A stretch of DNA of 64,000 nucleotides, taken from NCBI GenBank assembly GCA_013388435.1, contig JACAFE010000018.1, positions 13,390 through 77,389 on the forward strand, written 5' to 3'. Shown one piece after another: positions 1 through 64,000 of this stretch; the stretch's first letter is position 1; each line of letters begins with the position of its first letter. Both the position numbers and the translations under genes were made by a program. The notes beneath the pieces were generated by a model. It saw only the letters and a list, made by a program, of their open reading frames with translations, was not told where the DNA came from and did not search any database. The stretch is from Nitrospirota bacterium (GTDB taxonomy: Bacteria > Nitrospirota > Thermodesulfovibrionia > Thermodesulfovibrionales > SM23-35).

Positions 1-817
1 CGGGTTTTATTTTTAAAAAATTCGAGACTTCATGAACGGTTCTCTTCTCAGGAGTATATACTTCTTCGAATTCCCAGTCCATAGTTTCTGGCTTGTGAGG
101 AATTGTTTTTGCAAGTTCAATATTCGCTGAATAACCGCACGAACTGCATAGAACTACATCATCTTCACCTGCGGAACTCGCTGCCATGAATTCATGAGAA
201 GTTGCACCTCCCATCATGCCAGGATCGGATTGCACCATGTAAAATTTCAAACCACACCTTGTAAATATTTTTTTATATGCTTCTGCATGTAACTGATAAA
301 TTTTTTCAAGTCCGTCTTCATCTTTGTCAAAACTGTAGCTATCTTTCATTATAAATTCACGGGTTCTGAGAACCCCGCTTTTTGGTCTTGCTTCATCTCT
401 CAGCTTTGTTTCTATCTGATACCAGACCTGTGGCAGGTCTCTATATGAACGTATCTCTCTTGCAGCAAGCCATGTCATTATCTCTTCATGAGTCATGCCA
501 AGACACATATCCCGACCTGTTCTGTCCTTTAGCCTAAACATTTCATCACCTATCTCATACCATCTGCCTGTTTCCTGCCAGATTTCAGCAGGATGCAGGA
601 TTGGCAAAGATATTTCCTGAGCTCCGATGGCATTCATTTCTTCTCTCAAGATTTTATATATTCTGTCAAATACTTTAAGGCTCAAGGGCAGATAAATGTA
701 AATTCCTGCAGCAAGTTGTCTGATGTAGCCAGCTCTGAGCATCAGAATATGGCTTACTGCTTCGGCATCAGAAGGTACTTCTCTTAAAGTTGGAATCAAC
801 ATTTTCGAAAAAAACAT
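1..817 (-). CDS. proS: Prolyl-tRNA synthetase, N-terminal ~272 aa (3' end lies outside the window)
   Basis: Missing from the ORF track because it is open at the window edge. My minus-strand translation from ATG 817-815 (GGAGG at 827-823, 5-nt spacer) reads [45 protein letters not shown]...[56 protein letters not shown]. This matches the bacterial ProS N-terminus and class II motifs as I remember them. Confidence 0.9.
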
Positions 818-884
818 TTTTGCCTCCATTTTTTACTCTTGCAATTATTAATTTGTTATTGTAGCACAGTTATGTCTATAAAAC

Positions 885-913
885 TTGATAAAATTATCAA
901 TGGAATATACACT
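885..913 (+). promoter_or_regulatory. Candidate sigma70 promoter of the alpha-2-macroglobulin gene
   Basis: TTGATA (885-890), 17-nt spacer, TACACT (908-913). It is followed by GGGAGG (932-937) and the ATG codons at 938 and 944. Confidence 0.35.
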
Positions 914-943
914 TTAAATATCTATCATTACGGGAGGATGGTT

Positions 944-3900
944 ATGAGATATAGGGTATTATTTTTGTTTCTATTTTTTTTATGTTTATATCCTCTAATT
1001 TCATTTGCATCAAGTGATTCTGTAATAGAGCATTTTTCTCCTCAGGGGCTTGTTAAAAATGTCAGGCAGGTTTCGGTACGTTTTTCAGAAAAAATGGTTT
1101 CCTTCGGGGATCCTGCATTAACAGACCCATTTGAAATAAGATGTTCTGAGAAAGGACGGGGAAGATGGATAGACAATAGAAACTGGGTCTATGATTTTGA
1201 TAGAGATTTACCCGCAGGAATAGCGTGTGATTTTATTCTAAAAAATGGATTAAAAACCTTTTCAGGAAAACAAATACAAGGCAAAAAGCTTTTTTCATTT
1301 AATACAGGAGGGCCATCAATCATCGAAGTCCATCCGTACGAAGGTTCCGAATATGTCAATGAAGATCAGATATTTATTCTTTTACTTGATGCAGAACCTT
1401 TAGAAGAATCTGTTCTGGAAAACGCTTTTTTTGCGGTTGAAGGAATTACTGAAAAAGTTGGAGTAAGAATAATTAAAGGCAGAGAAAAAGAAGATATACT
1501 GAAGACCAGATACAGAAAACATGATGTACAGATGCCTCACATGTTAATACAGGCAAAACAAATATTTCCTCCTAATGTTAAAGTCCAGCTTATATGGAGC
1601 AAAAATATTGAGTCCCCATGTAGGATGAAGAACGAACAGGATCAGATTTTACATTTCAAAACAAGAGGGCCATTCACCGCTACATTTAATTGTGAAAGAG
1701 AAAATGCAAAGTCTGATTGTATTCCATTGCTCCCAATATACCTGAGTTTTTCATCGCCTGTCCCTCAGAAATTTATTGAGAATATTGTATTAAAAAGCAG
1801 TGATAATAAAATTTACAAACCATCTGAATTAGATAACAAACAAAGAAATGATTTTATTTATAGTGTAACTTTCGAAGGACCATTCCCTGAAAAGACTTCT
1901 TTTGTGATAGAAATTCAGAAAGATATAAAAGATGATTCGGGTAGAAATCTTTCCAATATTGATAAATTCCCTTTAACCGTAAAAACTGATTATTTTCCGC
2001 CCCTCGCCAAGTTTTCAGCAAGATTTGGAATCATAGAGGCAATCGATACCGTGCTTCCAGTGACAGTAAGAAATATAGAACCAAGATTAAAAACAAGAAT
2101 GCTTCAGATAAACAATGATGCAAGTCCTGTTCAGGAAATTAAAGGAAGCATAAAGAATATTCCTCCTGATGAAGAAGAAGAGATTATTGAATGGATGAAA
2201 AAACTTGCTTCAGCAAAGAGGGAAAAATCTATTTTTGAAACTGAAAAATCTCAAAAACCTTCTCAACATATAGGATCAAATATAAAAGAGCTTGACATAC
2301 CGAAATTAGATGGTTCTAAGTCTTTTGAAGTTGTGGGAATACCATTTAAAGAACCAGGCTTTTATATTGTAGAACTTGAAAGCAATATACTCGGAATATC
2401 TTTACTTGCAGAAGAAAAACCTTTGTATGTTCCGGCAGGAGCGCTCGTTACAAATCTTGCAGCACATTTCAAATGGGGCAGAGAATCCTCTCTCGTATGG
2501 GTAACAACACTCGATGAGGCCGTTCCAGTTCCAGATGCTGATATACATATAAGAGATTGTAAAGGGAAAATTATTTGGAAGGGCAAAACAGACAAAAATG
2601 GCATCGCAATGATTAATGATGAATTACCTGATTATAATAAACTTCCAGTCTGTCCTATAGAGATAAATTATCGTGATGCTGAGCAGGCAATTACTTCAAT
2701 TAATAGCGGATTATTTGTTTTTGCAAGAAAAGACAATGATCTTACATTTGTTCATTCCAACTGGGATAATGGAATTGAACCATGGAGATTCAATCTACCC
2801 GAACCATCTTATCAGGGTCCTGTTATTGCGCACACTGTTTTTGATAGAACTCTTCTGAGAGCAGGAGAAACTATTCATATGAAGCACTTAATCAGGAAAC
2901 ATGCAACGAGTGGATTTGAATTTCTTGATAAAAATGAATTACCCAAATCTATGATTGTTCAACATACAGGAAGCAGCCAGAGATATGAATTCCCTCTCAA
3001 ATGGGATGAAAATGGAGTTGCTTTAACAGACTGGCAAATACCTGCAGAATCAAAACTTGGAAGCTATGAAGTCATTCTTCTGAAAAAAGCTATCGAGAAG
3101 CCTTCTTCAAGAACAAATGTCGGAGGATATGAATCAGGAGATGAAGAATATTTTATTCCTGATGGATGGCGTTCAGGAACTTTCAGGGTTGAAGAATTCA
3201 GGGTACCTCTTATGAAAGCCATTCTTCAACCTCCGATTGAGCCATTGATTAATGCATCAGAAGTAAATATTGATATTATGCTTTCGTATCTCTCAGGCGG
3301 TGGCGCCAGTAACACACCTGTGAAACTCAGAACTGTTATTCAGCCCGGGCAGGTTTATTTTAATGATTATGAAGAATATTTATTCTCTAACGGTGAAATA
3401 AAAGAAGGTATTAAGACAAGAACAGGATTTGTTGAATCAGAAGATCAGCGTTCTTTTTCAAAATATTCAATAAAGACTCAGGACATATTGCTCGATAAAA
3501 CAGGAAGTTCGAGAGCAGTAATTAGAAATATCCCAAAAATTATGCAACCACATGATCTGCATGCAGAGCTTGAATTCAGAGATCCTAATGGCGAGATACA
3601 AACATCTTCAATAAAAATACCTTTATGGAATTCCAAAGTTCTTATCGGTATTAAACCTGATTCATGGGCATTGTCAAAGGATTTTTTTAAATTTAGTGCA
3701 GTAGTGCTGAATATTAATGGAAAAGCTGTTTCCAGAGCTCCGGTGAAAGTTGAATTGTTTCAAAAGCTTCATTATTCTCACAGGAAAAGGCTCGTCGGAG
3801 GGTACTACGCATATGAACATGTAACCGAAATAAAAAGACTCGGCAGTATTTGCGAAGGTTCAACTGACTCAAAAGGTTTACTTATTTGTGAAGCACAATC

Positions 3901-6721
3901 ACCTGTGTCGGGGAATATTATTCTTCAAGCTGAAACTCATGATGAATATGGCAATAAGTCAGTTGCTCACCATGAAATATGGGTTGCAGGAAAAGATGAC
4001 TGGTGGTTTGATGTATCTGACAATGACAGAATAGACCTTCTTCCTGAAAAGAGAAGATATGAACCTGGTGAAACAGCTAAATTTCAGGTCAGGATGCCTT
4101 TTAGAGTAGCAACAGCTCTTGTTAGTGTTGAACGCGAAGGAATAATTGATACCTTTATAAAAAAATTATCCGGTAAATCTCCGATTATAGAAATCCCGGT
4201 AAAAGGTAATTACGCTCCGAATGTATTTATTTCAGCATTAATTGTTAGAGGCAGGGTATCTGAACCGCAGCCAACTGCAATGGCTGATCTCGGAAAACCT
4301 GCTTATAAACTCGGCATTTCTGAAATAAGAGTTGGCTGGAAAGCGCATGAGCTAAAAGTATCGGTTGAACCTGAAAAACCTGTTTATAAAATACGTGAAA
4401 AAACAAAAATTCATATTAAAGTCAGACTTTCTGATGAATCTTTTATGAAAAAACTCTTAAAAGAAAAACTTAAATATGAAGTTGCTATTGCTGCAATTGA
4501 TGAAGGTTTGCTTGAGTTAATGCCGAATCAAAGCTGGAAATTGCTTGAATCAATGATGACACAAAGGGGTTATGAAATACATACAGCTACTGCCCAGATG
4601 CAGGTTGTTGGAAAAAGACATTACGGGCTCAAGTCTCTTCCTCATGGAGGCGGAGGAGGAAGACAAACAATAAGAGAATTATTTGAAACCCTTCTTTACT
4701 GGAATCCGAAGATTGTTCTTGATAAAAATGGAGAAGCAGATGTGGAGATACCTTTAAATGACTCTTTAACTGGATTCAGAATCGCAGCAATAGCATTTGC
4801 CGGCAAAGACTTTTTTGGAGAAGGCGAAACCATTATAAGAACAACACAGGATTTAATGATAATTTCAGGAATTCCTCCTGTAATAAGAGAAGGGGATTCT
4901 TTCAAAGCAAACTTTACAGTTAGAAATGCTTCTGACAGGGATATGAAGATTAGGATAACCGGGAGTATGAAAACAGATACTTCAGGTCAAACTCTTGAAG
5001 AAATCATTGAGAATCTTTCTGCAGGAGAAGCAAAAGATGCTGGATGGGATATTATAGTGCAATCTAATGCTAACAAAATTCAATACGAAATCAAAGCATC
5101 AGAAATTAAAGACAGTTTATCCGACAATATAAATAATGCTTCTGATACTCTTAAAGTTACACAAAAAGTTATTGAAGCAATACCATTGCGGGTATTTCAA
5201 TCAATAATGACACAGGTTGATAAGACATATTCTCTCAGTATAAAAAAACCAGAAAAGGCTTTAACTAACAAAGGTGGTATTTCTTTATCTCTAAGGCCGA
5301 GATTATCAAATGGATTGTCCGGCGTCGAGTGGTTCATGAAACGCTATCCATATACTTGTATGGAACAGAAGGTTTCAAAAGCAATAGCGTTAAGAAATCC
5401 TAAACTCTGGGAAGATGTAATTTCTGAACTTCCTGCACATCTTGATAGCGACGGGCTTGTAAAGTTTTTCCATTTCTGTAGTTCCGGAAGCGATGTTTTG
5501 ACATCCTATATTCTCTCAATTTCAAAAGAAGCTGGACTGGAGATACCATCTGATATTAAAAATAGAATGATTCAAGGGCTCACAGCTTTCATAGAAGGCC
5601 GTATTATCAGGTGGTCTTCATTGCCAACAGCGGATGTTTCAATAAGAAAGATAGGAGCTGTGGAAGCATTATCAAGATGGGGATATGCAAAACCATCTAT
5701 GCTTTCATCTATCACAATTGAACCCAATCTATGGCCTACTTCTGCGTTAATTGACTGGATTAACCTGCTTTTCAGAGTTAAAGGAATTCAGGAGCGAGAA
5801 AAGAGAATTGAACAAGCTTTGCATATTCTAAGAGCAAGAGTAAATTTCGAGGGCACTACATTCGGTTTTTCGACCGAGAAAAACGATTATTTATGGTGGC
5901 TCATGTCATCTCCTGATACAAATGCTGTTAAGACAATTTTGACATTAATCGAATTTAACTTGTGGAAGGATGATATTCCACGATTTACAAAAGGAGCTTT
6001 AAACCGCCAGGTCAGAGGTTTCTGGAATACAACAATTTCCAATTCATGGGGTGTTCTCGCAATGGAAAAATTCTCGGGTAAATTTGAATCAGAAAAAGTT
6101 ACAGGCATTACATACGCCCGTACAAAAGGAGAATATGATTCTATCAACTGGCAGGAAAATCCGGATGGTGGTATTTTAAATTTCAACTGGCCACTTAAAG
6201 AAGATTCCCTGAAAATATCACATGAAGGCACCGGAGCTCCATGGGCAACAATTCATAGCCTTGTAGCTGTTCAGCAAAAAGAAAATGTTTTCAATGGATT
6301 TAAGATTAAGAAAGATATTATTCCCTTAGAACAAAAGAATAAAGATAAATGGGTTAAAGGTGATGTGATTAGAGTAAAACTTGAAATAGATGCACAGACT
6401 GACATGACATGGGTTGTGGTTAATGATCCTGTTCCTGCAGGCTCTACCATACTCAAAACAAGTCTTGCAAGAGATTCGATATTTCTTACAAAAGATGAAA
6501 AACAAAATAACTGGATTTCCCCTGTATTTACAGAACGTGCTTTTGATTCGTTCAGAGCATATTATGAATTTGTGCCAAAAGGAACATGGACTGTGGAATA
6601 CACAATAAGACTCAACAACGAAGGAGTATTTAACCTGCCTGCTACAAGAGTAGAAGCTCTTTACGCACCTGAATTTTTCGGAGAATTACCCAACAAAAAT
6701 ATTACAGTAGAAACTCGATAA
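944..6721 (+). CDS. Bacterial alpha-2-macroglobulin family protein (large periplasmic protease-trap, thioester-containing)
   Basis: ORF 839-6721. The likely true start is ATG 944 (or 938), just after GGGAGG, giving the signal peptide MRYRVLFLFLFFLCLYPLISFA/SSD. Length is ~1925 aa. A thioester motif C-M-E-Q lies at 5357-5368 in the context RYPYTCMEQ, the same CxEQ context as E. coli YfhM-type A2M. Confidence 0.85.
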   Translation: MRYRVLFLFLFFLCLYPLISFASSDSVIEHFSPQGLVKNVRQVSVRFSEKMVSFGDPALTDPFEIRCSEKGRGRWIDNRNWVYDFDRDLPAGIACDFILKNGLKTFSGKQIQGKKLFSFNTGGPSIIEVHPYEGSEYVNEDQIFILLLDAEPLEESVLENAFFAVEGITEKVGVRIIKGREKEDILKTRYRKHDVQMPHMLIQAKQIFPPNVKVQLIWSKNIESPCRMKNEQDQILHFKTRGPFTATFNCERENAKSDCIPLLPIYLSFSSPVPQKFIENIVLKSSDNKIYKPSELDNKQRNDFIYSVTFEGPFPEKTSFVIEIQKDIKDDSGRNLSNIDKFPLTVKTDYFPPLAKFSARFGIIEAIDTVLPVTVRNIEPRLKTRMLQINNDASPVQEIKGSIKNIPPDEEEEIIEWMKKLASAKREKSIFETEKSQKPSQHIGSNIKELDIPKLDGSKSFEVVGIPFKEPGFYIVELESNILGISLLAEEKPLYVPAGALVTNLAAHFKWGRESSLVWVTTLDEAVPVPDADIHIRDCKGKIIWKGKTDKNGIAMINDELPDYNKLPVCPIEINYRDAEQAITSINSGLFVFARKDNDLTFVHSNWDNGIEPWRFNLPEPSYQGPVIAHTVFDRTLLRAGETIHMKHLIRKHATSGFEFLDKNELPKSMIVQHTGSSQRYEFPLKWDENGVALTDWQIPAESKLGSYEVILLKKAIEKPSSRTNVGGYESGDEEYFIPDGWRSGTFRVEEFRVPLMKAILQPPIEPLINASEVNIDIMLSYLSGGGASNTPVKLRTVIQPGQVYFNDYEEYLFSNGEIKEGIKTRTGFVESEDQRSFSKYSIKTQDILLDKTGSSRAVIRNIPKIMQPHDLHAELEFRDPNGEIQTSSIKIPLWNSKVLIGIKPDSWALSKDFFKFSAVVLNINGKAVSRAPVKVELFQKLHYSHRKRLVGGYYAYEHVTEIKRLGSICEGSTDSKGLLICEAQSPVSGNIILQAETHDEYGNKSVAHHEIWVAGKDDWWFDVSDNDRIDLLPEKRRYEPGETAKFQVRMPFRVATALVSVEREGIIDTFIKKLSGKSPIIEIPVKGNYAPNVFISALIVRGRVSEPQPTAMADLGKPAYKLGISEIRVGWKAHELKVSVEPEKPVYKIREKTKIHIKVRLSDESFMKKLLKEKLKYEVAIAAIDEGLLELMPNQSWKLLESMMTQRGYEIHTATAQMQVVGKRHYGLKSLPHGGGGGRQTIRELFETLLYWNPKIVLDKNGEADVEIPLNDSLTGFRIAAIAFAGKDFFGEGETIIRTTQDLMIISGIPPVIREGDSFKANFTVRNASDRDMKIRITGSMKTDTSGQTLEEIIENLSAGEAKDAGWDIIVQSNANKIQYEIKASEIKDSLSDNINNASDTLKVTQKVIEAIPLRVFQSIMTQVDKTYSLSIKKPEKALTNKGGISLSLRPRLSNGLSGVEWFMKRYPYTCMEQKVSKAIALRNPKLWEDVISELPAHLDSDGLVKFFHFCSSGSDVLTSYILSISKEAGLEIPSDIKNRMIQGLTAFIEGRIIRWSSLPTADVSIRKIGAVEALSRWGYAKPSMLSSITIEPNLWPTSALIDWINLLFRVKGIQEREKRIEQALHILRARVNFEGTTFGFSTEKNDYLWWLMSSPDTNAVKTILTLIEFNLWKDDIPRFTKGALNRQVRGFWNTTISNSWGVLAMEKFSGKFESEKVTGITYARTKGEYDSINWQENPDGGILNFNWPLKEDSLKISHEGTGAPWATIHSLVAVQQKENVFNGFKIKKDIIPLEQKNKDKWVKGDVIRVKLEIDAQTDMTWVVVNDPVPAGSTILKTSLARDSIFLTKDEKQNNWISPVFTERAFDSFRAYYEFVPKGTWTVEYTIRLNNEGVFNLPATRVEALYAPEFFGELPNKNITVETR

Positions 6722-6887
6722 TTCAATAAAACAGGCTTTGTTAAGGAGGCTAATGGGTTGTATTCCAACTTTATCAAGTTGGTCAGAGGGTTCTCTACTC
6801 GTAATAACTATTTAAATAAAATATAAACTACGAGATATGAGTAATGTCCGCTCTATTCGGGATAATTACATTTTATAAAAATTAAAG

Positions 6888-6930
6888 TTGACTAATCACG
6901 CCCGAATGTTTTATGTTAGTAAGTACTTAC
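6888..6930 (+). promoter_or_regulatory. Candidate promoter plus palindromic operator upstream of the TetR/efflux operon
   Basis: TTGACT (6888-6893), 18-nt spacer, TATGTT (6912-6917). It is immediately followed by the perfect 12-bp palindrome GTAAGTACTTAC (6919-6930), ~75 nt upstream of the TetR start. Confidence 0.35.
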
Positions 6931-7005
6931 ATTTATATTATCTTTTCATATTTGTTAAGTCTGGCAATAACGAAAAGGATTAATAAGGTCTAAATAAGAT
7001 AAAAA

Positions 7006-7596
7006 ATGGCAAAGGTTATTTCAACAAAAGAAAAGATTCTTAAAACAGCTATTAAACTTTTCTCTAAAAAAGGTTATCTTGGAGCTACTACAAAAGAGAT
7101 AGCAAAAGAAGCAGGAATTGCCGAGGTTACCCTATTCAGATATTTTCCGTCAAAAGAAAATCTTTTTGAGGAAACTCTAAGTGTTTATTCTTTCCTGCCT
7201 GTATTGAAGGGATTACTTCCAGACTTAGCCAACATGCCTTTTGATAAAGCATTGAAAATTATAGCGCATGAATTTTTAAATACTCTTGAATCAAAAAAAT
7301 ACTTAATCAGGATAATGCATTCGGAGGTGAGCAATTACCCTGATAAAGTTCATAAAATATACCACAATTTCATAGAAGAAATGATTAAAACCCTTGCTTC
7401 TTTTTTTGAAGAACAGCAGAAAAAAGGAATATTGAGAGAATTTAATACAAATTCAGGAGCCATGGCTTTTTTAGGCATGTTTTTTTCTTTCTTTAATGCA
7501 AGGGAACTTCATATGATGAAAAATTTTAAAAATCTTGATGTAAAAAAGATAGTCGAAGATTTTATTGACATTTTCATAAGGGGGTCAATCAAATGA
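7006..7596 (+). CDS. TetR/AcrR family transcriptional regulator
   Basis: 196 aa. The N-terminal HTH is typical of TetR: ILKTAIKLFSKKGYLGATTKEIAKEAGIAEVTLFRYFPSKENLF. The stop overlaps the next gene start (ATGA). Confidence 0.9.
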   Translation: MAKVISTKEKILKTAIKLFSKKGYLGATTKEIAKEAGIAEVTLFRYFPSKENLFEETLSVYSFLPVLKGLLPDLANMPFDKALKIIAHEFLNTLESKKYLIRIMHSEVSNYPDKVHKIYHNFIEEMIKTLASFFEEQQKKGILREFNTNSGAMAFLGMFFSFFNARELHMMKNFKNLDVKKIVEDFIDIFIRGSIK

Positions 7597-8921
7597 AAAA
7601 TCATAAAAGTTTTATATTAATTGCAGTAATTTTTTCAGCAGTATTTTTTTATCATATTGAAAATGTTTTTGCTCTTGAGGAGTATTCATTAAAAGATTTA
7701 TATATTCTGGCGCTTAAACAGGCTGAAAAGATAAAAATTTCTGAAGAAGATTTATTTATAGCCGACAGAAACAAAGATAAAGCTTTATCTGCCTTTCTTC
7801 CTGTGGTAACAGTTTTTGGAGAGTATAAAAAATACAGTGAAGAAAAAAAAGCAACAAGTTCTTTTGGAAGTTTTAGCATCCAGCCTCGCAGTTCATCTTC
7901 ATGGGGTCTTAGAATCGATCAATCTTTTTCACTTGGTGGCAAAGAGATCACAAATTACAATATTTCAAAAAGAAATATAGAAAGCAATGCCAGATACCTT
8001 AATGCTGTTAAAGAAGAATATTTATTCGAAGTGGCATCAGCATATTATGACTATCTCAGATCTTTAAAATATCTGGACATAACAAAAGCCAATGTCGAAA
8101 GACTGAAAAAACATCTTGATGCTGCAAAAGCAAGGTTGCATGCGGGCGAGGTTACAAAAACAGTGGTTCTAAGGGCTGAAGCAGAATTATCGGGTGCGGA
8201 ATCAGAAAAAATCAAAGCAGAGAATTCCCTGAAAATCGCAAAAGCAATACTTGCAAGACAGGTTGGTATATCTGAAGATTTCCTGGTAAAAGAAGACTTT
8301 GAAGAAAATAATAATTTAATAAACCTTACATTTTCTGATTTTCAAAATATGGCTCTCTCTGAAAGGGCTGAATTAATTGCTTCTGATATTCAAAAAAAAA
8401 TTGCAGAAGAAAGGGTAAAATATGCGAAAGGTTCTTTTTTTCCAACAGTTTCATTCGAAGGAATGTATTTAAATTTGGATGAAAATCCTTCTTCTCCTTT
8501 TATTAATGATGAAAGCATATATGGACTGTTAAGGCTTAATTTCCCGGTTTTTGAGGGAGGACTGAGAAGGGCTGAAGTAAGAGAGGCAGAAGCAAAAAAA
8601 AGACAGGCAATTTTATCTTATGATGACCTGAAAAAAACAATATCCATTGAAGTGGAAAATGCATATCTTGATATGCATACTCAATTTAGCATCCTGAAAT
8701 CTTTGCAGGATCAAACAATATTTGCAAAAGACAATTTCAATGCTGTTACAAAACAATTCGCATATGGACTCGCAAACAGCATAGATGTCATGGATGCCAA
8801 TACTCTACTTGTTACTTCCGAAAGACAATTGTCAGAGGCAAAATATAATTATCAGTTATCAGTAATAAAACTCAAAAGAGCCGCTGGTATTCTACTAAAA
8901 GAAGTGCTTACTTACAAATAA
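7593..8921 (+). CDS. TolC-like outer membrane efflux protein (OEP family)
   Basis: 442 aa with a signal peptide. It has the duplicated coiled-coil/beta-barrel organisation typical of the outer membrane factor family. It is the first structural gene of the efflux operon. Confidence 0.85.
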   Translation: MKNHKSFILIAVIFSAVFFYHIENVFALEEYSLKDLYILALKQAEKIKISEEDLFIADRNKDKALSAFLPVVTVFGEYKKYSEEKKATSSFGSFSIQPRSSSSWGLRIDQSFSLGGKEITNYNISKRNIESNARYLNAVKEEYLFEVASAYYDYLRSLKYLDITKANVERLKKHLDAAKARLHAGEVTKTVVLRAEAELSGAESEKIKAENSLKIAKAILARQVGISEDFLVKEDFEENNNLINLTFSDFQNMALSERAELIASDIQKKIAEERVKYAKGSFFPTVSFEGMYLNLDENPSSPFINDESIYGLLRLNFPVFEGGLRRAEVREAEAKKRQAILSYDDLKKTISIEVENAYLDMHTQFSILKSLQDQTIFAKDNFNAVTKQFAYGLANSIDVMDANTLLVTSERQLSEAKYNYQLSVIKLKRAAGILLKEVLTYK

Positions 8922-8960
8922 TAAATAAGACCGAAATAATTTATGAGGAGATTTTGAATT

Positions 8961-10085
8961 ATGTGGAAAAAGATGACTGCTCTGTTCCCTATTCTAATCG
9001 CTCTATTTTCAATAATTTTATTTTCAGGCTGCGATAAAAAAGACAGGAGGGTCCAGATTGAAAAAATTATAAACATCCATGCCCTTAAAGTAGAAAAAAA
9101 GCAATTAAAACCATATATAGAATCCGTAGGCACTTTGTATCCAGATGAGGAAGTTGTTGTAAGCGCTGAAATTGAAGGCATTTTAAAAAATGTCAGGGGA
9201 GATGAAGGAGCACCGGTCTATAAGGGACAAACGCTCGCGGTTATAGATGATATTGATTATGAACTTGATGTAAAAAGAACAGAAGCGTTATTAAAACAGG
9301 CTGAAGCAACTCTTGCAAACACAAAATTAGAATATCAGAGAAAAGAATCTCTTTATAAGGAACAGCTTGTAACCGAGCAGCAGTTTGACGATGTTAAAAC
9401 AAGACTGTCACTTGCTGAAGCAGATGTTGATAAAGCGAAAGCGACTTTAATGCTTTCAAGACAGAAACATCTAAAAACAAAGATTTTATCACCATTGACA
9501 GGTGTTATTAAAACAAAACATATTGAGAAAGGCAATCTTGTTAAGAATGGCTCGCCCTTGTTTACTCTAATACGCAACAATCCTCTTAAAATGAGTTTTA
9601 CAATAACCGAAAAAGACCTGTCCAAATTAAAACCGGGCCAGCAGGTTAAACTGAGAGTTGATGCATATCCTGATAAAGAGTTTGAAGGAATTTTAAACAT
9701 AATTTATCCAAGCCTTGATGAAAGAACCCGTTCACTTCGGGCAGAGGCAAAAATACCTAACAATAATGGTCTGTTAAAACCCGGCTTATTCGCGCATGTA
9801 ATTCTATACACCGGCGCGCCAAAGGATACGATTGTTATACCTTCAACCTCTCTTTTGTATGAAGGAGAGTCAATAAAAGTTTTTGTTGTTGAAGGAGAAG
9901 TTGCAAAAGAGCGTCCTGTCAAGATAGGTCAGAAATATAAGATAGAAACTTCAACAGATACAAAAAGAAAAGATACCGTAGAATATACCGAAATCATGGA
10001 AGGATTAAAAGAAAATGAGCTTGTGGTTACAGTCGGACAGCAGGGTTTATACGACGGTGCAAAAGTCAAGATTGTAGAACAGTAA
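8961..10085 (+). CDS. RND efflux periplasmic adaptor (membrane fusion protein, lipoprotein)
   Basis: 374 aa with lipobox LFSGC. It has a HlyD_D23-type alpha-hairpin and beta-barrel layout and lies directly upstream of the RND pump. Confidence 0.85.
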   Translation: MWKKMTALFPILIALFSIILFSGCDKKDRRVQIEKIINIHALKVEKKQLKPYIESVGTLYPDEEVVVSAEIEGILKNVRGDEGAPVYKGQTLAVIDDIDYELDVKRTEALLKQAEATLANTKLEYQRKESLYKEQLVTEQQFDDVKTRLSLAEADVDKAKATLMLSRQKHLKTKILSPLTGVIKTKHIEKGNLVKNGSPLFTLIRNNPLKMSFTITEKDLSKLKPGQQVKLRVDAYPDKEFEGILNIIYPSLDERTRSLRAEAKIPNNNGLLKPGLFAHVILYTGAPKDTIVIPSTSLLYEGESIKVFVVEGEVAKERPVKIGQKYKIETSTDTKRKDTVEYTEIMEGLKENELVVTVGQQGLYDGAKVKIVEQ

Positions 10086-10103
10086 AAAAATCGGTGAATA
10101 AAT

Positions 10104-13100
10104 ATGTGGCTTGCTGATATATCTATAAAAAGACCTGTTTTCGCAACAATGGTTATTCTCGGATTGGTTATCCTCGGGATAGTCAGTTATCCGAGAATCG
10201 GGGTTGACCTATTTCCAAAAGTTGAATTCCCAATAATAAATATCACAACAACTTTAAAAGGCGCAAATCCCGATATTATGGATATAGATGTTACTGATCA
10301 GATAGAAGGTGCTGTAAATACAATTGAGGGAGTTAAGGGAATTATATCAACAAGCACCGAAGGAGTTTCAGTTGTAACAGTTGAATTTGTTCTGGAGAAA
10401 AATATTGATATCGCTTTACAGGATGTGAGGGAAAAGCTTTCGGTCATCAGAGGAAAACTCCCTAAAGATATTGATGATCCTATCATTGAAAAAGTCGATC
10501 CTGACGCAGCACCTATTATGTGGTTTTCTTTATCAGGACAGAAATCTGTGCGTGAATTATCAACTTATGCGGATGAAGTGTTAAAAGAACAATTTCAAAG
10601 AATCAAAGGTGTTGGCTCTATAAGATTGGGAGGACTCCGCACAAGACAGGTAAGAATATGGCTTGAAAGGGATAGGCTGAATGCTTATGGCATAACCGCT
10701 AATGACGTTATGAATGCCCTTGCAAGAGAGAATATTGAACTTCCAGGCGGCAGAATTGAAACAGAATCAAAAGAATATTTGGTAAAAATCAAAGGAGAAT
10801 TTCCTGATGTTCAGAAGATAAATGATTTGATTATATATTATTCTAATGGTGCTCCTGTTAGATTAAAAGACATAGGCAGAGCCGAAGATTCAATGGAAGA
10901 GATACGTTCGATCGCAAGGTTTAACGGTATTCCTGCTGTAGGTCTCGGCATACAAAAACAATCAGGCACAAATACTGTTGAAACAATTGACAGAATTAAA
11001 AAAGAACTCGTTCATATAAGAAGCATGCTTCCTGCAGGCATGAAACTGGATATTTCTTTTGACCAGTCAGATTTCATAAAAAAGTCAATAAGAGAAGTTC
11101 AATACCATATGATATACGGCGGAATTTTGGCAATATTAATTGTCTTTATTTTCCTGAAAGATCTAAGAACGACTTTAATTAGCGCTCTGGCAATTCCCAC
11201 TTCTGTAATTTCAACATTCACTTTAATGAATGTTTTTGATTTTACTTTTAATAATATGACCATGCTTGCCCTGTCGCTTTCAATAGGAATACTAATTGAT
11301 GACGCTATTATTGTTATAGAAAACATTCACAGACATATTGACAAGGGACTGCCTCCTATGGAAGCAGCATCCGTTGCAACAAAGGAAATAGGACTTGCTG
11401 TTATGGCGACAACCCTTGCGATAGTTGCGATATTTTTACCTGTCGCATTTATGAAAGGACTTGTTGGAAGATTTTTTGTGCAATTTGCGTTAACAGTGGT
11501 ATTCTCGGTAATGGTATCATTATTTGTTTCTTTTACACTTACACCAATGATGGCATCAAGATATTTAAAAAAGATAACAAATCATCATTTATCCGAACAC
11601 AAAAATAAAAATATTTTTAAACGGTTATCTGAAATACTTGAAAATTGGTATAAAAAAATTGAAGAAGCATATAGAAATTTATTGAAAATCGCTTTAAAGC
11701 AAAGAGCAATTGTTATTATTACAGCAATTGCAATTTTTATATTCAGTATTTTTCTTACAGCTTTTATAGGCAAGGAATTTGTACCACCTGAGGATCAATC
11801 AAGATTCCTTATAAGGCTCAAAGCTCCTATTGATTATTCTGTTCATGAAGCGGACAGAATGTTCAAGAAGGCTGAAGATATTGTAATGTCAGAACCTGAA
11901 GTCAGAACTTGTTTTTACGCACTTGGTCTTACCATGGGACAGGTTAACAGAGGCATTATGTTTGTATCTTTAAAACCAAGGCATGAAAGGAAAAGATCGC
12001 AGCAGGATATAATGGCTGATGTCAGAAAAAAGATGATGAATATTGTCGGGCTTGAAGGAACTGCGGAGGACATTTCACTTATTGGAGGAGGGGTCAGAAA
12101 TGTTCCAATACAATATTCTATTCGCGGCAGTGATCTGAAAGCTGTTGAAGCTTACTCAAAACAAATATTCAATGAATTCAGAAAAATTCCTGGTATTGTT
12201 GATGTTGATTCTTCACTCGAAACAGGCAAACCAGAGATAAGGGTTTATATTGATAGAGACAAAGCTGCTGATCTTGGAGTTGATGTTGCATCAGTTGCTG
12301 AGGCTGCAAATTTTCTCATAGGCGGAGAAGTGGATGTATCAAAGTTTAAAGATGAATCTAAAGGACGAAGATATGACATTAGAGCAAGATTAACGCCTGA
12401 TGATAGATATTCATCTTCTGATATAGGAAGGATTTATGTGAGATCAAAAGATGGAAGACCTGTAGAGATTTCAAATATTGTGAGCATAAAAGAGGCTGGA
12501 GGTCCAAGTGTTATTAATAGAGTTGACCGTTTAAGAGCAGTAACTCTGTTTGCAAATCTTGAAAACAAGACATTGGGCGAGGCGAAAGAACAGCTTGATG
12601 CTATAGCTGCAAAGGTATTGCCACCGGGTTATTCTGGAACGTATAAAGGTATGGCTGATGTAATGGGAGAATCTTTTTTCTATTTAATGTTCGCTCTTAT
12701 TCTCGGAGCTGTTCTTGCTTATATGATTCTTGCGGCACAATATGAAAGTTTTATACATCCTGTAACAGTTTTAATATCAATGCCCCTATCTTTTATTGGA
12801 GCATTTGGTGCATTATTTATAACAGGGAAGACCATAAATCTTTTCAGTCTTATTGGATTGATATTACTTATGGGGCTTGTTAAAAAGAATGCTATTTTAC
12901 TTGTTGATTACACAAATACTTTGAGGAAAAGAGGACTCGAAAGGAAAGAAGCTATACTTACCGCAGGTCCAATAAGATTAAGACCGATTTTAATGACTAC
13001 TTTTGCGATTGTATTCGGCATGTTACCAATAGCTCTCGGTATAGGCGAGGGGGCTGAAACAAGAGCACCAATGGCAATATCAACCATTGGTGGATTAATA

Positions 13101-13199
13101 ACTTCATTATTCTTAACCCTTGTTGTTGTTCCTGTTGTTTATGATTTATTCGATGAATTGCAGGAAAAACTAAAAAGGAAAAAAGGAGCGTTAAACTAA
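10104..13199 (+). CDS. RND (AcrB/HAE1-type) efflux permease
   Basis: 1031 aa with a 12-TM, two-large-loop architecture. The TM4 proton-relay motif is GILIDDAIIVIENI. Confidence 0.92.
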   Translation: MWLADISIKRPVFATMVILGLVILGIVSYPRIGVDLFPKVEFPIINITTTLKGANPDIMDIDVTDQIEGAVNTIEGVKGIISTSTEGVSVVTVEFVLEKNIDIALQDVREKLSVIRGKLPKDIDDPIIEKVDPDAAPIMWFSLSGQKSVRELSTYADEVLKEQFQRIKGVGSIRLGGLRTRQVRIWLERDRLNAYGITANDVMNALARENIELPGGRIETESKEYLVKIKGEFPDVQKINDLIIYYSNGAPVRLKDIGRAEDSMEEIRSIARFNGIPAVGLGIQKQSGTNTVETIDRIKKELVHIRSMLPAGMKLDISFDQSDFIKKSIREVQYHMIYGGILAILIVFIFLKDLRTTLISALAIPTSVISTFTLMNVFDFTFNNMTMLALSLSIGILIDDAIIVIENIHRHIDKGLPPMEAASVATKEIGLAVMATTLAIVAIFLPVAFMKGLVGRFFVQFALTVVFSVMVSLFVSFTLTPMMASRYLKKITNHHLSEHKNKNIFKRLSEILENWYKKIEEAYRNLLKIALKQRAIVIITAIAIFIFSIFLTAFIGKEFVPPEDQSRFLIRLKAPIDYSVHEADRMFKKAEDIVMSEPEVRTCFYALGLTMGQVNRGIMFVSLKPRHERKRSQQDIMADVRKKMMNIVGLEGTAEDISLIGGGVRNVPIQYSIRGSDLKAVEAYSKQIFNEFRKIPGIVDVDSSLETGKPEIRVYIDRDKAADLGVDVASVAEAANFLIGGEVDVSKFKDESKGRRYDIRARLTPDDRYSSSDIGRIYVRSKDGRPVEISNIVSIKEAGGPSVINRVDRLRAVTLFANLENKTLGEAKEQLDAIAAKVLPPGYSGTYKGMADVMGESFFYLMFALILGAVLAYMILAAQYESFIHPVTVLISMPLSFIGAFGALFITGKTINLFSLIGLILLMGLVKKNAILLVDYTNTLRKRGLERKEAILTAGPIRLRPILMTTFAIVFGMLPIALGIGEGAETRAPMAISTIGGLITSLFLTLVVVPVVYDLFDELQEKLKRKKGALN

Positions 13200-13200
13200 T

Positions 13201-14292
13201 ATGGAAGAAGTAAAACAAAACAATAATGGCAAAAGAAAAAAAATCGCATTCGTTGTTTTTGCAATTTTTATCGTTCTTTGTTTAGTTGCTGTTATTTTTT
13301 ATTTAAGATACAAGGCAACCCATATTACAACAGACGATGCATATATCGACGGACGCATTCATTCAATAGCTTCAAAAGTTACGGGTACGGTCAAAGCAGT
13401 TTATGTCAGAGAAAATCAACCTGTCAAAAAGGGTGATTTACTTCTTGAAATTGATTCAGTTGATTATGAAGTCAGGGTAAAGGAAGCTTCCTCGGGCGTA
13501 AGCGCCGAGAAATCAAAACTTTCAGAGATAGAAACACGCATAGTGGTCTCAAAAAATCAGATGTCAGAATTGATCGCAGCGCTCGAAGCAGCTAAAGCAA
13601 ATCTTGAATTACAGGAAGCAAATCTTAGACAGGCAGAAAGAGATAAAGGAAGGGCAGAAAAGCTTTTCAAGTCTGACACAATTTCAAGGGATAGATATGA
13701 AAAAATGCTGACAGCCCATGGAATTGCTCTTGCACAGGCAAAAGCTGCAAGGGAACAGGTAATAAAAGCAGAGAAATCTGTCGAGACACAGAAAGCTGTT
13801 ATAAAACAGATTGAATCCTTAAGAGAAGCCCAACGTTCGGCTATTTCCGAGAAGTTATCAAAATTGGAGGCTGCAGAATTAAGTTATAGTTATACGAAAA
13901 TATATGCTCCATCAGATGGCTATGTAACAAAGAAATCTGTAGAAGTAGGGAATCAAATTCAGGCCGGACAACCTCTGATGGCTGTTGTTTCACTGGATGA
14001 CATTTGGATTAATGCAAATTATAAAGAAACCCAGCTTGAAAAAATAAAACCCGGACAAAAAGTAAGAATCAAAGTTGATTCATATCCTAAAAGAATATTT
14101 AAGGGGAAAGTCGAAAGTATTATGGCTGGGACAGGAGCAGTGTTTTCTTTGTTCCCGCCTGAAAACGCAACAGGGAATTATGTCAAGGTCGTTCAGAGAA
14201 TTCCTGTGAAAATACTGCTTGATAAAGACACAGACCCTGAGCATGTTTTGCGGATAGGAATGTCAGTAGTTCCAACTGTTCTTGTAGAATAG
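13201..14292 (+). CDS. HlyD/EmrA-type membrane fusion protein
   Basis: 363 aa with a single N-terminal TM, a long coiled coil and a C-terminal barrel. It lies directly upstream of an EmrB-like MFS pump. Confidence 0.85.
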   Translation: MEEVKQNNNGKRKKIAFVVFAIFIVLCLVAVIFYLRYKATHITTDDAYIDGRIHSIASKVTGTVKAVYVRENQPVKKGDLLLEIDSVDYEVRVKEASSGVSAEKSKLSEIETRIVVSKNQMSELIAALEAAKANLELQEANLRQAERDKGRAEKLFKSDTISRDRYEKMLTAHGIALAQAKAAREQVIKAEKSVETQKAVIKQIESLREAQRSAISEKLSKLEAAELSYSYTKIYAPSDGYVTKKSVEVGNQIQAGQPLMAVVSLDDIWINANYKETQLEKIKPGQKVRIKVDSYPKRIFKGKVESIMAGTGAVFSLFPPENATGNYVKVVQRIPVKILLDKDTDPEHVLRIGMSVVPTVLVE

Positions 14293-14295
14293 CCT

Positions 14296-15828
14296 ATGAA
14301 TAAATGGATTGTAGCTTTAACAGTAATGCTTCCGACATTAATTGAGATAATTGACACATCTGTTGTCAATGTCTCATTAGACCATATTCGTGGAAGCCTG
14401 TCTGCAGGAATTGATGAATCAACATGGTCAATAACTTCATATCTTGTGTCAAATGCAATAATAATTCCAATGACAGGATGGCTGAGCAAGCTATTTGGCA
14501 GAAAAAAATACCTTATAATGTCAATTGTTTTATTCACTGTCAGTTCCTTCCTTTGCGGTGCTGCATGGAGCCTGCAGAGTCTTGTATTTTTCAGAATATT
14601 ACAGGGAATTGGCGGAGGCGCTTTACAGCCACTATCTCAGTCAATATTGCTTGAAACATTTCCTCCAAGACAGCATGGCATCGCAATGGCTGTATTTGGA
14701 ATTGGAATTATGTTCGGTCCGATTATTGGACCTCTGCTCGGTGGATGGATAACAGATAATTGGTCATGGCACTGGATATTTTTTATAAATGTTCCGATTG
14801 GCATAATATCAATCATCCTCACCTTACTGGTTATTAAAGATCCTCCTTATATGAAGAAAATGAAGATGAAGATTGATTACTGGGGATTGGCTTTTCTTGC
14901 ACTCGGACTCGGTTGTCTTCAAATTGTTCTCGACAAGGGTCAACAGGAAAACTGGTTTTCATCAAACTTTATTCTCTGGCTTAGCATAACTTCAGCAGTC
15001 TCTATAATTGCTTTTATCATTGTAGAATTAAACTCAGAACACCCTGTTGTTAATCTTCGGGTATTCAAAATAAAGACTTTCAGTCTCGGAAACATCATAA
15101 TGTTTATGGGTTTTTTCAATTTATTTGCGAGCATTGTACTTCTCCCAATTTATCTGCAAACACTTATGGGATATACTTCTTTTCTTGCGGGTTTTGTTCT
15201 TGGTCCCGGTGGCATAGCAACATTAATAGCATTGCCTGTTGCAGGTTCTCTCGTTAATAAAGTGAATCCAAAATATCTTTTAATATTTGGAATTATGGTT
15301 AATGCTTATGCAACACACTTGATGTCCAATTTTAATCTTCAGGCTGATTTTTATGCTGTAATCTGGCCGAGAATTGTTCTGGGTATTGGGATGGGATTCT
15401 TTTTCATTCCATTAACAACTGTTACAATGTCAGTAATCAAAAGAGAAGATATGGCAAATGCAACAGGCATTTATAATTTAATAAGAAATCTCGGAGGAAG
15501 TTTCGGGGTCGCATTCGTCACAACAGTACTTTCAAGACGTGCTCAGTTTCATCAAAACCATCTTATTGAAAATTTAACACCATTTGATTCAGCCTATCAA
15601 TTATACACAGAAAAAGCGTCCGGTCTTTTACAATATAAAGGATTTGAAAGTTTTACCTCAGATCATGGCAGTTTAGGAATAATATATAGAGAACTATTAA
15701 GACAGTCATCCATGTTATCCTTCAATGATGCGTTTTACCTTGTCAGCGTACTCATGATTTCAATATTGCCACTGGTGTTTTTAATGAAACGCGCAAAATA
15801 TTGCTCAGGCAGCCAGGGGATACATTAA
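14296..15828 (+). CDS. MFS DHA2 (EmrB/QacA-type, 14-TM) drug:H+ antiporter
   Basis: 510 aa. MFS motif A is GWLSKLFGRKK, and the hydrophobic pattern is consistent with 14 TM. Confidence 0.9.
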   Translation: MNKWIVALTVMLPTLIEIIDTSVVNVSLDHIRGSLSAGIDESTWSITSYLVSNAIIIPMTGWLSKLFGRKKYLIMSIVLFTVSSFLCGAAWSLQSLVFFRILQGIGGGALQPLSQSILLETFPPRQHGIAMAVFGIGIMFGPIIGPLLGGWITDNWSWHWIFFINVPIGIISIILTLLVIKDPPYMKKMKMKIDYWGLAFLALGLGCLQIVLDKGQQENWFSSNFILWLSITSAVSIIAFIIVELNSEHPVVNLRVFKIKTFSLGNIIMFMGFFNLFASIVLLPIYLQTLMGYTSFLAGFVLGPGGIATLIALPVAGSLVNKVNPKYLLIFGIMVNAYATHLMSNFNLQADFYAVIWPRIVLGIGMGFFFIPLTTVTMSVIKREDMANATGIYNLIRNLGGSFGVAFVTTVLSRRAQFHQNHLIENLTPFDSAYQLYTEKASGLLQYKGFESFTSDHGSLGIIYRELLRQSSMLSFNDAFYLVSVLMISILPLVFLMKRAKYCSGSQGIH

Positions 15829-15851
15829 AGATCTTTTAAATAATACAGGTA

Positions 15852-17693
15852 CTATTTAATATTCATTACTTTGTAGAGTTCTTTGCTTAATTTTTTAAAC
15901 TCATATGGTTTGGTAATAACACCTAAAAAACCATATGTTTGATAGTTCGCCATAACAGGATCATTTGAATATCCGCTTGAAACAATAGCTTTTGCCGAAG
16001 GGTCGAATTCCAGTATTTCTTTTATTGCGTCCTTACCACCAACACCACCGGGCACAGTTAAATCCATTATAATAATATCGTAAGGCTTATCTGATAATTT
16101 CGCTTCCTTATATTTTTTTATTGCTTCAAGACCTTCTATAGCAAATTCCACTTCATAACCGAGATCAACAAGCATATCTCGAATGGTTTCTCTTACCATC
16201 TCTTCATCATCCATTACAAGAACTCTGCCTTTTCCTTTATACAATTTATCTTCACTTGTTTCTTCATCTATTGATTCTGTATCAGAGGCTGGCAGATATA
16301 TATTGAAGACGCTTCCTTTACCATATTCTGAATCAACTGTTATAAATCCACTATGATTTTTTATTATTGAATAAGCTATAGCAAGACCAAGCCCTGTGCC
16401 TTTATGTTTTGTCGTAAAATACGGGTCGAATATTTTATCTAAAAGTTCTTTCGGTATTCCTGTGCCAGAATCCCTGATAGAAATCATAACATACATGCCT
16501 TCGGGAATGCGCAAAGATTCATGTTTTTTTATTTTAATATTATTTACACTGATGATTATTTTTCCGCCATCAGGCATAGCCTGTTCAGCATTTATGACAA
16601 GGTTGTGGATTACCTGGCTTAATTGCCCTTTGTCTGCTTCAACTGGTAATATATTTTCATCTACATTAAATTCACACTTAATATTTGACCCTCTTAATGC
16701 AAATTCAGCAGAGTCTTTTATTAATTCGACAACAGAGGTTGTCTTTTTTACAGGAGCTCCACCTTTAGAAAATGTCAGTAGTTGCTGTGTAAGGTCTATT
16801 GCTCTTATTGACGCTCTCTCAACAGCATCGAGGCGCGGGTATATTTTGTCGGATGGATTGATCCACATCTTAACAAGAGAAATATTTCCAAGTATAGCAG
16901 TCAATATATTATTAAAATCATGCGCTATCCCTCCTGCGAGAATGCCGAGGGACTCAAGCTTATGCGCCCTTAATATTTCCTGCCATTCATATAATTTGTT
17001 GTGCATACTATTCATGGTTATCATCTGACTAATATACTCGGAAAGCAAAATTAAAAGTCTTATCGTTTCTGTATCAAAAGTTTCAGGCAGTAAATGACTG
17101 AAATTTATTACGCCTATTATTTCATTTTCATTAACCAGTGGAGCTGAAAGCAAGGAACCTATTTTTACACCGATATCCATTTCAAAAAATTTTGGCTCAT
17201 TCTTCACATCAGGGACAAAAATATACCTGCCTGTCTCCGCCACCATCCCTGCGATCCCCTCCCCTATTTTTAGTATTGTTTTTTTTGCTGTTTTCTGACG
17301 CTCGTTTTCATTTTTACTGCACCCCGCTATTACTTTCAGATATTCATTTCTTTCATCTTTGAGCATAATAGAACAGTTATCAAAATCAAGCTCATCCGAA
17401 AGTATCTGTGTTGTTTTTTTACAAAATATTTCGAGTGTCAAAATTTCTTTGTTGAGTTTCCCGATTTTAATAAGAGCTGAAAATACTCTTATTGATTTTT
17501 CATAAAATATTTCAGCATTATTAAGTGTATTGATACAGAGATGAGAATATTTTTTTTGTCTTTGGATTTCATTATTTATCTTTTTCGCAATCATTGCGTC
17601 ATGCTCTGAAAGCTTATCAAGAGAAACAGGCGAGTATCCCTTTTCAGTAAAAGAATTCTCTATCCATTGGTCAATAGAATACTTTTCAATCAT
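15852..17693 (-). CDS. Hybrid sensor histidine kinase (cytoplasmic GAF - HisKA - HATPase - receiver)
   Basis: 613 aa. The H-box is GGIAHDFNNILTAILG, with ATPase boxes HNLVINAEQAM, DSGTGI and GTGLGLA. The C-terminal receiver reads VLVMDDEE...IIIMDLTVPG. No TM segments are obvious. Confidence 0.85.
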   Translation of the reverse strand: MIEKYSIDQWIENSFTEKGYSPVSLDKLSEHDAMIAKKINNEIQRQKKYSHLCINTLNNAEIFYEKSIRVFSALIKIGKLNKEILTLEIFCKKTTQILSDELDFDNCSIMLKDERNEYLKVIAGCSKNENERQKTAKKTILKIGEGIAGMVAETGRYIFVPDVKNEPKFFEMDIGVKIGSLLSAPLVNENEIIGVINFSHLLPETFDTETIRLLILLSEYISQMITMNSMHNKLYEWQEILRAHKLESLGILAGGIAHDFNNILTAILGNISLVKMWINPSDKIYPRLDAVERASIRAIDLTQQLLTFSKGGAPVKKTTSVVELIKDSAEFALRGSNIKCEFNVDENILPVEADKGQLSQVIHNLVINAEQAMPDGGKIIISVNNIKIKKHESLRIPEGMYVMISIRDSGTGIPKELLDKIFDPYFTTKHKGTGLGLAIAYSIIKNHSGFITVDSEYGKGSVFNIYLPASDTESIDEETSEDKLYKGKGRVLVMDDEEMVRETIRDMLVDLGYEVEFAIEGLEAIKKYKEAKLSDKPYDIIIMDLTVPGGVGGKDAIKEILEFDPSAKAIVSSGYSNDPVMANYQTYGFLGVITKPYEFKKLSKELYKVMNIK

Positions 17694-18525
17694 ATAAAAA
17701 TACCCTGCTTGAAAACATATCTTTTTCTATCTTTTTTTCAATTTCTCTAATATCATTATTCGAAAGCTTTAATAATCCAAGGGCATTATCATCGAGTTTA
17801 TGTTTAACGGCTCTTTCAAATGCACCATAAGAATTTATTGAGCTTAAATAATCGGCTATGTGAACAATTGAAACAGATTTATCTTCTGTTAAGTCAGGAC
17901 TGTGATGAAAATATACTGAATTTTTTACGTTATCAGGAAGTCTCCATTGTTTTGCGAGCCAGAAACCTATATCAGAATGAGTATAACCAAGAACTTTTTT
18001 TTCAGCATCACATAAAAATATTCCATCCTTAAATTCTTTTATAACAGGGTAATAAGTATCTGCCATATATGAATTCAAGAGCAAAAGTCCTATATCATGC
18101 AACATCCCGCAAAGAAAGATTTCATTACCACTGTCAAAATCCAGTAATTCAGCGATCATTTTAGAAACAATACCAACAGCTACACTATGTTTAAAAAGCC
18201 TGCTGTTACTCAGCGGACCGCTGTTATTTCTTTTAATCAATAAAGTAAAAAGAGCGATTCCAATAGCTATATTTTTTATATTATTGAAACCAATTCTTAC
18301 TATAGCGTTATTTATAGAAGTATTTGGTATTTCCGTACCAAAATAAACAGAATTTGAGACACTAAGGATTTTAGCTGAAATAGCAGGATCATTTTCTATA
18401 ATGCTCTCGAGCTTTTCAATCGAAATTAAATCATCGGATGTGAGATTGACGATTTCCTGAGCGACAACAGGTAGTGTTGGTATTTTTGTAATTTTTCTCA
18501 TAAATAAATGCACAACATCATTCAT
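17686..18525 (-). CDS. HDOD domain signalling protein
   Basis: 279 aa with an HDOD-type sequence (LPTLPVVAQEIVNL...ISAKILSVSNSVYFG...HSVAVG...GMLHDIGLLLL). It overlaps the kinase start by 8 nt, so the two are probably co-translated. Confidence 0.8.
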   Translation of the reverse strand: MNDVVHLFMRKITKIPTLPVVAQEIVNLTSDDLISIEKLESIIENDPAISAKILSVSNSVYFGTEIPNTSINNAIVRIGFNNIKNIAIGIALFTLLIKRNNSGPLSNSRLFKHSVAVGIVSKMIAELLDFDSGNEIFLCGMLHDIGLLLLNSYMADTYYPVIKEFKDGIFLCDAEKKVLGYTHSDIGFWLAKQWRLPDNVKNSVYFHHSPDLTEDKSVSIVHIADYLSSINSYGAFERAVKHKLDDNALGLLKLSNNDIREIEKKIEKDMFSSRVFLYD

Positions 18526-18805
18526 AAATATATAATCCTTTATTTAAAAAAATAAATTCTGTCTTTATTTTCGGATTTATCAAAAATAAACTTTAATCTA
18601 CTAAAATACTTTTTTAATGATTTTAAGATTCCTGACATACGTTCAGAATGATAAGCAAAGATTTTGGCATGATAACTTTCTCATCCTCTTGAGAAATGGG
18701 ATGAAGAAGGTTGTACTATCAAAAAATAAACATTTTTAACATCTGTATTATTTCAAATACATTTTCAGGATTAAGAAATTTTTTAAGTATTATTATGAAA
18801 TTTCA

Positions 18806-18836
18806 TTGACAAAATATTTTAAAATTATGGTAAAAT
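18806..18836 (+). promoter_or_regulatory. Near-consensus sigma70 promoter with extended -10, on the strand opposite both flanking genes
   Basis: TTGACA (18806-18811), 19-nt spacer, TGgTAAAAT (TG 18828-29, hexamer 18831-18836). Confidence 0.4.
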
Positions 18837-18842
18837 TTCAGA

Positions 18843-18976
18843 GTTAAAATTAATGCTGCCTCTTTAATCTCTGAAACTGCATTCAGAAACTTTCGGAGAC
18901 AGATTTCAGGTTGGGGCAGAGGCGATATTACACTGTGGATTGACTCCCACATAGTCTCTGTCCCTTTTCTTTTCTC
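18843..18976 (+). ncRNA. Candidate ~130-nt small RNA (family unknown)
   Basis: Bounded by the promoter above and a strand-specific intrinsic terminator (18913-18976). There is no ORF. The body is GC-richer than the surroundings and has several short helices, e.g. CTGAA/TTCAG at 18871-18886. GCCTCT (18858-63) is complementary to AGAGGC (18918-23), which lies in the terminator 5' arm. Confidence 0.35.
18913..18976 (+). terminator. Plus-strand intrinsic terminator
   Basis: The 11-bp stem pairs GGGGCAGAGGC (18913-23) with GTCTCTGTCCC (18954-64): 9 Watson-Crick pairs plus 2 G-U pairs that only work on the + strand. An inner helix pairs TGTGG (18934-38) with CCACA (18947-51). The tail is TTTTCTTTTCTC (18965-76). 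Confidence 0.5.
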
Positions 18977-18979
18977 AAT

Positions 18980-20302
18980 TTAATGAAGCATTTCCCTAAG
19001 TGCTTTAAGCCGTTTTGGATGCCTCAGCTTCTTAATCGCTTTTTCTTCAATCTGTCTCACCCGTTCCCTCGTAATAGATAGATGCTTGCCTATTTCTTCG
19101 AGTGTGTAATCCTTGTCACAACCTATTCCAAACCTCATCTTAATGACAATTTCTTCTTTAGGTGTAAGAGTATGAAGTATTTTTAGCAGATATTCACTCA
19201 TTTTCTTCTGTTCTGTGCTTTCATAAGGCGATAAGTTATTTGTGTCACAGATATATTCTTCAAGAGAGGTTTTATCATCCCCGATTGGTTCATTAATTGA
19301 AATAGTATCCTGCAATGCATTATATATATTTTCGACTTTTTCAAGAGATACACCTGTGTTATCGGCAATCTCAGCAGTATCAGGTTTTCTTCCAAGCGAG
19401 TTAATTATTTCTTTCTCGGATTGATTTAATTTGTTATACGTCTCGATCACATGAACAGGCAATCTCACAGTTCTGGTTTGTTCAATTAAAGCTCTTAATA
19501 TTGCCTGCCTGATCCACCAGACAGCATAAGTGCTAAATTTAAAGCCTTTTCTATAATCAAACCTTTCAACAGCCTTCATAAGCCCCATATTTCCTTCCTG
19601 TATTAAATCAAGCAAAGGAAGCCCTCTTCCTACATATTGTTTTGCTATATTAACAACAAGCCTGAGATTGCGTATTACAAATTCATTTTTTGCATTATCA
19701 ATAAATTTCTGGATTTCTATTATTTTCTCATACTTCTCTTTAAACTTTTCTAAATTAATACCAGTTTCAGCAATAATATCCTTAGTTTTATTTTGCTTAA
19801 GAAGAGATTTCAAAACTTCAATACACTTATTTAAAATTTCCGGCTCATTGTTATTTTCATTACCATTACAGTTATGCACACCATTCTTCCTATTTTCATT
19901 CTTCATTCTTTTATATACCGGGAATCCTGAAATGCTTTTCTTTAAAATCCTGTTGCCTTCTTTGATTTTTTTTGCAATCTCGATAGTCTCGTCTTTTGTA
20001 AGAATATTAATATTCCCCATTGACTGTAGATAAGTCCGTACAATGTTATTACTTTCAATATCCTCCAATAACCCGTCTCCGGTATATTCTTTATTTTTCA
20101 AATCTGGTTCAATTTTATCTTCTAACTTAATTCCAGCATCTTGTACAAGATATATAAATGATTCATAATCTTTATGTGCTGTGAATTCAGGTGGTATGAC
20201 TTCATCTATCTCATCATAGGTTAATCTTCCTTTATCTAACCCGAGTTGTAAAATATCCTCATATAAATCATTTTCTTCCATAATCATCACCTGCTGCTTC
20301 AA
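18980..20302 (-). CDS. rpoD: Primary-type RNA polymerase sigma-70 factor
   Basis: 440 aa. Region 2 reads LIQEGNMGLMKAVERFDYRKGFKFSTYAVWWIRQAI and region 4.2 reads TLEEIGKHLSITRERVRQIEEKAIKKLR. It also has an N-terminal acidic region. Confidence 0.9.
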   Translation of the reverse strand: MKQQVMIMEENDLYEDILQLGLDKGRLTYDEIDEVIPPEFTAHKDYESFIYLVQDAGIKLEDKIEPDLKNKEYTGDGLLEDIESNNIVRTYLQSMGNINILTKDETIEIAKKIKEGNRILKKSISGFPVYKRMKNENRKNGVHNCNGNENNNEPEILNKCIEVLKSLLKQNKTKDIIAETGINLEKFKEKYEKIIEIQKFIDNAKNEFVIRNLRLVVNIAKQYVGRGLPLLDLIQEGNMGLMKAVERFDYRKGFKFSTYAVWWIRQAILRALIEQTRTVRLPVHVIETYNKLNQSEKEIINSLGRKPDTAEIADNTGVSLEKVENIYNALQDTISINEPIGDDKTSLEEYICDTNNLSPYESTEQKKMSEYLLKILHTLTPKEEIVIKMRFGIGCDKDYTLEEIGKHLSITRERVRQIEEKAIKKLRHPKRLKALREMLH

Positions 20303-20532
20303 ATTAACTTATACTTCAACCTGAAAATATATGAGCAAATTAAATGCCAATTTTTTACAATCTAATTTTCTATTATTATTCTTACAGTTAGCTAAAATTG
20401 CAGGTCTAATAGAACATTAAAATAATGCAAAATTCTCAATTTGTGAAATAAGAATGAGAATCTGAGAATCTTAAGAATAGGTTTTCATTTTAGACATCAG
20501 AGGATATTTTTTGTTATTGTATATACATTATT

Positions 20533-21612
20533 ATGCTTATGTATTCAATCCGGGCAAGACTCGATGCTGTTAAAAAAGCGATCAAAAAATTAGGGGTAGA
20601 TTCATTACTCGTATTTGATATTATTAATGTAAGGTATCTTACAGGTTTTACAGGCTCATCTGGTTTTCTATATATAACACATGACCATAATGTTTTTATA
20701 ACTGATTTCAGATACAAAGAACAGGCACAAAAAGAAATTAAGGGCTGGGACATAATTATTGAATCAGGAAATCGCATAAAAATTATAGACAGACTAATTA
20801 AAAAAACCTCTTCAAAAATAACAGGCTTTGAATCGAGCATATCATATAATTTATATCGAAAACTGACAAAATCAGACACCATCCTGAGAGATGTTGATTG
20901 CGTCATTGAACATATACGTCTGATAAAGCAGGAAGAAGAAATTGCAAAAATCAAAAAGGCTGTGGAGCGGGCTGAAAATGCTTTTCTTGAAACAAAACCT
21001 TTTATAAGAGAAAGGCAGACTGAATTACAACTGGCAAATCTTCTCGAAGAAAGGTTAAAAAAACAGGGATGCCGTTGTCTTCCATTTGATATTATTGTTG
21101 CATCTGGTCCTAATTCAGCAATGCCACACGCAAAACCCACAAATAGAAGATTTCAGAAGGGTGACATGATAATTATTGACTGGGGCGGAGAAGCTGATGG
21201 TTACTTTTCAGATATGACCCGCACTTTTATCTTAAAGGGTGGTAAGGACTATAGAAAGAAAACTGCTATTTATAATATTGTTTTTCGCGCTAATCAAAAA
21301 TCTGTTTCATCTGTTAAACCAGGAATCAACTCCAGAAAAATTGATACAATTGCAAGAGAATATATAAAGGAAAAAGGTTTTGGTAATTATTTCGGACACG
21401 GGACAGGACATGGTGTCGGACTTCAGGTACATGAAGCTCCAAGAATCACATGGAATCAAAGCACGATTCTCAAAAATAATATGGTATTTACAATAGAACC
21501 AGGGATATATATACCTGAACTTGGAGGTGTAAGAATTGAGGATATGGTTGTTGTAAAAGAAGAAGGTTGTGAGGTTCTTACGCAATTGCCGAAAAAACTT
21601 GAAATCATTTAA
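20533..21612 (+). CDS. M24 family Xaa-Pro aminopeptidase/dipeptidase
   Basis: 359 aa. Metal-ligand motifs are DWGGEADGYFSDMTRT, HGTGHGVGLQVHE, FTIEPGIY and RIEDMVVV. Confidence 0.85.
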   Translation: MLMYSIRARLDAVKKAIKKLGVDSLLVFDIINVRYLTGFTGSSGFLYITHDHNVFITDFRYKEQAQKEIKGWDIIIESGNRIKIIDRLIKKTSSKITGFESSISYNLYRKLTKSDTILRDVDCVIEHIRLIKQEEEIAKIKKAVERAENAFLETKPFIRERQTELQLANLLEERLKKQGCRCLPFDIIVASGPNSAMPHAKPTNRRFQKGDMIIIDWGGEADGYFSDMTRTFILKGGKDYRKKTAIYNIVFRANQKSVSSVKPGINSRKIDTIAREYIKEKGFGNYFGHGTGHGVGLQVHEAPRITWNQSTILKNNMVFTIEPGIYIPELGGVRIEDMVVVKEEGCEVLTQLPKKLEII

Positions 21613-21641
21613 CCCGGATAATTCAGAAGTCGCTCAAAAAT

Positions 21642-23162
21642 TTATTTTCCTCTCAATATTTCATGCAGCATATTTGCTACAGTCCGAAAATCTATTTTAC
21701 CGCTTCCCATTTTCGGGAGTTCTTCAATAACTACAAATTGTTTCGGAAGCGCTATATTTGGAAGATGGGCTGACATTTGTTTGAGGATTTTTCTTTCATC
21801 AATCTTTTTTGTCACTGCTGCAACAATCCTTACTCCTTTCAAAGCATCAGGCACCTCAACCACAGAACATGTAACATCTTCGGGCAATAGTTTTTGTAAT
21901 ACATCTTCTACCTTAACGAGCGAAACCATTTCTCCGCCTATCTTGACAAATCTTTTTAATCTGCCGGAATGCCATAGAAAACCATCCTTATCAATATAAC
22001 CCATATCACCAGTATCATACCATCCATGTCTGATACGCATTGATGTTTCTTCGAAATCATCCAGATAACCTTTCATTACCAGATCACCTTTAACGAGTAT
22101 TCGCCCAATCTCTCCTGGCTTACATTCATTTCCTGTTTCGTAATTTTCGATTCGAACTTTAACATTGGGCAGTATTCTCCCAACGCTCCCTGGCTTATTA
22201 TGCTCAGGTGTATTCACTGAAATAACAGGGGATGTCTCGGTAGTGCCATAGCCTTCATAAAGTATAATGCCATGTTTTTCCTTGAACTCTTTTCTAAGCA
22301 CATCAGGACATTTATCAGCTCCGCTGACAATAAGACGAATACTGCTAAAATCACCTGATTCTGACTTTCGCAGATACCCCCCTAAGAAGCTCGGAGTTCC
22401 AACCATTACAGTTGGTTTCTCTTCTCTAAGGATAGTGCAAATCATTTTATAATCCAGAGGATTTGCATAAGAGACAATTGTCATCCCAAAATAAAGAGGT
22501 GTCCAGAGATTTACAGTCAGACCGAACACATGAAAATACGGGAGATTTGCCAGCATTATGTCATTTTCAAACATTTTCATAACCTGACTGAAATCTCTTA
22601 TATTTGATGATATATTCTTGTGCGTTAGTTGAACTGCTTTCGGATCTTTCTCGCTTCCACTTGTAAAAAGTATCACAATATTGTCATCTTCATTCCCGCT
22701 ATAGACAAGTCTTTGAATTACAGGAACAGGCAGTTTGGAAATAAAGGCAGCTTTTAGCTTATCTCCTGCTGTAACATTTTCCATAATATCTTCGATAAAG
22801 ATCATCCCATCTATTACAGGACAGTTAATTTTTTCAAGCAATGCTTTTGAAGTAATAATTGTTTTGAAACTGCATTTATTTTGTGCATATAGTGCGTTTG
22901 ATGCAGCCCCTGTTGAATAATTAATCATTACAGGTATCTTCCCGCTCATTAAAGTTCCGAGAATTGAAAGAGCACAGCCAGCAGAGGTAGGAATCATAAT
23001 TCCGATAAAGCCTTCATGATATTTTTTAATCTTGTCGGAAAGAATTAAAGAAGCGATTAACGCCTTTGAATAACTTATTCGTTTATTAGAGGTGCGATCA
23101 ATAAAAGCAGGTTTATCGCCGCACCTCTTTGCCACTTTTATAAAATGCTGGTGAAGAAGCAT
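21642..23162 (-). CDS. AMP-dependent acyl-CoA (or acyl-ACP) synthetase, fatty-acid type
   Basis: 506 aa. AMP-binding signatures are LFTSGSEKDPKAV and YGTTETS. It overlaps the stop of the upstream FadL-like gene. Confidence 0.85.
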   Translation of the reverse strand: MLLHQHFIKVAKRCGDKPAFIDRTSNKRISYSKALIASLILSDKIKKYHEGFIGIMIPTSAGCALSILGTLMSGKIPVMINYSTGAASNALYAQNKCSFKTIITSKALLEKINCPVIDGMIFIEDIMENVTAGDKLKAAFISKLPVPVIQRLVYSGNEDDNIVILFTSGSEKDPKAVQLTHKNISSNIRDFSQVMKMFENDIMLANLPYFHVFGLTVNLWTPLYFGMTIVSYANPLDYKMICTILREEKPTVMVGTPSFLGGYLRKSESGDFSSIRLIVSGADKCPDVLRKEFKEKHGIILYEGYGTTETSPVISVNTPEHNKPGSVGRILPNVKVRIENYETGNECKPGEIGRILVKGDLVMKGYLDDFEETSMRIRHGWYDTGDMGYIDKDGFLWHSGRLKRFVKIGGEMVSLVKVEDVLQKLLPEDVTCSVVEVPDALKGVRIVAAVTKKIDERKILKQMSAHLPNIALPKQFVVIEELPKMGSGKIDFRTVANMLHEILRGK

Positions 23163-24493
23163 TAAAACCTTAATGTTAATTGAGCGCTTAGTATGTCAAT
23201 TGCAGCGTCAAATGTGCCTTTCAAAGCACCTTTTAGCTGATCTTCGCCTGTTGCTGTTTTATTTATTTCAGGGTCATTCACAAAAAGATGCGCATAACCA
23301 AAATCAACTGTGAACATATCTGAAAATTTATAACCGAATCCTAAAGCAGCCCATATTCTGTCCCCATCAGGTATTCTCGGAGTACGGTATTTAGAACTCG
23401 CAACTGCTGATGTATCATATGCTGTTCCAGCTCTGAATATCCAATTTTTATCAGGAGTATATGTTACACCCAATGAATAGCGGTAATTATCCTGCCATTT
23501 TTCAGTCGTAACAGCATCTTTTTGTCCAGGATTATCAAATTCAACCACAAGCTTTTCAAATACGCTCCAGTTTGTCCATGTAAAATCAGCCATAACCGCC
23601 CATTTTGGATTATATTGATGATAAAGGCTTATAGACAGGCTATCAGGCAGAGTTATATCTGCTTCGACATCTCCGTCTTTAAACGAGGATTTTAAAGGGG
23701 CAGGCACTCCTGAAAAATCAGCGTCACCCTTAAGTTTTTGCTCAACCCTTGAACGGTATGCAATGCCTGCTCTTGTATTTTTATTGAACTCATAAAGAAT
23801 ACCTGCATTAAAACCAAAAGCCCAGCTATCGCCTTCAAGCTCAACAAAACCATCATTATTTTGAGGCAGAAGGCCGGGGATTTTTAGCATATAACCTATT
23901 GTTCCGAAATCAATCGCATTAGAAAGAAGGGCTTTCAAATACATCGCATTAACACCGGCGCCTATGCTGATATTATCATTAAATTTGTATGCAACTGATG
24001 GATTGATGTTTACAGTAATAACATCCGATTCAACAGCATGATAACGTCCAACCCATTTTTTATCATATTCTGTTGCAAGTCCGAAAGGAGCGTTTATTCC
24101 AATTCCAACCGCAAATTTATCTGTAACTTTTCTGCTGTAATAAAGATTCGGGACTAACTTAGTTACCCCGCCATCTCCTCCATTACCGCCGCTTAGAGGA
24201 GCACCTGTTACATGTTTTGAACTTTCATTATTAAATTCCACAGAAGGAATAATTATATGGGTGCCGGCTATAATCTGATTTCCGCTCAGTCTCGTCATTC
24301 CAGCAGTATTGTAAAAAATAGTTGAAGCATCTTCAGCAATTGCTGAACCCCCTGAATATGCATTTCCAAGACCGCTCATGCTTTGTTCAATGAGCGAAAA
24401 ACCAGCACCAAATGCAGAACCTGTAGAAAAAAATGTAATAGTTACTACTGCAAGAAAAATACTGCTAAATGCTACAACATACCCCTTTTTCAT
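23162..24493 (-). CDS. fadL: FadL/OmpP1/TodX family outer membrane long-chain fatty acid / hydrophobic compound channel
   Basis: 443 aa with a signal peptide. The N-terminal hatch sequence is GAGFSLIEQSMSGLGNAYSGGSA, and the C-terminus ends in F. Confidence 0.85.
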   Translation of the reverse strand: MKKGYVVAFSSIFLAVVTITFFSTGSAFGAGFSLIEQSMSGLGNAYSGGSAIAEDASTIFYNTAGMTRLSGNQIIAGTHIIIPSVEFNNESSKHVTGAPLSGGNGGDGGVTKLVPNLYYSRKVTDKFAVGIGINAPFGLATEYDKKWVGRYHAVESDVITVNINPSVAYKFNDNISIGAGVNAMYLKALLSNAIDFGTIGYMLKIPGLLPQNNDGFVELEGDSWAFGFNAGILYEFNKNTRAGIAYRSRVEQKLKGDADFSGVPAPLKSSFKDGDVEADITLPDSLSISLYHQYNPKWAVMADFTWTNWSVFEKLVVEFDNPGQKDAVTTEKWQDNYRYSLGVTYTPDKNWIFRAGTAYDTSAVASSKYRTPRIPDGDRIWAALGFGYKFSDMFTVDFGYAHLFVNDPEINKTATGEDQLKGALKGTFDAAIDILSAQLTLRF

Positions 24494-24696
24494 TCAATTC
24501 CCTCCTTATAATGAAAATTATTTGCTACGTAGAGTTACATATCTGAAAAATTAATGTCAAGTATTTTTTTATTTTTTTCTATGAATGTTAGCATATGCAC
24601 AAATAATTTTTTCAATCAATATTTAAAATCATTATGTTTAAATAGTGGAAATTTTTTCGGAAAATGCTAAAATAATACTCATCTTATCAGGAGGTA

Positions 24697-25266
24697 TTGG
24701 ATTTGATCTCAACAAGTGATTTTAAAAAAGGTTTAAAAGTTGAATTTAAAGGTGAACCCTGCGAAATAGTTGACTTTCAGCATGTCAAGATGGGCAGGGG
24801 TGGCGCTATAGTAAGAACAAAACTCAGAAATTTGAAAACAGGCGCTATTCTTGAAGAAACCTTCAGATCAGGTGAAAAACTTGAAAGACCAGGGCTTGAA
24901 GAAAAATCCATGCAATATCTTTACAATCAGGCAGACCAGTATTTCTTTATGGATACCGAAACATATGAACAGATTCCATTGACAGAAGAACAACTCGGAG
25001 ATGCAAAGAACTTCCTTAAAGAAAATATGACTGTCAAAATACTATATCACAAAGAAATGCCCATAAGCGTTGACATTCCAACCTTTGTTGAACTTACTGT
25101 CGTTAAGACAGATCCAGCTGGGTTTAAAGGTGACACAGCCTCAGGTGGAGGCAAGCCAGCAACACTTGAAACAGGCGCTGTCGTAAAGGTTCCATTTCAC
25201 ATAAATGAAGGAGATGTAATTAAAATAGACACTCGTACTTCAGAATATATAGAAAGGGTGAAATAA
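24697..25266 (+). CDS. efp: Elongation factor P
   Basis: The EF-P sequence is unmistakable ([14 protein letters not shown]...[24 protein letters not shown]). The track start is TTG 24697. TTG 24703 (MISTSDF..., 7 nt after AGGAGGT at 24689-95) is the more likely initiation codon. An extended -10, TGcTAAAAT, lies at 24665-24673. Confidence 0.95.
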
Positions 25267-25703
25267 TGGAACTTGAGGAATTAAAAGCTTTAATCGAACT
25301 TCTCAAGGACACAGATATTACAGAACTTCAGGTTGAAAAAGAAGGCACTAAACTAAAAATTAAAAGAGAGAAAATACTAACATCTATAGAAATGCCTTTA
25401 CAAAAACCTTCTGCTATTTATAATAAACCTGTTGAAGTTCCTTCAGAAGAAGATACTCAGAGGCTTATCACCATAACATCTCCAATTGTCGGCACTTTCT
25501 ATAGAGCACCTTCACCTGATGCAAATCCATTTGTAGAAATTGGCTCAAAAGTTGAAAAAGGACAGGTTTTATGCATAATTGAAGCCATGAAGCTTATGAA
25601 TGAAATTGAGAGCGAGACAGATGGTATAATCGTAAAAATTCTTGTGGAAAACGGACAGCCTGTCGAATATGGTGAACCTTTATTCTTGATAGAACCTCTA
25701 TAA
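25266..25703 (+). CDS. accB: Acetyl-CoA carboxylase biotin carboxyl carrier protein
   Basis: 145 aa. The biotinyl-lysine motif is [10 protein letters not shown]. Confidence 0.92.
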
Positions 25704-25753
25704 TGTTTAAAAGGCTTTGATCTCTTTTATAATAATCCATTTATCTTAAGGGT

Positions 25754-27115
25754 ATGAAAATTTTTAAAAAAGTTTTGATTGCCAACAGAGGCGAAATAGC
25801 GGTACGCATAATAAGAGCCTGTCGTGAGATGGGCATAAAAACTGTTGCTGTTTACTCAGATATTGACAAAGAATCATTACATGTTCGTCTTGCAGATGAA
25901 TCTGTCTGCATTGGTCCTGCTCAGGCAAGCCAGAGTTATCTTAATATTCCTGCCATCCTTAGCGCAGCTGAAATTACAGATTCTGACGCAATACATCCTG
26001 GATATGGATTCCTCGCAGAAAATTATCATTTTGCAGAAGCCTGCCAGACATCTGGAATTACTTTTATTGGACCTTCTCCTGAAAATATACGTCTCGGAGG
26101 AGATAAAGCCAGGGCAAGACAGACTATGAAGCGTAAAGGAGTACCTGTTGTCTCTGGCAGCGACGGTACTGTGCAGGATGAAGAAACCGCATTGAAAATC
26201 GCAAAAAAGATTGGATTTCCGATTGTATTGAAAGCATCTGCAGGCGGCGGCGGACATGGCATGAAAATCATAAGAGAAGAAAAAGACATTGAACAGGCTT
26301 TTTTCATGGCTCAAAGAGAGGCTCTCACAGCATTTGGGAATAGTGAATTATATATAGAAGAATACATACCTGAATTGCGGCATATTGAAGTTCAGATTAT
26401 GGCTGACAACAAGGGGAATATTGTACATCTCCACGAAAGAGATTGCACAATACAGAGAAGGCATCAGAAACTCATTGAAGAAGCTCCTTCACCTTTTGTA
26501 ACAACCGAAAAATTCAGAAAAAGGATAGGAGAACTTGGTGTAAAAGCTGCAAGGGCTTTAAAATACCGTAATATTGGCACAATTGAGTTTATTGTTGACA
26601 GTAAGGGGAATATTTATTTTATTGAAGTCAATACACGTGTGCAGGTAGAACATCCGGTTACAGAAGCTGTTACAGGCATTGATATTATTAAAGAGCAGAT
26701 AAAGCTTGCAGCAGGACTTCCTCTTGAATACAGGCAGAATCAAATTAAACCAATTGGTCATTCTATTGAATGCAGAATCAATGCTGAAGACCCTGAACGT
26801 TTTATCCCTTCACCCGGAAAAATTACATTTTTATCCTTGCCCGGAGGACCTGGAGTAAGGGTGGATACAGCAATTTATCAGGGATATGTTATCCCTTCTC
26901 AATATGATTCTTTAATCGCAAAAGTTATTGTTTATGGCAAGAACAGAAATGAAGCCATAGCAAGAATGAAAAGGGCGCTTGATGAATTTATCATAGAAGG
27001 TATTAAGACAACAATTCCTTTCCATAAAAAAGTAATGAGCCATCCTGATTTTATCAGCGGAAATTTCAATACCGGTTTTATCGAAAAGAATAACAATAAC
27101 ACTAAAGAAGGTTAA
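25754..27115 (+). CDS. accC: Acetyl-CoA carboxylase biotin carboxylase subunit
   Basis: 453 aa with an ATP-grasp fold. It contains [13 protein letters not shown] and [17 protein letters not shown]. Confidence 0.95.
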
Positions 27116-27119
27116 TACA

Positions 27120-27734
27120 ATGTATCTGGCTGGCATCTGCTTTATTACAGATCAAAATATCTGCAGACTTCCTCTTAAAGAAATGACACGTATTGTTCTC
27201 GATTACGGCATCAGATGGATCCAATACAGGGATAAAAAAAATACGAGAAGATTGATTTATGAAAATGCTATTGAAATGAAAAAAATAACCTCTGAATATG
27301 ATGCAACTTTAATTATAAATGATCACACAGATATTGCACTTGCTTCTGAATCTGATGGAGTGCATCTCGGGCAGGATGATTTGCCGCTAAAAGAAGTTAG
27401 AAAAATCTCAGGACAGAATTTTATTATCGGCATATCTACACATTCACTTGAACAGGCTCTTGATGCCCAGAATATGGGAGCTGATTATATAGGCTTTGGA
27501 CCAATCTTTCATACAAACACAAAAGATGCAGGCAAGCCAAAAGGAATAAAAGCTTTAAAAGAAATAAAAAAAATGGTAAATATTCCTGTTATTGCTATTG
27601 GCGGGATTAATTCAGAAAATCTATCATCGGTTCTTAATACTGGAGTAGATGGTATTGCTGTCTCTTCAGGAATACTTAAAGGTGATATAAAAACTAATAT
27701 TAAATATTTTCTTGATTCAATAGGGAGGGTTTGA
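27120..27734 (+). CDS. thiE: Thiamine-phosphate synthase
   Basis: 204 aa with TMP-TENI family motifs (IQYRDKK..., LIINDHTDIALASESDGVHLGQDDLP, IGGI). Confidence 0.85.
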   Translation: MYLAGICFITDQNICRLPLKEMTRIVLDYGIRWIQYRDKKNTRRLIYENAIEMKKITSEYDATLIINDHTDIALASESDGVHLGQDDLPLKEVRKISGQNFIIGISTHSLEQALDAQNMGADYIGFGPIFHTNTKDAGKPKGIKALKEIKKMVNIPVIAIGGINSENLSSVLNTGVDGIAVSSGILKGDIKTNIKYFLDSIGRV

Positions 27735-27736
27735 TT

Positions 27737-28846
27737 ATGAAAAAACTGTTTCCTTTCATTCTTCTTTTATTAATATTATCCATCGGATGCCAATCAAAAC
27801 AACACGACACTATAAAAATCGGAATTGCGGGCCCGATGACAGGTGATCAGGCAAAAATGGGGATGGATTTTAAAAACGGAGCTACACTTGCGGTTGATGA
27901 ATGGAACCAAAAAGGCGGGATACTCGGGAAAAAGATTGAACTTATTGTAGGAGACGACCAGCATGATCCTAAACAGGCTGTTTCAATAGCGAATAAGATG
28001 ATAAATGATGGTGTGGTTGGAGTCATCGGACATTTTAATTCAAGTTGTTCTATACCTGCATCAGACGTTTACAATAGAAACATGATACCGATGATTACCC
28101 CTGGTTCAACAAATCCGCAACTCACAGATAAAGGATATAAAAATGTTTTCAGGGTTTGTGGTAGAGATGACCAGCAGGGCAAAGTCGGAGCTATTTTTGT
28201 CACTGAACAGCTTAAATTAAAGAATGTCGCAATTTTACACGATAAAACTACATATGGACAGGGACTGGCTGATGAATTTAAAAAACATATCGGCAACAAA
28301 GCACAGGTAGTATATTATGGTGGCATAGTTCAGGGTGATAAAGATTTTAAAATGGTTTTAACTGCCATAAAATCAAAAAAACCTGATATTGTTTTTTTCG
28401 GAGGGATATATCCCGAGGCAGGTCTTCTCGTGAAGCAATCAAGAGAATTAGGGCTTAATGTCCCGTTTATAAGCGGTGACGGAACAATTGACCCAAAATT
28501 CATAGAAATTGCAGGCGCATCTGCTGCAGAGGGCACTTATCTTACTTTCAGTCCAGACCCTAAAAACATTCCATCTGCAAAAGATTTCATAAAAAATTAC
28601 CAATCAAAATTTGGCGAGATAGGACCGTATTCAATTTATGCATATGATGCAACAAATATTTTATTGACTGCAATAAATTCTGCCAGCTCTACTGATGGTT
28701 CGGCAATTTCTGATAAACTACATTCAATGGAGTTTGATGTAGCTCTGGGGAAAATAAAATTTGACTCAAAAGGAGATGTAACTGTTTCTCCATATGTTGT
28801 CTGGATTACCAAAAATGGCAAGTTTGAGGAATTCTGGAAACCTTAA
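27737..28846 (+). CDS. Branched-chain amino acid (Leu/Ile/Val-type) ABC transporter substrate-binding lipoprotein
   Basis: The ORF starts at 27731. ATG 27737 lies 7 nt after GGGAGGG and gives MKKLFPFILLLLILSIGC (lipobox). The protein is LivJ/LivK-like (Peripla_BP_6). No cognate permease or ATPase genes are adjacent. Confidence 0.85.
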   Translation: MKKLFPFILLLLILSIGCQSKQHDTIKIGIAGPMTGDQAKMGMDFKNGATLAVDEWNQKGGILGKKIELIVGDDQHDPKQAVSIANKMINDGVVGVIGHFNSSCSIPASDVYNRNMIPMITPGSTNPQLTDKGYKNVFRVCGRDDQQGKVGAIFVTEQLKLKNVAILHDKTTYGQGLADEFKKHIGNKAQVVYYGGIVQGDKDFKMVLTAIKSKKPDIVFFGGIYPEAGLLVKQSRELGLNVPFISGDGTIDPKFIEIAGASAAEGTYLTFSPDPKNIPSAKDFIKNYQSKFGEIGPYSIYAYDATNILLTAINSASSTDGSAISDKLHSMEFDVALGKIKFDSKGDVTVSPYVVWITKNGKFEEFWKP

Positions 28847-28858
28847 TATGTTAGAGTT

Positions 28859-29374
28859 ATGGATATTTTAAAAGCTGTTAAAGAAAGAAGAAGCATAAGG
28901 GATTTTCAAAAAAAAGAAATCCCTGATTCTTTGCTTGACAAACTTGCAGAAGCATTAATCTGGGCTCCGAGTGCTGGCAATCTGCAGGCAAGAAAATTTT
29001 ACTTTGTTCTAAATAATGATACAAAGAAAAAAATAGCGATTGCCGCTTTAAACCAGAATTTTATCGCAGAAGCACCTCTGGTAATCGTCGGCTGCACAGA
29101 CAGCCGTATATCATATAAATACAGGGAAAGAGGTGTGTATCTTTACTCAATACAGGATGTTGCATTAAGTATAATGGGGATGATGCTCGTTGCTCATGAA
29201 AATAATCTTGGCTCCTGTTGGGTCGGCGCTTTTAATGAAAACGATATACATAAAATCTTAAAGATGCCCGATTATCTAAGACCTGTTGCAATTGTTCCTG
29301 TTGGTTATCCATCAAAAATTCCAAGCCCTCCTCCGAGGGTATCTAAAAAAGATGCAGTGGAGGTTATAAAATGA
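28859..29374 (+). CDS. Nitroreductase family protein
   Basis: 171 aa. It starts with a typical RRSIRDF motif and continues ...APSAGNLQ... Confidence 0.8.
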   Translation: MDILKAVKERRSIRDFQKKEIPDSLLDKLAEALIWAPSAGNLQARKFYFVLNNDTKKKIAIAALNQNFIAEAPLVIVGCTDSRISYKYRERGVYLYSIQDVALSIMGMMLVAHENNLGSCWVGAFNENDIHKILKMPDYLRPVAIVPVGYPSKIPSPPPRVSKKDAVEVIK

Positions 29375-30453
29375 AAATAGCAGTTAACACTGGCGGGGGA
29401 GACGCACCCGGACTCAATGCTGTAATAAGAGGTATTGTTCTTGCCGCGCATCAGAAAGGGTGGGAAATTTATGGCATTAAATACGGATATAGGGGATTGA
29501 TTGATACAAAACAAATTGTTCGCCTTACACCCGAATCAGTATGGGACATTACTGATATAGGAGGAACCATTCTTGGAACAGCGATTAAAGGTGATCCTTT
29601 TAAATACGCTGTAAATCAACCAGATGGAACTATTGTTGAAACCGACATTTCTGATCTAATTGTCTCAAATTTCAAGGCGCTGGGGTTTGATGCTCTAATC
29701 GCAATCGGAGGTGATGGCAGTCTTCGAATTGCTAATAAGTTTCTTAAAAAAGGAATGCCAATTATCGGGGTTCCTAAAACAATTGATAATGATATTAGTT
29801 GTACTGATGCGACATTTGGCTTTGATACCGCAGTAAATATTGCTACTGAAGCTATTGACCGCCTTCATACAACCGCAAGGTCGCATGATAGGGTTATGGT
29901 TGTCGAAGTAATGGGGCGTTATGTTGGATGGATTGCATTACATTCAGGCATCTCAGGTTCTGCGGATGTTATTCTTATTCCTGAAATACCCTTTGATATA
30001 GATAAAGTATGCAATAAAATCAGGCAGCTCGCTTTAATGGGTAGAGACTATGCAATTGTTGTTGTAGCTGAAGGTGCGAAACCTGTTGGCGGAGAAATTA
30101 CGATTGCAGAAGTCAGACAACCTGGAGGTTCTGAAGTCAGATTAGGCGGAATTGGAAGAAAAGTAAGAGAAGAAATCACTAAAAGAACTGGCAAAGAAAC
30201 AAGGGATATAGTTCTTGGACACTTGCAAAGAGGTGGAGCTCCGACAACTTTTGATAGATTGCTATCTTTAAGATTCGGCACAGCTGCTGTTCGTCTTGTT
30301 GAAGCAGGTAAATTCGGCATGATGGCTGCGGTACGTTCAACAGAGATAATCGCTGTGCCTATTGAACAGGCAATTGGTCAGATGAAATCCGTGCCCCTGG
30401 ATTCAGATATTATACTTACAGCAAGATCAATGGGTATAAGTTTCGGAGATTAA
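29371..30453 (+). CDS. pfkA: 6-phosphofructokinase (PfkA family; ATP vs PPi specificity not decidable here)
   Basis: 360 aa. Motifs are GGDAPGLNAVIR, IGGDGS, PKTIDNDI and MGR. Confidence 0.9.
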   Translation: MKIAVNTGGGDAPGLNAVIRGIVLAAHQKGWEIYGIKYGYRGLIDTKQIVRLTPESVWDITDIGGTILGTAIKGDPFKYAVNQPDGTIVETDISDLIVSNFKALGFDALIAIGGDGSLRIANKFLKKGMPIIGVPKTIDNDISCTDATFGFDTAVNIATEAIDRLHTTARSHDRVMVVEVMGRYVGWIALHSGISGSADVILIPEIPFDIDKVCNKIRQLALMGRDYAIVVVAEGAKPVGGEITIAEVRQPGGSEVRLGGIGRKVREEITKRTGKETRDIVLGHLQRGGAPTTFDRLLSLRFGTAAVRLVEAGKFGMMAAVRSTEIIAVPIEQAIGQMKSVPLDSDIILTARSMGISFGD

Positions 30454-30470
30454 TAAAGGAGAAACACGAA

Positions 30471-30782
30471 ATGAATATCTTATTTATTTTAAGCACTGAT
30501 GATGCAGAAAAAATCTATAATGCCATGAGATTGGCAAACATAGCAGTACAAAAAGGTGATGAGGTAAATGTTTTCATGCTCGGGAAAGCAGTTTTATTTG
30601 AACAGATTAATGATGAAAAATTCAATGTAAAAGAAGAAATAGATAAATTTAAAGGCAATATGTATGTCTGAGGAGTTTGCATGAAAGCTCACGGACTTGT
30701 GAGCTCAAAAGTATGTCCAATAGGTTACATGAATGATCTTTATGAGTCAGTAAAAGAAGCTGATAAAATTATTACTTTCTGA
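30471..30782 (+). CDS. DsrE-family small redox protein with in-frame UGA (candidate selenoprotein, U-G-V-C motif)
   Basis: The 66-aa ORF stops at TGA 30669-71. The same frame then continues GVCMKAHGLVSSKVCPIGYMNDLYESVKEADKIITF to TGA 30780-82. Cys-containing ~110-aa DsrE-family proteins have ...C-G-T-C-M-x-A-R-G... at this position, as I recall. AAGGAG precedes ATG 30471. Confidence 0.75.
30686..30705 (+). other. SECIS-like hairpin downstream of UGA 30669
   Basis: AGCTCAC (30686-92) pairs with GTGAGCT (30699-705) as a 7-bp perfect stem. The 6-nt apical loop is GGACTT (starts with GG). The loop begins 21 nt after the UGA. Confidence 0.65.
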
Positions 30783-30799
30783 TTTATAAGACTAAAAAA

Positions 30800-31729
30800 T
30801 TATTCCGCTTCCAATTCCTTTACTTTTTCTGCCATGTCATCGGGCAAAGGACTTGAAAATTCCAGATATTCATTAGATACGGGGTGAATAAAACCGAGCA
30901 TTTCTGCATGAAGCATCTGCCTCGGTAAAATTATCCTTTTCCCTGTTCTTATCCTGATTTCGCATTTTTTCCCGTAAATTTTATCCCCTAAAACAGGATG
31001 TCCAATTGACGCAAAATGCACTCTAATTTGGTGGGTTCTTCCTGTTCCAAGTTTTGCCTCTATTATTGTCGCACAGGGCAATCTTCTTATGACTCTCCAT
31101 TGTGTTAATGCTTCCTTACCTCTTTTAACATAAGTTGACATTTTTTTACGATCAGACTCTGAACGGCCTATTTTTTTATTTATTTCTCCTTTGTCCTCAT
31201 TTATTATTCCGTAAACCAGAGCTATATATTTTCTATTAATTGTTCTTTTGCGAAATTGTTCAGTAAGATTGTAATAGGAAATATCATTTAAAGCGATTAC
31301 CATAACCCCTGAGGTATCCTTATCGAGTCTATGTACTACGCCGGGTCTTAATGGAGCACCGGGAGCAACGAGTTTGCCGCAATGATATGCAATTGCATTC
31401 ATCAAAGTTCCATCCTCGTGTCCAGCTGCGGGATAGACAACAATACCGGCTGGCTTATTTACAACAATAACATATTCATCTTTAAAAAGGATTTCGATTG
31501 GTAAATTCTGAGGGATGAGAACTCCATCCTTCTTCTCTTTTATATCAATCAGAATTACATCAGACTGTCTTACCCTGTATCTATTTTCTATAATTCTTCC
31601 GTTAACAGAAATATCTCCTCTATCAATAGCTTTCTGTATCTGTGAACGGGTAATGCCTGTCTTGGAAGAGAGAAAAACATCTATCCTTTGTCCTACTTCA
31701 GCAGATGTTACAATAAATTCATAATGCAT
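30800..31729 (-). CDS. rluD: 23S rRNA pseudouridine synthase, RluA family (RluD-type, with N-terminal S4 domain)
   Basis: 309 aa. The catalytic motif is HRLDKDTSGVMV, and it also has the GRTHQIRVH motif. Confidence 0.9.
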   Translation of the reverse strand: MHYEFIVTSAEVGQRIDVFLSSKTGITRSQIQKAIDRGDISVNGRIIENRYRVRQSDVILIDIKEKKDGVLIPQNLPIEILFKDEYVIVVNKPAGIVVYPAAGHEDGTLMNAIAYHCGKLVAPGAPLRPGVVHRLDKDTSGVMVIALNDISYYNLTEQFRKRTINRKYIALVYGIINEDKGEINKKIGRSESDRKKMSTYVKRGKEALTQWRVIRRLPCATIIEAKLGTGRTHQIRVHFASIGHPVLGDKIYGKKCEIRIRTGKRIILPRQMLHAEMLGFIHPVSNEYLEFSSPLPDDMAEKVKELEAE

Positions 31730-31751
31730 GGGTCAATCAGAACTTTTTGCA

Positions 31752-31958
31752 TCAGGCGTCAGCATAATCATCTTCATTATTCAAGATCCTGAGCATTCTT
31801 TCGCATACTCTGCATTCACCTGTTTCCTCTGTCCCATCCTCCCACTTAATGTACATTATGCTCGAATTCCAGCAAACTGGACAAAGAATATAATATGCTT
31901 CACCAAAACCTTTTTCATCACTGTACCTTAAAGTAGATTCTACAAAAAAACACTTCAT
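31752..31958 (-). CDS. Small hypothetical protein with CxxC...CxxC zinc-ribbon-like motif
   Basis: 68 aa with CPVC and CRVC pairs. It sits 22 nt upstream of rluD on the same strand. I recognise no family. Confidence 0.45.
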   Translation of the reverse strand: MKCFFVESTLRYSDEKGFGEAYYILCPVCWNSSIMYIKWEDGTEETGECRVCERMLRILNNEDDYADA

Positions 31959-32071
31959 ATGAAACTAATCTAATGAATTAATATACTTTTAACCTTTTTA
32001 TTATTTTAAATATTTCTTCGCTTAATATTCAAATAGTATGAATATTGTCAAATAAAAATCTGATTAATAAA

Positions 32072-32803
32072 TTAAATATGTTCTAAAAAAGCTATTTTCT
32101 TCTCTATTTGGGCACATAGACCCTGTAACATATTTAACTCCCATTCTGTTAATCCTGCTCTCCCTATGAAATGTTTAAGGTTTTTCATTATCTTTTTTTC
32201 AAGATGTCTGTCACCTCTCGGAATATATTCAAGAAGTTTTAAAAGATATTCAATTCTTTCATACAGAGCATCAAGTTTCTCATGTTCGATAAATTCGGGA
32301 GTTTCCGTCTTGTATGTTTTTTGCGCAAGTTCATATGCTACAAGCATAACACTTTGTGATAGATTCAGCGAAGCTGCCTCTGGTTCTGATGGAATGGTTA
32401 TCATAAAACCGCATTCCTCAACTTCTTGATTTAAAAGACCATTTCTCTCCCTGCCAAACAGGATTGCTATCTTATTCTTCTTTGCAGCAGCAACAATTCT
32501 TTTGACACTGTTTCTAAGAGGCAGAATTATTCCCCGCCTTTTCCCGATTCTTCTTGTAGTTCCTATAACCAGACTTTTTCCATTGATTGCTTCTTTGAAT
32601 GTTTTATAAACCACAGCTTTTTTTACCATTTCATATGCCTGACACGACATCCATTTTGCTTCTTTTGTATGAAAAGGCACTGGGTTTACGAGTTCAAGTT
32701 TGCTAAATCCCATATTTTTCATAGCTCTTGCCACAGCCCCGATATTTCCAGGCTCCTGGGGTTCGATAAGAATAAAATGTATATTGTCCTTCCATGAACT
32801 CAT
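32072..32803 (-). CDS. SpoU/TrmH-class RNA 2'-O-methyltransferase (TrmJ-like)
   Basis: 243 aa. It reads ILIEPQEPGNIGAVARAMKNMGF...LELV and has a SPOUT C-terminal knot region (LFGRERNGL...IPS...SLNLSQSV). Confidence 0.85.
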   Translation of the reverse strand: MSSWKDNIHFILIEPQEPGNIGAVARAMKNMGFSKLELVNPVPFHTKEAKWMSCQAYEMVKKAVVYKTFKEAINGKSLVIGTTRRIGKRRGIILPLRNSVKRIVAAAKKNKIAILFGRERNGLLNQEVEECGFMITIPSEPEAASLNLSQSVMLVAYELAQKTYKTETPEFIEHEKLDALYERIEYLLKLLEYIPRGDRHLEKKIMKNLKHFIGRAGLTEWELNMLQGLCAQIEKKIAFLEHI

Positions 32804-32901
32804 AATTAAATATTTTACCCTGTAATCCTAAATAATGCAGACATTGCTCATAGATTATGGCTCATGGTTTATAGTTAATAACTAATAAAATAATTAAATG
32901 T

Positions 32902-33061
32902 CAATAACTCAATTTATGAAACAAAATCACAGGTCTCTTTTTAATGAGGCTGAAGACGAGGCGTAAGCCTCAGAGATAAAATAGGCAACTACATTACAAT
33001 ACAAATAAAGTAATGTTTCTATGATAAGGTAGTTTATTTTGTTTCATAAATTGAGTTATTG
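32902..33061. repeat. 26-bp perfect inverted repeat flanking a 108-nt spacer
   Basis: CAATAACTCAATTTATGAAACAAAAT (32902-32927) is the exact reverse complement of 33036-33061. The spacer contains a 7-bp hairpin, TGAGGCT/AGCCTCA (32945-32972). Confidence 0.9.
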
Positions 33062-33373
33062 CCAGCATACAACCCCCTGACCCACTTATTAAAGGTAAAC
33101 AAAGGGGTTGTTAAAAATAATAAACTTTTTCGCAACATCTGCAATTATTTCAATTGCTTTTTTCGGATTAATTTATACACTAATAATACAGAAAAATTCT
33201 TTTATACTTTAACATAAATAAATTTGTATAATAAATTTTATACTAATAAGGTAATTTCAAAAGTTTCATGAAAAATGAGGAAATAATACTAAAACACAGA
33301 GGGCATATATAGTTATTCTCCGTGTCTTCGGTGGTTAAGTTTTGACAATACTCTATAAACGAGAGGAGTTTTT

Positions 33374-33925
33374 ATGGAAAAATTTTATCTTGACAGGAAT
33401 AATGTAGCTCTTGTAATTATTGATATTCAGGAAAGACTCGCTGCTGTTATGAAAGAAAAAGACAAAGTCATAAATAACTGTCTGCATCTTGTAGAATTAT
33501 CAAAGTTATTACATATACCTATAATATTAACAGAACAATATCCAAAGGGTCTCGGGTTAACTGTTGAAGAAATTAAGAATGCTCTACCGGAATACTCTCC
33601 CATTGAAAAGCTAACTTTTAGTTGTTGCGATGAACCTTCTTTTATTAACGAAGTCAGGAAAATAAATAAAAAGACCCTGATTCTTTCAGGTATGGAATCA
33701 CATGTATGTCTTCTTCAAACTTGTATCGGGCTTTTATCCATCGGATATAACGTTCATGTTGTTAAAGATGCCATTTGCTCAAGAACCAAAGATAACTGGA
33801 AAACAGGGATTGAATTTATGAGAGACGCAGGGGCTGTGATTACATGCACCGAAACAGTACTTTTCCAATTGCTGAAAATCGCAGGAACACAGGAATTCAA
33901 GACAATATCTGCGAGAATTAAATAA
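33374..33925 (+). CDS. Isochorismatase-family cysteine hydrolase
   Basis: 183 aa with typical family features: ALVIIDIQ..., and a catalytic Cys in GMESHVCLLQT. Confidence 0.8.
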   Translation: MEKFYLDRNNVALVIIDIQERLAAVMKEKDKVINNCLHLVELSKLLHIPIILTEQYPKGLGLTVEEIKNALPEYSPIEKLTFSCCDEPSFINEVRKINKKTLILSGMESHVCLLQTCIGLLSIGYNVHVVKDAICSRTKDNWKTGIEFMRDAGAVITCTETVLFQLLKIAGTQEFKTISARIK

Positions 33926-33951
33926 CCCGATTAAGAAAATGTTTTCTTATC

Positions 33952-34770
33952 TTACAGGTTTGGTTCTTCCTTCTTCCATCCTGTGAGACAATCCTGTATG
34001 AATTTGATTATTTTCTCATGTTCTTCTGCTCCCCTTCCCTGTATTTTTAAAGGTTCTCCGAACCTGAACCATACTTTTTTCTTAATATCTATTTTTCCAA
34101 AATCTTTTATAATTTTCCCGATACCCCATGCATCTGTTTTTAATGCAAATGGAACTACAGGCACATTTGCCCTTACAGCAAGCTTTACCCCGAGTGAATT
34201 AAACTCCTCGGGTTTAAATTCAACCGAACGCGTGCTTTGCGGAAAAATTATGATTGATATGCCTTTCTGGATTTTTTTTACTCCTTCTTCCATTACTGTT
34301 TTGAAATCCTCCCGTGGATTTACCCTGCCAACTGCAATTGGATCCCTTGAACGCATTACGTGTTTAAAAACAGGCATATGAAGAAGGTCTCTTTTTACTA
34401 CGAATGTAACCGGCTTCAAAGGCTGGATAATACATGGCAGAACAAATGTTTCAAGTACACTCATATGATTTCCAACAAAAACAACAGGACCTTCGAAAAC
34501 TGAAATATTTTTCAGGCCGCTTACATTAATAATAATTCCAACATTTTCAAGAGTTCTGAGAATCCCGTAACTCGCTTTTACCCAGTCTTCATTAGTGTAT
34601 TGCCTGAATGCAGCTTTTGCGCCATTGCTTAAAACATACCATAATATTTGGGGATAAAATGATAATTTACTCGATAGAAAAAATCTGGAAGGAAATGAGC
34701 GTTTCCTTTCAGGGTCGGTTATATAGCAGTCATTTTTTGATAAATAAAAATTATCATCGAGGATTTCCAT
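33952..34770 (-). CDS. Lysophospholipid (1-acyl-sn-glycerol-3-phosphate) acyltransferase family protein
   Basis: 272 aa. The acyltransferase block is FVGNHMSVLET (HX4D-type, with E in place of D), and an IFPQSTRS block is also present. Confidence 0.7.
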   Translation of the reverse strand: MEILDDNFYLSKNDCYITDPERKRSFPSRFFLSSKLSFYPQILWYVLSNGAKAAFRQYTNEDWVKASYGILRTLENVGIIINVSGLKNISVFEGPVVFVGNHMSVLETFVLPCIIQPLKPVTFVVKRDLLHMPVFKHVMRSRDPIAVGRVNPREDFKTVMEEGVKKIQKGISIIIFPQSTRSVEFKPEEFNSLGVKLAVRANVPVVPFALKTDAWGIGKIIKDFGKIDIKKKVWFRFGEPLKIQGRGAEEHEKIIKFIQDCLTGWKKEEPNL

Positions 34771-34821
34771 ATAGAAGGATTATTTATATAAATTTTTATA
34801 TTGTGGAAAATCTTAGATGTT

Positions 34822-36249
34822 CTAAAAACCTTTTAGAGCAGCACGTGCGAATTCTACAAGCATTGTCGGAAAAACACCTATAATTAACACTGCTGCTGTT
34901 GTAACAGCAAGGGCTAATCCATTTGTAAATGATGTTGTCAAAGGTAGTTCAGTTTTTGGATCCCTCATATACATATACATTACAACTCGCAAATAGAAGT
35001 ATGCTGATATAGCGCTGAATATAACAGCTACAATAACAAGCCATGTGTATCCCGCGTTAATTGCAGCCATAAAAACATATAATTTACCAATAAAGCCTGC
35101 TGTTGGCGGAATTCCTGTCAATGAAAACATAAAAATTAACATCAGTGCAGCAGCTAAAGGGTGTGTTTTTGAAAGTCCTTCATAATCACTTAAATCTTCA
35201 CCTTTTATCCCTTCGCTTCTGAGCATAATAATAACTGCAAACGCTCCGATATTCATGAAAGCATAAATAAACAGATAATTCATCATGCTCGATATTCCTT
35301 CAGAATTAGCCGTAATTATACCGAGTAGAGCATATCCTGCATGAGCTATAGAAGAATAGGCAAGCATTCTCTTTATATTTGTCTGGGATAGTGCAACAAT
35401 ATTACCAACCGCCATAGTAAGAATTGATATGGGAATTAAAATAGTTGCCCAGTCTGCTTTTACTGCTGCAAATGCTATCATAAAAACTCTTCCAATAACA
35501 GCAAATCCAGCAGCTTTTGGTCCAACTGACATGAATGCTGTTATTGATGTTGGTGCACCTTCATATACATCGGGTGCCCACATATGAAATGGAGCAGCGG
35601 CAATCTTGAATCCAAAAGCAACAGTAAGCATTCCAATTGCAAGAAGTAAAGATAGGTTTCCGCTCAAACCTCTTTCTGTTATGAATGTTGCTATCAATCT
35701 CAGATCTGTTGTGCCAGTAAGTCCATATACTATAGAGATACCATAAAGCAAAAATCCTGATGAAAAAGCTCCCAGAAGAAAATATTTAAGCGCGGATTCT
35801 GTTGATTTAAGATTATGCCTTATAAACCCAGCTAATACATAAGTGCTTAATGCCATTAATTCAAGACCAAGGTAAAGTGTTATCAGGTCAGAAGCTGAGG
35901 CCATTATCATCATACCTATAGTTGAAAAGAGTATTAAACTATAATATTCGCCATAATTTACTCTTTCTACAGCAATGTATTTAATCGAAATCAATATCGT
36001 TAATATGACATTTATAAAAAATATGATTTTGAAGAATGTGCTATAACCATCAGCTATGTACATACCCCCGAACGTAGAACCTGTTGTTTTCAGAAGGCTT
36101 AGTGATATTATTGCTGTTCCTGCAATGCTAATTACAGCTACAGCTTCTTTCTTTTTTATAAGCAGATCAAGTAAAAGCACAATTAATGCAAATGCAGTCA
36201 TTAGTATTTCAGGCATTACAGGATTGAGATCAGGAAGGGGGAAATTCAT
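34822..36249 (-). CDS. nuoN: NADH-quinone oxidoreductase (complex I-type) subunit N
   Basis: 475 aa antiporter-like subunit. It is the last gene of the nuo cluster, and its start overlaps the nuoM stop (ATGA). Confidence 0.9.
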   Translation of the reverse strand: MNFPLPDLNPVMPEILMTAFALIVLLLDLLIKKKEAVAVISIAGTAIISLSLLKTTGSTFGGMYIADGYSTFFKIIFFINVILTILISIKYIAVERVNYGEYYSLILFSTIGMMIMASASDLITLYLGLELMALSTYVLAGFIRHNLKSTESALKYFLLGAFSSGFLLYGISIVYGLTGTTDLRLIATFITERGLSGNLSLLLAIGMLTVAFGFKIAAAPFHMWAPDVYEGAPTSITAFMSVGPKAAGFAVIGRVFMIAFAAVKADWATILIPISILTMAVGNIVALSQTNIKRMLAYSSIAHAGYALLGIITANSEGISSMMNYLFIYAFMNIGAFAVIIMLRSEGIKGEDLSDYEGLSKTHPLAAALMLIFMFSLTGIPPTAGFIGKLYVFMAAINAGYTWLVIVAVIFSAISAYFYLRVVMYMYMRDPKTELPLTTSFTNGLALAVTTAAVLIIGVFPTMLVEFARAALKGF

Positions 36250-37787
36250 CTGATTACCTCCATAATATTTTTAGCTATCTGTGCTTCCTGTGCCATTCCA
36301 CCACTATTAACTCTTTCTAAAAGATGTTGCACAGAAGTATGCATGAAGCTTAAGAAAGAATTGGGATAAACACCTATCCAGAATACAAGTATGAGCATGG
36401 GTAACAATGCTATAGTCTCTCTTACATTCATATCAACCAATCCGTGAAGCTTTGGATTTACCTCCATAAAAAACACTCTTTGATATAACCAGAGCATATA
36501 GCCAGCACCTATAATTATTCCGGTGCATGCGAGAACTCCAGCCCATTTATTTGCTGCAAATCCACCTAAAAGAATTAAGAATTCACCAATAAAACCATTT
36601 GTTGCAGGAAGTCCAATCGCCGCCAGAGTAAATACCATAAAAAATGATGAATATATTGGCATTTCTGTAGCAAGTCCGCCATAATCAGCTATTCTTCGTG
36701 TATGTGTTCTTTCATAAACAACTCCTACAGACAAAAAGAGTGCACCTGTTACCACACCATGATTAAGCATCTGGAGTATTCCGCCTTCGACTCCCTGTGT
36801 ATTCAGCGCAAAGATACCAAGTGTAACAAATCCCATATGACTTACAGAACTATATGCAATAAGTCTTTTCAGGTCTGTCTGGCCGAGACAGATAATCGCG
36901 CCGTAAATAATAGCTATAACTGATAAAGTCAGCATTACTGGCGTCATCGCTTTTGATGCTTCAGGAAGTAGAGGCAAAGAGAACCTCAGGAAACCGTAAG
37001 CTCCCATTTTAATAAGAACAGCAGCAAGAATAACCGAACCAGCTGTTGGAGCTTCAGTATGCGCATCTGGCAACCAGGTATGTACAGGCCACATCGGTAC
37101 TTTTACAGCAAAAGCTGCAAAAAATGCCCAGAAAAGCCAGATTTGCATTGTATAAGGATAATGCTTGGTCATCATTGTAAGAATATCGAATGTTTTTCCA
37201 GAATATAAATAAAGTACGATTATTCCAACAAGCATCAGAACGCTTCCGACTAATGTATAAAGGAAAAACTTAATTGCGGCATATACGCGATTCGGACCGC
37301 CCCAGACACCAATAATAAGGAACATCGGTATAAGCATCGCTTCCCAGAAAAGATAGAAAAGAAAGAAATCGAGGGCGCAGAAAACACCGATCATAAAAGA
37401 TGTTGTTAATAATATCGCTATATAAAACTCTTTAATTTTGTTTGTAATCGCTGTCCATGAAATAAGCACGCAAAGAATAGCGCACAGCGTTGAAAGCAGT
37501 ATAAACAGAACGCTTATACCATCAACTCCGAGAAAATAGTAAATATTCCAGTTAGGAATCCATGAGAATCTCTCAACAAACTGCATTTTATGGGTGGTCT
37601 TATCAAAATGAGTAAACAAAGGTATTGAAGCCACAAAAGTCAAAATGCTCGTTCCCAATGCAATCCATTTTGTGAGTGTCTCCCATGATCTTTTGTTAAT
37701 TAGAATTAGAAGTGCGCCCAAAACTGGCAGAAATATAACGGTGCTGAGTATAGGGTAATTCAGATTATTCATTATTACCTGTTCCAT
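36246..37787 (-). CDS. nuoM: Complex I-type subunit M
   Basis: 513 aa Mrp-antiporter-like protein with the WLPDAHTEAPTAGSVILA motif. Confidence 0.9.
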   Translation of the reverse strand: MEQVIMNNLNYPILSTVIFLPVLGALLILINKRSWETLTKWIALGTSILTFVASIPLFTHFDKTTHKMQFVERFSWIPNWNIYYFLGVDGISVLFILLSTLCAILCVLISWTAITNKIKEFYIAILLTTSFMIGVFCALDFFLFYLFWEAMLIPMFLIIGVWGGPNRVYAAIKFFLYTLVGSVLMLVGIIVLYLYSGKTFDILTMMTKHYPYTMQIWLFWAFFAAFAVKVPMWPVHTWLPDAHTEAPTAGSVILAAVLIKMGAYGFLRFSLPLLPEASKAMTPVMLTLSVIAIIYGAIICLGQTDLKRLIAYSSVSHMGFVTLGIFALNTQGVEGGILQMLNHGVVTGALFLSVGVVYERTHTRRIADYGGLATEMPIYSSFFMVFTLAAIGLPATNGFIGEFLILLGGFAANKWAGVLACTGIIIGAGYMLWLYQRVFFMEVNPKLHGLVDMNVRETIALLPMLILVFWIGVYPNSFLSFMHTSVQHLLERVNSGGMAQEAQIAKNIMEVIR

Positions 37788-37816
37788 TGTTCTCCTCTAA
37801 GAGTTCTTAATCCTTT

Positions 37817-39877
37817 TTAACTCAATAAAATTATCAGGGCAACTATAAAAACTGCACCTGCTGCCATAAATATTGCATAATGATGCGCTATACCTGTCTG
37901 AAGTCTTCTGAGTTTCTGGCTAAATATTCCTATCAAATTCGGCACACCATTTACTATACCTTCAATTATCTTAGCATCTGTAAATCCTACAAGAATTTTA
38001 TTCGCAAGTTTAAGAGTTGGCTGCACTATTGTAAGATTGTAAAATTCATCTACATAATACTTGTTGTATAAAATTTTATATAAAAGCGAGAACTGTTTTG
38101 AGATTCTCTCCGGCAAATCAGTTTTCCTGAGATACATAAATGCAGAAAGTCCTAATCCAATGAGCGCTATTGTTGTTGATAGTATCATTACACCCCATTC
38201 CTCTGCGTGAGTAGCGTGGAATTCTGGATGACCCACAACAGGCTGAAGGAAATGAGCAAAATGATTTCCACCTCCGAGTAAAGGCGGAATACCAACCCAA
38301 CCGGCAGCTACCGCTCCAATAGCAAGGAACATTAAAGGTACTGTCATAATATAAGGTGATTCATGTGGGCCATGACCACCATGTGAATCATGTCCCGAAC
38401 CATGTGATGATGAACCATGTCCATGTGGATCGTGACCAGAACTGTGAGAGTCATGACTTGAGCTATGTGAACTGCTGTGTGCATGTGTTGCTGCTTCCTC
38501 TGCCGCAAGCCCGCCGCGATATTCTCCAAAGAATGTCCTGAATATTAATCTGAATGTATAAAAAGGTGTAAAGAATGCTCCAGCAAGTGCAAGTATCCAT
38601 ACAAATTTACCCACACTTGAATGAGAGGCATATGCAGACCATATTATTTCATCTTTGCTGAAGAATCCCGAAAGTCCAGGAAATCCTCCTGCGCTTAAAC
38701 CCGCAATAACGAAAACCGCGTATGTAATAGGCATATATTTTTTCAGTCCACCCATAAATTGAATATTGTTTGTGTGAACTGCATGGATTACACTACCTGC
38801 TGCAAGGAATAATAGCGCTTTAAAAAACGCATGGGTATAAAGATGGAATATACCTGCTGCATAGGCGCCAACTCCACAGGCAAGAAACATGTAGCCTAAA
38901 TGGCTGCAAGTAGAGAAGGCTATTATTCTCTTTATATCATTTTGTGTAATAGCAATCGTTGCCGCAAAGAACATTGTCAATGCTCCGATTATTGCCACTG
39001 TATTCATCGCAATTTCGGAAAGATTGAAAATTGGATTGCATCTCGCAACAAGAAATACACCTGCAGTAACCATTGTTGCAGCATGGATTAATGCGCTGAC
39101 AGGAGTGGGTCCTTCCATTGCATCTGGAAGCCAGACATGTAATGGAATCTGCGCTGATTTTCCGACAGCGCCACAGAATAATAAAAGGGCGATAAGAGTT
39201 GGAAGGTCAACATTAAAGCCAAGAAAATCAACTGTTTTACCAGCAATACTATTAACATTTGCAAAAACATCTGCGTAATGTAAAGTGCCGAATGTAAGAA
39301 ATACCATAAATACGCCGATGCCAAACCCGAAGTCACCGAATCTATTGACTATGAATGCTTTCTTTCCAGCATCTGCTGCAGATTTCTTATTGAAATAATA
39401 TCCAATCAAGAAATATGAGCAAAGTCCCACACCTTCCCAGCCAAAATAAAGCTGGAGGAAATTATTTCCCATTACGAGCATTAGCATGCAGAATGTAAAA
39501 AGATTCAGGTAAGCAAAAAATCTATAATAACCTGTGTCGCCATGCATATAACCTATTGCGTAAATATGAATTAATGTAGCACAGGTTGTAACAACAATCA
39601 GCATAACTGCTGTTAAAGGGTCAATTAAGAATCCTACGCCGACTTTAAATGTGCCTGAAATTATCCATGTATAAAGATCAGCATCAATTATCTTTCCTGC
39701 AAGAACATCCTGAAGTGTCGCAAGTGCGCAGAGCCATGAACCAAAAACAGAAGAGACAGCAAACCAGTGCGCTTTATATCTGGTTACTTCCCTGCCAAGA
39801 AGAATGTTAATTATAAATCCAGTAAGCGGAAGAAAAGGTATTAAAACATGATACCATTGTAATTCCATATTTGCCAT
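37817..39877 (-). CDS. nuoL: Complex I-type subunit L (with His/Ser/Gly-rich insertion)
   Basis: 686 aa with the WLPDAMEGPTPVSALIHAATMV motif and a C-terminal extension consistent with a lateral helix. A low-complexity THAHSSSHSSSHDSHSSGHDPHGHGSSSHGSGHDSHGGHGPHE segment lies at 38360-38488. Confidence 0.9.
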   Translation of the reverse strand: MANMELQWYHVLIPFLPLTGFIINILLGREVTRYKAHWFAVSSVFGSWLCALATLQDVLAGKIIDADLYTWIISGTFKVGVGFLIDPLTAVMLIVVTTCATLIHIYAIGYMHGDTGYYRFFAYLNLFTFCMLMLVMGNNFLQLYFGWEGVGLCSYFLIGYYFNKKSAADAGKKAFIVNRFGDFGFGIGVFMVFLTFGTLHYADVFANVNSIAGKTVDFLGFNVDLPTLIALLLFCGAVGKSAQIPLHVWLPDAMEGPTPVSALIHAATMVTAGVFLVARCNPIFNLSEIAMNTVAIIGALTMFFAATIAITQNDIKRIIAFSTCSHLGYMFLACGVGAYAAGIFHLYTHAFFKALLFLAAGSVIHAVHTNNIQFMGGLKKYMPITYAVFVIAGLSAGGFPGLSGFFSKDEIIWSAYASHSSVGKFVWILALAGAFFTPFYTFRLIFRTFFGEYRGGLAAEEAATHAHSSSHSSSHDSHSSGHDPHGHGSSSHGSGHDSHGGHGPHESPYIMTVPLMFLAIGAVAAGWVGIPPLLGGGNHFAHFLQPVVGHPEFHATHAEEWGVMILSTTIALIGLGLSAFMYLRKTDLPERISKQFSLLYKILYNKYYVDEFYNLTIVQPTLKLANKILVGFTDAKIIEGIVNGVPNLIGIFSQKLRRLQTGIAHHYAIFMAAGAVFIVALIILLS

Positions 39878-39906
39878 ATTCTTATTCCTCTATACTCATT
39901 TGTTAA

Positions 39907-40212
39907 TCAGCCCTGCATCTCTTTGATTTCATCAACATGGGCGGTTGCTCTGTTCCTGAACATTGCAATTACAATCGCAAGTCCGATAGCTGCTTCAGCA
40001 GCAGCGACCGCGATCACAAAAAACGCAAGTATCTGCCCCCTTAAATCCTGTATATAATGACTGAGAGCTATTAAATTAATGTTGACTCCGTTTAACATTA
40101 ATTCTATAGACATTAACATAATAATTATGTTTCTTCTTGAAAGAAAACCAAAGACACCGATTGAAAATACAGCAAGACTTAATAACATATACCAGCTTAA
40201 TGGGACAGCCAT
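39907..40212 (-). CDS. nuoK: Complex I-type subunit K
   Basis: 101 aa, 3 TM, with conserved mid-membrane Glu residues (SIELMLNG, AAAEAAIGLA). Confidence 0.9.
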   Translation of the reverse strand: MAVPLSWYMLLSLAVFSIGVFGFLSRRNIIIMLMSIELMLNGVNINLIALSHYIQDLRGQILAFFVIAVAAAEAAIGLAIVIAMFRNRATAHVDEIKEMQG

Positions 40213-40213
40213 T

Positions 40214-40726
40214 TTAACTCTTAAGCCTCCTTTTTGCGAGGACTATTGCTCCAATCATTGCAACAAGAAGAATCAAAGAAGCAACTTCAAAAGGATAAAT
40301 AAATTCTGTATATAATAATTTACCGAGAGCTTTTATGTGTGTCTCCTGCTTGATCAAATCTATTGAATATTTACCCGGAGGCGCAGCAATAAAAGAACTC
40401 AGTGACATTGAAACAGCTACAAAAAGTCCAAGAGCAAAGGTAAAACCTGTTGGGCCGAATGTAGTATATTTACCTATTGATAATTCTTCACGAAGGTTCA
40501 TCAATAGAACAACAAATAGGAATAAAACGAGTATGCCTCCTGCATAGACTATAACCTGTATAGCAGCCATGAATTCAGCATTTAGAAATAAATATAATCC
40601 TGCTATGTGGAAAAACAGGAGAAGCATCCATAAGACACTATGAACAGGATTCTTTCTTGTTACTACAAGCAATGAAAGAACCACAATTGCAAAAGCAAAA
40701 TATATAAAAAAGCCTATGGATACCAT
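40214..40726 (-). CDS. nuoJ: Complex I-type subunit J
   Basis: 170 aa membrane protein in the expected operon position. It has the typical VIVYAGGILVLFLFV segment. Confidence 0.88.
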   Translation of the reverse strand: MVSIGFFIYFAFAIVVLSLLVVTRKNPVHSVLWMLLLFFHIAGLYLFLNAEFMAAIQVIVYAGGILVLFLFVVLLMNLREELSIGKYTTFGPTGFTFALGLFVAVSMSLSSFIAAPPGKYSIDLIKQETHIKALGKLLYTEFIYPFEVASLILLVAMIGAIVLAKRRLKS

Positions 40727-41250
40727 TATCTTTTACCTCCATACATTGCCTGTCCGGGAGGTGTTCCAAAATCCTCTGACATAGGCCTCCAGAATTTCTT
40801 ATAATATTCTTCGCCTTTTGTCCCTGGCATATATTTATCCCAGTTCGATAATAATTTTTCCTTTGTCATCATTAAATCCTGTTTATTGTAAGCTGAATAT
40901 TCATAATTTCCAGTTAAAGATATGGCTCCATAGGGACAGGCTTCAACACAGAATCCACAATATATACATCTCAGAAGTTCTATCTGATATTTTGTAACCT
41001 GGCCTTTTTCTCTGGTTATGCTTATGCATTGTGAAGGACATATTGTTGCGCATAATCCACAACCAACGCACTTGGCTTTTCCCCCGCGTTTTGAAAGAGC
41101 ATGTTGTCCTCTGAAACCCGGGGCAATCTTTCTTCTTTCATCGGGATATTGTATGGTTACAGCTCTGGAAAACATCCTTCTTAATGTTAAAGCCATTCCT
41201 TTTAGTATTTCTATAAAGGTAATTGTCTTAATGAAATGTTTGAATGTCAC
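40726..41250 (-). CDS. nuoI: Complex I-type subunit I (2x[4Fe-4S], TYKY)
   Basis: 174 aa with a GTG start. The two cluster motifs are CVGCGLCATICP and CIYCGFCVEACP. Confidence 0.9.
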   Translation of the reverse strand: MTFKHFIKTITFIEILKGMALTLRRMFSRAVTIQYPDERRKIAPGFRGQHALSKRGGKAKCVGCGLCATICPSQCISITREKGQVTKYQIELLRCIYCGFCVEACPYGAISLTGNYEYSAYNKQDLMMTKEKLLSNWDKYMPGTKGEEYYKKFWRPMSEDFGTPPGQAMYGGKR

Positions 41251-41251
41251 G

Positions 41252-42310
41252 CTACAATACCTCTTTTAAAATTATTTTTACGAGTCCTGTTAAAAGAATA
41301 TTACCAATTGCGACCGGAATCAAAATTTTCCAGCCTATAGCCATAAACTGGTCATATCTGTATCTTGGCACAGTTGCTCTTATCCAGTAATAGAAAAAGA
41401 AAAATGCATAAACTTTTAATACAAACCATACAACTCCTGGCACATAACTAAGGAATGGGAATATTTTTAAAACATACCATGGTAATGTCCATCCCCCTAA
41501 AAAACATATTGTGCATAATGAAGCCATTAAAATCATTGCTATATATTCACCAAGGAAAAAGAGTGCAAATCTGAAACTGCTATATTCTGTAAAATAACCT
41601 GCAACAAGTTCGCTTTCTGCCTCGGGCAGGTCAAAAGGTGTTCGGTTTGTTTCTGCAACTGCTGCAATTACAAATACAATAAATCCGATAAACTGTGGGA
41701 TAGCATACATGCCAAATATTGATTCACCTTGCGCTCTGATTATATCCGAGAGATTCAATGAACCTGCCATCATCATAACACCAACAAGGCTGAGTCCCAT
41801 TGCAATTTCATAGCTTATTACCTGTGCAGATGATCTAAGACCGCCCATGAATGCATATTTTGAGTTTGACGCCCATCCTGATATAAATATTCCGTAAACA
41901 CCGATGCCTGCCATCGCAAAAATAAATAATAGCCCAACATTAATATCGGCTATGACAAAATTTGCATCAAATGGTATAACTGATAAATTGACCATTGCGG
42001 CAGCCATAAAAATTATTGGAGCGATATAAAATACAACTTTGTCAGCCTGTGCAGGTATAATATCTTCTTTAAAGAAAAGTTTTATACCATCTGCAAAAGG
42101 TTGTAATAATCCATGCGGACCCACTCTCATAGGACCAAGTCTGACCTGCATATGACCTATAACCTTACGTTCAAAATAGGTTGCGTATGCCACATGAAGC
42201 AAGCCAATTGCAAGCACAATCACAATTTTTAAAAGTATAATTGCAACATCAATGCCGAATTTAATTAAAGCATCAACTGTTGAAGGACTTATTACATTTG
42301 CCATATTCAT
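41252..42310 (-). CDS. nuoH: Complex I-type subunit H
   Basis: The ORF extends to 42346, but ATG 42310 (MNMANV...) lies 4 nt after the nuoD stop and is the more likely start. The sequence is canonical NuoH (ERKVIGHMQVRLGPMRVGPHGLLQPFADGIKL). Confidence 0.9.
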   Translation of the reverse strand: MNMANVISPSTVDALIKFGIDVAIILLKIVIVLAIGLLHVAYATYFERKVIGHMQVRLGPMRVGPHGLLQPFADGIKLFFKEDIIPAQADKVVFYIAPIIFMAAAMVNLSVIPFDANFVIADINVGLLFIFAMAGIGVYGIFISGWASNSKYAFMGGLRSSAQVISYEIAMGLSLVGVMMMAGSLNLSDIIRAQGESIFGMYAIPQFIGFIVFVIAAVAETNRTPFDLPEAESELVAGYFTEYSSFRFALFFLGEYIAMILMASLCTICFLGGWTLPWYVLKIFPFLSYVPGVVWFVLKVYAFFFFYYWIRATVPRYRYDQFMAIGWKILIPVAIGNILLTGLVKIILKEVL

Positions 42311-42314
42311 AATT

Positions 42315-43793
42315 CTACCTGTCACACTCTCCAAGAACAATATCAATTGTTCCGATATTAGCTATAACATCAGCAACCAAATGCCCTTTGCAGAGTCTTT
42401 CAAGACATCCTGCGTGAATGAAAGACGGAGACCTTACCCTCATTCTGTAGGGCTTATGAGTACCATCGCTTACAAAATAAAATCCAAGCTCTCCTTTTGG
42501 GACCTCTGTTGCCACATAAACTTCGCCTTCAGGAACTTTTGGTCCTTTTTTAATAAAATCAAAATGTGCAACAAGCGCTTCCTGAGCTTTCTTAAATTCA
42601 TCAGCAACAGGCTGGGCTGAAAGTTCAACAAGTTTCTCTTCAGGCTGTCCCTTGCCTCCCGGGATTATTTTCAAAGCTTTGAATTTACATGTTACAAAAC
42701 ATGTTGCGCATTGCAGACATAAAGATTGATCAATCTTATGTGGTTTCTTCTTCTCTCCTGTTATTGCCTTTGCTGGACATGCCCTTAGACACATCCCACA
42801 TCCTTTGCATGCTTTTTCATCAATAAAATATGCGATTTCATTTACTGGATGTGTGATTATCAACATTTTATCTTTTGGAGGAAGTACAAATTTTGGAGCA
42901 TCAGCCATCACAGGTCCGGCAGGAAGTTTTTCAAGACATTGTCTGATTATTTTTACAGACTGCCTCAACTCGAGCATTCTGCAACGGTATCTATCATATG
43001 TATCGCCTGCGGTGCCTATGGGAACTTCGAACTCAACCTGATCATAGGCATCATATGGCATAAATTTTCTTATATCATACGGGATTCCCGAACCTCTTAA
43101 TGTTGGTCCTGTCATTCCCCAGTTAATCGCTTCTTCAGCAGATATAACTCCAATTCCAACAGTTCTCTTGAGCCAGATTCTGTTCTGATCAATTAAAGTT
43201 TCATATTCGAGAATTCTCGAAGGAAATTCTGCAAGGAATTTCACAAGATGATCTATAAATTCCTGAGATATATCATTTCTAACACCACCAACTCTTGGAT
43301 ATGTAACTGTAAGTCTTGCCCCGCATATCATTTCGAATAGTTCAAGTATCCATTCTCTTTCTCTAAAGCAATAAAGGAATACTGTCATTGCGCCAATATC
43401 TAAGGCATGTGTTGCAAGCCACAATAGGTGGTTTGAAATTCTTGATAATTCACCAACAATTGTTCTTATAAATTTTGCACGGGGCGGGGCTTCTATGCCA
43501 TAAAGTTTTTCTACTGCTACGCAATATCCAATGTTATTGGACATTGCTGAAACATAGTCCATTCTGTCTGTTAAAGGCAATGCCTGAAAGTAACTAAGAT
43601 TTTCACCAAGTTTTTCTATTCCGCGATGCAGATAACCAACATATGGAGTAAGTCTGACAATAGTTTCACCATCTAAATCCAGTACCACTCTTAATACTCC
43701 ATGAGTGGCCGGATGCTGAGGCCCCATGTTAACATTCAGTTCTCTTGTTTCAAAGATTTTTTCTGGCTCCTGCATCTTAATCATGCCATTCAA
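42315..43793 (-). CDS. nuoD: Complex I-type subunit D (49-kDa/Nqo4) carrying an inserted 2x[4Fe-4S] ferredoxin-type domain
   Basis: 492 aa, against roughly 400 aa for typical stand-alone NuoD. The N- and C-terminal parts are canonical ([13 protein letters not shown]...; ...[13 protein letters not shown]...RVRSPSFIH...DIVLGECDR). An extra segment at aa ~311-404 (42582-42863) carries [12 protein letters not shown] and [17 protein letters not shown] lies 5 nt upstream of ATG 43793. Confidence 0.9.
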
Positions 43794-44367
43794 ACTCCTT
43801 CAGTTCCTGAGATCTCTTAATAACTTCAATAAATCCAGGCCAGTCTTTATCACCTTCGTATCCTTTTAAAGGATAATCTTTTCTTAATGGGTGACCTTCC
43901 CAGTCCTCGGGTAATAAAATTCTTCTTAAATCGGGATGCCCTACAAATTGAATTCCAAACATATCAAAACATTCTCTTTCATGCCAGTTTGCACCTGCCC
44001 AAATTGGCACGACTGAGGCAATTTTTGCATCATTTTCAGGAACCTGAGCTTTTATTCTTATTATATGACGGTATTTTGTAGATAAAAGATTATAGACAAC
44101 CTCAAATCTAACTTCTTTCTTATTAGACCAGTCAATAGCTGTTAAATCTCTCAAATGATCAAAACTAAGAACTGGTTCATCATGAAGATATTTAAGAATC
44201 GAGAAGCTTTGGTTTTTCTTTATGATAACAGCAACCTGATCCCTGAAATTGGTAACATCAATTACCTGTTCAGGGAATTTTTCTTTTATCATTTCAGCAA
44301 TTTTTTCCTGCTCTATTCCAGCAGGATGTAATCCAGCTACAACTTCGGTTACCGCCATGGACTCCAC
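43777..44367 (-). CDS. nuoC: Complex I-type subunit C (30-kDa)
   Basis: 196 aa with the [24 protein letters not shown] motif. The start is GTG 44367 or ATG 44358, and it overlaps the nuoB 3' end. Confidence 0.9.
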
Positions 44368-44867
44368 CTCGCCTGTTCTTTTCTTATTTTTTCCTGTAGA
44401 AGCATTACACCTTCAAGAAATGTCTCTGGTCTCGGAGGACACCCTGGTATAAAAACATCTACTGGCAGGAAAGTATCGCATCCCTGCACCGTGCTGTAGG
44501 TCTTGAAAATTCCCCCTGTACATGCGCAACTTCCAACAGAGATAACATATCTTGGTTCAGGCATCTGATCATAAACTCTTCTAACAATCGGAGCCATTTT
44601 CTTAGTAACAGTGCCGGCAATTATAATACAGTCTGCCTGCCGGGGTGAAGCTCTGAAAATAACACCGAACCTGTCGAAATCATAATGTGATGCGCCCACG
44701 GCCATCATCTCAATAGCGCATCAAGCAAGTCCGAATGTCATAGGCCATATAGATGAAAGTCTGCCCCAGTTAATAATTTTGTCGAAAGTTGTAATAATAG
44801 CATTCGGAGGCAGTATCTTAACATCCTGCTGCACCTGGATAAGGCCTATACTTGATGTATCCAGCAT
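44349..44867 (-). CDS. nuoB: Complex I-type subunit B (PSST/Nqo6) with in-frame TGA at codon 49 (candidate selenocysteine; alternatively a nonsense lesion)
   Basis: ATG 44867 is preceded by AGGGGG with a 9-nt spacer. The frame reads [48 protein letters not shown]-[TGA 44723-44721][19 protein letters not shown]...GSCACTGG...PGCPPRPE... to the stop at 44349. The track shows only the 119-aa portion after the TGA. Confidence 0.8.
44688..44723 (-). other. Hairpin that includes the nuoB UGA codon (possible recoding element)
   Basis: On the mRNA, UGAUGCGC (44723-44716) pairs perfectly with GCGCAUCA (44695-44688). That is 8 bp, plus a possible U-G extension. The intervening loop is 20 nt. Confidence 0.5.
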
Positions 44868-44892
44868 CTACAATAACCCCCTGTTAAATATT

Positions 44893-45264
44893 TTAATCCC
44901 AGACAAATGCTTCTTTTTTCCAGGCGTAAATGTATCCGATTAAAAGTATCAAAATAAAGATAACCATTTCGATAAATGCAAATATGCCTATCTTATCAAA
45001 TACAATTGCCCATGGATAAATAAAAATTGCTTCAACATCAAAAACCACGAAAAGCATTGCTATTATATAAAAACGGATTGCGAATCTTGTGCGAGGTTCA
45101 CCTTTCGGGTTAATACCAGATTCATAAGGCATTAATTTTTCAGGATAGGGTTTTTTTGGCCTGAATACTACTCCTATTAACAGTGCGCCAAAACCAAACG
45201 CCTCTGCAACGAGTATAAAAATTAAAACCGGTAAATATTCTGTTGGCAAATACGTTCCAGGCAT
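44893..45264 (-). CDS. nuoA: Complex I-type subunit A
   Basis: 123 aa, 3 TM, with the canonical YESGINP and FDVEAIFIYPWA motifs. Confidence 0.9.
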   Translation of the reverse strand: MPGTYLPTEYLPVLIFILVAEAFGFGALLIGVVFRPKKPYPEKLMPYESGINPKGEPRTRFAIRFYIIAMLFVVFDVEAIFIYPWAIVFDKIGIFAFIEMVIFILILLIGYIYAWKKEAFVWD

Positions 45265-45274
45265 AAGCGAGTAT

Positions 45275-45304
45275 GTTATACTTGAAAGTGCTCGGTCTTG
45301 TCAA
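45275..45304 (-). promoter_or_regulatory. Candidate nuo operon promoter (minus strand)
   Basis: Read on the minus strand: TTGACA (45304-45299), 18-nt spacer, TATAAC (45280-45275). Only 10 nt separate the -10 from the nuoA ATG (45264), and there is no Shine-Dalgarno sequence. Confidence 0.4.
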
Positions 45305-45526
45305 GTAAAAAATTGACTGATGTAAAATATTTTTTTTAATAGTTTGATAAGCTTATTGTTATCACTTATAAAAACAGCATAAATAGCGGATATTTTTAAT
45401 TTGCACAAAAAATTATTTCAAAAAAATTTTTAAGAGTTTATACTATGAAAGCAACCGCTATAGAAAATAAAAATTCAGACCTTTTAAATTTTATATCGGC
45501 ACAGCCGTATTAGAAAGGAGTTCTTA

Positions 45527-46357
45527 ATGTTCAAAATCCTTGAAAAACAATTATTATCTGATGCTGTAGTATTATTTGTAATCGATGCAAAAGAAATAGC
45601 TCAAAAAGCAAAAGCAGGAAACTTTTTTGTGCTTCGCATTCATGAAAAAGGAGAAAGGATTCCGCTTACTATTGCTGATTTTGACAGAGAAAAAGGTACG
45701 ATTACCACTGTTTTTCAAAAGATTGGGAAAACAACCAATGAGCTTGCTTTATTAAAAGAAGGTGATTATATTTCAGATGTAATAGGTCCATTGGGTATTC
45801 CTTCACATATTGAAAAATTCGGCAAAGTAATCTGTGTTGGCGGTGGAGTTGGAATAGCACCTATTTATCCTATTGCACGGGCACTAAAAGAAGCGGGCAA
45901 TACTGTAATTTCAGTAATTGGAGCAAGGATGAAAGAGCTTATTTTCTGGGAAGACAAAATGAAAAGCGTATCGGATGAATTAATAGTTGTAACAGATGAT
46001 GGTTCATATGGGAGAAAAGCTGTTGTTACCGTGCCTGTTGATGAAATTCTGCATGAAGATAAGGAAGTAAAACTTGTTTATGCGATAGGGCCTGCTATAA
46101 TGATGAAATTTGTTTGTATAACTACGCAAAAATATAATGTTAAAACTATTGTCAGCCTGAATTCCATAATGGTTGATGCAACAGGCATGTGCGGAGCTTG
46201 CAGGGTTGAGGTTGCGGGAGAAACAAAATTCGCCTGTGTTGATGGCCCTGAATTTGATGGGCATAAAGTAGATTTTAACCTTTTAATGTCAAGACAGAGA
46301 ATGTATATTGACGAAGAAAAAATTGCTATGGAACATTTTAAATCCGGGGTGAAATAA
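45527..46357 (+). CDS. nfnA: NfnA/SudB-type small subunit (PyrK-like FAD + [2Fe-2S] ferredoxin-NADP+ reductase subunit)
   Basis: 276 aa with a PyrK-like flavin/NAD fold (VGGGVGIAP). The C-terminal cluster motif is GMCGACRVEVAGETKFACVDGPEFDG. AAAGGAG precedes the ATG. Confidence 0.75.
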   Translation: MFKILEKQLLSDAVVLFVIDAKEIAQKAKAGNFFVLRIHEKGERIPLTIADFDREKGTITTVFQKIGKTTNELALLKEGDYISDVIGPLGIPSHIEKFGKVICVGGGVGIAPIYPIARALKEAGNTVISVIGARMKELIFWEDKMKSVSDELIVVTDDGSYGRKAVVTVPVDEILHEDKEVKLVYAIGPAIMMKFVCITTQKYNVKTIVSLNSIMVDATGMCGACRVEVAGETKFACVDGPEFDGHKVDFNLLMSRQRMYIDEEKIAMEHFKSGVK

Positions 46358-47787
46358 TGGAAGAGAAAAAACAGAAAAATAGAATTAAAATGAGAGAGCA
46401 GAATCCAATTGAAAGAGCAAAAAATTTTAATGAAGTGCCTTTTGGATATTCTCCTGAAGAGGCAATGGAAGAAGCTTCACGGTGTTTAAATTGCGTAAGA
46501 CCAACCTGCCGGGAAGGATGCCCTGTCTCAATTAATATCCCTGCATTTATTAAGTTAATTAAAGAAGGAAAATTTATAGAAGCAGCATGGAAAATAAAAG
46601 AAGAAAATGCAATGCCAGCTGTATGTGGAAGAGTCTGCCCGCAAGAGATACAATGCGAATCGAGATGCATTCTCGGAAAAAAAGGTGAGCCTGTTGCAAT
46701 TGGTAATCTTGAAAGATTTGTTGCTGATTTCGAACGTGAAAGCGGCGAAATTCAAATACCCGAAAAACCCAAACCCACTGGCAGAAAAGTTGCTGTAATA
46801 GGCTCTGGTCCCGGCGGGCTTTCATGCGCTGCAGATTTAATAAAAGAAGGGCATCAGGTTACATTGTTTGAAGCATTGCACAAACCAGGAGGTGTTCTTA
46901 TATATGGGATACCTGAATTCAGATTGCCAAAGGTTATAGTCGAAAAAGAAGTTGAATATATAAAAAAGCTTGGCGTCGAACTCAGACTTAATTCAGTCAT
47001 AGGAAAACTTTTCACAATAGATGAACTTATGAATGAACAGGGTTATGATGCCTGTTACATTGGAGCAGGCGCTGGTTTGCCTGTTTTTCTCGGAATTCCA
47101 GGTGAAAATCTGAATGGAATTTATTCAGCGAATGAATTTCTTACAAGAGCAAATCTTATGAAAGCATATCTTTTCCCTGAATATGATACCCCTATTAAAA
47201 GAGGGAAAAGTGTTGCAGTATTTGGTGGTGGAAATGTTGCGATGGATGCTGCAAGGGTTGCTTTGCGTCTCGGCTCCGAAAAAGTCTATCTAATTTATAG
47301 ACGCTCTGAAGAAGAAATGCCCGCAAGAAAAGCAGAAATTCATCATGCAAAAGAAGAAGGGATTGAGTTCATGCTTCTTACCGCTCCATTAAAATTCATA
47401 GATGATGGCAAAGGAAATGTTTGCGGTGTTGAATGCATTAAAATGGAACTCGGAGAGCCCGATGCTTCAGGAAGAAGAAAACCTGTACCAATAAAAGGAA
47501 GCGAATTTCAGCTCGAGATAGATGTTGCGATTCCTGCGATTGGGACGCGGTCGAATACATTACTTACCAGCACCATACCTGACCTTGCTTTAAACAGGAA
47601 AAATTACATAATCGCTGATCATGAAACAGGAATGACATCAAAGCCCGGCATATTTGCAGGAGGGGATATTGTCACAGGCGCTGCAACAGTAATTCTTGCT
47701 ATGGGCGCAGGCAGAAAAGCAGCTAAAGGGATTAATGACTATCTCAAGTGGAAATTCTGGGACACGAGAAAATTTATATCAAGTTAA
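46357..47787 (+). CDS. nfnB: NfnB/SudA-type large subunit (GltD-like NADPH-dependent oxidoreductase with 2x[4Fe-4S])
   Basis: 476 aa. The N-terminal Cys clusters are CLNCVRPTCREGCP and CGRVCPQEIQCE. The two dinucleotide folds are VAVIGSGPGGLSCA and VAVFGGGNVAMDAA. Confidence 0.75.
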   Translation: MEEKKQKNRIKMREQNPIERAKNFNEVPFGYSPEEAMEEASRCLNCVRPTCREGCPVSINIPAFIKLIKEGKFIEAAWKIKEENAMPAVCGRVCPQEIQCESRCILGKKGEPVAIGNLERFVADFERESGEIQIPEKPKPTGRKVAVIGSGPGGLSCAADLIKEGHQVTLFEALHKPGGVLIYGIPEFRLPKVIVEKEVEYIKKLGVELRLNSVIGKLFTIDELMNEQGYDACYIGAGAGLPVFLGIPGENLNGIYSANEFLTRANLMKAYLFPEYDTPIKRGKSVAVFGGGNVAMDAARVALRLGSEKVYLIYRRSEEEMPARKAEIHHAKEEGIEFMLLTAPLKFIDDGKGNVCGVECIKMELGEPDASGRRKPVPIKGSEFQLEIDVAIPAIGTRSNTLLTSTIPDLALNRKNYIIADHETGMTSKPGIFAGGDIVTGAATVILAMGAGRKAAKGINDYLKWKFWDTRKFISS

Positions 47788-47877
47788 TAAGCTTTCAATC
47801 TGATAAGCTGCAAAGTCCATAAACCATGATAAAATGAGGGCATCACAAGAAAATTTAGTTTTTCATTCAGGTTATGC

Positions 47878-47906
47878 TTGACCAATTTAAATTTTAATTT
47901 TTATAC
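47878..47906 (+). promoter_or_regulatory. Candidate pbpC promoter
   Basis: TTGACC (47878-83), 17-nt spacer, TTATAC (47901-06). The ATG at 47913 is only 6 nt downstream. Confidence 0.35.
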
Positions 47907-47912
47907 CTTGAG

Positions 47913-50093
47913 ATGAAAAAGACATTTTTCATTATAAACAAATTCCTCGTCCTGTTCATTCTTTTAATGGTTTGTGATGTTTTTGCCACGCCTTCTTTTC
48001 AGGAGGTGAAAGATTCTTATTTTGCATCTGATGCATTTTTATTAGATAGAAACGGAAAGATTGTTCATGAATTGCGTGTTAACCCCGATATAAGAAGATT
48101 TGAATGGATTTCATTAAAAGACATTTCTCCAGCTTTAATAAAAGCTGTTATTCAATCAGAGGATAAAAGGTTTTACAGCCACTATGGCGTTGACTGGGTT
48201 TCTGTTATTTCCACGCTGATTAAAAATTTTACAGGTAAAAACAGAAGAGGAGCAAGCACTATTACAATGCAGGTGGCAGCTCTTATTAATGAAGAATTAA
48301 AACCAGGAATAAATGGCAGATCAGTTTCACAAAAATGGAGACAGGTTAAGGAAGCTCTTGAAATCGAGAAAATCTGGTCTAAAGATGAAATACTCGAAGC
48401 CTATCTTAATCTTGTTTCATACAGAGGAGAGTTGCAGGGAATTGCAGCTGCTTCAAGATGTCTTTTCAATAAAGAACCTTCAGGTCTGAATAGTGCAGAA
48501 TCAATCATTCTTGCTGCGCTTATACGTTCACCAAATGCAGAAATTGATAAAATCATCAAAAGAGCAAACCTGCTAAACAAGACCTTCAACTTTGTTGTTA
48601 AGCCAGAAGAAATTGAAGATACAATCAAAAAAACATTTAACAGAAAATATTACGTCAGACAAAAAGAAAATCTTGCCCCGCATGTAGCACACTTGCTTTT
48701 AAATAGGACAGGCAATAACATTAATCCCGTCTATTACGGAGCAAAGTCAATTTTTACCACACTTGATTATGATATTCAGCGTTTTGTTTCAGAAACTCTG
48801 AAAGAACACATTTCTTCCCTTAAATCAAGGAATGTAAATGATGGAGCAGCTATTGTTGTTGAAAATAAATCCGGCGATATACTGGCTTATACCGGGAGTA
48901 TAGGAGATGGTTCGGATGCGCCATATGTTGATGGTGTTAGAGCAAAAAGACAGGCAGGCTCAACTCTCAAACCGTTTCTATACGCATTAGCTATAGATAA
49001 ACATTTGCTCACTGCTGCATCTGTTATCACTGACAGCCCTTTTGATATTTCAACAGAATACGGAATATATAAACCTCAAAATTATGAAAATGATTTTAAA
49101 GGTTTAGTTACTTTGAGAACAGCTCTTGCCTCATCTTTAAACGTTCCTGCTGTAAGAACTTTATCACTGATTGGAGTGGATAATTTTGTACGGAAACTCA
49201 AGGAATCGGGTTTTGATAATATAAGAAACGCAGATTATTATGGTCATTCTCTGGCTCTCGGCTCAGCAGATGTTACTTTATATGAACTTGTAAATGCTTA
49301 TCGCATGCTCGCCAATGGAGGCATATACACTAATTTGAAACTGAAAAAGGAAAATTCTTTATATCAACAAACAAAAGTTTTCTCACCTGAGGCTGCTTTT
49401 ATAATATCTGATATACTCTCTGACAGGGAAGCAAGAGGTTATACATTTAGTTTAGAAAACCCTCTGAACACAAAATTCCGAAGTTCTGTAAAAACAGGCA
49501 CAAGTAAAGATATGAGAGACAATTGGTGTATAGGCTATACAGATAAATATACTGTAGGTGTATGGGTTGGTAACTTCTCGGGTGAGGCGATGTGGAATGT
49601 GACAGGAATAACAGGAGCTGCGCCTGTATGGCTTTCCATAATGAATTATCTACACAGGGATAATATTGATACGGGAATCGAACATCCTGACGGTATAGTA
49701 AAAAAGCCTGTATTTATCAATTCAACAAATCCTACAGAGAGAGATGAATGGTTTATTAAGGGCACAGAACCATCAACTACAAGAAATTCAAGATATATTA
49801 TTTCCCTGAATGAAGAACACTTTATTCCGCATATTGTTTATCCTCCTGATGGCACAATAATAACACTTGACCCTGACATACCAGATGAAATACAAAAAAT
49901 CATTATTGAAACAAATCCACCGAGCGATGAAATATTCTGGATATTTGATGGAAAGAATACAGGCAGAACCACAAAAACACCACTAATAATAAAACCTGTT
50001 GCAGGGAAACACACAATTCAATTAATTGATAAACAAAACAGTAAACTCGACTCTATTGAATTTGAGATTAAAGGAAATTCTAAAATAAACTAA
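47913..50093 (+). CDS. pbpC: Penicillin-binding protein 1C-type bifunctional transglycosylase/transpeptidase
   Basis: 726 aa. The GT51 motifs are EDKRFYSHYGVDW and RGASTITMQ. The transpeptidase motifs are STLKP (SxxK), SLN and KTGTS. It has a C-terminal extra domain like PBP1C. Confidence 0.85.
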   Translation: MKKTFFIINKFLVLFILLMVCDVFATPSFQEVKDSYFASDAFLLDRNGKIVHELRVNPDIRRFEWISLKDISPALIKAVIQSEDKRFYSHYGVDWVSVISTLIKNFTGKNRRGASTITMQVAALINEELKPGINGRSVSQKWRQVKEALEIEKIWSKDEILEAYLNLVSYRGELQGIAAASRCLFNKEPSGLNSAESIILAALIRSPNAEIDKIIKRANLLNKTFNFVVKPEEIEDTIKKTFNRKYYVRQKENLAPHVAHLLLNRTGNNINPVYYGAKSIFTTLDYDIQRFVSETLKEHISSLKSRNVNDGAAIVVENKSGDILAYTGSIGDGSDAPYVDGVRAKRQAGSTLKPFLYALAIDKHLLTAASVITDSPFDISTEYGIYKPQNYENDFKGLVTLRTALASSLNVPAVRTLSLIGVDNFVRKLKESGFDNIRNADYYGHSLALGSADVTLYELVNAYRMLANGGIYTNLKLKKENSLYQQTKVFSPEAAFIISDILSDREARGYTFSLENPLNTKFRSSVKTGTSKDMRDNWCIGYTDKYTVGVWVGNFSGEAMWNVTGITGAAPVWLSIMNYLHRDNIDTGIEHPDGIVKKPVFINSTNPTERDEWFIKGTEPSTTRNSRYIISLNEEHFIPHIVYPPDGTIITLDPDIPDEIQKIIIETNPPSDEIFWIFDGKNTGRTTKTPLIIKPVAGKHTIQLIDKQNSKLDSIEFEIKGNSKIN

Positions 50094-50117
50094 AGTATCC
50101 TCTATTAATATCTTTAT

Positions 50118-50144
50118 TTGACAATTATTATTTTATGGTAGAAT
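50118..50144 (+). promoter_or_regulatory. Candidate promoter of the LemA/DUF2207 operon
   Basis: TTGACA (50118-23), a short 15-nt spacer, and the extended -10 TGgTAGAAT (TG 50136-37, hexamer 50139-44). Confidence 0.3.
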
Positions 50145-50312
50145 ATTGAATTAAGAAAGAGTTTTCAAAATGCCTGAAATAGAAAAAGTTAAAGAGATTG
50201 GGATTTTACCCGGAAATTTTATCATTCATAATGATTTATTTATAACAAGGCTGAGTTATAATTATGAATAAATTTATAGATTCATTCGCACAAAAAAAAC
50301 CATGGGGGAAAG

Positions 50313-50873
50313 ATGATTGCTTTACTTGTTATTCTTGGAATAGTCTTACTTATTTTATTTTATGGCGTAGCAATATATAACAAATTAATAAAACTTCGCA
50401 ACACTGTTAAATCATCATGGTCTGATATAGACGTACAGCTTAAAAAGAGATACGATCTTGTACCCAATCTCGTAGAAACAGTTAAAGGATATGCTTCACA
50501 TGAGAAAACAACTTTTGAGAATGTTACAAAAGCAAGAAATATGGCAATGAATGCTTCATCTCCTGCGGATAAGGCAAAAGCTGAGAATATGCTAACTTCA
50601 ACTTTAAAAAGTCTTTTTGCTCTTGCTGAAGCTTATCCAGATTTAAAGGCTAATACAAATTTTTTGCAATTGCAGTCCCAGCTCAAAGAACTTGAAGATA
50701 ATATTGAATATGCAAGAAGATATTACAACGCTGTAGTAAGAGATTTTAATATAACTATAGAGTCATTTCCTTCAAATATAATTGCTGGCACATTTAATTT
50801 TAAACAGGAGGAATTCTTTGAACTCGAGTCTCCCGAAGTTGAAAGAAAGCCTGTCAGGGTAAGCTTTTCATAG
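50313..50873 (+). CDS. LemA family membrane protein
   Basis: 186 aa with an N-terminal TM. The LemA signature is [43 protein letters not shown]. Confidence 0.9.
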
Positions 50874-50890
50874 CTTTATAGTTGAATATA

Positions 50891-52651
50891 ATGAAAGGCA
50901 GATATAATAATTATTTTTCTGAACTTTCTCTTCAATTCAAAGTATTATCTTTATTGATTCTTCTTTTAGCTACTCCGGTATTTGCACAGGATTTTACAAT
51001 AGAGAAATTTCATTCCGATATTCTAATAAAAGAAGATTCGTCAATTACTGTAACCGAAAATATTACTGTGGAATTTCATGGACAAAAACATGGTATTTAC
51101 AGGGAAATACCTTTTAGATATTCGGATGATAGAGGTAGAACTATAATTACGCCTGTAAATATATTGTCTGTTACTGATAGCAACGGAAACAAATGGAAAT
51201 ACAGTGTTAGTAGAAAAGGAAATATAATAAATATCCGCATAGGAGATCCGAAAAAATATGTTAATGGTTTGCAAACATATATAATTTCATATATTGTAGA
51301 AAATGCTATTTTATTTTTTGAAGACCATGATGAGCTTTACTGGAATGTCACGGGTAATTATTGGTGGGCTCCGATCAAAGAAGCCTCAGCCAGTGTTAAT
51401 CTTGCAACGACAAAACAGAGCCAGAATTTATGGGCTGCCTGCTACACAGGCGCTGCTGGCTCAAAAGAAACTGCCTGCCGTTTTGATACATCAAACAAAA
51501 CCTGCAGTTTCGTAACCATCAGAAATCTCGGAATACGTGAAGGATTTACTGTGGCTTTTGGCTGGGATAAAGGGCTTGTCTTTCAGCCATCTGCGTGGAA
51601 AAGATTTCTCTGGCTTTTGAATATAAGACAGAATTGGGTATTTATAGTTCCTCTAATCTCATTGATTATCATGTTTAATCTATGGAGGGAAAAAGGCAGG
51701 GACCCTGTGGTTAGGGATTCAATAACAGTTATGTATGAGCCTCCAAAGTTAAATAACAATTATATAACACCGGCTGAAGCAGGGACCCTAATCGATGAAA
51801 AACTCGACCCGAAAGACATTACTTCAACAATTGTTGGTCTCGCAGTCAAAGGATATATTCAGATCGAAGAAATAAAAAAAGAGGGGATTTTATTTAATTC
51901 AACAGATTATTATTTAAAGAGAATAAAAGAGCCTGACGATAATTTAAGTGCATTCGAAAAAATGCTTATTAATAAAATATTTACTTCGGATTTACCTGTA
52001 CCCGGAAGAATGGTTTCTGAAATGAAGAATGAATTTTATAAACATCTTAATCTTTTAAAAAAGACTTTGTATGAAGAACTTGTCTCGAAGAAATATTTTT
52101 TTGTAAGTCCCGACAGAGTAAGGCAAACATATATTATTGCAGGCATATTGATTATGATTATATGCAGTTTTATTCTACCAATTGCATCAAATTCTCCGGC
52201 TGGCTTGATATCAGGTATTTTGACAGGCATCCCTGTTATCTTATTTGCAAAAGCAATGCCTGTAAAAACAAAAACCGGCGCTAGGGCTTATATGGAAATT
52301 CTCGGCTTCAGAGAATTCCTTGAACGCGCCGAAAAAGACAGACTTTTACGAATGGGAGATAAGAATCTTTTCTCAAAATTTCTTCCTTATTCCATCGCAC
52401 TCGATGTTGTTGATAACTGGGCAAAAGCTTTCGAGGGAATATATCAGGAAGCACCTGATTGGTATGTTTCTCATACTGGCATCGGAACTTTCCATCCACG
52501 CAATTTTTCGCATTCAATAAGTTTGGCAACCTCGAGCATGGCTTCTGCAATGTTTTCTGCACCGAGAGGTAGCGGAGTCAGTTCTGGTGGAGGATTCAGT
52601 GGAGGTTCATCTGGCGGTGGTTTTGGCGGAGGTGGTGGAGGCAGCTGGTAA
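50891..52651 (+). CDS. DUF2207-type membrane protein with Gly-rich C-terminal tail
   Basis: The ORF starts at TTG 50882. ATG 50891 (MKGRYNNYF...) is likelier. It has a signal/TM segment, a large extracytoplasmic domain, TM segments, and the tail SGGGFSGGSSGGGFGGGGGGSW. It is the usual partner of LemA genes. Confidence 0.75.
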   Translation: MKGRYNNYFSELSLQFKVLSLLILLLATPVFAQDFTIEKFHSDILIKEDSSITVTENITVEFHGQKHGIYREIPFRYSDDRGRTIITPVNILSVTDSNGNKWKYSVSRKGNIINIRIGDPKKYVNGLQTYIISYIVENAILFFEDHDELYWNVTGNYWWAPIKEASASVNLATTKQSQNLWAACYTGAAGSKETACRFDTSNKTCSFVTIRNLGIREGFTVAFGWDKGLVFQPSAWKRFLWLLNIRQNWVFIVPLISLIIMFNLWREKGRDPVVRDSITVMYEPPKLNNNYITPAEAGTLIDEKLDPKDITSTIVGLAVKGYIQIEEIKKEGILFNSTDYYLKRIKEPDDNLSAFEKMLINKIFTSDLPVPGRMVSEMKNEFYKHLNLLKKTLYEELVSKKYFFVSPDRVRQTYIIAGILIMIICSFILPIASNSPAGLISGILTGIPVILFAKAMPVKTKTGARAYMEILGFREFLERAEKDRLLRMGDKNLFSKFLPYSIALDVVDNWAKAFEGIYQEAPDWYVSHTGIGTFHPRNFSHSISLATSSMASAMFSAPRGSGVSSGGGFSGGSSGGGFGGGGGGSW

Positions 52652-52655
52652 AAAT

Positions 52656-53744
52656 ATGAGAAAGAAAATTCTGATTTCAGGCTTAATTATAGTTGCTATT
52701 ACCATATTAATTTTTATCTTATTGCCTTATCTAAAACCAAAAGATAATCTTCTTAAAGTAAGCGGAAGAGTCGAAGCTGATGAAATAGAATTATCCTCAA
52801 GAATTTCTGGAAGACTCGAGAAAGTCTTAATAAACGATGGTTCTGAAGTAAAAAAAGGTGATACAGTTGCGATACTCGAAGATGATGAAATCCAATCAAA
52901 ACACAGGGAGATATTAAACAAAATTGCTGAAATAACCGAGAGCATTAAAGCAGCTGAATTAAATCTTGAATTCACAAAAACCAATATATCACATTCTATT
53001 GAAGAAGCAAAAAAAGTTCTCGAGGCATCTGAAGCAAGGCTGAAACAATCAAATACAAAACTTGAAAATACAAGGAAAGAATTTTTGAGATATTCAGCGC
53101 TTCTCGAGAAAGATGTGATATCTAAAGAGAGATTTGATTCTATAAAACTTGCCTTTGATCTCTCATCTGAAGAGAATAAAGTTGTTTTGAGTGATGTCGA
53201 AAAAGCAAAAGTTGCATTAAAAAAAGCGGAAGATTCAAGAATTTTAATAAATGTGAAAGAACAGGAAATCCTCTCAATGAAAAAATCTCTCGGACAATTA
53301 AAAGAATTATTGCAGCAGGTTGATATAAATCTTGGCTATACAAAAATTATAGCACCTGTTGATGGAGTAATTTTGAGAAAAATTGCAGAACCCGGGGAGG
53401 TTGTTTCAGGCGGAAGCGTAATCGGCACGATGATTAATCCTGAAAGCATACATATAAGAACTTTTGTGCCTGAAAAATACATCGGAAATATCAGTAATAA
53501 TATTGAAGCAGAAATATTTACCGATGCTTATCCTGACAAACCAATCAAAGGATATGTTTGTTATATTTCAGACAGGGCTGAATTCACACCAAAAGAAGTT
53601 CAGTCATATGAAGAAAGAGTCAAGCAGGTATTTGCTGTTAAAGTCTGTGTCAAATCTTTAAAGAACGGCGAGAAAGATAATAAGATTTCAATTTTGAAAA
53701 AAGGTATGCCTGTTGATGTAAGATTTAATATCTATACAAAATAA
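52656..53744 (+). CDS. HlyD-family periplasmic adaptor (YbhG-like)
   Basis: The track ORF starts at 52587, inside the previous gene. ATG 52656 gives MRKKILISGLIIVAITILIF (a TM anchor). The protein then has a coiled coil and a beta-barrel. Confidence 0.85.
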   Translation: MRKKILISGLIIVAITILIFILLPYLKPKDNLLKVSGRVEADEIELSSRISGRLEKVLINDGSEVKKGDTVAILEDDEIQSKHREILNKIAEITESIKAAELNLEFTKTNISHSIEEAKKVLEASEARLKQSNTKLENTRKEFLRYSALLEKDVISKERFDSIKLAFDLSSEENKVVLSDVEKAKVALKKAEDSRILINVKEQEILSMKKSLGQLKELLQQVDINLGYTKIIAPVDGVILRKIAEPGEVVSGGSVIGTMINPESIHIRTFVPEKYIGNISNNIEAEIFTDAYPDKPIKGYVCYISDRAEFTPKEVQSYEERVKQVFAVKVCVKSLKNGEKDNKISILKKGMPVDVRFNIYTK

Positions 53745-53770
53745 AATTTCTTTTATCTCCATAATTAATT

Positions 53771-55465
53771 ATGAACGACCCTCTAATATCTCTTAAGAAT
53801 GTATCAAAGAAATACAGAAAGACTCAGGCACTAAAAAATATTGATCTTGATATAATGCCATCGGAAATAACAGGCATAATCGGGCCTGATGGTGCAGGTA
53901 AAAGCACTCTAATGAAAATATGCTCGGGAGTTCTATCATTTGAAGGCAGAGCAAAATTCAAAAACATAGATATAAAAAAACAACCTGAAGCAATTAAAAA
54001 ATGGCTGAGCTTTATGCCACAGGGTCTTGGCTTAAATTTATACATGGATCTATCTGTTGAAGAAAATATTGACTTTTTCGCTGCGATAAAAAATGTGTCT
54101 GTTAATAGACGAAATGAATTAAAGGAAAAATTATTAACAGCAACAGGTCTTTCTCCCTTCAGAACCAGATATGCACGAAATCTTTCAGGTGGCATGAAAC
54201 AAAAACTCGGGATATGCTGCTCTCTTATTTCTAATCCAGAAGTTGTTTTACTTGATGAACCTTCTACAGGTGTTGACCCTTTATCAAGAAGACAGCTCTG
54301 GGAGATTCTCAATAGTTTTATTACAGAAACAGGGACAACTCTGATACTCGCGACATCCTATATGGATGAAGCTGAAAGATGTTATTCAGTAAGATTTCTT
54401 CATAATGGCGAGATATTATTTTCAGGCGACCCTGAAAAACTTGTGTCCGAATACAATGACCTTGAAAATGCTTTTTTTAATTTACTTCTTAAAGGTGAGG
54501 ATACTGCATCCAATGAAGTTCCTTTTGAAAGGAGCAAAATTAGTTCTGACAATATTGCGATAGAAATACAGGGTGTTAACAAGTCTTTTGGTTCTTTTAA
54601 AGCACTGGACAATATAAACCTGACAATAAACACCGGTGAGATTTTCGGGTTTCTTGGTCCTAATGGCGCAGGGAAAACAACATTACTTAAGTGTATATTA
54701 TCCATTCTGAAATCCGATTCAGGCACAATTAAAGTTCTCGGAATTGATTCAAGGGAAAAAGAAATAAAACACAGGATAGGATATATGTCACAGATATTTT
54801 CCTTATACGGAGATTTAACTGTTGATGAAAATCTTGAACTTTACTCAAGTCTTTACCGCATTGATAAAGATAAATTCATAGTAAGAAAAGATTGGGTCGT
54901 AAATGTTGCAGGGCTTAAAGGAAAAGGTGATACGATTGTATCAAGACTCCCGCTTGGAATCAAGCAGAGGCTTGCTCTCGGATGCTCTGCTTTACATCTG
55001 CCCGATGTGCTCATCCTTGATGAACCCACATCCGGGGTCGATCCTGTTGCGAGAAAATCATTCTGGCAGTTAATAAGATCTTTATCCCAAAAACTCGGCA
55101 TGACAGTTCTTGTCACAACCCATAATCTTGTTGAAGCAGATTTTTGCGACAGAATAGCCATAATGAATGAAGGAAAAGTTATTGCAACTGATACCCCTAA
55201 AAAATTAAGAGAACAATTTTCAGAATCATCAGGAGAAGTATATGAAATCTATCCCGAAACAGATCTGGATAAAACAGTTTTTATTTCGAAGAATATATCA
55301 ATCGCACCCTTTGGGAAAAGATTTCATCTATGGAGCAAAGGACTCACAGAAGATCAAATTCAAAATATACTTTCAGCTTCGAATATCAGAAACAGATACA
55401 TAAAAAAGATAAAACCATTGATGGAAGATGTGTTTATTTACTTTATTGAAAAAATATCAGTTTAA
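53771..55465 (+). CDS. ABC transporter ATP-binding protein with two fused ATPase domains (YbhF-like)
   Basis: 564 aa. Walker A motifs are GPDGAGKST and GPNGAGKTT. The signatures are LSGGMKQKL and LPLGIKQRL. Walker B motifs are VLLDEPSTGVD and LILDEPTSGVD. Confidence 0.9.
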   Translation: MNDPLISLKNVSKKYRKTQALKNIDLDIMPSEITGIIGPDGAGKSTLMKICSGVLSFEGRAKFKNIDIKKQPEAIKKWLSFMPQGLGLNLYMDLSVEENIDFFAAIKNVSVNRRNELKEKLLTATGLSPFRTRYARNLSGGMKQKLGICCSLISNPEVVLLDEPSTGVDPLSRRQLWEILNSFITETGTTLILATSYMDEAERCYSVRFLHNGEILFSGDPEKLVSEYNDLENAFFNLLLKGEDTASNEVPFERSKISSDNIAIEIQGVNKSFGSFKALDNINLTINTGEIFGFLGPNGAGKTTLLKCILSILKSDSGTIKVLGIDSREKEIKHRIGYMSQIFSLYGDLTVDENLELYSSLYRIDKDKFIVRKDWVVNVAGLKGKGDTIVSRLPLGIKQRLALGCSALHLPDVLILDEPTSGVDPVARKSFWQLIRSLSQKLGMTVLVTTHNLVEADFCDRIAIMNEGKVIATDTPKKLREQFSESSGEVYEIYPETDLDKTVFISKNISIAPFGKRFHLWSKGLTEDQIQNILSASNIRNRYIKKIKPLMEDVFIYFIEKISV

Positions 55466-55479
55466 GTTTTTCAGACTTT

Positions 55480-56646
55480 TTGTTTGCAGGCTTTTTGGGA
55501 ATAGATATGATATTTTTAAAAGAAACTTTAAATAGAATTTCAGCTGTTGCAATCAAAGAAATTAAGGAAATAGTCAGGGTCAGGCTTTTTCTTATGCTTG
55601 CTTTTATTGTGCCTTTCATTATGTTTAATGTATTCAGTTTTGGAATTAGTCTTGATAACGAAAACATGCCTTTTGCATATATTGATTATGATAAAAGTCA
55701 GTTGAGCGCAAAGCTCGTGGAAAAATTCAAAAATAGATACTTTGATTTAAAGCATGAATTGACAGACCTCAAAAACGCTGAAATGCTTTTATCTTCAGGC
55801 AAACTAAGAGCTGTTATGATCATCCCTTCTGATTTCTCCAAAAGCATATACAGGGGAAATAATGCGCAGGTTCAATTCTTAATAGACGGTGGCTATCCTT
55901 TCAGAGCAATAACTATAAGAGGATATTGTGAATCCATTCTTTCTGCTTTCAATACAGAAATGGCAATTAAGAAATATAAGGGAAAACTTCTGACAACTAC
56001 TCCGCTAAGAGTTGAAACCCGTTATTTATACAATGAATCCTTAAAAAGCAGTTATGCTCTCGTGCCGAGTATGATTGCAGTCATATTGCTTATGAATCCT
56101 GCTGTATTAACAGCCCTCGCAATATCCAGAGAAAAGGAAATGGGAACGATTTATAATATTTATTCAACTCCAATAAAAAAATGGGAATTTCTTACAGGGA
56201 AGATAATACCCTATCTGATTATTTCAGCGATAAATTTTATTTTGCTTGTAATCACTGTGAGATTGCTTTTTCATATTCCAATGAAAGGGAACTTTATTGA
56301 TCTTGTGCCCGGTGCAATTGTATATGTGCTTATTAATGTTTCAATAGGGCTGCTTGTTTCCTCGGTAACAAGGACTATGGTTGCAGCACAGATAGTTACT
56401 GTTATTGTAACTGTAATCCCCGCATTTCTTTATTCAGGACTGTTAGTGCCGGTTGCAAATCTTGAAGGCGGAGCAAAAATAATAGCCCGCCTTTATCCAA
56501 CCATGCATTTTATGAAAATAATTCACGGTGTTTATCTAAAAAAGCTCAATATGGTTGATTTGCTTCCTCATCTCCTTTTTATGATTCTTTATTTTGCAAT
56601 CTTATTCACATTAGGGGTTACTGTCTTTAAAAAGAGAGAAGGTTGA
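55480..56646 (+). CDS. ABC-2 type exporter permease (YbhS/YbhR-like)
   Basis: 388 aa with an N-terminal TM, a large periplasmic loop and 5 C-terminal TM. The start could be ATG 55507. Confidence 0.85.
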   Translation: MFAGFLGIDMIFLKETLNRISAVAIKEIKEIVRVRLFLMLAFIVPFIMFNVFSFGISLDNENMPFAYIDYDKSQLSAKLVEKFKNRYFDLKHELTDLKNAEMLLSSGKLRAVMIIPSDFSKSIYRGNNAQVQFLIDGGYPFRAITIRGYCESILSAFNTEMAIKKYKGKLLTTTPLRVETRYLYNESLKSSYALVPSMIAVILLMNPAVLTALAISREKEMGTIYNIYSTPIKKWEFLTGKIIPYLIISAINFILLVITVRLLFHIPMKGNFIDLVPGAIVYVLINVSIGLLVSSVTRTMVAAQIVTVIVTVIPAFLYSGLLVPVANLEGGAKIIARLYPTMHFMKIIHGVYLKKLNMVDLLPHLLFMILYFAILFTLGVTVFKKREG

Positions 56647-57767
56647 AATATATGCTCCAATTAATACGAAAGGAACTTTTGCACATTTTGCGTGACAGAG
56701 GCTTAATGATATTTATCATATATGCTTTTACATTCGATATTTACCTCGCTGCCAGAGGATTCAATCTCATACCCGAGATGGTTTCCATAAGCGTTTATGA
56801 TGAGGATAAATCATTTAAAAGCAGAGAACTCGTCGAACACATAAATCCTCCTGCTTTTAAAAAGCCGGTTTTTATCGATAATTATAAAGATATTGATAAA
56901 CTTTTGAATGAATCGAAAACAGTCATCTCTCTTGCAATACCTTATGGTTTTGAGAAGGATTTATATAAATTGGATGCTTCTTTGCAGGTGCTTGTAGATG
57001 GCACACAGAGCTCAACAGCTTATCTCAGCTCAGCATATCTAAATATAATCATCCAGAAATATACACTGGATTTCTTAAAAGAAAGACTTAAAGCAAGCAA
57101 TATTACTGGTTTAAATTTTATCGAAGCAAGAAGCAGAATACTATTCAATCCTAATGCTGATGATAAATTGTTCGAAGGCATAAACGAATTTTTCATGATC
57201 ATTACACTTATAGGCATGATTTTGCCTGCTGCCATTCTAATACGCGAGAAAGAATACGGGACAATCGAACAGATAATGATTTCACCATTAAATATAAAAA
57301 AACTACTTTTAATGAAAATAACCGCGTCAACCATATTTCTTCTATTTTTAATCGCATTCAGCTATGAAATAATCCTTTCGTTCTGGCTCGGTTTTAACTT
57401 AAAAGGTACTCTTTTAGAGTTTCTTGCTATAAGCTTAATTTACAGTTTTGCAACATCAGGTCTTGCATTTATCATTGCTTCAATAGCGAAAAGATTAAGC
57501 CAGATAGGTCTTCTTACCATGGTAATTTTTGCACCAATGATTTTGCTCTCAGGCGGCTGGGTGCCACCAGAGTCTTTACCTTTCTGGTTAAGGAAAATGA
57601 CAATAATTTCTCCGCTAAAACATTATATGGATTCAGGGATAAGCCTTCTTATCAGAGGAGCATCTCCTGAACAATTAGCCTATAATATGATAAAGCTACT
57701 GGTTATTGGAATAATATTTATGATAACAGGATACCTTTTGTATAACAAAAGAGTGATAAAAGGATAG
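56643..57767 (+). CDS. ABC-2 type exporter permease (second paralogue)
   Basis: 374 aa with the same topology as the preceding gene. The start is TTG 56643 or ATG 56652. Confidence 0.85.
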   Translation: MKYMLQLIRKELLHILRDRGLMIFIIYAFTFDIYLAARGFNLIPEMVSISVYDEDKSFKSRELVEHINPPAFKKPVFIDNYKDIDKLLNESKTVISLAIPYGFEKDLYKLDASLQVLVDGTQSSTAYLSSAYLNIIIQKYTLDFLKERLKASNITGLNFIEARSRILFNPNADDKLFEGINEFFMIITLIGMILPAAILIREKEYGTIEQIMISPLNIKKLLLMKITASTIFLLFLIAFSYEIILSFWLGFNLKGTLLEFLAISLIYSFATSGLAFIIASIAKRLSQIGLLTMVIFAPMILLSGGWVPPESLPFWLRKMTIISPLKHYMDSGISLLIRGASPEQLAYNMIKLLVIGIIFMITGYLLYNKRVIKG

Positions 57768-57782
57768 GTTAAAAAATTGTGC

Positions 57783-58379
57783 TTAAGCTCCAAATTTGAA
57801 AGTATTCTGAATTCCTATTCTTATCATCATAATCGCAATGGCAGCGAGCAGCAATGCCATTACCTTCGCAATTCCAATTATTCCGCCTTTGCCTATTATA
57901 TTGGTAAGCTTCTCTGCATTAATAAGGGTTATCCAGACAATAAAAAGATTCAAAATCAATGAAATAATTGTAGGCATAATTCCATAGTGATCCACAAGCA
58001 GAAGTATGTTTGTAAGTACAGCAGGCCCTACAATTAGAGGGACGCCTATTGGTACCACACCCACTTTTATATCTGGTTTTATCTTGTCTTCGCCGCTATG
58101 AACAAGGTCTCTGACTGCAAAGATAAGAAGCACTATTCCGCCTGCGATCTTAAAATCATCCGATGTAATTCCGAGTGTTTTAAAAATAAATTCACCAAGT
58201 CCTATAAATAAGAAGCTTACGATTATGGCAGTTAAAATCGAATCTCTGACAACTATTTTGCGTTTTACTTTAGACATTTCCTTTGTTAGAGAAATAAAAA
58301 CAGGAAGCAGCATAAATATATTTGTTGCTACAAATAAAGGTATAAAAGTGTTGGGCAGTATTTTTATGATATTTTCCAT
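57783..58379 (-). CDS. MarC family (UPF0056) integral membrane protein
   Basis: 198 aa, 6 TM, with typical MarC N-terminal sequence (FIPLFVATNIFMLLPVFISLT). Confidence 0.85.
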   Translation of the reverse strand: MENIIKILPNTFIPLFVATNIFMLLPVFISLTKEMSKVKRKIVVRDSILTAIIVSFLFIGLGEFIFKTLGITSDDFKIAGGIVLLIFAVRDLVHSGEDKIKPDIKVGVVPIGVPLIVGPAVLTNILLLVDHYGIMPTIISLILNLFIVWITLINAEKLTNIIGKGGIIGIAKVMALLLAAIAIMMIRIGIQNTFKFGA

Positions 58380-58494
58380 TATTTTAATTATACATTATAA
58401 ACATGCTGGTTTATCAGCACATTAGTAATTATTTTGTTGTAGAATATTTAAAAAATAATTCTAAATACTGACAATTAGTGAAAGGATTTTATGC

Positions 58495-58872
58495 ATGACA
58501 ACTTTTGCTGTTAGTGAAGAGAAAAACAGATGGCTTAGAAAAAGAATGGAAGAACTTAATATTTTTGAAAAAGATATTGAGGAAAAATTCGTGCGTTCAT
58601 CAGGCCATGGTGGTCAGAATATAAACAAGACCTCAACTTGTGTTTATCTGAGGCATATCCCTACAGGTATTGAAGTTAAATGTATGAAGGACAGAAGCCA
58701 ATCAATAAACCGTTTTCTCGCAAGGAGAGAACTTATAAAAAAAATCGAAATTGCCACGGGAATATCAGGTGAAGATTCAAAGGTAGAAAAAATCAGGAAG
58801 CAAAAAGCAAAGAGGAAAAACAGAGCGGCTATTAAATATACAAATAAAGGGCGGGAGATTCCCGCCCTTTAA
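58495..58872 (+). CDS. RF-1 domain (GGQ) protein, ArfB/YaeJ-like peptidyl-tRNA hydrolase
   Basis: 125 aa. It has the SSGHGGQNINKTSTCV motif and a basic C-terminal tail, KIRKQKAKRKNRAAIKY. Confidence 0.8.
   Translation: MTTFAVSEEKNRWLRKRMEELNIFEKDIEEKFVRSSGHGGQNINKTSTCVYLRHIPTGIEVKCMKDRSQSINRFLARRELIKKIEIATGISGEDSKVEKIRKQKAKRKNRAAIKYTNKGREIPAL
58846..58870. terminator. Bidirectional hairpin terminator between convergent genes
   Basis: AAAGGGCGGGA-GAT-TCCCGCCCTTT, an 11-bp perfect stem. On the minus strand it is followed by TTTATTTGTATATTT, which serves the porin gene. On the plus strand the only T run is the TTT at the base of the stem (58868-58870), followed by A6. It overlaps the last codons of the ArfB-like gene. 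Confidence 0.6.
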
Positions 58873-58881
58873 AAAATGGAT

Positions 58882-60138
58882 TTACCAGTTGTAGATTAAA
58901 GAAGTTGTATATCTCCAGCCATGATTGCTCTTGGTATCCCATTCTGTGTCAACATAAGTTGCTTCAATACCAGCGCTGATGTCTTTGAAGATTTCATAAA
59001 TAAGGTTTCCGTATGCGTATTGGCTCTGCCTGTAAAATGCGCTACCAACATTGTCGTCTTTTGGATCATCAATTCCGTATCCAAGATTTACCTGAAGATC
59101 CTTAAGGGGTTTTACATTCAGCTGCGCCCAACCACCGCTTGTAAGAATTGCATTGCCACTGGCATTGATTGCGCCGCCTTTATGGAAATATTCACTGCCA
59201 AGTCCCTGTCCCATATAAGCTTCACCACGAAGTTCAAACATATTGTATGGTATCGCCATCTCAAGAGCAAGGAGATAAGGAGTTATGTTATTGTCATTTG
59301 ACTTTCCATGTCTGACAGCGGCACCAAGTGAAACCCATGCCTTTTTCTCGAGATCGAGCAACAGTCCGCTATAACCAACTTTAGCCGCAACCCAGGGAAG
59401 ATGAATCTTTGTATCAGTACCTTCATCATCGCTCCAGCGATAACGATAAACTGAGAGAAGACCTTCAAAGCCACCACCAAGTTTTTGCTGAACAGTTATC
59501 TGCGGCGTTCTATTCCAGAGGTTGCCATTGTATCCAGCAATAGCAAAATCAAGAGTTGTGGGATTAAGGTTAGCGATAGGTGTCCAGTCCTGACCTACTC
59601 TGATTGATGTATCGCCTTTTAGAAAGTCAACATATGCAAGGCGGATTCTTAAAGCTCCGTTGCTTGAATTATCTGCTGCATTTCCGTAAAAGTCAGTCTC
59701 AAAGCGTCCTTTAGTAGTCCATCCATACATTGAAGGACCTTCAATTGCAATACCCAATCTTGTATCACGGACATTGAATGTTGCGCGATCCTTACCATCT
59801 GCAGTTTTTGGAATGTATGTGATAAACTCATCTTTACCCATATTATTGGTATCATAAATTGCATCGAATTTAACTTTGCCATAGATATTTAATTTATATT
59901 TTGAATTTACCTTTGCTTCTGCAGGCTGAGCAACAGGAGCAGGCTGTTGTACCTGTTTTGACTGCATTTCATTGATTTTCCCCTGTAATGCTTCGATCTG
60001 TTTTTTCTGATCTTCAACCTGTTTCATAAGTTTTTCCAGTTGACCCTGAAGGTCTTTAACAGTTGGTTCAGCATAAACAGAACCAGTGAAAAGAACAATC
60101 AGGATTGCTACAAAGAACCCTTTGAAAATACCTTTCAT
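58882..60138 (-). CDS. Putative outer membrane porin with N-terminal coiled coil (DcaP-like architecture)
   Basis: The ORF extends to 60195. ATG 60138 follows AAGGAGGGAG and gives the signal peptide MKGIFKGFFVAILIVLFTGSVYA. The coiled coil reads LQGQLEKLMKQVEDQKKQIEALQGKINEM. The body is beta-strand rich and the C-terminus is ...SLIYNW. Confidence 0.6.
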   Translation of the reverse strand: MKGIFKGFFVAILIVLFTGSVYAEPTVKDLQGQLEKLMKQVEDQKKQIEALQGKINEMQSKQVQQPAPVAQPAEAKVNSKYKLNIYGKVKFDAIYDTNNMGKDEFITYIPKTADGKDRATFNVRDTRLGIAIEGPSMYGWTTKGRFETDFYGNAADNSSNGALRIRLAYVDFLKGDTSIRVGQDWTPIANLNPTTLDFAIAGYNGNLWNRTPQITVQQKLGGGFEGLLSVYRYRWSDDEGTDTKIHLPWVAAKVGYSGLLLDLEKKAWVSLGAAVRHGKSNDNNITPYLLALEMAIPYNMFELRGEAYMGQGLGSEYFHKGGAINASGNAILTSGGWAQLNVKPLKDLQVNLGYGIDDPKDDNVGSAFYRQSQYAYGNLIYEIFKDISAGIEATYVDTEWDTKSNHGWRYTTSLIYNW

Positions 60139-60228
60139 GACTCCCTCCTTGGTTTTAATAAATGCCTCTCCTGAATGGAGAGGTTTTGATAGCAAGTTTA
60201 CCTTTACTTTTAAAAAAAAGCAATGCTT

Positions 60229-62925
60229 TCATAACTCAAGCACCACCTTTACTGAATCATCATCAGAAGACATTTTCTTAAATCCCATTTTTTCTGCCCT
60301 GTAAAGCATCCTTGAATTGATTTTTAATATATCCATCCACATCTTTTTTATGCCAAGTTCTTTTGCGATTTTTATGCAATGAAGCATTAAAGCTTTTCCA
60401 ACACCCTGCCCCTGCCATTGATCTCCGACAACAATCGCCATTTCAGCATTTTCAAGGTCTGGAAGTCTGCTCATTCTCACTTCACCTATCATTTTTTCAG
60501 AATCACCTTCTCTAATAACAGCAACAAAAGACATCTCCCTGTCATAATCAACGTGGCAATAACGGGTTAATTCCTCATGGGATATGTCAGATATTTTACG
60601 GAAGAAACGCATTGTCAAAGTATTTTCTGAAGAATTTCTTAAAAGCTCATCAAGCAGGGGTTCATCTTCAGGTCTGATTGGTCTGATAATCACAGCAGGT
60701 CCTTCTTTTAATTTGAATATGTCAATATACTGATCCGGATAGGGACAGATTGAAAGGTGAGGCGGACAGAATTCTCCTTTAACAGGAACAAATCCATCAA
60801 GAACATCTGCTTCAAGAAGAATGCTTGCATCGAGAACAAAACCATCCTGTTCTGTAACAAAGAATGGATTTATATCAATTTCTTTTATGTGTGGAAAATG
60901 GATTACGAGATGAGAAAATCTTACAAGAATTTCTTCAAGATAACGCAGTGTTTTTTCGTATGCTTTATTTTTCTGAAGGTATTTGAAAATTTTTGTTTCA
61001 GCCATCATTCTTCTTGCAAGGGATTGATTCAGAGGTGGTAATCCTACAGAATAATCTTCGAGAGCTTCAATTAATTCTCCTCCTGTTCCGAAAACAATAA
61101 CAGACCCGAATGTCGGATCTTTCTTCGCACCTATAACTAATTCATAACCTCGTTTCAGCACCATAGGCTGAATTATTACCCTTGCATGAGGATCTTTAAG
61201 CAAGATAGCAAGATGTTCAAGTTGTCTGAAAGCTTTCTTGACAGATATCTGATCTCTCAGATTAAGTATAACCCCGCCCTGCTCAAGTTTATGAAATAGT
61301 TTCTGGGAATCAATTTTCATAACAACAGGATACCCAACTATTTCAGCAAGATGAACAGCATCCTCTTCACTTGATGCTGCAAGTGTTTCTATGACAGGAA
61401 TTCCATAATGTTTGAATATTTCATTTACTTCGTGAAAATTTAAAATTAGCCTTTTGTCCTCTGCAGCTTTTCTTATTACTTCTTCAGCTTTATATTCATC
61501 AGGCTCAAAATCCTTTAATATAACCTCGGGGGTTTCGAGCAACATTCTCAGGTTGTAATCATACCGATACATGTAAATAAAGCTGCGCACAGCCTGTTCG
61601 GTCGATACATATGTCGGGATACCATTATTCGTAAGAAATTCTCTTGCTTCAAGAACCTGTTCTTCACCCATCCATGTTGTAAACACTGGTTTATATGGAT
61701 AAGACTTAGCAGCAGAGACAACCGCTTTTGCAATATCTTTTGTGTTTGTAGCATAAGATGGCGTGTGTATAACCAGAATTCCGTCAACTTCTTTATCCTT
61801 CAAACAACTTCTGAGAGCTATCTCATAATCTTCTGGAGTAGCCTCGATAAGAAGATCAACAGGATTTGAGATAAACTTTGCAAATTGAAATTTACCCTGA
61901 AGTGTTTTTACAGTATCGTGGCTTAGTGACGCAAGTTCGCCATCGAGTCTTAATAAAGCGTCAATTGCGATTACTGTTGGAGCACCAGAATTACTTATGA
62001 TTGCGAGGCGATTCCCTTTTGGTCTGCGAAGTTTTGATAAAGATTCTGAAAGATAAAAAAGGTCAAGAGTCTCATCAAGTCTTATAGCTCCAGCCCTCTT
62101 GAATGCTGCATCATATACTTTGTCTTCACCTGCCATAAAGCCTGAATGAGTTAAAGAGACATGCGCCGAGGCTTCGTATTTACCTGATTTAATAACCATA
62201 ATGGGTTTGCTCGAAGCAAAGCTTCTGACAGCAGTCATAAATCTTCTACCATTTTTAATTGACTCAATATATAAAACAATTGCCCTTGTATCAGGATCAA
62301 CTCCGAGAAAATCTATTAAATCAGAAAATTTTATATCAACTTTTGTTCCAACTGAAATAAAATAGCTAAATCCAACATTTTTACTGACTGCCCAATCAAG
62401 TAATGCATATGATAATGTAGCACTTTGCGCAATAAGAGCAATATTCCCTTTGGCAGGAATTCGCGGGAAGAGACTCGCATTTAAGTTCAAGCCTGGTTTT
62501 ATAAATCCAAGCGAATCAGGCCCGAGAACCCGAATACCATATTTTGAAGCAATATTGCTGATCTTTTCCTGCAAAGCTGGAGCATTTTCTATACGTGTTT
62601 TGAAATCAAAACACATCAATATGACACCTTTAATGCCTTTTATACCGCATTCTTCAAGCACAACCGGCAAAGTTGCATTTAAATCTTCAGGACATATTGC
62701 GATAATTGCAAGGTCTATTTCCCTATGAATATCCGTTATTTTTGGATATGCTTCAACTCCCTGAACAGATTCAAATTTAGGGTTGACAGGATATACAGAG
62801 CCTTTGAAACCTTTGCCGAGAAGATTTTTAAAAACAACGAAGCCTATTGAAGCAGGATCTTCACTTGCTCCGATAACCGCTATTCTGCGCGGATTGAAAA
62901 AGAAGTTAAGATTTTTAACCGACAC
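60229..62925 (-). CDS. Pat/YfiQ-type protein lysine acetyltransferase (ADP-forming acetyl-CoA synthetase-like N-terminal region + C-terminal GNAT)
   Basis: 898 aa with a GTG start 5 nt after GGAG. It has CoA-binding (RRIAVIGAS), succinyl-CoA-ligase-like and ATP-grasp regions. The C-terminal GNAT motif is VGDQWQGQGVGKALM. Confidence 0.85.
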   Translation of the reverse strand: MSVKNLNFFFNPRRIAVIGASEDPASIGFVVFKNLLGKGFKGSVYPVNPKFESVQGVEAYPKITDIHREIDLAIIAICPEDLNATLPVVLEECGIKGIKGVILMCFDFKTRIENAPALQEKISNIASKYGIRVLGPDSLGFIKPGLNLNASLFPRIPAKGNIALIAQSATLSYALLDWAVSKNVGFSYFISVGTKVDIKFSDLIDFLGVDPDTRAIVLYIESIKNGRRFMTAVRSFASSKPIMVIKSGKYEASAHVSLTHSGFMAGEDKVYDAAFKRAGAIRLDETLDLFYLSESLSKLRRPKGNRLAIISNSGAPTVIAIDALLRLDGELASLSHDTVKTLQGKFQFAKFISNPVDLLIEATPEDYEIALRSCLKDKEVDGILVIHTPSYATNTKDIAKAVVSAAKSYPYKPVFTTWMGEEQVLEAREFLTNNGIPTYVSTEQAVRSFIYMYRYDYNLRMLLETPEVILKDFEPDEYKAEEVIRKAAEDKRLILNFHEVNEIFKHYGIPVIETLAASSEEDAVHLAEIVGYPVVMKIDSQKLFHKLEQGGVILNLRDQISVKKAFRQLEHLAILLKDPHARVIIQPMVLKRGYELVIGAKKDPTFGSVIVFGTGGELIEALEDYSVGLPPLNQSLARRMMAETKIFKYLQKNKAYEKTLRYLEEILVRFSHLVIHFPHIKEIDINPFFVTEQDGFVLDASILLEADVLDGFVPVKGEFCPPHLSICPYPDQYIDIFKLKEGPAVIIRPIRPEDEPLLDELLRNSSENTLTMRFFRKISDISHEELTRYCHVDYDREMSFVAVIREGDSEKMIGEVRMSRLPDLENAEMAIVVGDQWQGQGVGKALMLHCIKIAKELGIKKMWMDILKINSRMLYRAEKMGFKKMSSDDDSVKVVLEL

Positions 62926-63028
62926 AAAAACTCCGTTTTACTATAAGATTTCTCGTTGGTTCATTCCTTAAAATGATATCATTACTATTATGACACAGCC
63001 TCCGGACAGAGAATAAAAATAACTATTC

Positions 63029-63060
63029 AACCAGGAGTTCAATATTATGAACTCCTGGTT
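63029..63060 (-). terminator. Hairpin terminator downstream of acs
   Basis: AACCAGGAGTTCA-ATATTA-TGAACTCCTGGTT, a 13-bp perfect stem. It starts 10 nt after the acs stop. Confidence 0.65.
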
Positions 63061-63069
63061 ATTTAAAAA

Positions 63070-64000
63070 TTATTGTTTGCCTTTTAGTATTTCATTTACA
63101 ACAGAAGGATCAGCAAGTGTCGAGGTATCTCCGAGATCTTCTGTATCTCCTCTTGCAATTTTTCTTAGAATTCTTCTCATAATCTTGCCGCTTCTTGTTT
63201 TAGGCAGCCCCGGAGCAAACTGAATTTTATCTGGCGTTGCAATAGGACCGATTACCTGTCTTACATGACCGACAAGTATTTTTTTCAACTCAGGTGTTGG
63301 TTCAAAGCCTTCTTTAAGGGTTACATATACATAGATACCTTCACCCTTAATTTCATGCGGATAACCAACAGTTGCTGCTTCTGCAACTGCTTCATGACTT
63401 ACAAGAGCAGATTCAATCTCAGCAGTTCCTATCCTGTGACCTGAAACATTGATAACATCATCTATTCTGCCCATCAGCCAGTAGTCACCGTCTTCGTCAA
63501 CTCTTGCTCCGTCACCTGTAAAATATTTTCCAGGGAATCTTGTAAAATAAACATCCTTAATACGTTTATTCTCAGGGTCTCCATATGTTCCGCGAAGCAT
63601 ACCAGGCCAGGGTTTTTCTATTACGAGATACCCGCCTTCATTTACTCCTGCAGGCGAGCCATCTTCCTTAAGTACTTTAGGAACAACTCCAGGAAAAGGT
63701 CTGCTTGCTGAACCAGGTTTTGTTGCCATAGCACCTGGCAAAGGTGTTATGAGAATTCCTCCTGTTTCTGTTTGCCACCATGTATCTACAATTGGCAGTT
63801 TTGATTTGCCAACATGAGTGTGATACCATATCCATGCTTCAGGATTTATAGGCTCTCCAACAGTGCCAAGAACCCTTAAAGATGAAAGATTTTGTTTATT
63901 AACCCAATCAGGACCCTCTCTCATTAACGCTCTTATAGCAGTTGGAGCGGTATAGAAAATACTTACTCCAAATTTGTCAACAATTTTCCAGAATCTACTT
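63070..64000 (-). CDS. acs: Acetyl-CoA synthetase (AMP-forming), C-terminal ~310 aa (5' end outside the window)
   Basis: The frame stays open upstream of the track M at 63924 ([26 protein letters not shown]...). It contains WWQTETGG and the C-terminal [17 protein letters not shown]. Confidence 0.95.

Follow-up and report, generated by a model that had tools for sequence, protein, structure and literature searches.

A ferredoxin-type dicluster domain nested in the NuoD subunit of a NuoEFG-less complex I operon from Nitrospirota

The nuoD gene in the window (the whole 64-kb stretch of DNA that was analysed) was found to encode a canonical NuoD core interrupted by a 90-residue insertion. The inserted segment is a clostridial-type 2x[4Fe-4S] domain, in which cluster binding is predicted from the sequence, and the gene lies between nuoC and nuoH in an nuo operon that lacks nuoEFG. 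With moderate confidence, the insert is read here as a functional dicluster domain of NuoF/HydB(BfuB)-like origin that would be fixed in NuoD as an electron-entry relay or basic dock feeding cluster N6a. The coordinates of the operon and its features are given in Table 1.

Table 1. Positions in the window of the nuo operon, the NuoD insertion and associated features
Feature	Residues	Coordinates	Strand	Basis or remark
11-gene nuo operon, nuoA-B-C-D-H-I-J-K-L-M-N, without nuoEFG		34822..45264	(-)	ORFs and Pfam
nuoA		44893-45264	(-)	
nuoB (N2 subunit)	172 codons	44349..44867	(-)	in-frame TGA at codon 49
nuoC		43777-44367	(-)	
nuoD		42315..43793	(-)	492-aa ORF from TTG; canonical NuoD core with nested ferredoxin domain
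NuoD insertion relative to insert-less NuoD	aa 312-401	42591..42860	(-)	alignment with insert-less relatives and PDB homologues
2x[4Fe-4S] ferredoxin core (predicted)	aa 322-382	42648..42830	(-)	Pfam Fer4, Fer4_6 and Fer4_7 above cut-offs
Cluster motif 1	C329-x2-C332-x2-C335-x3-C339-P340	42774..42809	(-)	read from sequence
Cluster motif 2	C359-x2-C362-x2-C365-x3-C369	42687..42719	(-)	read from sequence
Helix and loop after insert, including K419	aa 402-421	42531..42590	(-)	6hum_H mapping
nuoH		41252-42346	(-)	
nuoI (N6a/N6b subunit)		40726..41250	(-)	
NuoI inter-cluster hairpin, equivalent to NdhI Lys86/89/91 hairpin	aa 73-94	40969..41034	(-)	alignment and PMC7021789, PMC6992706
nuoJ		40214-40726	(-)	
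nuoK		39907-40212	(-)	
nuoL		37817-39877	(-)	
nuoM		36246-37787	(-)	
nuoN		34822-36249	(-)	
nfnAB/sudAB-like pair, divergent neighbour		45527..47787	(+)	Pfam

NuoD and its insertion

The protein scored 557 bits against TIGR01962 (NCBIfam NuoD; cut-off 459), 542 bits against NF004739 (cut-off 360) and 384 bits against Pfam Complex1_49kDa, the last matching in two stretches of which the best is aa 132-311. Within the insert, aa 322-378 were matched by the Pfam profiles Fer4 (39.5 bits, cut-off 21.1; E-value ~4e-10), Fer4_6 (39.9 bits, cut-off 25) and Fer4_7 (29.4 bits, cut-off 27). As NuoD homologues in the PDB cover aa 16-310 and 401-492 with residues that are adjacent in their own chains (e.g. 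7zm7_C 113-406 and 408-499), the domain is an insertion and not a fusion. A first-pass annotation of this DNA had likewise described a nested ferredoxin-type domain rather than a terminal one. Its extent of 42582-42863 (aa 311-404) falls within three codons of the aligned insertion, and both of the CxxCxxCxxxC motif strings that it quoted are present in NuoD.

In insert-less relatives the junction reads PPKDYIL-KDMEHLIHQF, in agreement with the figure of about eight residues between PPK and the helix of canonical NuoD given in the first-pass annotation. The insertion in the window protein is preceded by PPKDKML and followed by the helix, and relatives have zero extra residues at this point. 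It opens with an N-terminal linker in which ITHP is conserved, continues through the dicluster core and PGGKG, and closes with a C-terminal linker that is helical. NuoD normally has no Fe-S cluster of its own, and the predicted dicluster motif nested in it is the departure from this norm. The true start of nuoD is probably the ATG at Met4, which would give a protein of 489 aa, as close homologues are 486-489 aa long.

The quinone-site residues His31, Tyr80 and Asp132 (equivalent to Thermus His38, Tyr87 and Asp139, with the numbering offset of 7 taken from the 2fug_4 mapping) were invariant in 79 NuoD sequences. The cysteine pairs that ligate the [NiFe] centre of hydrogenases are absent, there being no N-terminal RxCxxC and a single Cys in the C-terminal GECDR. 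The computed net charge of the insert core is +7 to +9, and that of aa 401-421 is ~+3 versus ~0 in insert-less relatives. An AlphaFold2 model of the full NuoD, built with a 79-sequence alignment, had a mean pLDDT of 62.8, with the insert at ~80 and a poor NuoD core because the alignment was shallow; a model of the insert and its flanks had a mean pLDDT of 58.2.

Conservation and authenticity of the insertion

Carriers of the insertion formed ~70 protein clusters (90% identity) and included 25 species-level genomes, all of them Thermodesulfovibrionales/Nitrospirota MAGs and always with the gene in an nuo operon lacking nuoEFG. None of the eight cysteines varied among 24 full-length sequences, all from independent genomes. 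Measured against the window sequence, identity in these 24 genomes was 0.83 for the ferredoxin core, 0.81-0.88 for the NuoD core and ~0.5 for the insert linkers. The eight invariant cysteines, together with a core as conserved as that of NuoD, suggest that the insert is under purifying selection.

The same architecture was not found elsewhere in a HMMER scan of the insert and its flanks against 1.84 billion representatives, in which P0091 alone spanned both flanks; ten partial-query matches inspected among those listed were all polyferredoxins or RnfB-like proteins. Such a NuoD is not known to have been described, and no account of it was found in the open-access literature on NuoD inserts, Thermodesulfovibrionia/Nitrospirota complex I or nuoEFG-less operons.

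Apart from the oddity of the architecture itself, the only pointer to an artefact, whether a chimeric assembly, a nuoD that is frameshifted or pseudogenised, or a functionless mobile-element insertion, is that some related long-read contigs carry frameshifts that split nuoD. However, identical junctions were present in JGI, ENA, NCBI and Logan assemblies, from both short and long reads, and this recurrence across independent assemblies and platforms excludes an assembly chimera. The 25 species-level genomes and ~70 protein clusters, which come from independent projects, share the junctions in frame. The reading frame is uninterrupted, the cysteines are invariant, and a search for a base-composition anomaly revealed none. 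A chimera or pseudogene was thus ruled out by recurrence and conservation, and an artefact of any of these kinds is exceedingly improbable.

In the closest operons without the insert, NuoD is 81-88% identical, ~396-398 aa long and has the canonical junction. As these close relatives function without it, the insert appears to be dispensable for the 11-subunit complex. Some insert-less sequences fell among insert-bearing ones in a neighbour-joining tree of the NuoD core, and the ancestral junction and helix are kept in all insert-less NuoD proteins. Recombination or tree error would account for this nesting as readily as repeated loss, and loss is not claimed.

Ancestry of the domain

The nearest relatives of the insert were the C-terminal domains of NuoF-like Nitrospirota proteins of ~590-650 aa (55-70% identity, E-values of 1e-23 to 1e-30), some of which carry an N-terminal NuoE-like domain. 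The likeness to these C-terminal domains continues beyond the last Cys (CKFK..I.P.G). The top PDB matches of the insert were mostly C-terminal domains of the HydB/HoxF/NfnB type, plus RnfB. In bifurcating enzymes, ferredoxin has been proposed to bind at the C-terminal dicluster domain of HydB, which carries clusters B3 and B4 (PMC8880783). The insert is thus, by sequence likeness, a homologue of the HydB/BfuB domain but not a HydB/BfuB protein, because it is nested in NuoD and the window's nuo operon was found to contain no Complex1_51K domain. Duplication of the operon's own NuoI was considered as a source and rejected, since the insert is only 33% identical to NuoI (E-value 1e-5) compared with 55-70% to the NuoF-like C-terminal domains. 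A transfer of the domain between NuoF/HydB-like subunits and NuoD would tie the evolution of complex I to the bifurcating HydB/Bfu enzyme family.

The operon and its neighbours

The window and 27 related loci (viewed with 10 kb on either side) share the gene order nuoABCDHIJKLMN, with nuoEFG missing between D and H, consistent with the first report of an operon without nuoEFG. The N6a/N6b ligand motifs in NuoI are intact, and NdhS-, NdhV- or NdhO-like genes were not seen in the nuo operon.

The domain's usual home in NuoF/HydB-like subunits of multi-subunit enzymes raises the possibility that the insert serves to link the complex to a separate dehydrogenase module, docked at the apex in place of NuoEFG, rather than to a soluble ferredoxin. 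Candidate partners would be the nfnAB-like pair, a NuoE/NuoF-like flavoprotein, a pyruvate:ferredoxin oxidoreductase or a hydrogenase, and 11-subunit complexes have been proposed as platforms for various donors (PMC11238625). The nfnAB-like pair encodes a sulfide/dihydroorotate-dehydrogenase-like FAD/NAD-binding protein and a GltD-like protein with Fer4_20, and is found divergently beside nuoA in ~17 of the 27 related loci. An insert-less sister locus (L085) carries nfnAB-like and NuoE-like genes and a 622-aa NuoF-like gene (with C-terminal Fer4) upstream of nuo. However, the position beside nuoA is occupied by PntA/PntB-like ORFs, recognised by sequence reading only, in at least four other loci (L013, L014, L016 and L027) and by unrelated genes in some. 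The nfnAB-like pair, being common but not universal, was therefore rejected as a conserved partner, and it is a neighbour of the operon, not a proven part of it. No conserved partner gene is present within the operon, and a small, strongly basic domain is what would be expected for the binding of an acidic ferredoxin. Docking to a separate module is accordingly considered possible but unlikely.

The insertion site and the NuoI hairpin

Residues 321-394 of 6hum_H map to aa 419-492 of the window NuoD, so that K419 corresponds to NdhH Lys321 and the insertion point lies 18 residues ahead of it. NdhH Lys315 and Lys321 contact ferredoxin in NDH-1 (PMC7021789), and the hairpin lysines Lys86/89/91 of NdhI bind ferredoxin, which lies beside N6a (PMC7021789, PMC6992706). 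Ferredoxin in the cyanobacterial NDH-1 pocket is 9.6 A from cluster N6a.

The equivalent NuoI hairpin has 22 aa in each of the 31 operons that carry the insert, as against 27-28 aa in each of the 20 relatives that lack it. This trimming of the ferredoxin-pocket hairpin alongside the insert suggests that the insert fills the entry pocket itself. As the co-variation was drawn from related sequences, it may represent one or a few evolutionary events.

The insert might instead stand off the electron path, capping and stabilising the surface bared by the missing NuoG or gating activity as a sensor of redox state or oxygen, with electrons entering N6a directly. This would fit the function of close relatives without the insert and the poor conservation of the linkers, which, with lengths of ~10 and ~20 residues, could leave the domain mobile or let it lie at another place. 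However, the eight invariant ligands and the core-level conservation speak for clusters that are bound and constrained in where they lie, and an occupied pocket, as the hairpin trimming suggests, would close the direct route to N6a if the insert did not conduct. An off-path role is thus distinctly improbable.

An in-frame TGA in nuoB

The nuoB gene contains a TGA at 44721-44723, in the context FGLA-TGA-C-AIEMM, at the position of the first N2-ligand cysteine. Cys is present at three of the four N2 positions in NuoB, the TGA being at the first tandem position, and the N2 motif would be intact only if this codon is read as selenocysteine. The ORF is conserved on either side of the TGA, which aligns with Cys of orthologues. 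The TGA was found in the window, in eight fetched loci (seven GTDB species genomes and L087) and in 115 metagenome contigs, and TGC or TGT was found in 23 related loci. It is regarded as a candidate selenocysteine codon.

By inspection, 25 of the 27 sequence classes have a hairpin at ~+16 to +40 after the UGA, the stems differing in sequence. The Cys-type genes fold about equally well (mean -7.9 versus -8.3 kcal/mol), and SECIS folding energy was discarded as a discriminator as it did not separate Sec-type from Cys-type nuoB. Rfam and tRNA scans of the 64-kb window found nothing, tRNA genes included, and no sel-type domain was detected among the Pfam-scanned ORFs. A description of selenocysteine in NuoB was not found in the open-access literature.

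Proposed function

The favoured reading, of an electron-entry relay or dock, is drawn from the insertion site near the NdhH contacts, the co-variation of the NuoI hairpin, the basic charge and the kinship with HydB/NuoF C-terminal domains. A NuoF/HydB(BfuB)-like subunit, through its C-terminal dicluster domain, would be the source or a recent relative of the insert, which would have become fixed inside NuoD of an 11-subunit complex I without an NADH module in one Thermodesulfovibrionales clade. We infer cluster occupancy, a geometry that reaches N6a, the donor and the direction of electron flow. The insert clusters would be reduced by a donor of low potential, for which a soluble, acidic ferredoxin is the most likely candidate, and from these clusters electrons would pass via N6a, N6b and N2 to menaquinone and drive proton pumping; reverse flow through the same wire would also be possible. 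The chain downstream of the insert includes the quinone-site residues and the N2 and N6a/b motifs, with TGA replacing the first N2 Cys. Ferredoxin was earlier proposed as the donor of the Thermodesulfovibrio 11-subunit Nuo (PMC5165239).

The donor and docking mode of 11-subunit complex I lacking the NADH module are an open question in many anaerobes (PMC11238625, PMC3144371). A ferredoxin-type dicluster domain hard-wired into NuoD would answer this question, in a concrete form that can be tested, for one clade at least. Its location at the ferredoxin pocket defined in NDH-1, with the NuoI wall remodelled to match, hints at how these stripped-down complexes are supplied with electrons, and relatives that are 81-88% identical with and without the insert form a natural paired system. 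The acceptance of a whole redox domain at this loop of NuoD, a core subunit shared by bacteria and mitochondria, is also relevant to engineered complex I inputs.

A broader and rather doubtful proposal is that a HydB/BfuB-type dicluster domain at the NuoD-NuoI apex is the input device of the ancient 11-subunit pumps in general. Ordinary complexes would obtain it in trans from a partner of the NuoF/Bfu-like or polyferredoxin type, and here it would be provided in cis, the whole N-module having been condensed to a 90-residue adaptor. A selenocysteine-ligated N2, retuning the chain for low-potential menaquinone chemistry, may be joined to this in many of these organisms. If this were true, the insert would be a natural "Rosetta stone" for the feeding of NuoEFG-less complex I.

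Comparison with known systems

Group 4 [NiFe] hydrogenases (Ech, Mbh and FHL) have a homologous large subunit and a modular build, with ferredoxin as a partner in Ech and Mbh. However, the window NuoD lacks their Ni-Fe ligand Cys pairs and has the quinone-site residues, and its PDB matches to MbhL and HycE were far weaker than those to complex I NuoD. The same gene set and order as in the window occur in the complex I-like enzymes with 11 subunits from Thermodesulfovibrio, Desulfitobacterium and Dehalococcoidia (PMC5165239, PMC11238625, PMC3144371). The generic 11-subunit enzymes differ in having a NuoD of ~396-398 aa with the uninterrupted junction and a NuoI hairpin that is 5-6 residues longer.

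Nuo-Bfu, which is predicted to be a complex I drawing on ferredoxin through a HydB/BfuB-type module, is found in Nitrospirae among others (PMC8880783, PMC9304861). The C-terminal dicluster domain of HydB/BfuB/NuoF-like subunits is 55-70% identical to the insert, but it forms the C-terminal end of NuoF-like proteins, whereas here the small dicluster domain alone, without flavin, NADH site or NuoE- and NuoG-like parts, is nested in NuoD.

The cyanobacterial and chloroplast ferredoxin:plastoquinone oxidoreductase NDH-1 is similar in that its 11 core subunits have homologues in NuoA-D and NuoH-N and in lacking NuoEFG. Electrons enter it beside N6a, at an apex to which both NdhH (NuoD) and the hairpin of NdhI (NuoI) contribute (PMC7021789, PMC6992706). 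The insertion described here maps to the same segment of NuoD, and its presence or absence is matched by the length of the NuoI hairpin. However, NDH-1 uses a free [2Fe-2S] ferredoxin, helped by NdhS, NdhV and NdhO, whereas in the window operon a predicted 2x[4Fe-4S] domain is covalently part of NuoD.

Insertion in NuoD

The genes of the nuoEFG-less operon are arranged in the order nuoA-B-C-D-H-I-J-K-L-M-N. Given homologues of 486-489 aa, NuoD probably starts at Met4 of the ORF listed in the Table. In profile searches NuoD scored 557 bits with TIGR01962 (curated cut-off 459) and 384 bits with Pfam Complex1_49kDa, the latter in two separate stretches, the best covering aa 132-311. Fer4, Fer4_6 and Fer4_7 all exceeded their cut-offs on aa 322-378, which bears out the nested architecture proposed in the first-pass annotation. 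Residues H31, Y80 and D132, equivalent to the quinone-site residues His38, Tyr87 and Asp139 of Thermus, are invariant, and the enzyme is, judged by its sequence, a quinone reductase and not a hydrogenase.

Comparison with the PDB revealed that solved NuoD/49-kDa/Nqo4 chains cover NuoD aa 16-310 and 401-492 with residues that are adjacent in their own sequence (e.g. 7zm7_C 113-406 and 408-499; Thermus 2fug_4 17-315 and 319-409). As these chains are continuous across the junction, the NuoD segment is a clean insertion. It lies between PPKDKML and the next helix, and insert-less relatives have PPKDYIL-KDMEHLIHQF at the junction, in agreement with the short spacing from PPK to the helix stated in the first-pass annotation. 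The location given there (42582-42863) corresponds to that found by alignment (Table), and the cysteine motifs it quoted are present.

Table. Location of features in the window
Feature	Position	Strand	Remarks
nuoD	42315-43793	-	492-aa ORF counted from TTG
NuoD insert	42591-42860	-	aa 312-401; alignment with closest insert-less relatives
nuoB	44349-44867	-	in-frame TGA at 44721-44723, context FGLA-TGA-C-AIEMM
NuoI inter-cluster hairpin	40969-41034	-	aa 73-94; contains equivalents of NdhI 86-91
NfnAB/SudAB-like pair	45527-47787	+	divergent from nuoA
NuoL low-complexity loop	38345-38500	-	aa 460-511
Bacterial alpha-2-macroglobulin	839-6721	+	1960 aa
PBP1C-type penicillin-binding protein	47913-50093	+	

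Distribution and conservation of the insert

With the insert and its flanks as query, the matches were a dozen protein fragments that contain the insert wholly or in part. This first protein search gave only fragments because nuoC and nuoD are broken into several short gene calls in two related ENA metagenome contigs, L001 (9364-10846) and L002 (8549-10594), presumably due to frameshift errors. A full-length NuoD search recovered ~70 clusters (90% identity; 469-505 aa) from NCBI, JGI, ENA and Logan assemblies that combine Complex1_49kDa with Fer4. Homologues with the full insert were also detected in 25 species when one genome per GTDB species was scanned; each of these is a MAG, and its label is Thermodesulfovibrionales, Thermodesulfovibrionia, Nitrospirota, Nitrospiraceae or, in one case, Nitrospinota. 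Recurrence across sequencing platforms excludes an assembly chimera.

All eight insert cysteines are invariant across 24 full-length sequences. Compared with the window sequence, these average an identity of 0.83 over the ferredoxin core, 0.81-0.88 over the NuoD core and ~0.5 over both linkers. The 11-gene order without nuoEFG is common to the window and all 27 related loci. A filter-free HMMER search of 1.84 billion 50%-identity representatives with the insert and flanks found one representative spanning both flanks; the remaining matches listed covered only part of the query, and the 10 checked were all polyferredoxins or RnfB-like. Together with the species distribution, this single representative indicates that the architecture is limited to one family. 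The insert-bearing proteins are annotated by their sources merely as NuoD, and no published description of this architecture was found in the open-access literature on NuoD inserts or ferredoxin domains, Thermodesulfovibrionia/Nitrospirota complex I, nuoEFG-less operons or the NDH-1 ferredoxin site.

The close relatives L083 and L085 (81-88% identity) have no insert, hence the insert is an add-on, not a requirement. In a neighbour-joining tree some insert-less sequences nest among insert-bearing ones; as all insert-less NuoD proteins keep the ancestral junction, repeated loss was not concluded.

In-frame TGA in nuoB and other features

The in-frame TGA in nuoB occupies the first cysteine position of the tandem pair ligating cluster N2; it is a strong candidate for selenocysteine at this ligand position. 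The TGA was also present in seven more insert-bearing species genomes and in the 14-subunit operon of relative L087, and TGC or TGT was found at this position in 23 related loci. L087 also carries a gene for a cNMP-binding domain (11197-11661) between nuoD and nuoE. The TGA-containing pattern was detected in 115 metagenome contigs, which with the other TGA-type loci form 27 downstream sequence classes. In nearly every class a hairpin with differing stems was seen by eye ~16 to 40 nt past the TGA; Cys-type sequences fold comparably, so that as a putative SECIS the hairpin does not set Sec-type genes apart from Cys-type ones. No selenocysteine machinery was found within the 64-kb window, and a literature search yielded no account of a NuoB with selenocysteine.

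A complete NuoD is encoded on 59 of the TGA-type metagenome contigs: 13 of these carry the insert, nuoF is present on 21, and 11 hold an 11-subunit operon lacking the insert. Of the 14 left over, 12 are insert-less, with operon type not scorable, and two show apparent insert matches that probably belong to C-terminal domains of NuoF-like proteins several kb away. The TGA feature is independent of the NuoD insert.

NuoL includes a loop rich in His/Ser/Gly (EEAATHAHSSSHSSSHDSHSSGHDPHGHGSSSHGSGHDSHGGHGPHE), represented in relatives by variable-length expansions of a basal HHEEHHLHESP with 6-14 His per 45 residues; metal binding is a possibility. The alpha-2-macroglobulin and PBP1C genes, usually side by side, are ~41 kb apart in the window.

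Position of the insert relative to the ferredoxin pocket

AlphaFold2 returned a mean pLDDT of 62.8 for whole NuoD (insert ~80) and 58.2 for the excised insert region, and the insert site was placed by sequence mapping onto published structures. In NDH-1, three lysines of the NdhI hairpin (Lys86, Lys89, Lys91) and two of NdhH (Lys315, Lys321) contact ferredoxin, whose cluster is 9.6 Å from N6a (PMC7021789, PMC6992706). As 6hum_H 321-394 matches NuoD 419-492 without gaps, K419, 18 residues past the insert end, corresponds to NdhH Lys321. The NuoI hairpin is the counterpart of the NdhI hairpin that binds ferredoxin. It is 22 residues in 31/31 insert-bearing operons and 27-28 in 20/20 insert-less relatives (11- and 14-subunit operons); besides being 5-6 residues shorter, the hairpin of every insert-bearing operon differs in sequence. 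Hairpin length tracks the insert, thus both walls of the pocket have changed together. In 51/51 sequences the insert core is basic, with a net charge between +7 and +9, and the following helix has ~+3 with the insert versus ~0 in insert-less proteins, electrostatics that would be expected for binding an acidic ferredoxin.

The best-supported reading is that the insert domain fills or caps the ferredoxin pocket. It may both dock the donor and relay electrons through two covalently tethered clusters, in place of the N-module; the path would run from the donor via the insert clusters, N6a, N6b and N2 to menaquinone, a wire longer by two centres. For the Thermodesulfovibrio 11-subunit Nuo, ferredoxin was proposed as donor from a PFOR linkage (PMC5165239); for 11-subunit complexes in general the donor is still an open question (PMC11238625). 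A rival reading is a structural or regulatory cap.

Alternatively, the insert could be the point at which a dedicated partner module plugs in. Genes resembling nfnAB adjoin nuoA divergently in ~17 of 27 loci, and the insert-less sister L085 (1-5749) has nfnAB-like genes, two NuoE-like genes and a gene for a 622-aa NuoF-like protein with a C-terminal Fer4 domain upstream of nuo. However, at least four other loci, including L013, L014, L016 and L027 of another subclade, instead have ORFs upstream of nuoA that, by sequence reading alone, resemble PntA/PntB (NAD(P) transhydrogenase); if so, both nuoA neighbours would be pyridine-nucleotide balancing systems. L083 and L085 have the closest insert-less 11-subunit nuo operons, and in L083 (1-6052) rnfCDGEAB adjoins nuo. 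These rnf genes and the nfnAB-, NuoE- and NuoF-like genes of L085 are possible trans partners of, or functional alternatives to, the insert.

Origin of the dicluster domain

In the GTDB-species genome scan, the best non-NuoD matches were the C-termini of ~590-650-aa NuoF-like proteins, mostly from Nitrospirota, some of which also have an N-terminal NuoE-like domain. A NuoG/FdhA-like reading frame follows the NuoF-like gene in the examples inspected. BLASTP identity to these C-termini was 55-70% over 55-76 residues (E 1e-23 to 1e-30), and the likeness extends beyond the last cysteine (one side of the comparison is CKFKSIRILPAG); identity to the operon's own NuoI was only 33% (E 1e-5).

In the PDB, the insert matched best, for the most part, the C-terminal domain found in HydB/HoxF/NfnB-type subunits; RnfB was also among its top matches. 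'Nuo-Bfu' complexes with such modules are a predicted family that includes Nitrospirae among its hosts (PMC9304861). In bifurcating hydrogenases, the HydB-type C-terminal domain (clusters B3 and B4) is the proposed ferredoxin-binding site, and it superposes on NdhI (PMC8880783).

Follow-up and report, generated by a model that had tools for sequence, protein, structure and literature searches.

A probable selenocysteine codon at a ligand position of cluster N2 in nuoB of a Thermodesulfovibrionales-like bacterium

The nuoB gene of a Thermodesulfovibrionales-like bacterium is, as judged from sequence comparison, very probably a genuine selenoprotein gene, in which an in-frame UGA would be decoded as selenocysteine (Sec) by means of a hairpin within the coding sequence and in which Sec49 would take part in cluster N2 of complex I. 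The gene was found to contain a conserved UGA codon with purifying selection on both sides, followed by the presence of a conserved, codon-covarying hairpin, and orthologues were found to contain Cys at the same column. The window, that is, the whole stretch of DNA analysed (64,000 nucleotides), contained the following features of the nuo locus:

34822..45264, minus strand: nuo operon A-B-C-D-H-I-J-K-L-M-N, 11 subunits, without nuoEFG (gene tables and profile matches)
44349..44867, minus strand: complete nuoB coding sequence of 172 codons, one of them UGA, followed by a TAA stop (sequence, translation, HMM and structure alignments)
44721..44723, minus strand: in-frame UGA, proposed Sec codon U49, aligned with the first Cys of the tandem N2 pair (C85 of Yarrowia NUKM)
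44718..44720, minus strand: Cys50 codon (TGC), second of the tandem N2 pair, between the TGA and the internal ATG (equivalent to C86)
44526..44528, minus strand: Cys114 codon (GSC-ACTGG), third N2 ligand position (equivalent to C150 of Yarrowia NUKM)
44439..44441, minus strand: Cys143 codon (PG-C-PP), fourth N2 ligand position (equivalent to C180 of Yarrowia NUKM)

The nuoB frame from the ATG at 44867 was found to start with MLDTSS, followed by the presence of GSCACTGG and PGCPPRPE and of the terminal SPWR-TAA (stop 44351-44349), with no frameshift and with 44723-44721 (minus strand) as the sole in-frame TGA. Gene callers divide this frame into two ORFs of 48 and 119 aa. The read-through product, in which Cys was put in place of U for the HMM query, was found to match Pfam Oxidored_q6 (PF01058) with 107.9 bits (cut-off 27, E 4e-31), NCBIfam NuoB NF005012 with 250.9 bits (cut-off 116) and TIGR01957 with 238.9 bits (cut-off 142.7), and it aligned with solved NDUFS7 chains at an E-value of about 1e-64. 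The gene was located between nuoA (44893-45264) and nuoC (43777-44367), all on the minus strand, and the ten other nuo genes (A, C, D, H-N) were uninterrupted. By its profile matches and its place in the operon, the product is identified as NuoB/Nqo6/PSST of a Nuo complex with 11 subunits. The codon TGA was found to be the stop of 9 of the 51 long ORFs in the window, and only two in-frame TGAs were candidates for recoding, that of nuoB and that of a DsrE-like gene (TGA at 30669). These results bear out the initial annotation, in which a single nuoB frame from 44867 to the normal C-terminus, ten intact companion genes and the ordinary use of TGA as a stop elsewhere in the window had been described.

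When the product was aligned with solved structures of complex I, the column of the TGA corresponded to the first Cys of FGLACCA(V/I)EMM, in agreement with the earlier claim that the TGA occupies exactly the first Cys codon of the tandem pair. The residues U49, C50, C114 and C143 were found to align with C85, C86, C150 and C180 of Yarrowia NUKM (offsets from 6gcs_K, query 24-165 to chain 60-202), which are the ligands of N2 (PMC8042128). All four ligand positions were thus conserved in the NuoB of the window, the first being UGA and not a Cys codon. The codon of Cys50 follows the TGA and precedes the internal ATG, and it is therefore translated only if the UGA is read through; among orthologues it showed synonymous TGC/TGT variation with the residue kept.

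More than 20 independent assemblies, from four diverged lineages, were found to contain the same TGA, and it was kept at the same codon in all four of the lineages compared at the DNA level. An identical split nuoB was found in three contigs, and diverged pairs of 119-aa and 48-49-aa fragments were found in dozens of contigs. A TGA-specific degenerate pattern matched at least 120 species-representative genomes, and about 113-115 of the 120 among the matches listed were true NuoB with FGLA-U-CA[IL]EM. The carriers among the matches listed belonged to Nitrospirota, Thermodesulfobacteriota, Syntrophaceae and Chloroflexota, and the TGA form was also found in the cultured Thermodesulfatator autotrophicus S606 (NZ_LSFI01). 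Other carriers are the MAG contigs JBMOLW01, CAVWBP01 and DASRZJ01 and JGI 3300045276 Ga0495054. One Sec-type nuoB was present within a canonical nuoA-G operon (L120).

The dN/dS ratio (omega), where computable, was 0.02-0.06 on either side of the TGA, with dN of 0.05-0.2 and with dS saturated in the nuoB comparisons. The four codons that separate the TGA from the internal ATG remained C-A-I/L-E despite synonymous changes. By these measures both halves of nuoB are under strong purifying selection, which matches the strong conservation of both flanks noted before, and the decayed nuoB copies in close relatives that had been considered were not seen. In the alignment of orthologues, TGA and Cys codons shared one column, which is the classical Sec/Cys pattern, and the change from TGA to TGC/TGT was found to have happened repeatedly. 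From these comparisons, Sec-NuoB is seen as a widespread family in which Sec and Cys have often been exchanged, and it occurs in 11-subunit as well as canonical 14-subunit operons.

At and downstream of the UGA, two competing RNA structures may be drawn:

44688..44707, minus strand: proposed SECIS hairpin UGAUGGCC-GUG-GGC(G)CAUCA, nt 17-36 after the U of the UGA
44715..44723, minus strand: 5' arm UGAUGCGCU of an alternative helix, including the UGA, pairing with 44696-44688

The hairpin at 44707-44688 was found to contain 8 bp with one bulged G and a GUG apical loop starting at nt 25 (-8.6 kcal/mol), and it was 100% paired across 10 distinct sequences. Only 5 of the 55 four-fold sites in the window's subfamily were invariant, four of them being third positions of the hairpin stem, whereas the loop codon was variable. 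Its position was that of the hairpins in the other Sec-NuoB subfamilies. Nearly all of the 116 distinct sequences contained a hairpin with an apical loop starting at nt 24-29, and the stems varied between subfamilies with complementarity retained. One and the same peptide was encoded by differing, hairpin-preserving codon sets across the Sec clades, whereas stem codons were altered in several Cys orthologues, which contained stem-breaking codons.

A SECIS-like filter (a hairpin whose apical loop contains a G and begins 24-29 nt past the UGA) was passed by 89% of the Sec (TGA) forms, 40% of the Cys forms and 26% of the synonymous-codon-randomised sequences. Against the same randomisation, the mean z of hairpin stability was -1.19 for the Sec forms and -0.29 for the Cys forms (p about 3e-13, a value that overstates independence since the sequences are phylogenetically related), and control windows gave z of -0.07, +0.05, -0.65 and -0.21. 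By the raw MFE of the hairpin the Sec and Cys forms could not be told apart (p = 0.24), the Cys control set being richer in GC, and this measure was replaced by the randomisation and the explicit filter. The one metagenome scan gave almost only Cys forms because its pattern contained 'ACC', and these serve as controls and not as a census. In the AVYASHNDL subfamily (including L120) the hairpin at the canonical position was only weak, and in the single match from Udaeobacter no hairpin was found by the filter. The Rfam scan of the window gave no match, Rfam being without a general bacterial SECIS model.

In the alternative helix, UGAUGCGCU (nt 1-9) pairs with GGCGCAUCA (nt 28-36), and the 3' arm is common to this helix and to the hairpin at 44707-44688. 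It was favoured by RNAalifold (-12.5 kcal/mol, 98.9% paired in the subfamily) and was confined to the subfamily of the window. The perfect 8-bp helix of the initial annotation exists, but it consists of 9 bp including one U.G, and the single-sequence fold of the TGA region was no better than that of shuffled sequences (z = +0.55) and was not used as evidence. Within the window subfamily no pair with a double-sided compensatory change was found, and covariation did not discriminate between the two structures there. A helix that contains the UGA would be incompatible with the presence of this codon in the ribosomal A site. The hairpin at 44707-44688 is the likelier target of SelB. The earlier claim that only a UGA-containing, non-classical structure is present does not hold, as a hairpin of classical geometry was found at nt 17-36 with the loop GUG. 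The bSECISearch model places the loop about 16-37 nt from the UGA, and the loop at nt 25 fits it.

The window contained a second gene of this kind:

30471..30782, plus strand: DsrE-like gene with the motif U-G-V-C, TGA at 30669-30671 (PF02635, E 6e-11)

It was found to contain the hairpin AGCUCAC-GGACUU-GUGAGCU at 30686-30705, with the loop starting from nt 25. The DsrE-like PF02635 UxxC proteins are a listed selenoprotein family (2026 review), and the Sec signature reported earlier for this gene is thus that of a known family. Because a DsrE-like selenoprotein gene is present in the same window, the organism is expected to decode Sec, and the Sec machinery is presumed to be encoded in its genome. 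Within the window and within reach of its ends, no selA, selB, selC (tRNASec) or selD was found, and no tRNASec was detected when the window and all retrieved loci were scanned for tRNAs. The ORFs of compatible size in the window and beyond its ends included no sel gene; their products were identified as a histidine kinase, sigma factor, HlyD-like protein and peptidase, together with ProRS, GreA and others. A complete selABCD set has been reported for Thermodesulfovibrio, Nitrospirae and deltaproteobacterial genomes (PMC5389517), tRNASec has been reported in Thermodesulfatator indicus, and in the same lineages a selC* tRNACys that reads UGA as Cys is possible (PMC5389517).

In the proposed mechanism, the UGA at 44723-44721 would be recoded co-translationally as selenocysteine, the hairpin at 44707-44688 acting as a bacterial SECIS through which a ribosome with this UGA in its A site receives SelB.GTP.Sec-tRNASec. 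The resulting NuoB of 172 residues would build N2 with the selenolate of Sec49 together with Cys50, Cys114 and Cys143, the selenolate standing in for the thiolate at the first position of the strained tandem pair. The dependence on SelB, the insertion of Sec rather than Cys and the ligation of Fe by Se are each presumed here. Because the residue is located between N2 and the quinone-binding Tyr of NuoD, an altered reduction potential of N2, an altered protonation or ligand lability, or an altered oxidative robustness would be likely, and this is put forward as speculation.

The reading as a Sec codon has to be weighed against other accounts of the UGA. An error in sequencing or assembly, or a pseudogene in decay, would need only one base change (TGC/TGT to TGA) in a metagenome-derived source, but this account is effectively refuted by the recurrence of the TGA in more than 20 assemblies of four lineages and in more than 100 species-level genomes including an isolate, and by an omega of 0.02-0.06 on both sides in an otherwise intact operon. 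It is also very unlikely that the TGA is a true stop, with NuoB made as two polypeptides or only as a C-terminal fragment of 119 residues from the Met at 44708. The gene callers and NCBI annotate it so (e.g. HZV46672.1, 119 aa), and an ATG-ATG is present 12 nt past the TGA. Nevertheless, the fragment from the internal Met would be without both tandem N2 ligands, as had been pointed out before, and the internal ATG was found to be without a spaced Shine-Dalgarno sequence. The 48 upstream codons share the frame of the rest and are under purifying selection, and between the TGA and the ATG the residues C-A-I/L-E are kept despite synonymous variation, which argues that these codons are translated. 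The column contained always TGA and never TAA or TAG, although the pattern of the scan required TGA.

A SECIS-independent read-through by a near-cognate tRNA (e.g. wobble decoding as Trp or Cys) or a local change of the genetic code is extremely unlikely. UGA is the leakiest stop codon, but it ends long ORFs elsewhere in the window, a Trp would destroy the cluster as an Fe-S ligand, and simple leakiness does not predict a conserved, codon-covarying hairpin specific to the TGA forms. There is a small but real chance that the UGA is recoded by a SECIS/SelB-type route mainly or facultatively as Cys, by a selC* tRNACys(UCA) with or without SelB*, in which case the mature enzyme would have an ordinary Cys-Cys N2 site at least under Se limitation. 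The selC* tRNACys is found in Thermodesulfovibrio, Nitrospirae, Thermodesulfobacteria, deltaproteobacteria and Smithella, the taxa of UGA-NuoB, and the decoding of UGA to Cys has been shown in E. coli with an engineered CysRS variant (PMC5389517). A Se-independent fallback would moreover be of benefit to a core respiratory enzyme. Against this, every genome with selC* also contains the complete Sec apparatus (PMC5389517), and with exclusive Cys decoding the long-term retention of the TGA and of the hairpin would be pointless, as one mutation gives TGC/TGT and such changes were seen repeatedly. The insertion of Sec remains the preferred reading.

Compared with known systems, the Sec-NuoB shares with canonical NuoB/Nqo6/PSST (NDUFS7) the family, the operon position and the four-ligand N2 motif with the strained tandem pair by the quinone site. 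It differs in the UGA (Sec) at the first tandem residue with the hairpin 17-36 nt downstream, and in the window clade also in an extra Cys in GSCACTGG. The partner NuoD of this clade, unlike that of canonical complex I, contains an inserted 2x[4Fe-4S] domain. A link between this ferredoxin-like insertion and Sec-NuoB was considered and rejected, the insertion being absent in 75 of the 77 other Sec operons and present in Cys-type close relatives. A restriction of Sec-NuoB to 11-subunit (non-NADH) complexes was likewise rejected, as L120 contains nuoEFG.

The selenoprotein genes with a SECIS in the ORF, of which E. coli fdhF is the prototype, have the same in-frame UGA at the Cys position of homologues. 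Like nuoB, they contain within the ORF, directly downstream of this codon, a hairpin whose apical loop includes a G and lies about 20-26 nt past the UGA. In several Sec-NuoB clades the hairpin was found to be GGCUGC-AGGU-GCAGCC, which is close to the fdhF minihelix, GGUUGCAGGUCUGCACC. In contrast to such genes, the Sec host here is a complex I subunit that is off the published lists of selenoprotein families. In [NiFeSe] hydrogenases, HdrA, MvhD/FrhD, GlpC-like proteins and (2Fe-2S)-binding CU/GxUC proteins, Sec likewise replaces a metal-ligating or cluster-proximal Cys in the energy metabolism of anaerobes. NuoB and NuoD are evolutionary relatives of the small and large subunits of [NiFe] hydrogenase; in the [NiFeSe] enzyme Ni is ligated by a Sec of the large subunit, whereas in NuoB the Sec would be in the small-subunit homologue at a [4Fe-4S] cluster. 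NuoB was not a member of the [NiFeSe] hydrogenase small subunit family (NCBIfam NF045520; 25.6 bits, cut-off 470). The DsrE-like UxxC member of the window has the same UGA-to-loop spacing as nuoB (nt 25) but belongs to an unrelated protein family, and the selC* tRNACys/SelB* system (Mukai et al., PMC5389517) is found in the same taxa and would use the same UGA and hairpin, but inserts Cys and not Sec.

According to the 2026 review, the binding of metals or Fe-S clusters is predicted for about 20% of selenoprotein families. The more than 110 prokaryotic families in that review include no Nuo, complex I, quinone oxidoreductase or PF01058, the nearest name being NqrE (PF02508), and no description of a NuoB selenoprotein family was found elsewhere in the searchable literature. 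In the initial annotation NuoB was not known to be among the described families, and its absence from the current lists agrees with this.

If the proposal is true, Sec49 would be the first natural Se ligand in an Fe-S cluster of complex I. N2 and its unusual tandem-Cys ligation are central to the unresolved coupling mechanism of complex I, and a natural Sec-for-Cys replacement at the quinone-proximal ligand would be a ready-made experiment, with Sec/Cys orthologue pairs of up to about 86% identity and a cultured thermophile. It would also give a spectroscopic handle on N2 (77Se, I = 1/2). The selenoproteome would gain a central and widespread respiratory enzyme, and the role of Sec would be extended to that of a [4Fe-4S] ligand in a well-understood structure. 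Pipelines split or truncate nuoB in more than 100 species, e.g. as the 119-aa 'NuoB' in NCBI, and for this reason MAG reconstructions of Nitrospirota and Thermodesulfobacteriota can wrongly score complex I as broken. We consider it fairly probable that many anaerobes run complex I with a selenolate-ligated N2 that is maintained by selection, since Se at the most mobile and quinone-proximal position of the tandem pair would alter the potential, proton coupling or ligand lability of N2 to the advantage of low-potential (menaquinone or reverse) electron transfer, so that their respiration would be Se-dependent, with selC* tRNACys as a possible fallback. For subsurface and sediment anaerobes this would imply a requirement for, or a benefit from, Se in respiration.

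The nuoB frame was found on the minus strand to run from ATG 44867 (MLDTSS...IWPMTFGLA) through a TGA at 44723-44721 (followed by ...GSCACTGG...PGCPPRPE...RWSPWR) to TAA 44351-44349, and translation of that strand revealed no frameshift between the ATG and the TAA. Mechanical ORF calling broke the gene into two ORFs of 48 aa and 119 aa. The read-through product, with Cys substituted for the stop, was found to match the Pfam Oxidored_q6 and NCBIfam NuoB models with scores far over the cut-offs, and was aligned end to end with the NDUFS7/PSST/Nqo6 chains of solved complex I structures (E about 1e-64); by every sequence test applied, the protein is NuoB. The TGA column was the first Cys of FGLACCA(V/I)EMM, as the initial annotation had read it. 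According to the 6gcs_K alignment offsets, U49 (the TGA codon), C50, C114 and C143 correspond to C85, C86, C150 and C180 of Yarrowia NUKM, the ligands of cluster N2, of which C85 is the more mobile member of the tandem pair and adjoins the quinone-ligating Tyr of NDUFS2 (PMC8042128). An extra Cys at 44520-44522 (minus strand), two residues past the third N2 ligand, was present in NuoB of this clade (GSCACTGG versus the usual GSCANGGG).

The remaining ten nuo genes (A, C, D, H-N) were found to be uninterrupted, as expected from the initial annotation. The window contained 36% G+C and TGA terminated 9 of its 51 long ORFs, so TGA is an ordinary stop elsewhere and is not reassigned. Two in-frame TGAs of the window, and no others, resembled recoding sites, one in nuoB and the other in a DsrE-family gene.

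The exact 119-aa NuoB fragment was found on three independent contigs, and its 90%-identity cluster contained further 119-aa fragments, 48-aa N-terminal fragments and full-length 172/173-aa Cys-Cys proteins. DNA was obtained for three diverged NuoB fragments. Another 20 contigs, drawn from different samples, all had a 49-aa ORF ending exactly 12 nt ahead of the 119-aa ORF. The orthologue alignment called for in the initial annotation showed TGA at the identical codon in all four DNA lineages, with many synonymous differences around it, and a Cys codon in the Cys orthologues (Cys forms). The window nuoB was compared with eight other TGA-carrying (Sec-type) lineages over 44 codons upstream and 123 codons downstream of the TGA. 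Synonymous sites were saturated (dS >1.6 or undefined), dN was 0.05-0.2, and dN/dS, where computable, was 0.02-0.06 on both sides. The four codons separating the TGA from the internal ATG kept C-A-I/L-E despite synonymous changes, and this segment is therefore translated. A sequencing or assembly error and a pseudogene were both rejected, since the TGA recurs in independent contigs and purifying dN/dS was found on both flanks. In public annotation the 119-aa C-terminal fragment (e.g. NCBI HZV46672.1) is labelled 'NADH-quinone oxidoreductase subunit NuoB' and the 48/49-aa N-terminal part is an unnamed ORF; the truncated entries are a systematic mis-annotation over more than 100 species.

A degenerate DNA pattern, F-G-L-x-TGA-C-x-[hydrophobic]-E-M, gave at least 120 matches with one genome per GTDB species. 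Among the 120 matches listed, about 113-115 were genuine NuoB genes with in-frame TGA and five were chance matches. The carriers listed were mostly Nitrospirota (Thermodesulfovibrionales, 'Nitrospiraceae', Ca. Sulfobium) and Thermodesulfobacteriota/'Deltaproteobacteria' (Syntrophaceae, Desulfobacterales, Syntrophorhabdus, Ca. Tharpella, Thermodesulfobacteriaceae, Caldimicrobium), followed by two Chloroflexota MAGs and one Udaeobacter MAG; they included a cultured isolate, Thermodesulfatator autotrophicus S606. The soil Ca. Udaeobacter MAG (DATBDJ010000013.1, locus L100), the sole verrucomicrobial match among those listed, contained TGA-NuoB with no convincing downstream hairpin; an unusual SECIS, an error or a pseudogene could each account for this. 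Three MAGs had a pair of separate Sec-type nuoB genes, the two lying on different contigs (loci L071+L103 in JACREW01, L061+L140 in CAMTVO01 and L033+L117 in CAYQJS01), suggestive of two Sec-dependent complexes of Nuo type in each genome. The operon types were mixed; some contained 11 subunits as in the window, and locus L120 (nuoA-B(Sec)-C-D-E-F-G) is a canonical NADH-oxidising complex I.

On folding, nucleotides 13-48 after the UGA (counted from its U) formed a single hairpin with an apical loop starting at nt 24-29 and a G in the loop in almost all of 116 distinct Sec-type sequences. CGGGA, AGUUC, GGA, AGGU, GUA and GUG were frequent loops. The stem sequences were wholly different among subfamilies, with complementarity retained, as follows.

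Downstream hairpins of Sec-NuoB subfamilies (5' arm, loop, 3' arm)
UGACGA, CGGGA, UCGUCA
GGCUGCU, GGA, AGCAGCC
GGUUGCC, AGUAU, GGCAACC
GGCUACU, AGUUUA, AGUAGUU
GGCUGC, AGGU, GCAGCC (similar to the E. coli fdhF minihelix)

For a codon control, 200 versions of each sequence were made in which the protein was kept and synonymous codons were resampled by own-gene usage. The mean stability z was -1.19 for Sec forms versus -0.29 for Cys forms (Mann-Whitney p about 3e-13, not strictly valid as the sequences are related), and equal-size windows elsewhere in the Sec genes gave -0.07, +0.05, -0.65 and -0.21. A SECIS-like filter (loop start nt 22-30, G-containing loop of 3-7 nt, 6 or more pairs, -6 kcal/mol or lower) accepted 89% of the Sec forms, compared with 40% of the Cys forms and 26% of Sec forms after randomisation. 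The Sec clades always encoded the AVGAS peptide as GCC GTN GGC GCA TCA and AAGAS as GCC GCA GGT GCG AGC (in six genomes, the cultured isolate among them), each set building its own stem, whereas Cys orthologues with the same peptides contained GCG..TCC, GCT..GCC TCG or GCA GCA GGA GCA TCC, which break it. The AAGAA-peptide Cys orthologues L144 and L145 contained one central stem mismatch, absent from the Sec form L108. Judged from three controls that agree in direction over related sequences, the hairpin is not simply a consequence of the encoded peptide. Two Cys lineages (L224-L228, e.g. L226:3001-3522 and L228:1064-1582) with TGT/TGC at the Sec column retained the exact Sec-form hairpin sequence GCC GTG GGC GCA TCA and are probably recent TGA-to-TGY (Sec-to-Cys) conversions with a 'fossil' SECIS. 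The AVYASHNDL subfamily (L028, L029, L062, L067, L084, L118, L120, L127; L120 being a 14-subunit operon) had, at the canonical position, only a weak hairpin with loop CGUGUAU (-5.5 kcal/mol), and a strong GCCAUC-GARAU-GAUGGC hairpin at nt 7-23, nearer the UGA than classical SECIS elements.

The UGA-containing helix proposed in the initial annotation (helix A) was indeed present in the window's subfamily, but a hairpin of classical SECIS geometry (hairpin B) exists there too.

Alternative structures at the nuoB UGA
5' arm nt 1-9 including the UGA, minus strand: helix A, -12.5 kcal/mol
44707-44688, minus strand: hairpin B, 5' arm nt 17-24 UGAUGGCC, loop GUN, bulged G31, -8.6 kcal/mol

The two are mutually exclusive, the 3' arm GGCGCAUCA (nt 28-36) being common to both. 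Each was fully compatible with the 10 distinct sequences of the subfamily, among which a double-sided change was found for neither, and RNAalifold preferred helix A. Across 12 distinct genes, 55 four-fold-degenerate sites encoded a conserved residue; only five of them were invariant, and four of these five were third positions of codons +7, +9, +10 and +11, all in the hairpin B stem; loop codon +8 was free to vary. In the E. coli system, a UGA in the A site is followed by roughly a dozen nucleotides that are enclosed by the ribosome; by analogy, helix A would necessarily be melted at that stage and hairpin B could still form. Hairpin B is favoured over helix A as the functional element because four of the five invariant sites fall in its stem and C24 (codon +7) lies outside helix A, because it sits where every other Sec-NuoB subfamily has its hairpin and helix A is limited to this subfamily, because helix A would melt during decoding, and because nt 25 is also the loop position in the organism's DsrE-like gene. 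Helix A may have arisen by chance from the near-repeat UGAUG(C)GCC, or may be a conformer adopted before decoding.

Second probable recoding site of the window
30471-30782, plus strand: DsrE-like gene (PF02635), TGA 30669-30671, motif YV-U-GVC
30686-30705, plus strand: its hairpin, AGCUCAC-GGACUU-GUGAGCU, loop at nt 25

The Sec signature that the initial annotation had assigned to this gene was borne out by its U-G-V-C motif and good hairpin, and 'DsrE-like protein, PF02635, UxxC' is an established family in a 2026 review covering more than 110 families of prokaryotic selenoproteins. Ordinary gene callers would miss or truncate the gene. No tRNASec or sel genes were found in the window, the fetched loci or the stretch just beyond the window's left end; a tRNASec was present in Thermodesulfatator indicus, and complete selABCD sets are known from Thermodesulfovibrio, Nitrospirae and deltaproteobacterial genomes (Mukai et al., PMC5389517). 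Along with the DsrE-like gene, these records indirectly support Sec decoding in this organism. The main rival to Sec is Cys, which a selC* tRNACys(UCA) could place at the nuoB UGA; such a tRNA may occur in taxa carrying Sec-NuoB (Mukai et al., PMC5389517). With TGA kept across lineages, low dN/dS and the hairpin controls all supporting recoding, the nuoB TGA is very probably a functional Sec (or Sec/Cys) recoding site yielding full-length NuoB.

In its recoding architecture, nuoB matches ordinary bacterial selenoprotein genes. In the main text of openly searchable papers, nothing relevant linked selenocysteine or selenoprotein to NuoB, to NADH-quinone oxidoreductase or to cluster N2. In line with the initial annotation, NuoB was missing from the family lists of a 2022 selenoprotein review, Haft's 2022 preprint and the May 2026 review, which contains only the unrelated NqrE (PF02508), and the NCBIfam NuoB models were generic ones only; the combination appears to be undescribed. 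Sec of the [NiFeSe] hydrogenase large subunit ligates Ni, unlike Sec at a complex I Fe-S ligand, and HdrA, MvhD, GlpC-like proteins and the 2Fe-2S 'CU' families contain Sec at or near metal centres, none of them such a ligand.

Other features of the window
42315-43793, minus strand: NuoD (492 aa), inserted 2x[4Fe-4S] ferredoxin-like domain at about 42675-42830
45527-47787, plus strand: divergent gene pair directly upstream of nuoA
839-6721, plus strand: very large ORF (1960 aa), unrelated to nuoB

The NuoD insertion (Fer4 matches at residues about 322-373), which separates the 49-kDa domain into its two halves, was kept in close relatives of Sec and Cys type alike (NuoD 488-490 aa). A link to Sec was rejected; the insertion is a clade feature because 75 of 77 other Sec-NuoB operons lack it, and it may be an additional electron-entry point for the NuoEFG-less complex. 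The gene pair was syntenic in all close relatives (L001, L004, L014, L224, L227, L230) and is NfnAB/GltD-like by its domains, DHODB_Fe-S_bind/NAD_binding_1 in one gene and Fer4_20 + Pyr_redox_2 in the other; it is a candidate module for NAD(P)H-linked input to the 11-subunit complex. The counterpart of the large ORF in locus L231 contained the bacterial alpha-2-macroglobulin domains bMG3, MG2, A2M_BRD, A2M and bMG10.

At the C85-equivalent position the UGA is conserved, as is the hairpin after it; constraint on the gene is strong, and Sec and Cys forms interchange. Sec would be inserted at this UGA in a SelB-dependent manner, and the selenolate of Sec49 would ligate N2. A selenolate is softer and more acidic than a thiolate and easier to re-reduce once oxidised. 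At the most mobile, strained and quinone-proximal ligand it might, speculatively, shift the N2 potential or its pH dependence, make reversible ligand dissociation easier, or shield the site against irreversible oxidation. The limitation of Sec-NuoB to anaerobic, mostly sulfur-/sulfate-metabolising or syntrophic lineages agrees with the ecology of selenoproteins in general (2026 review).
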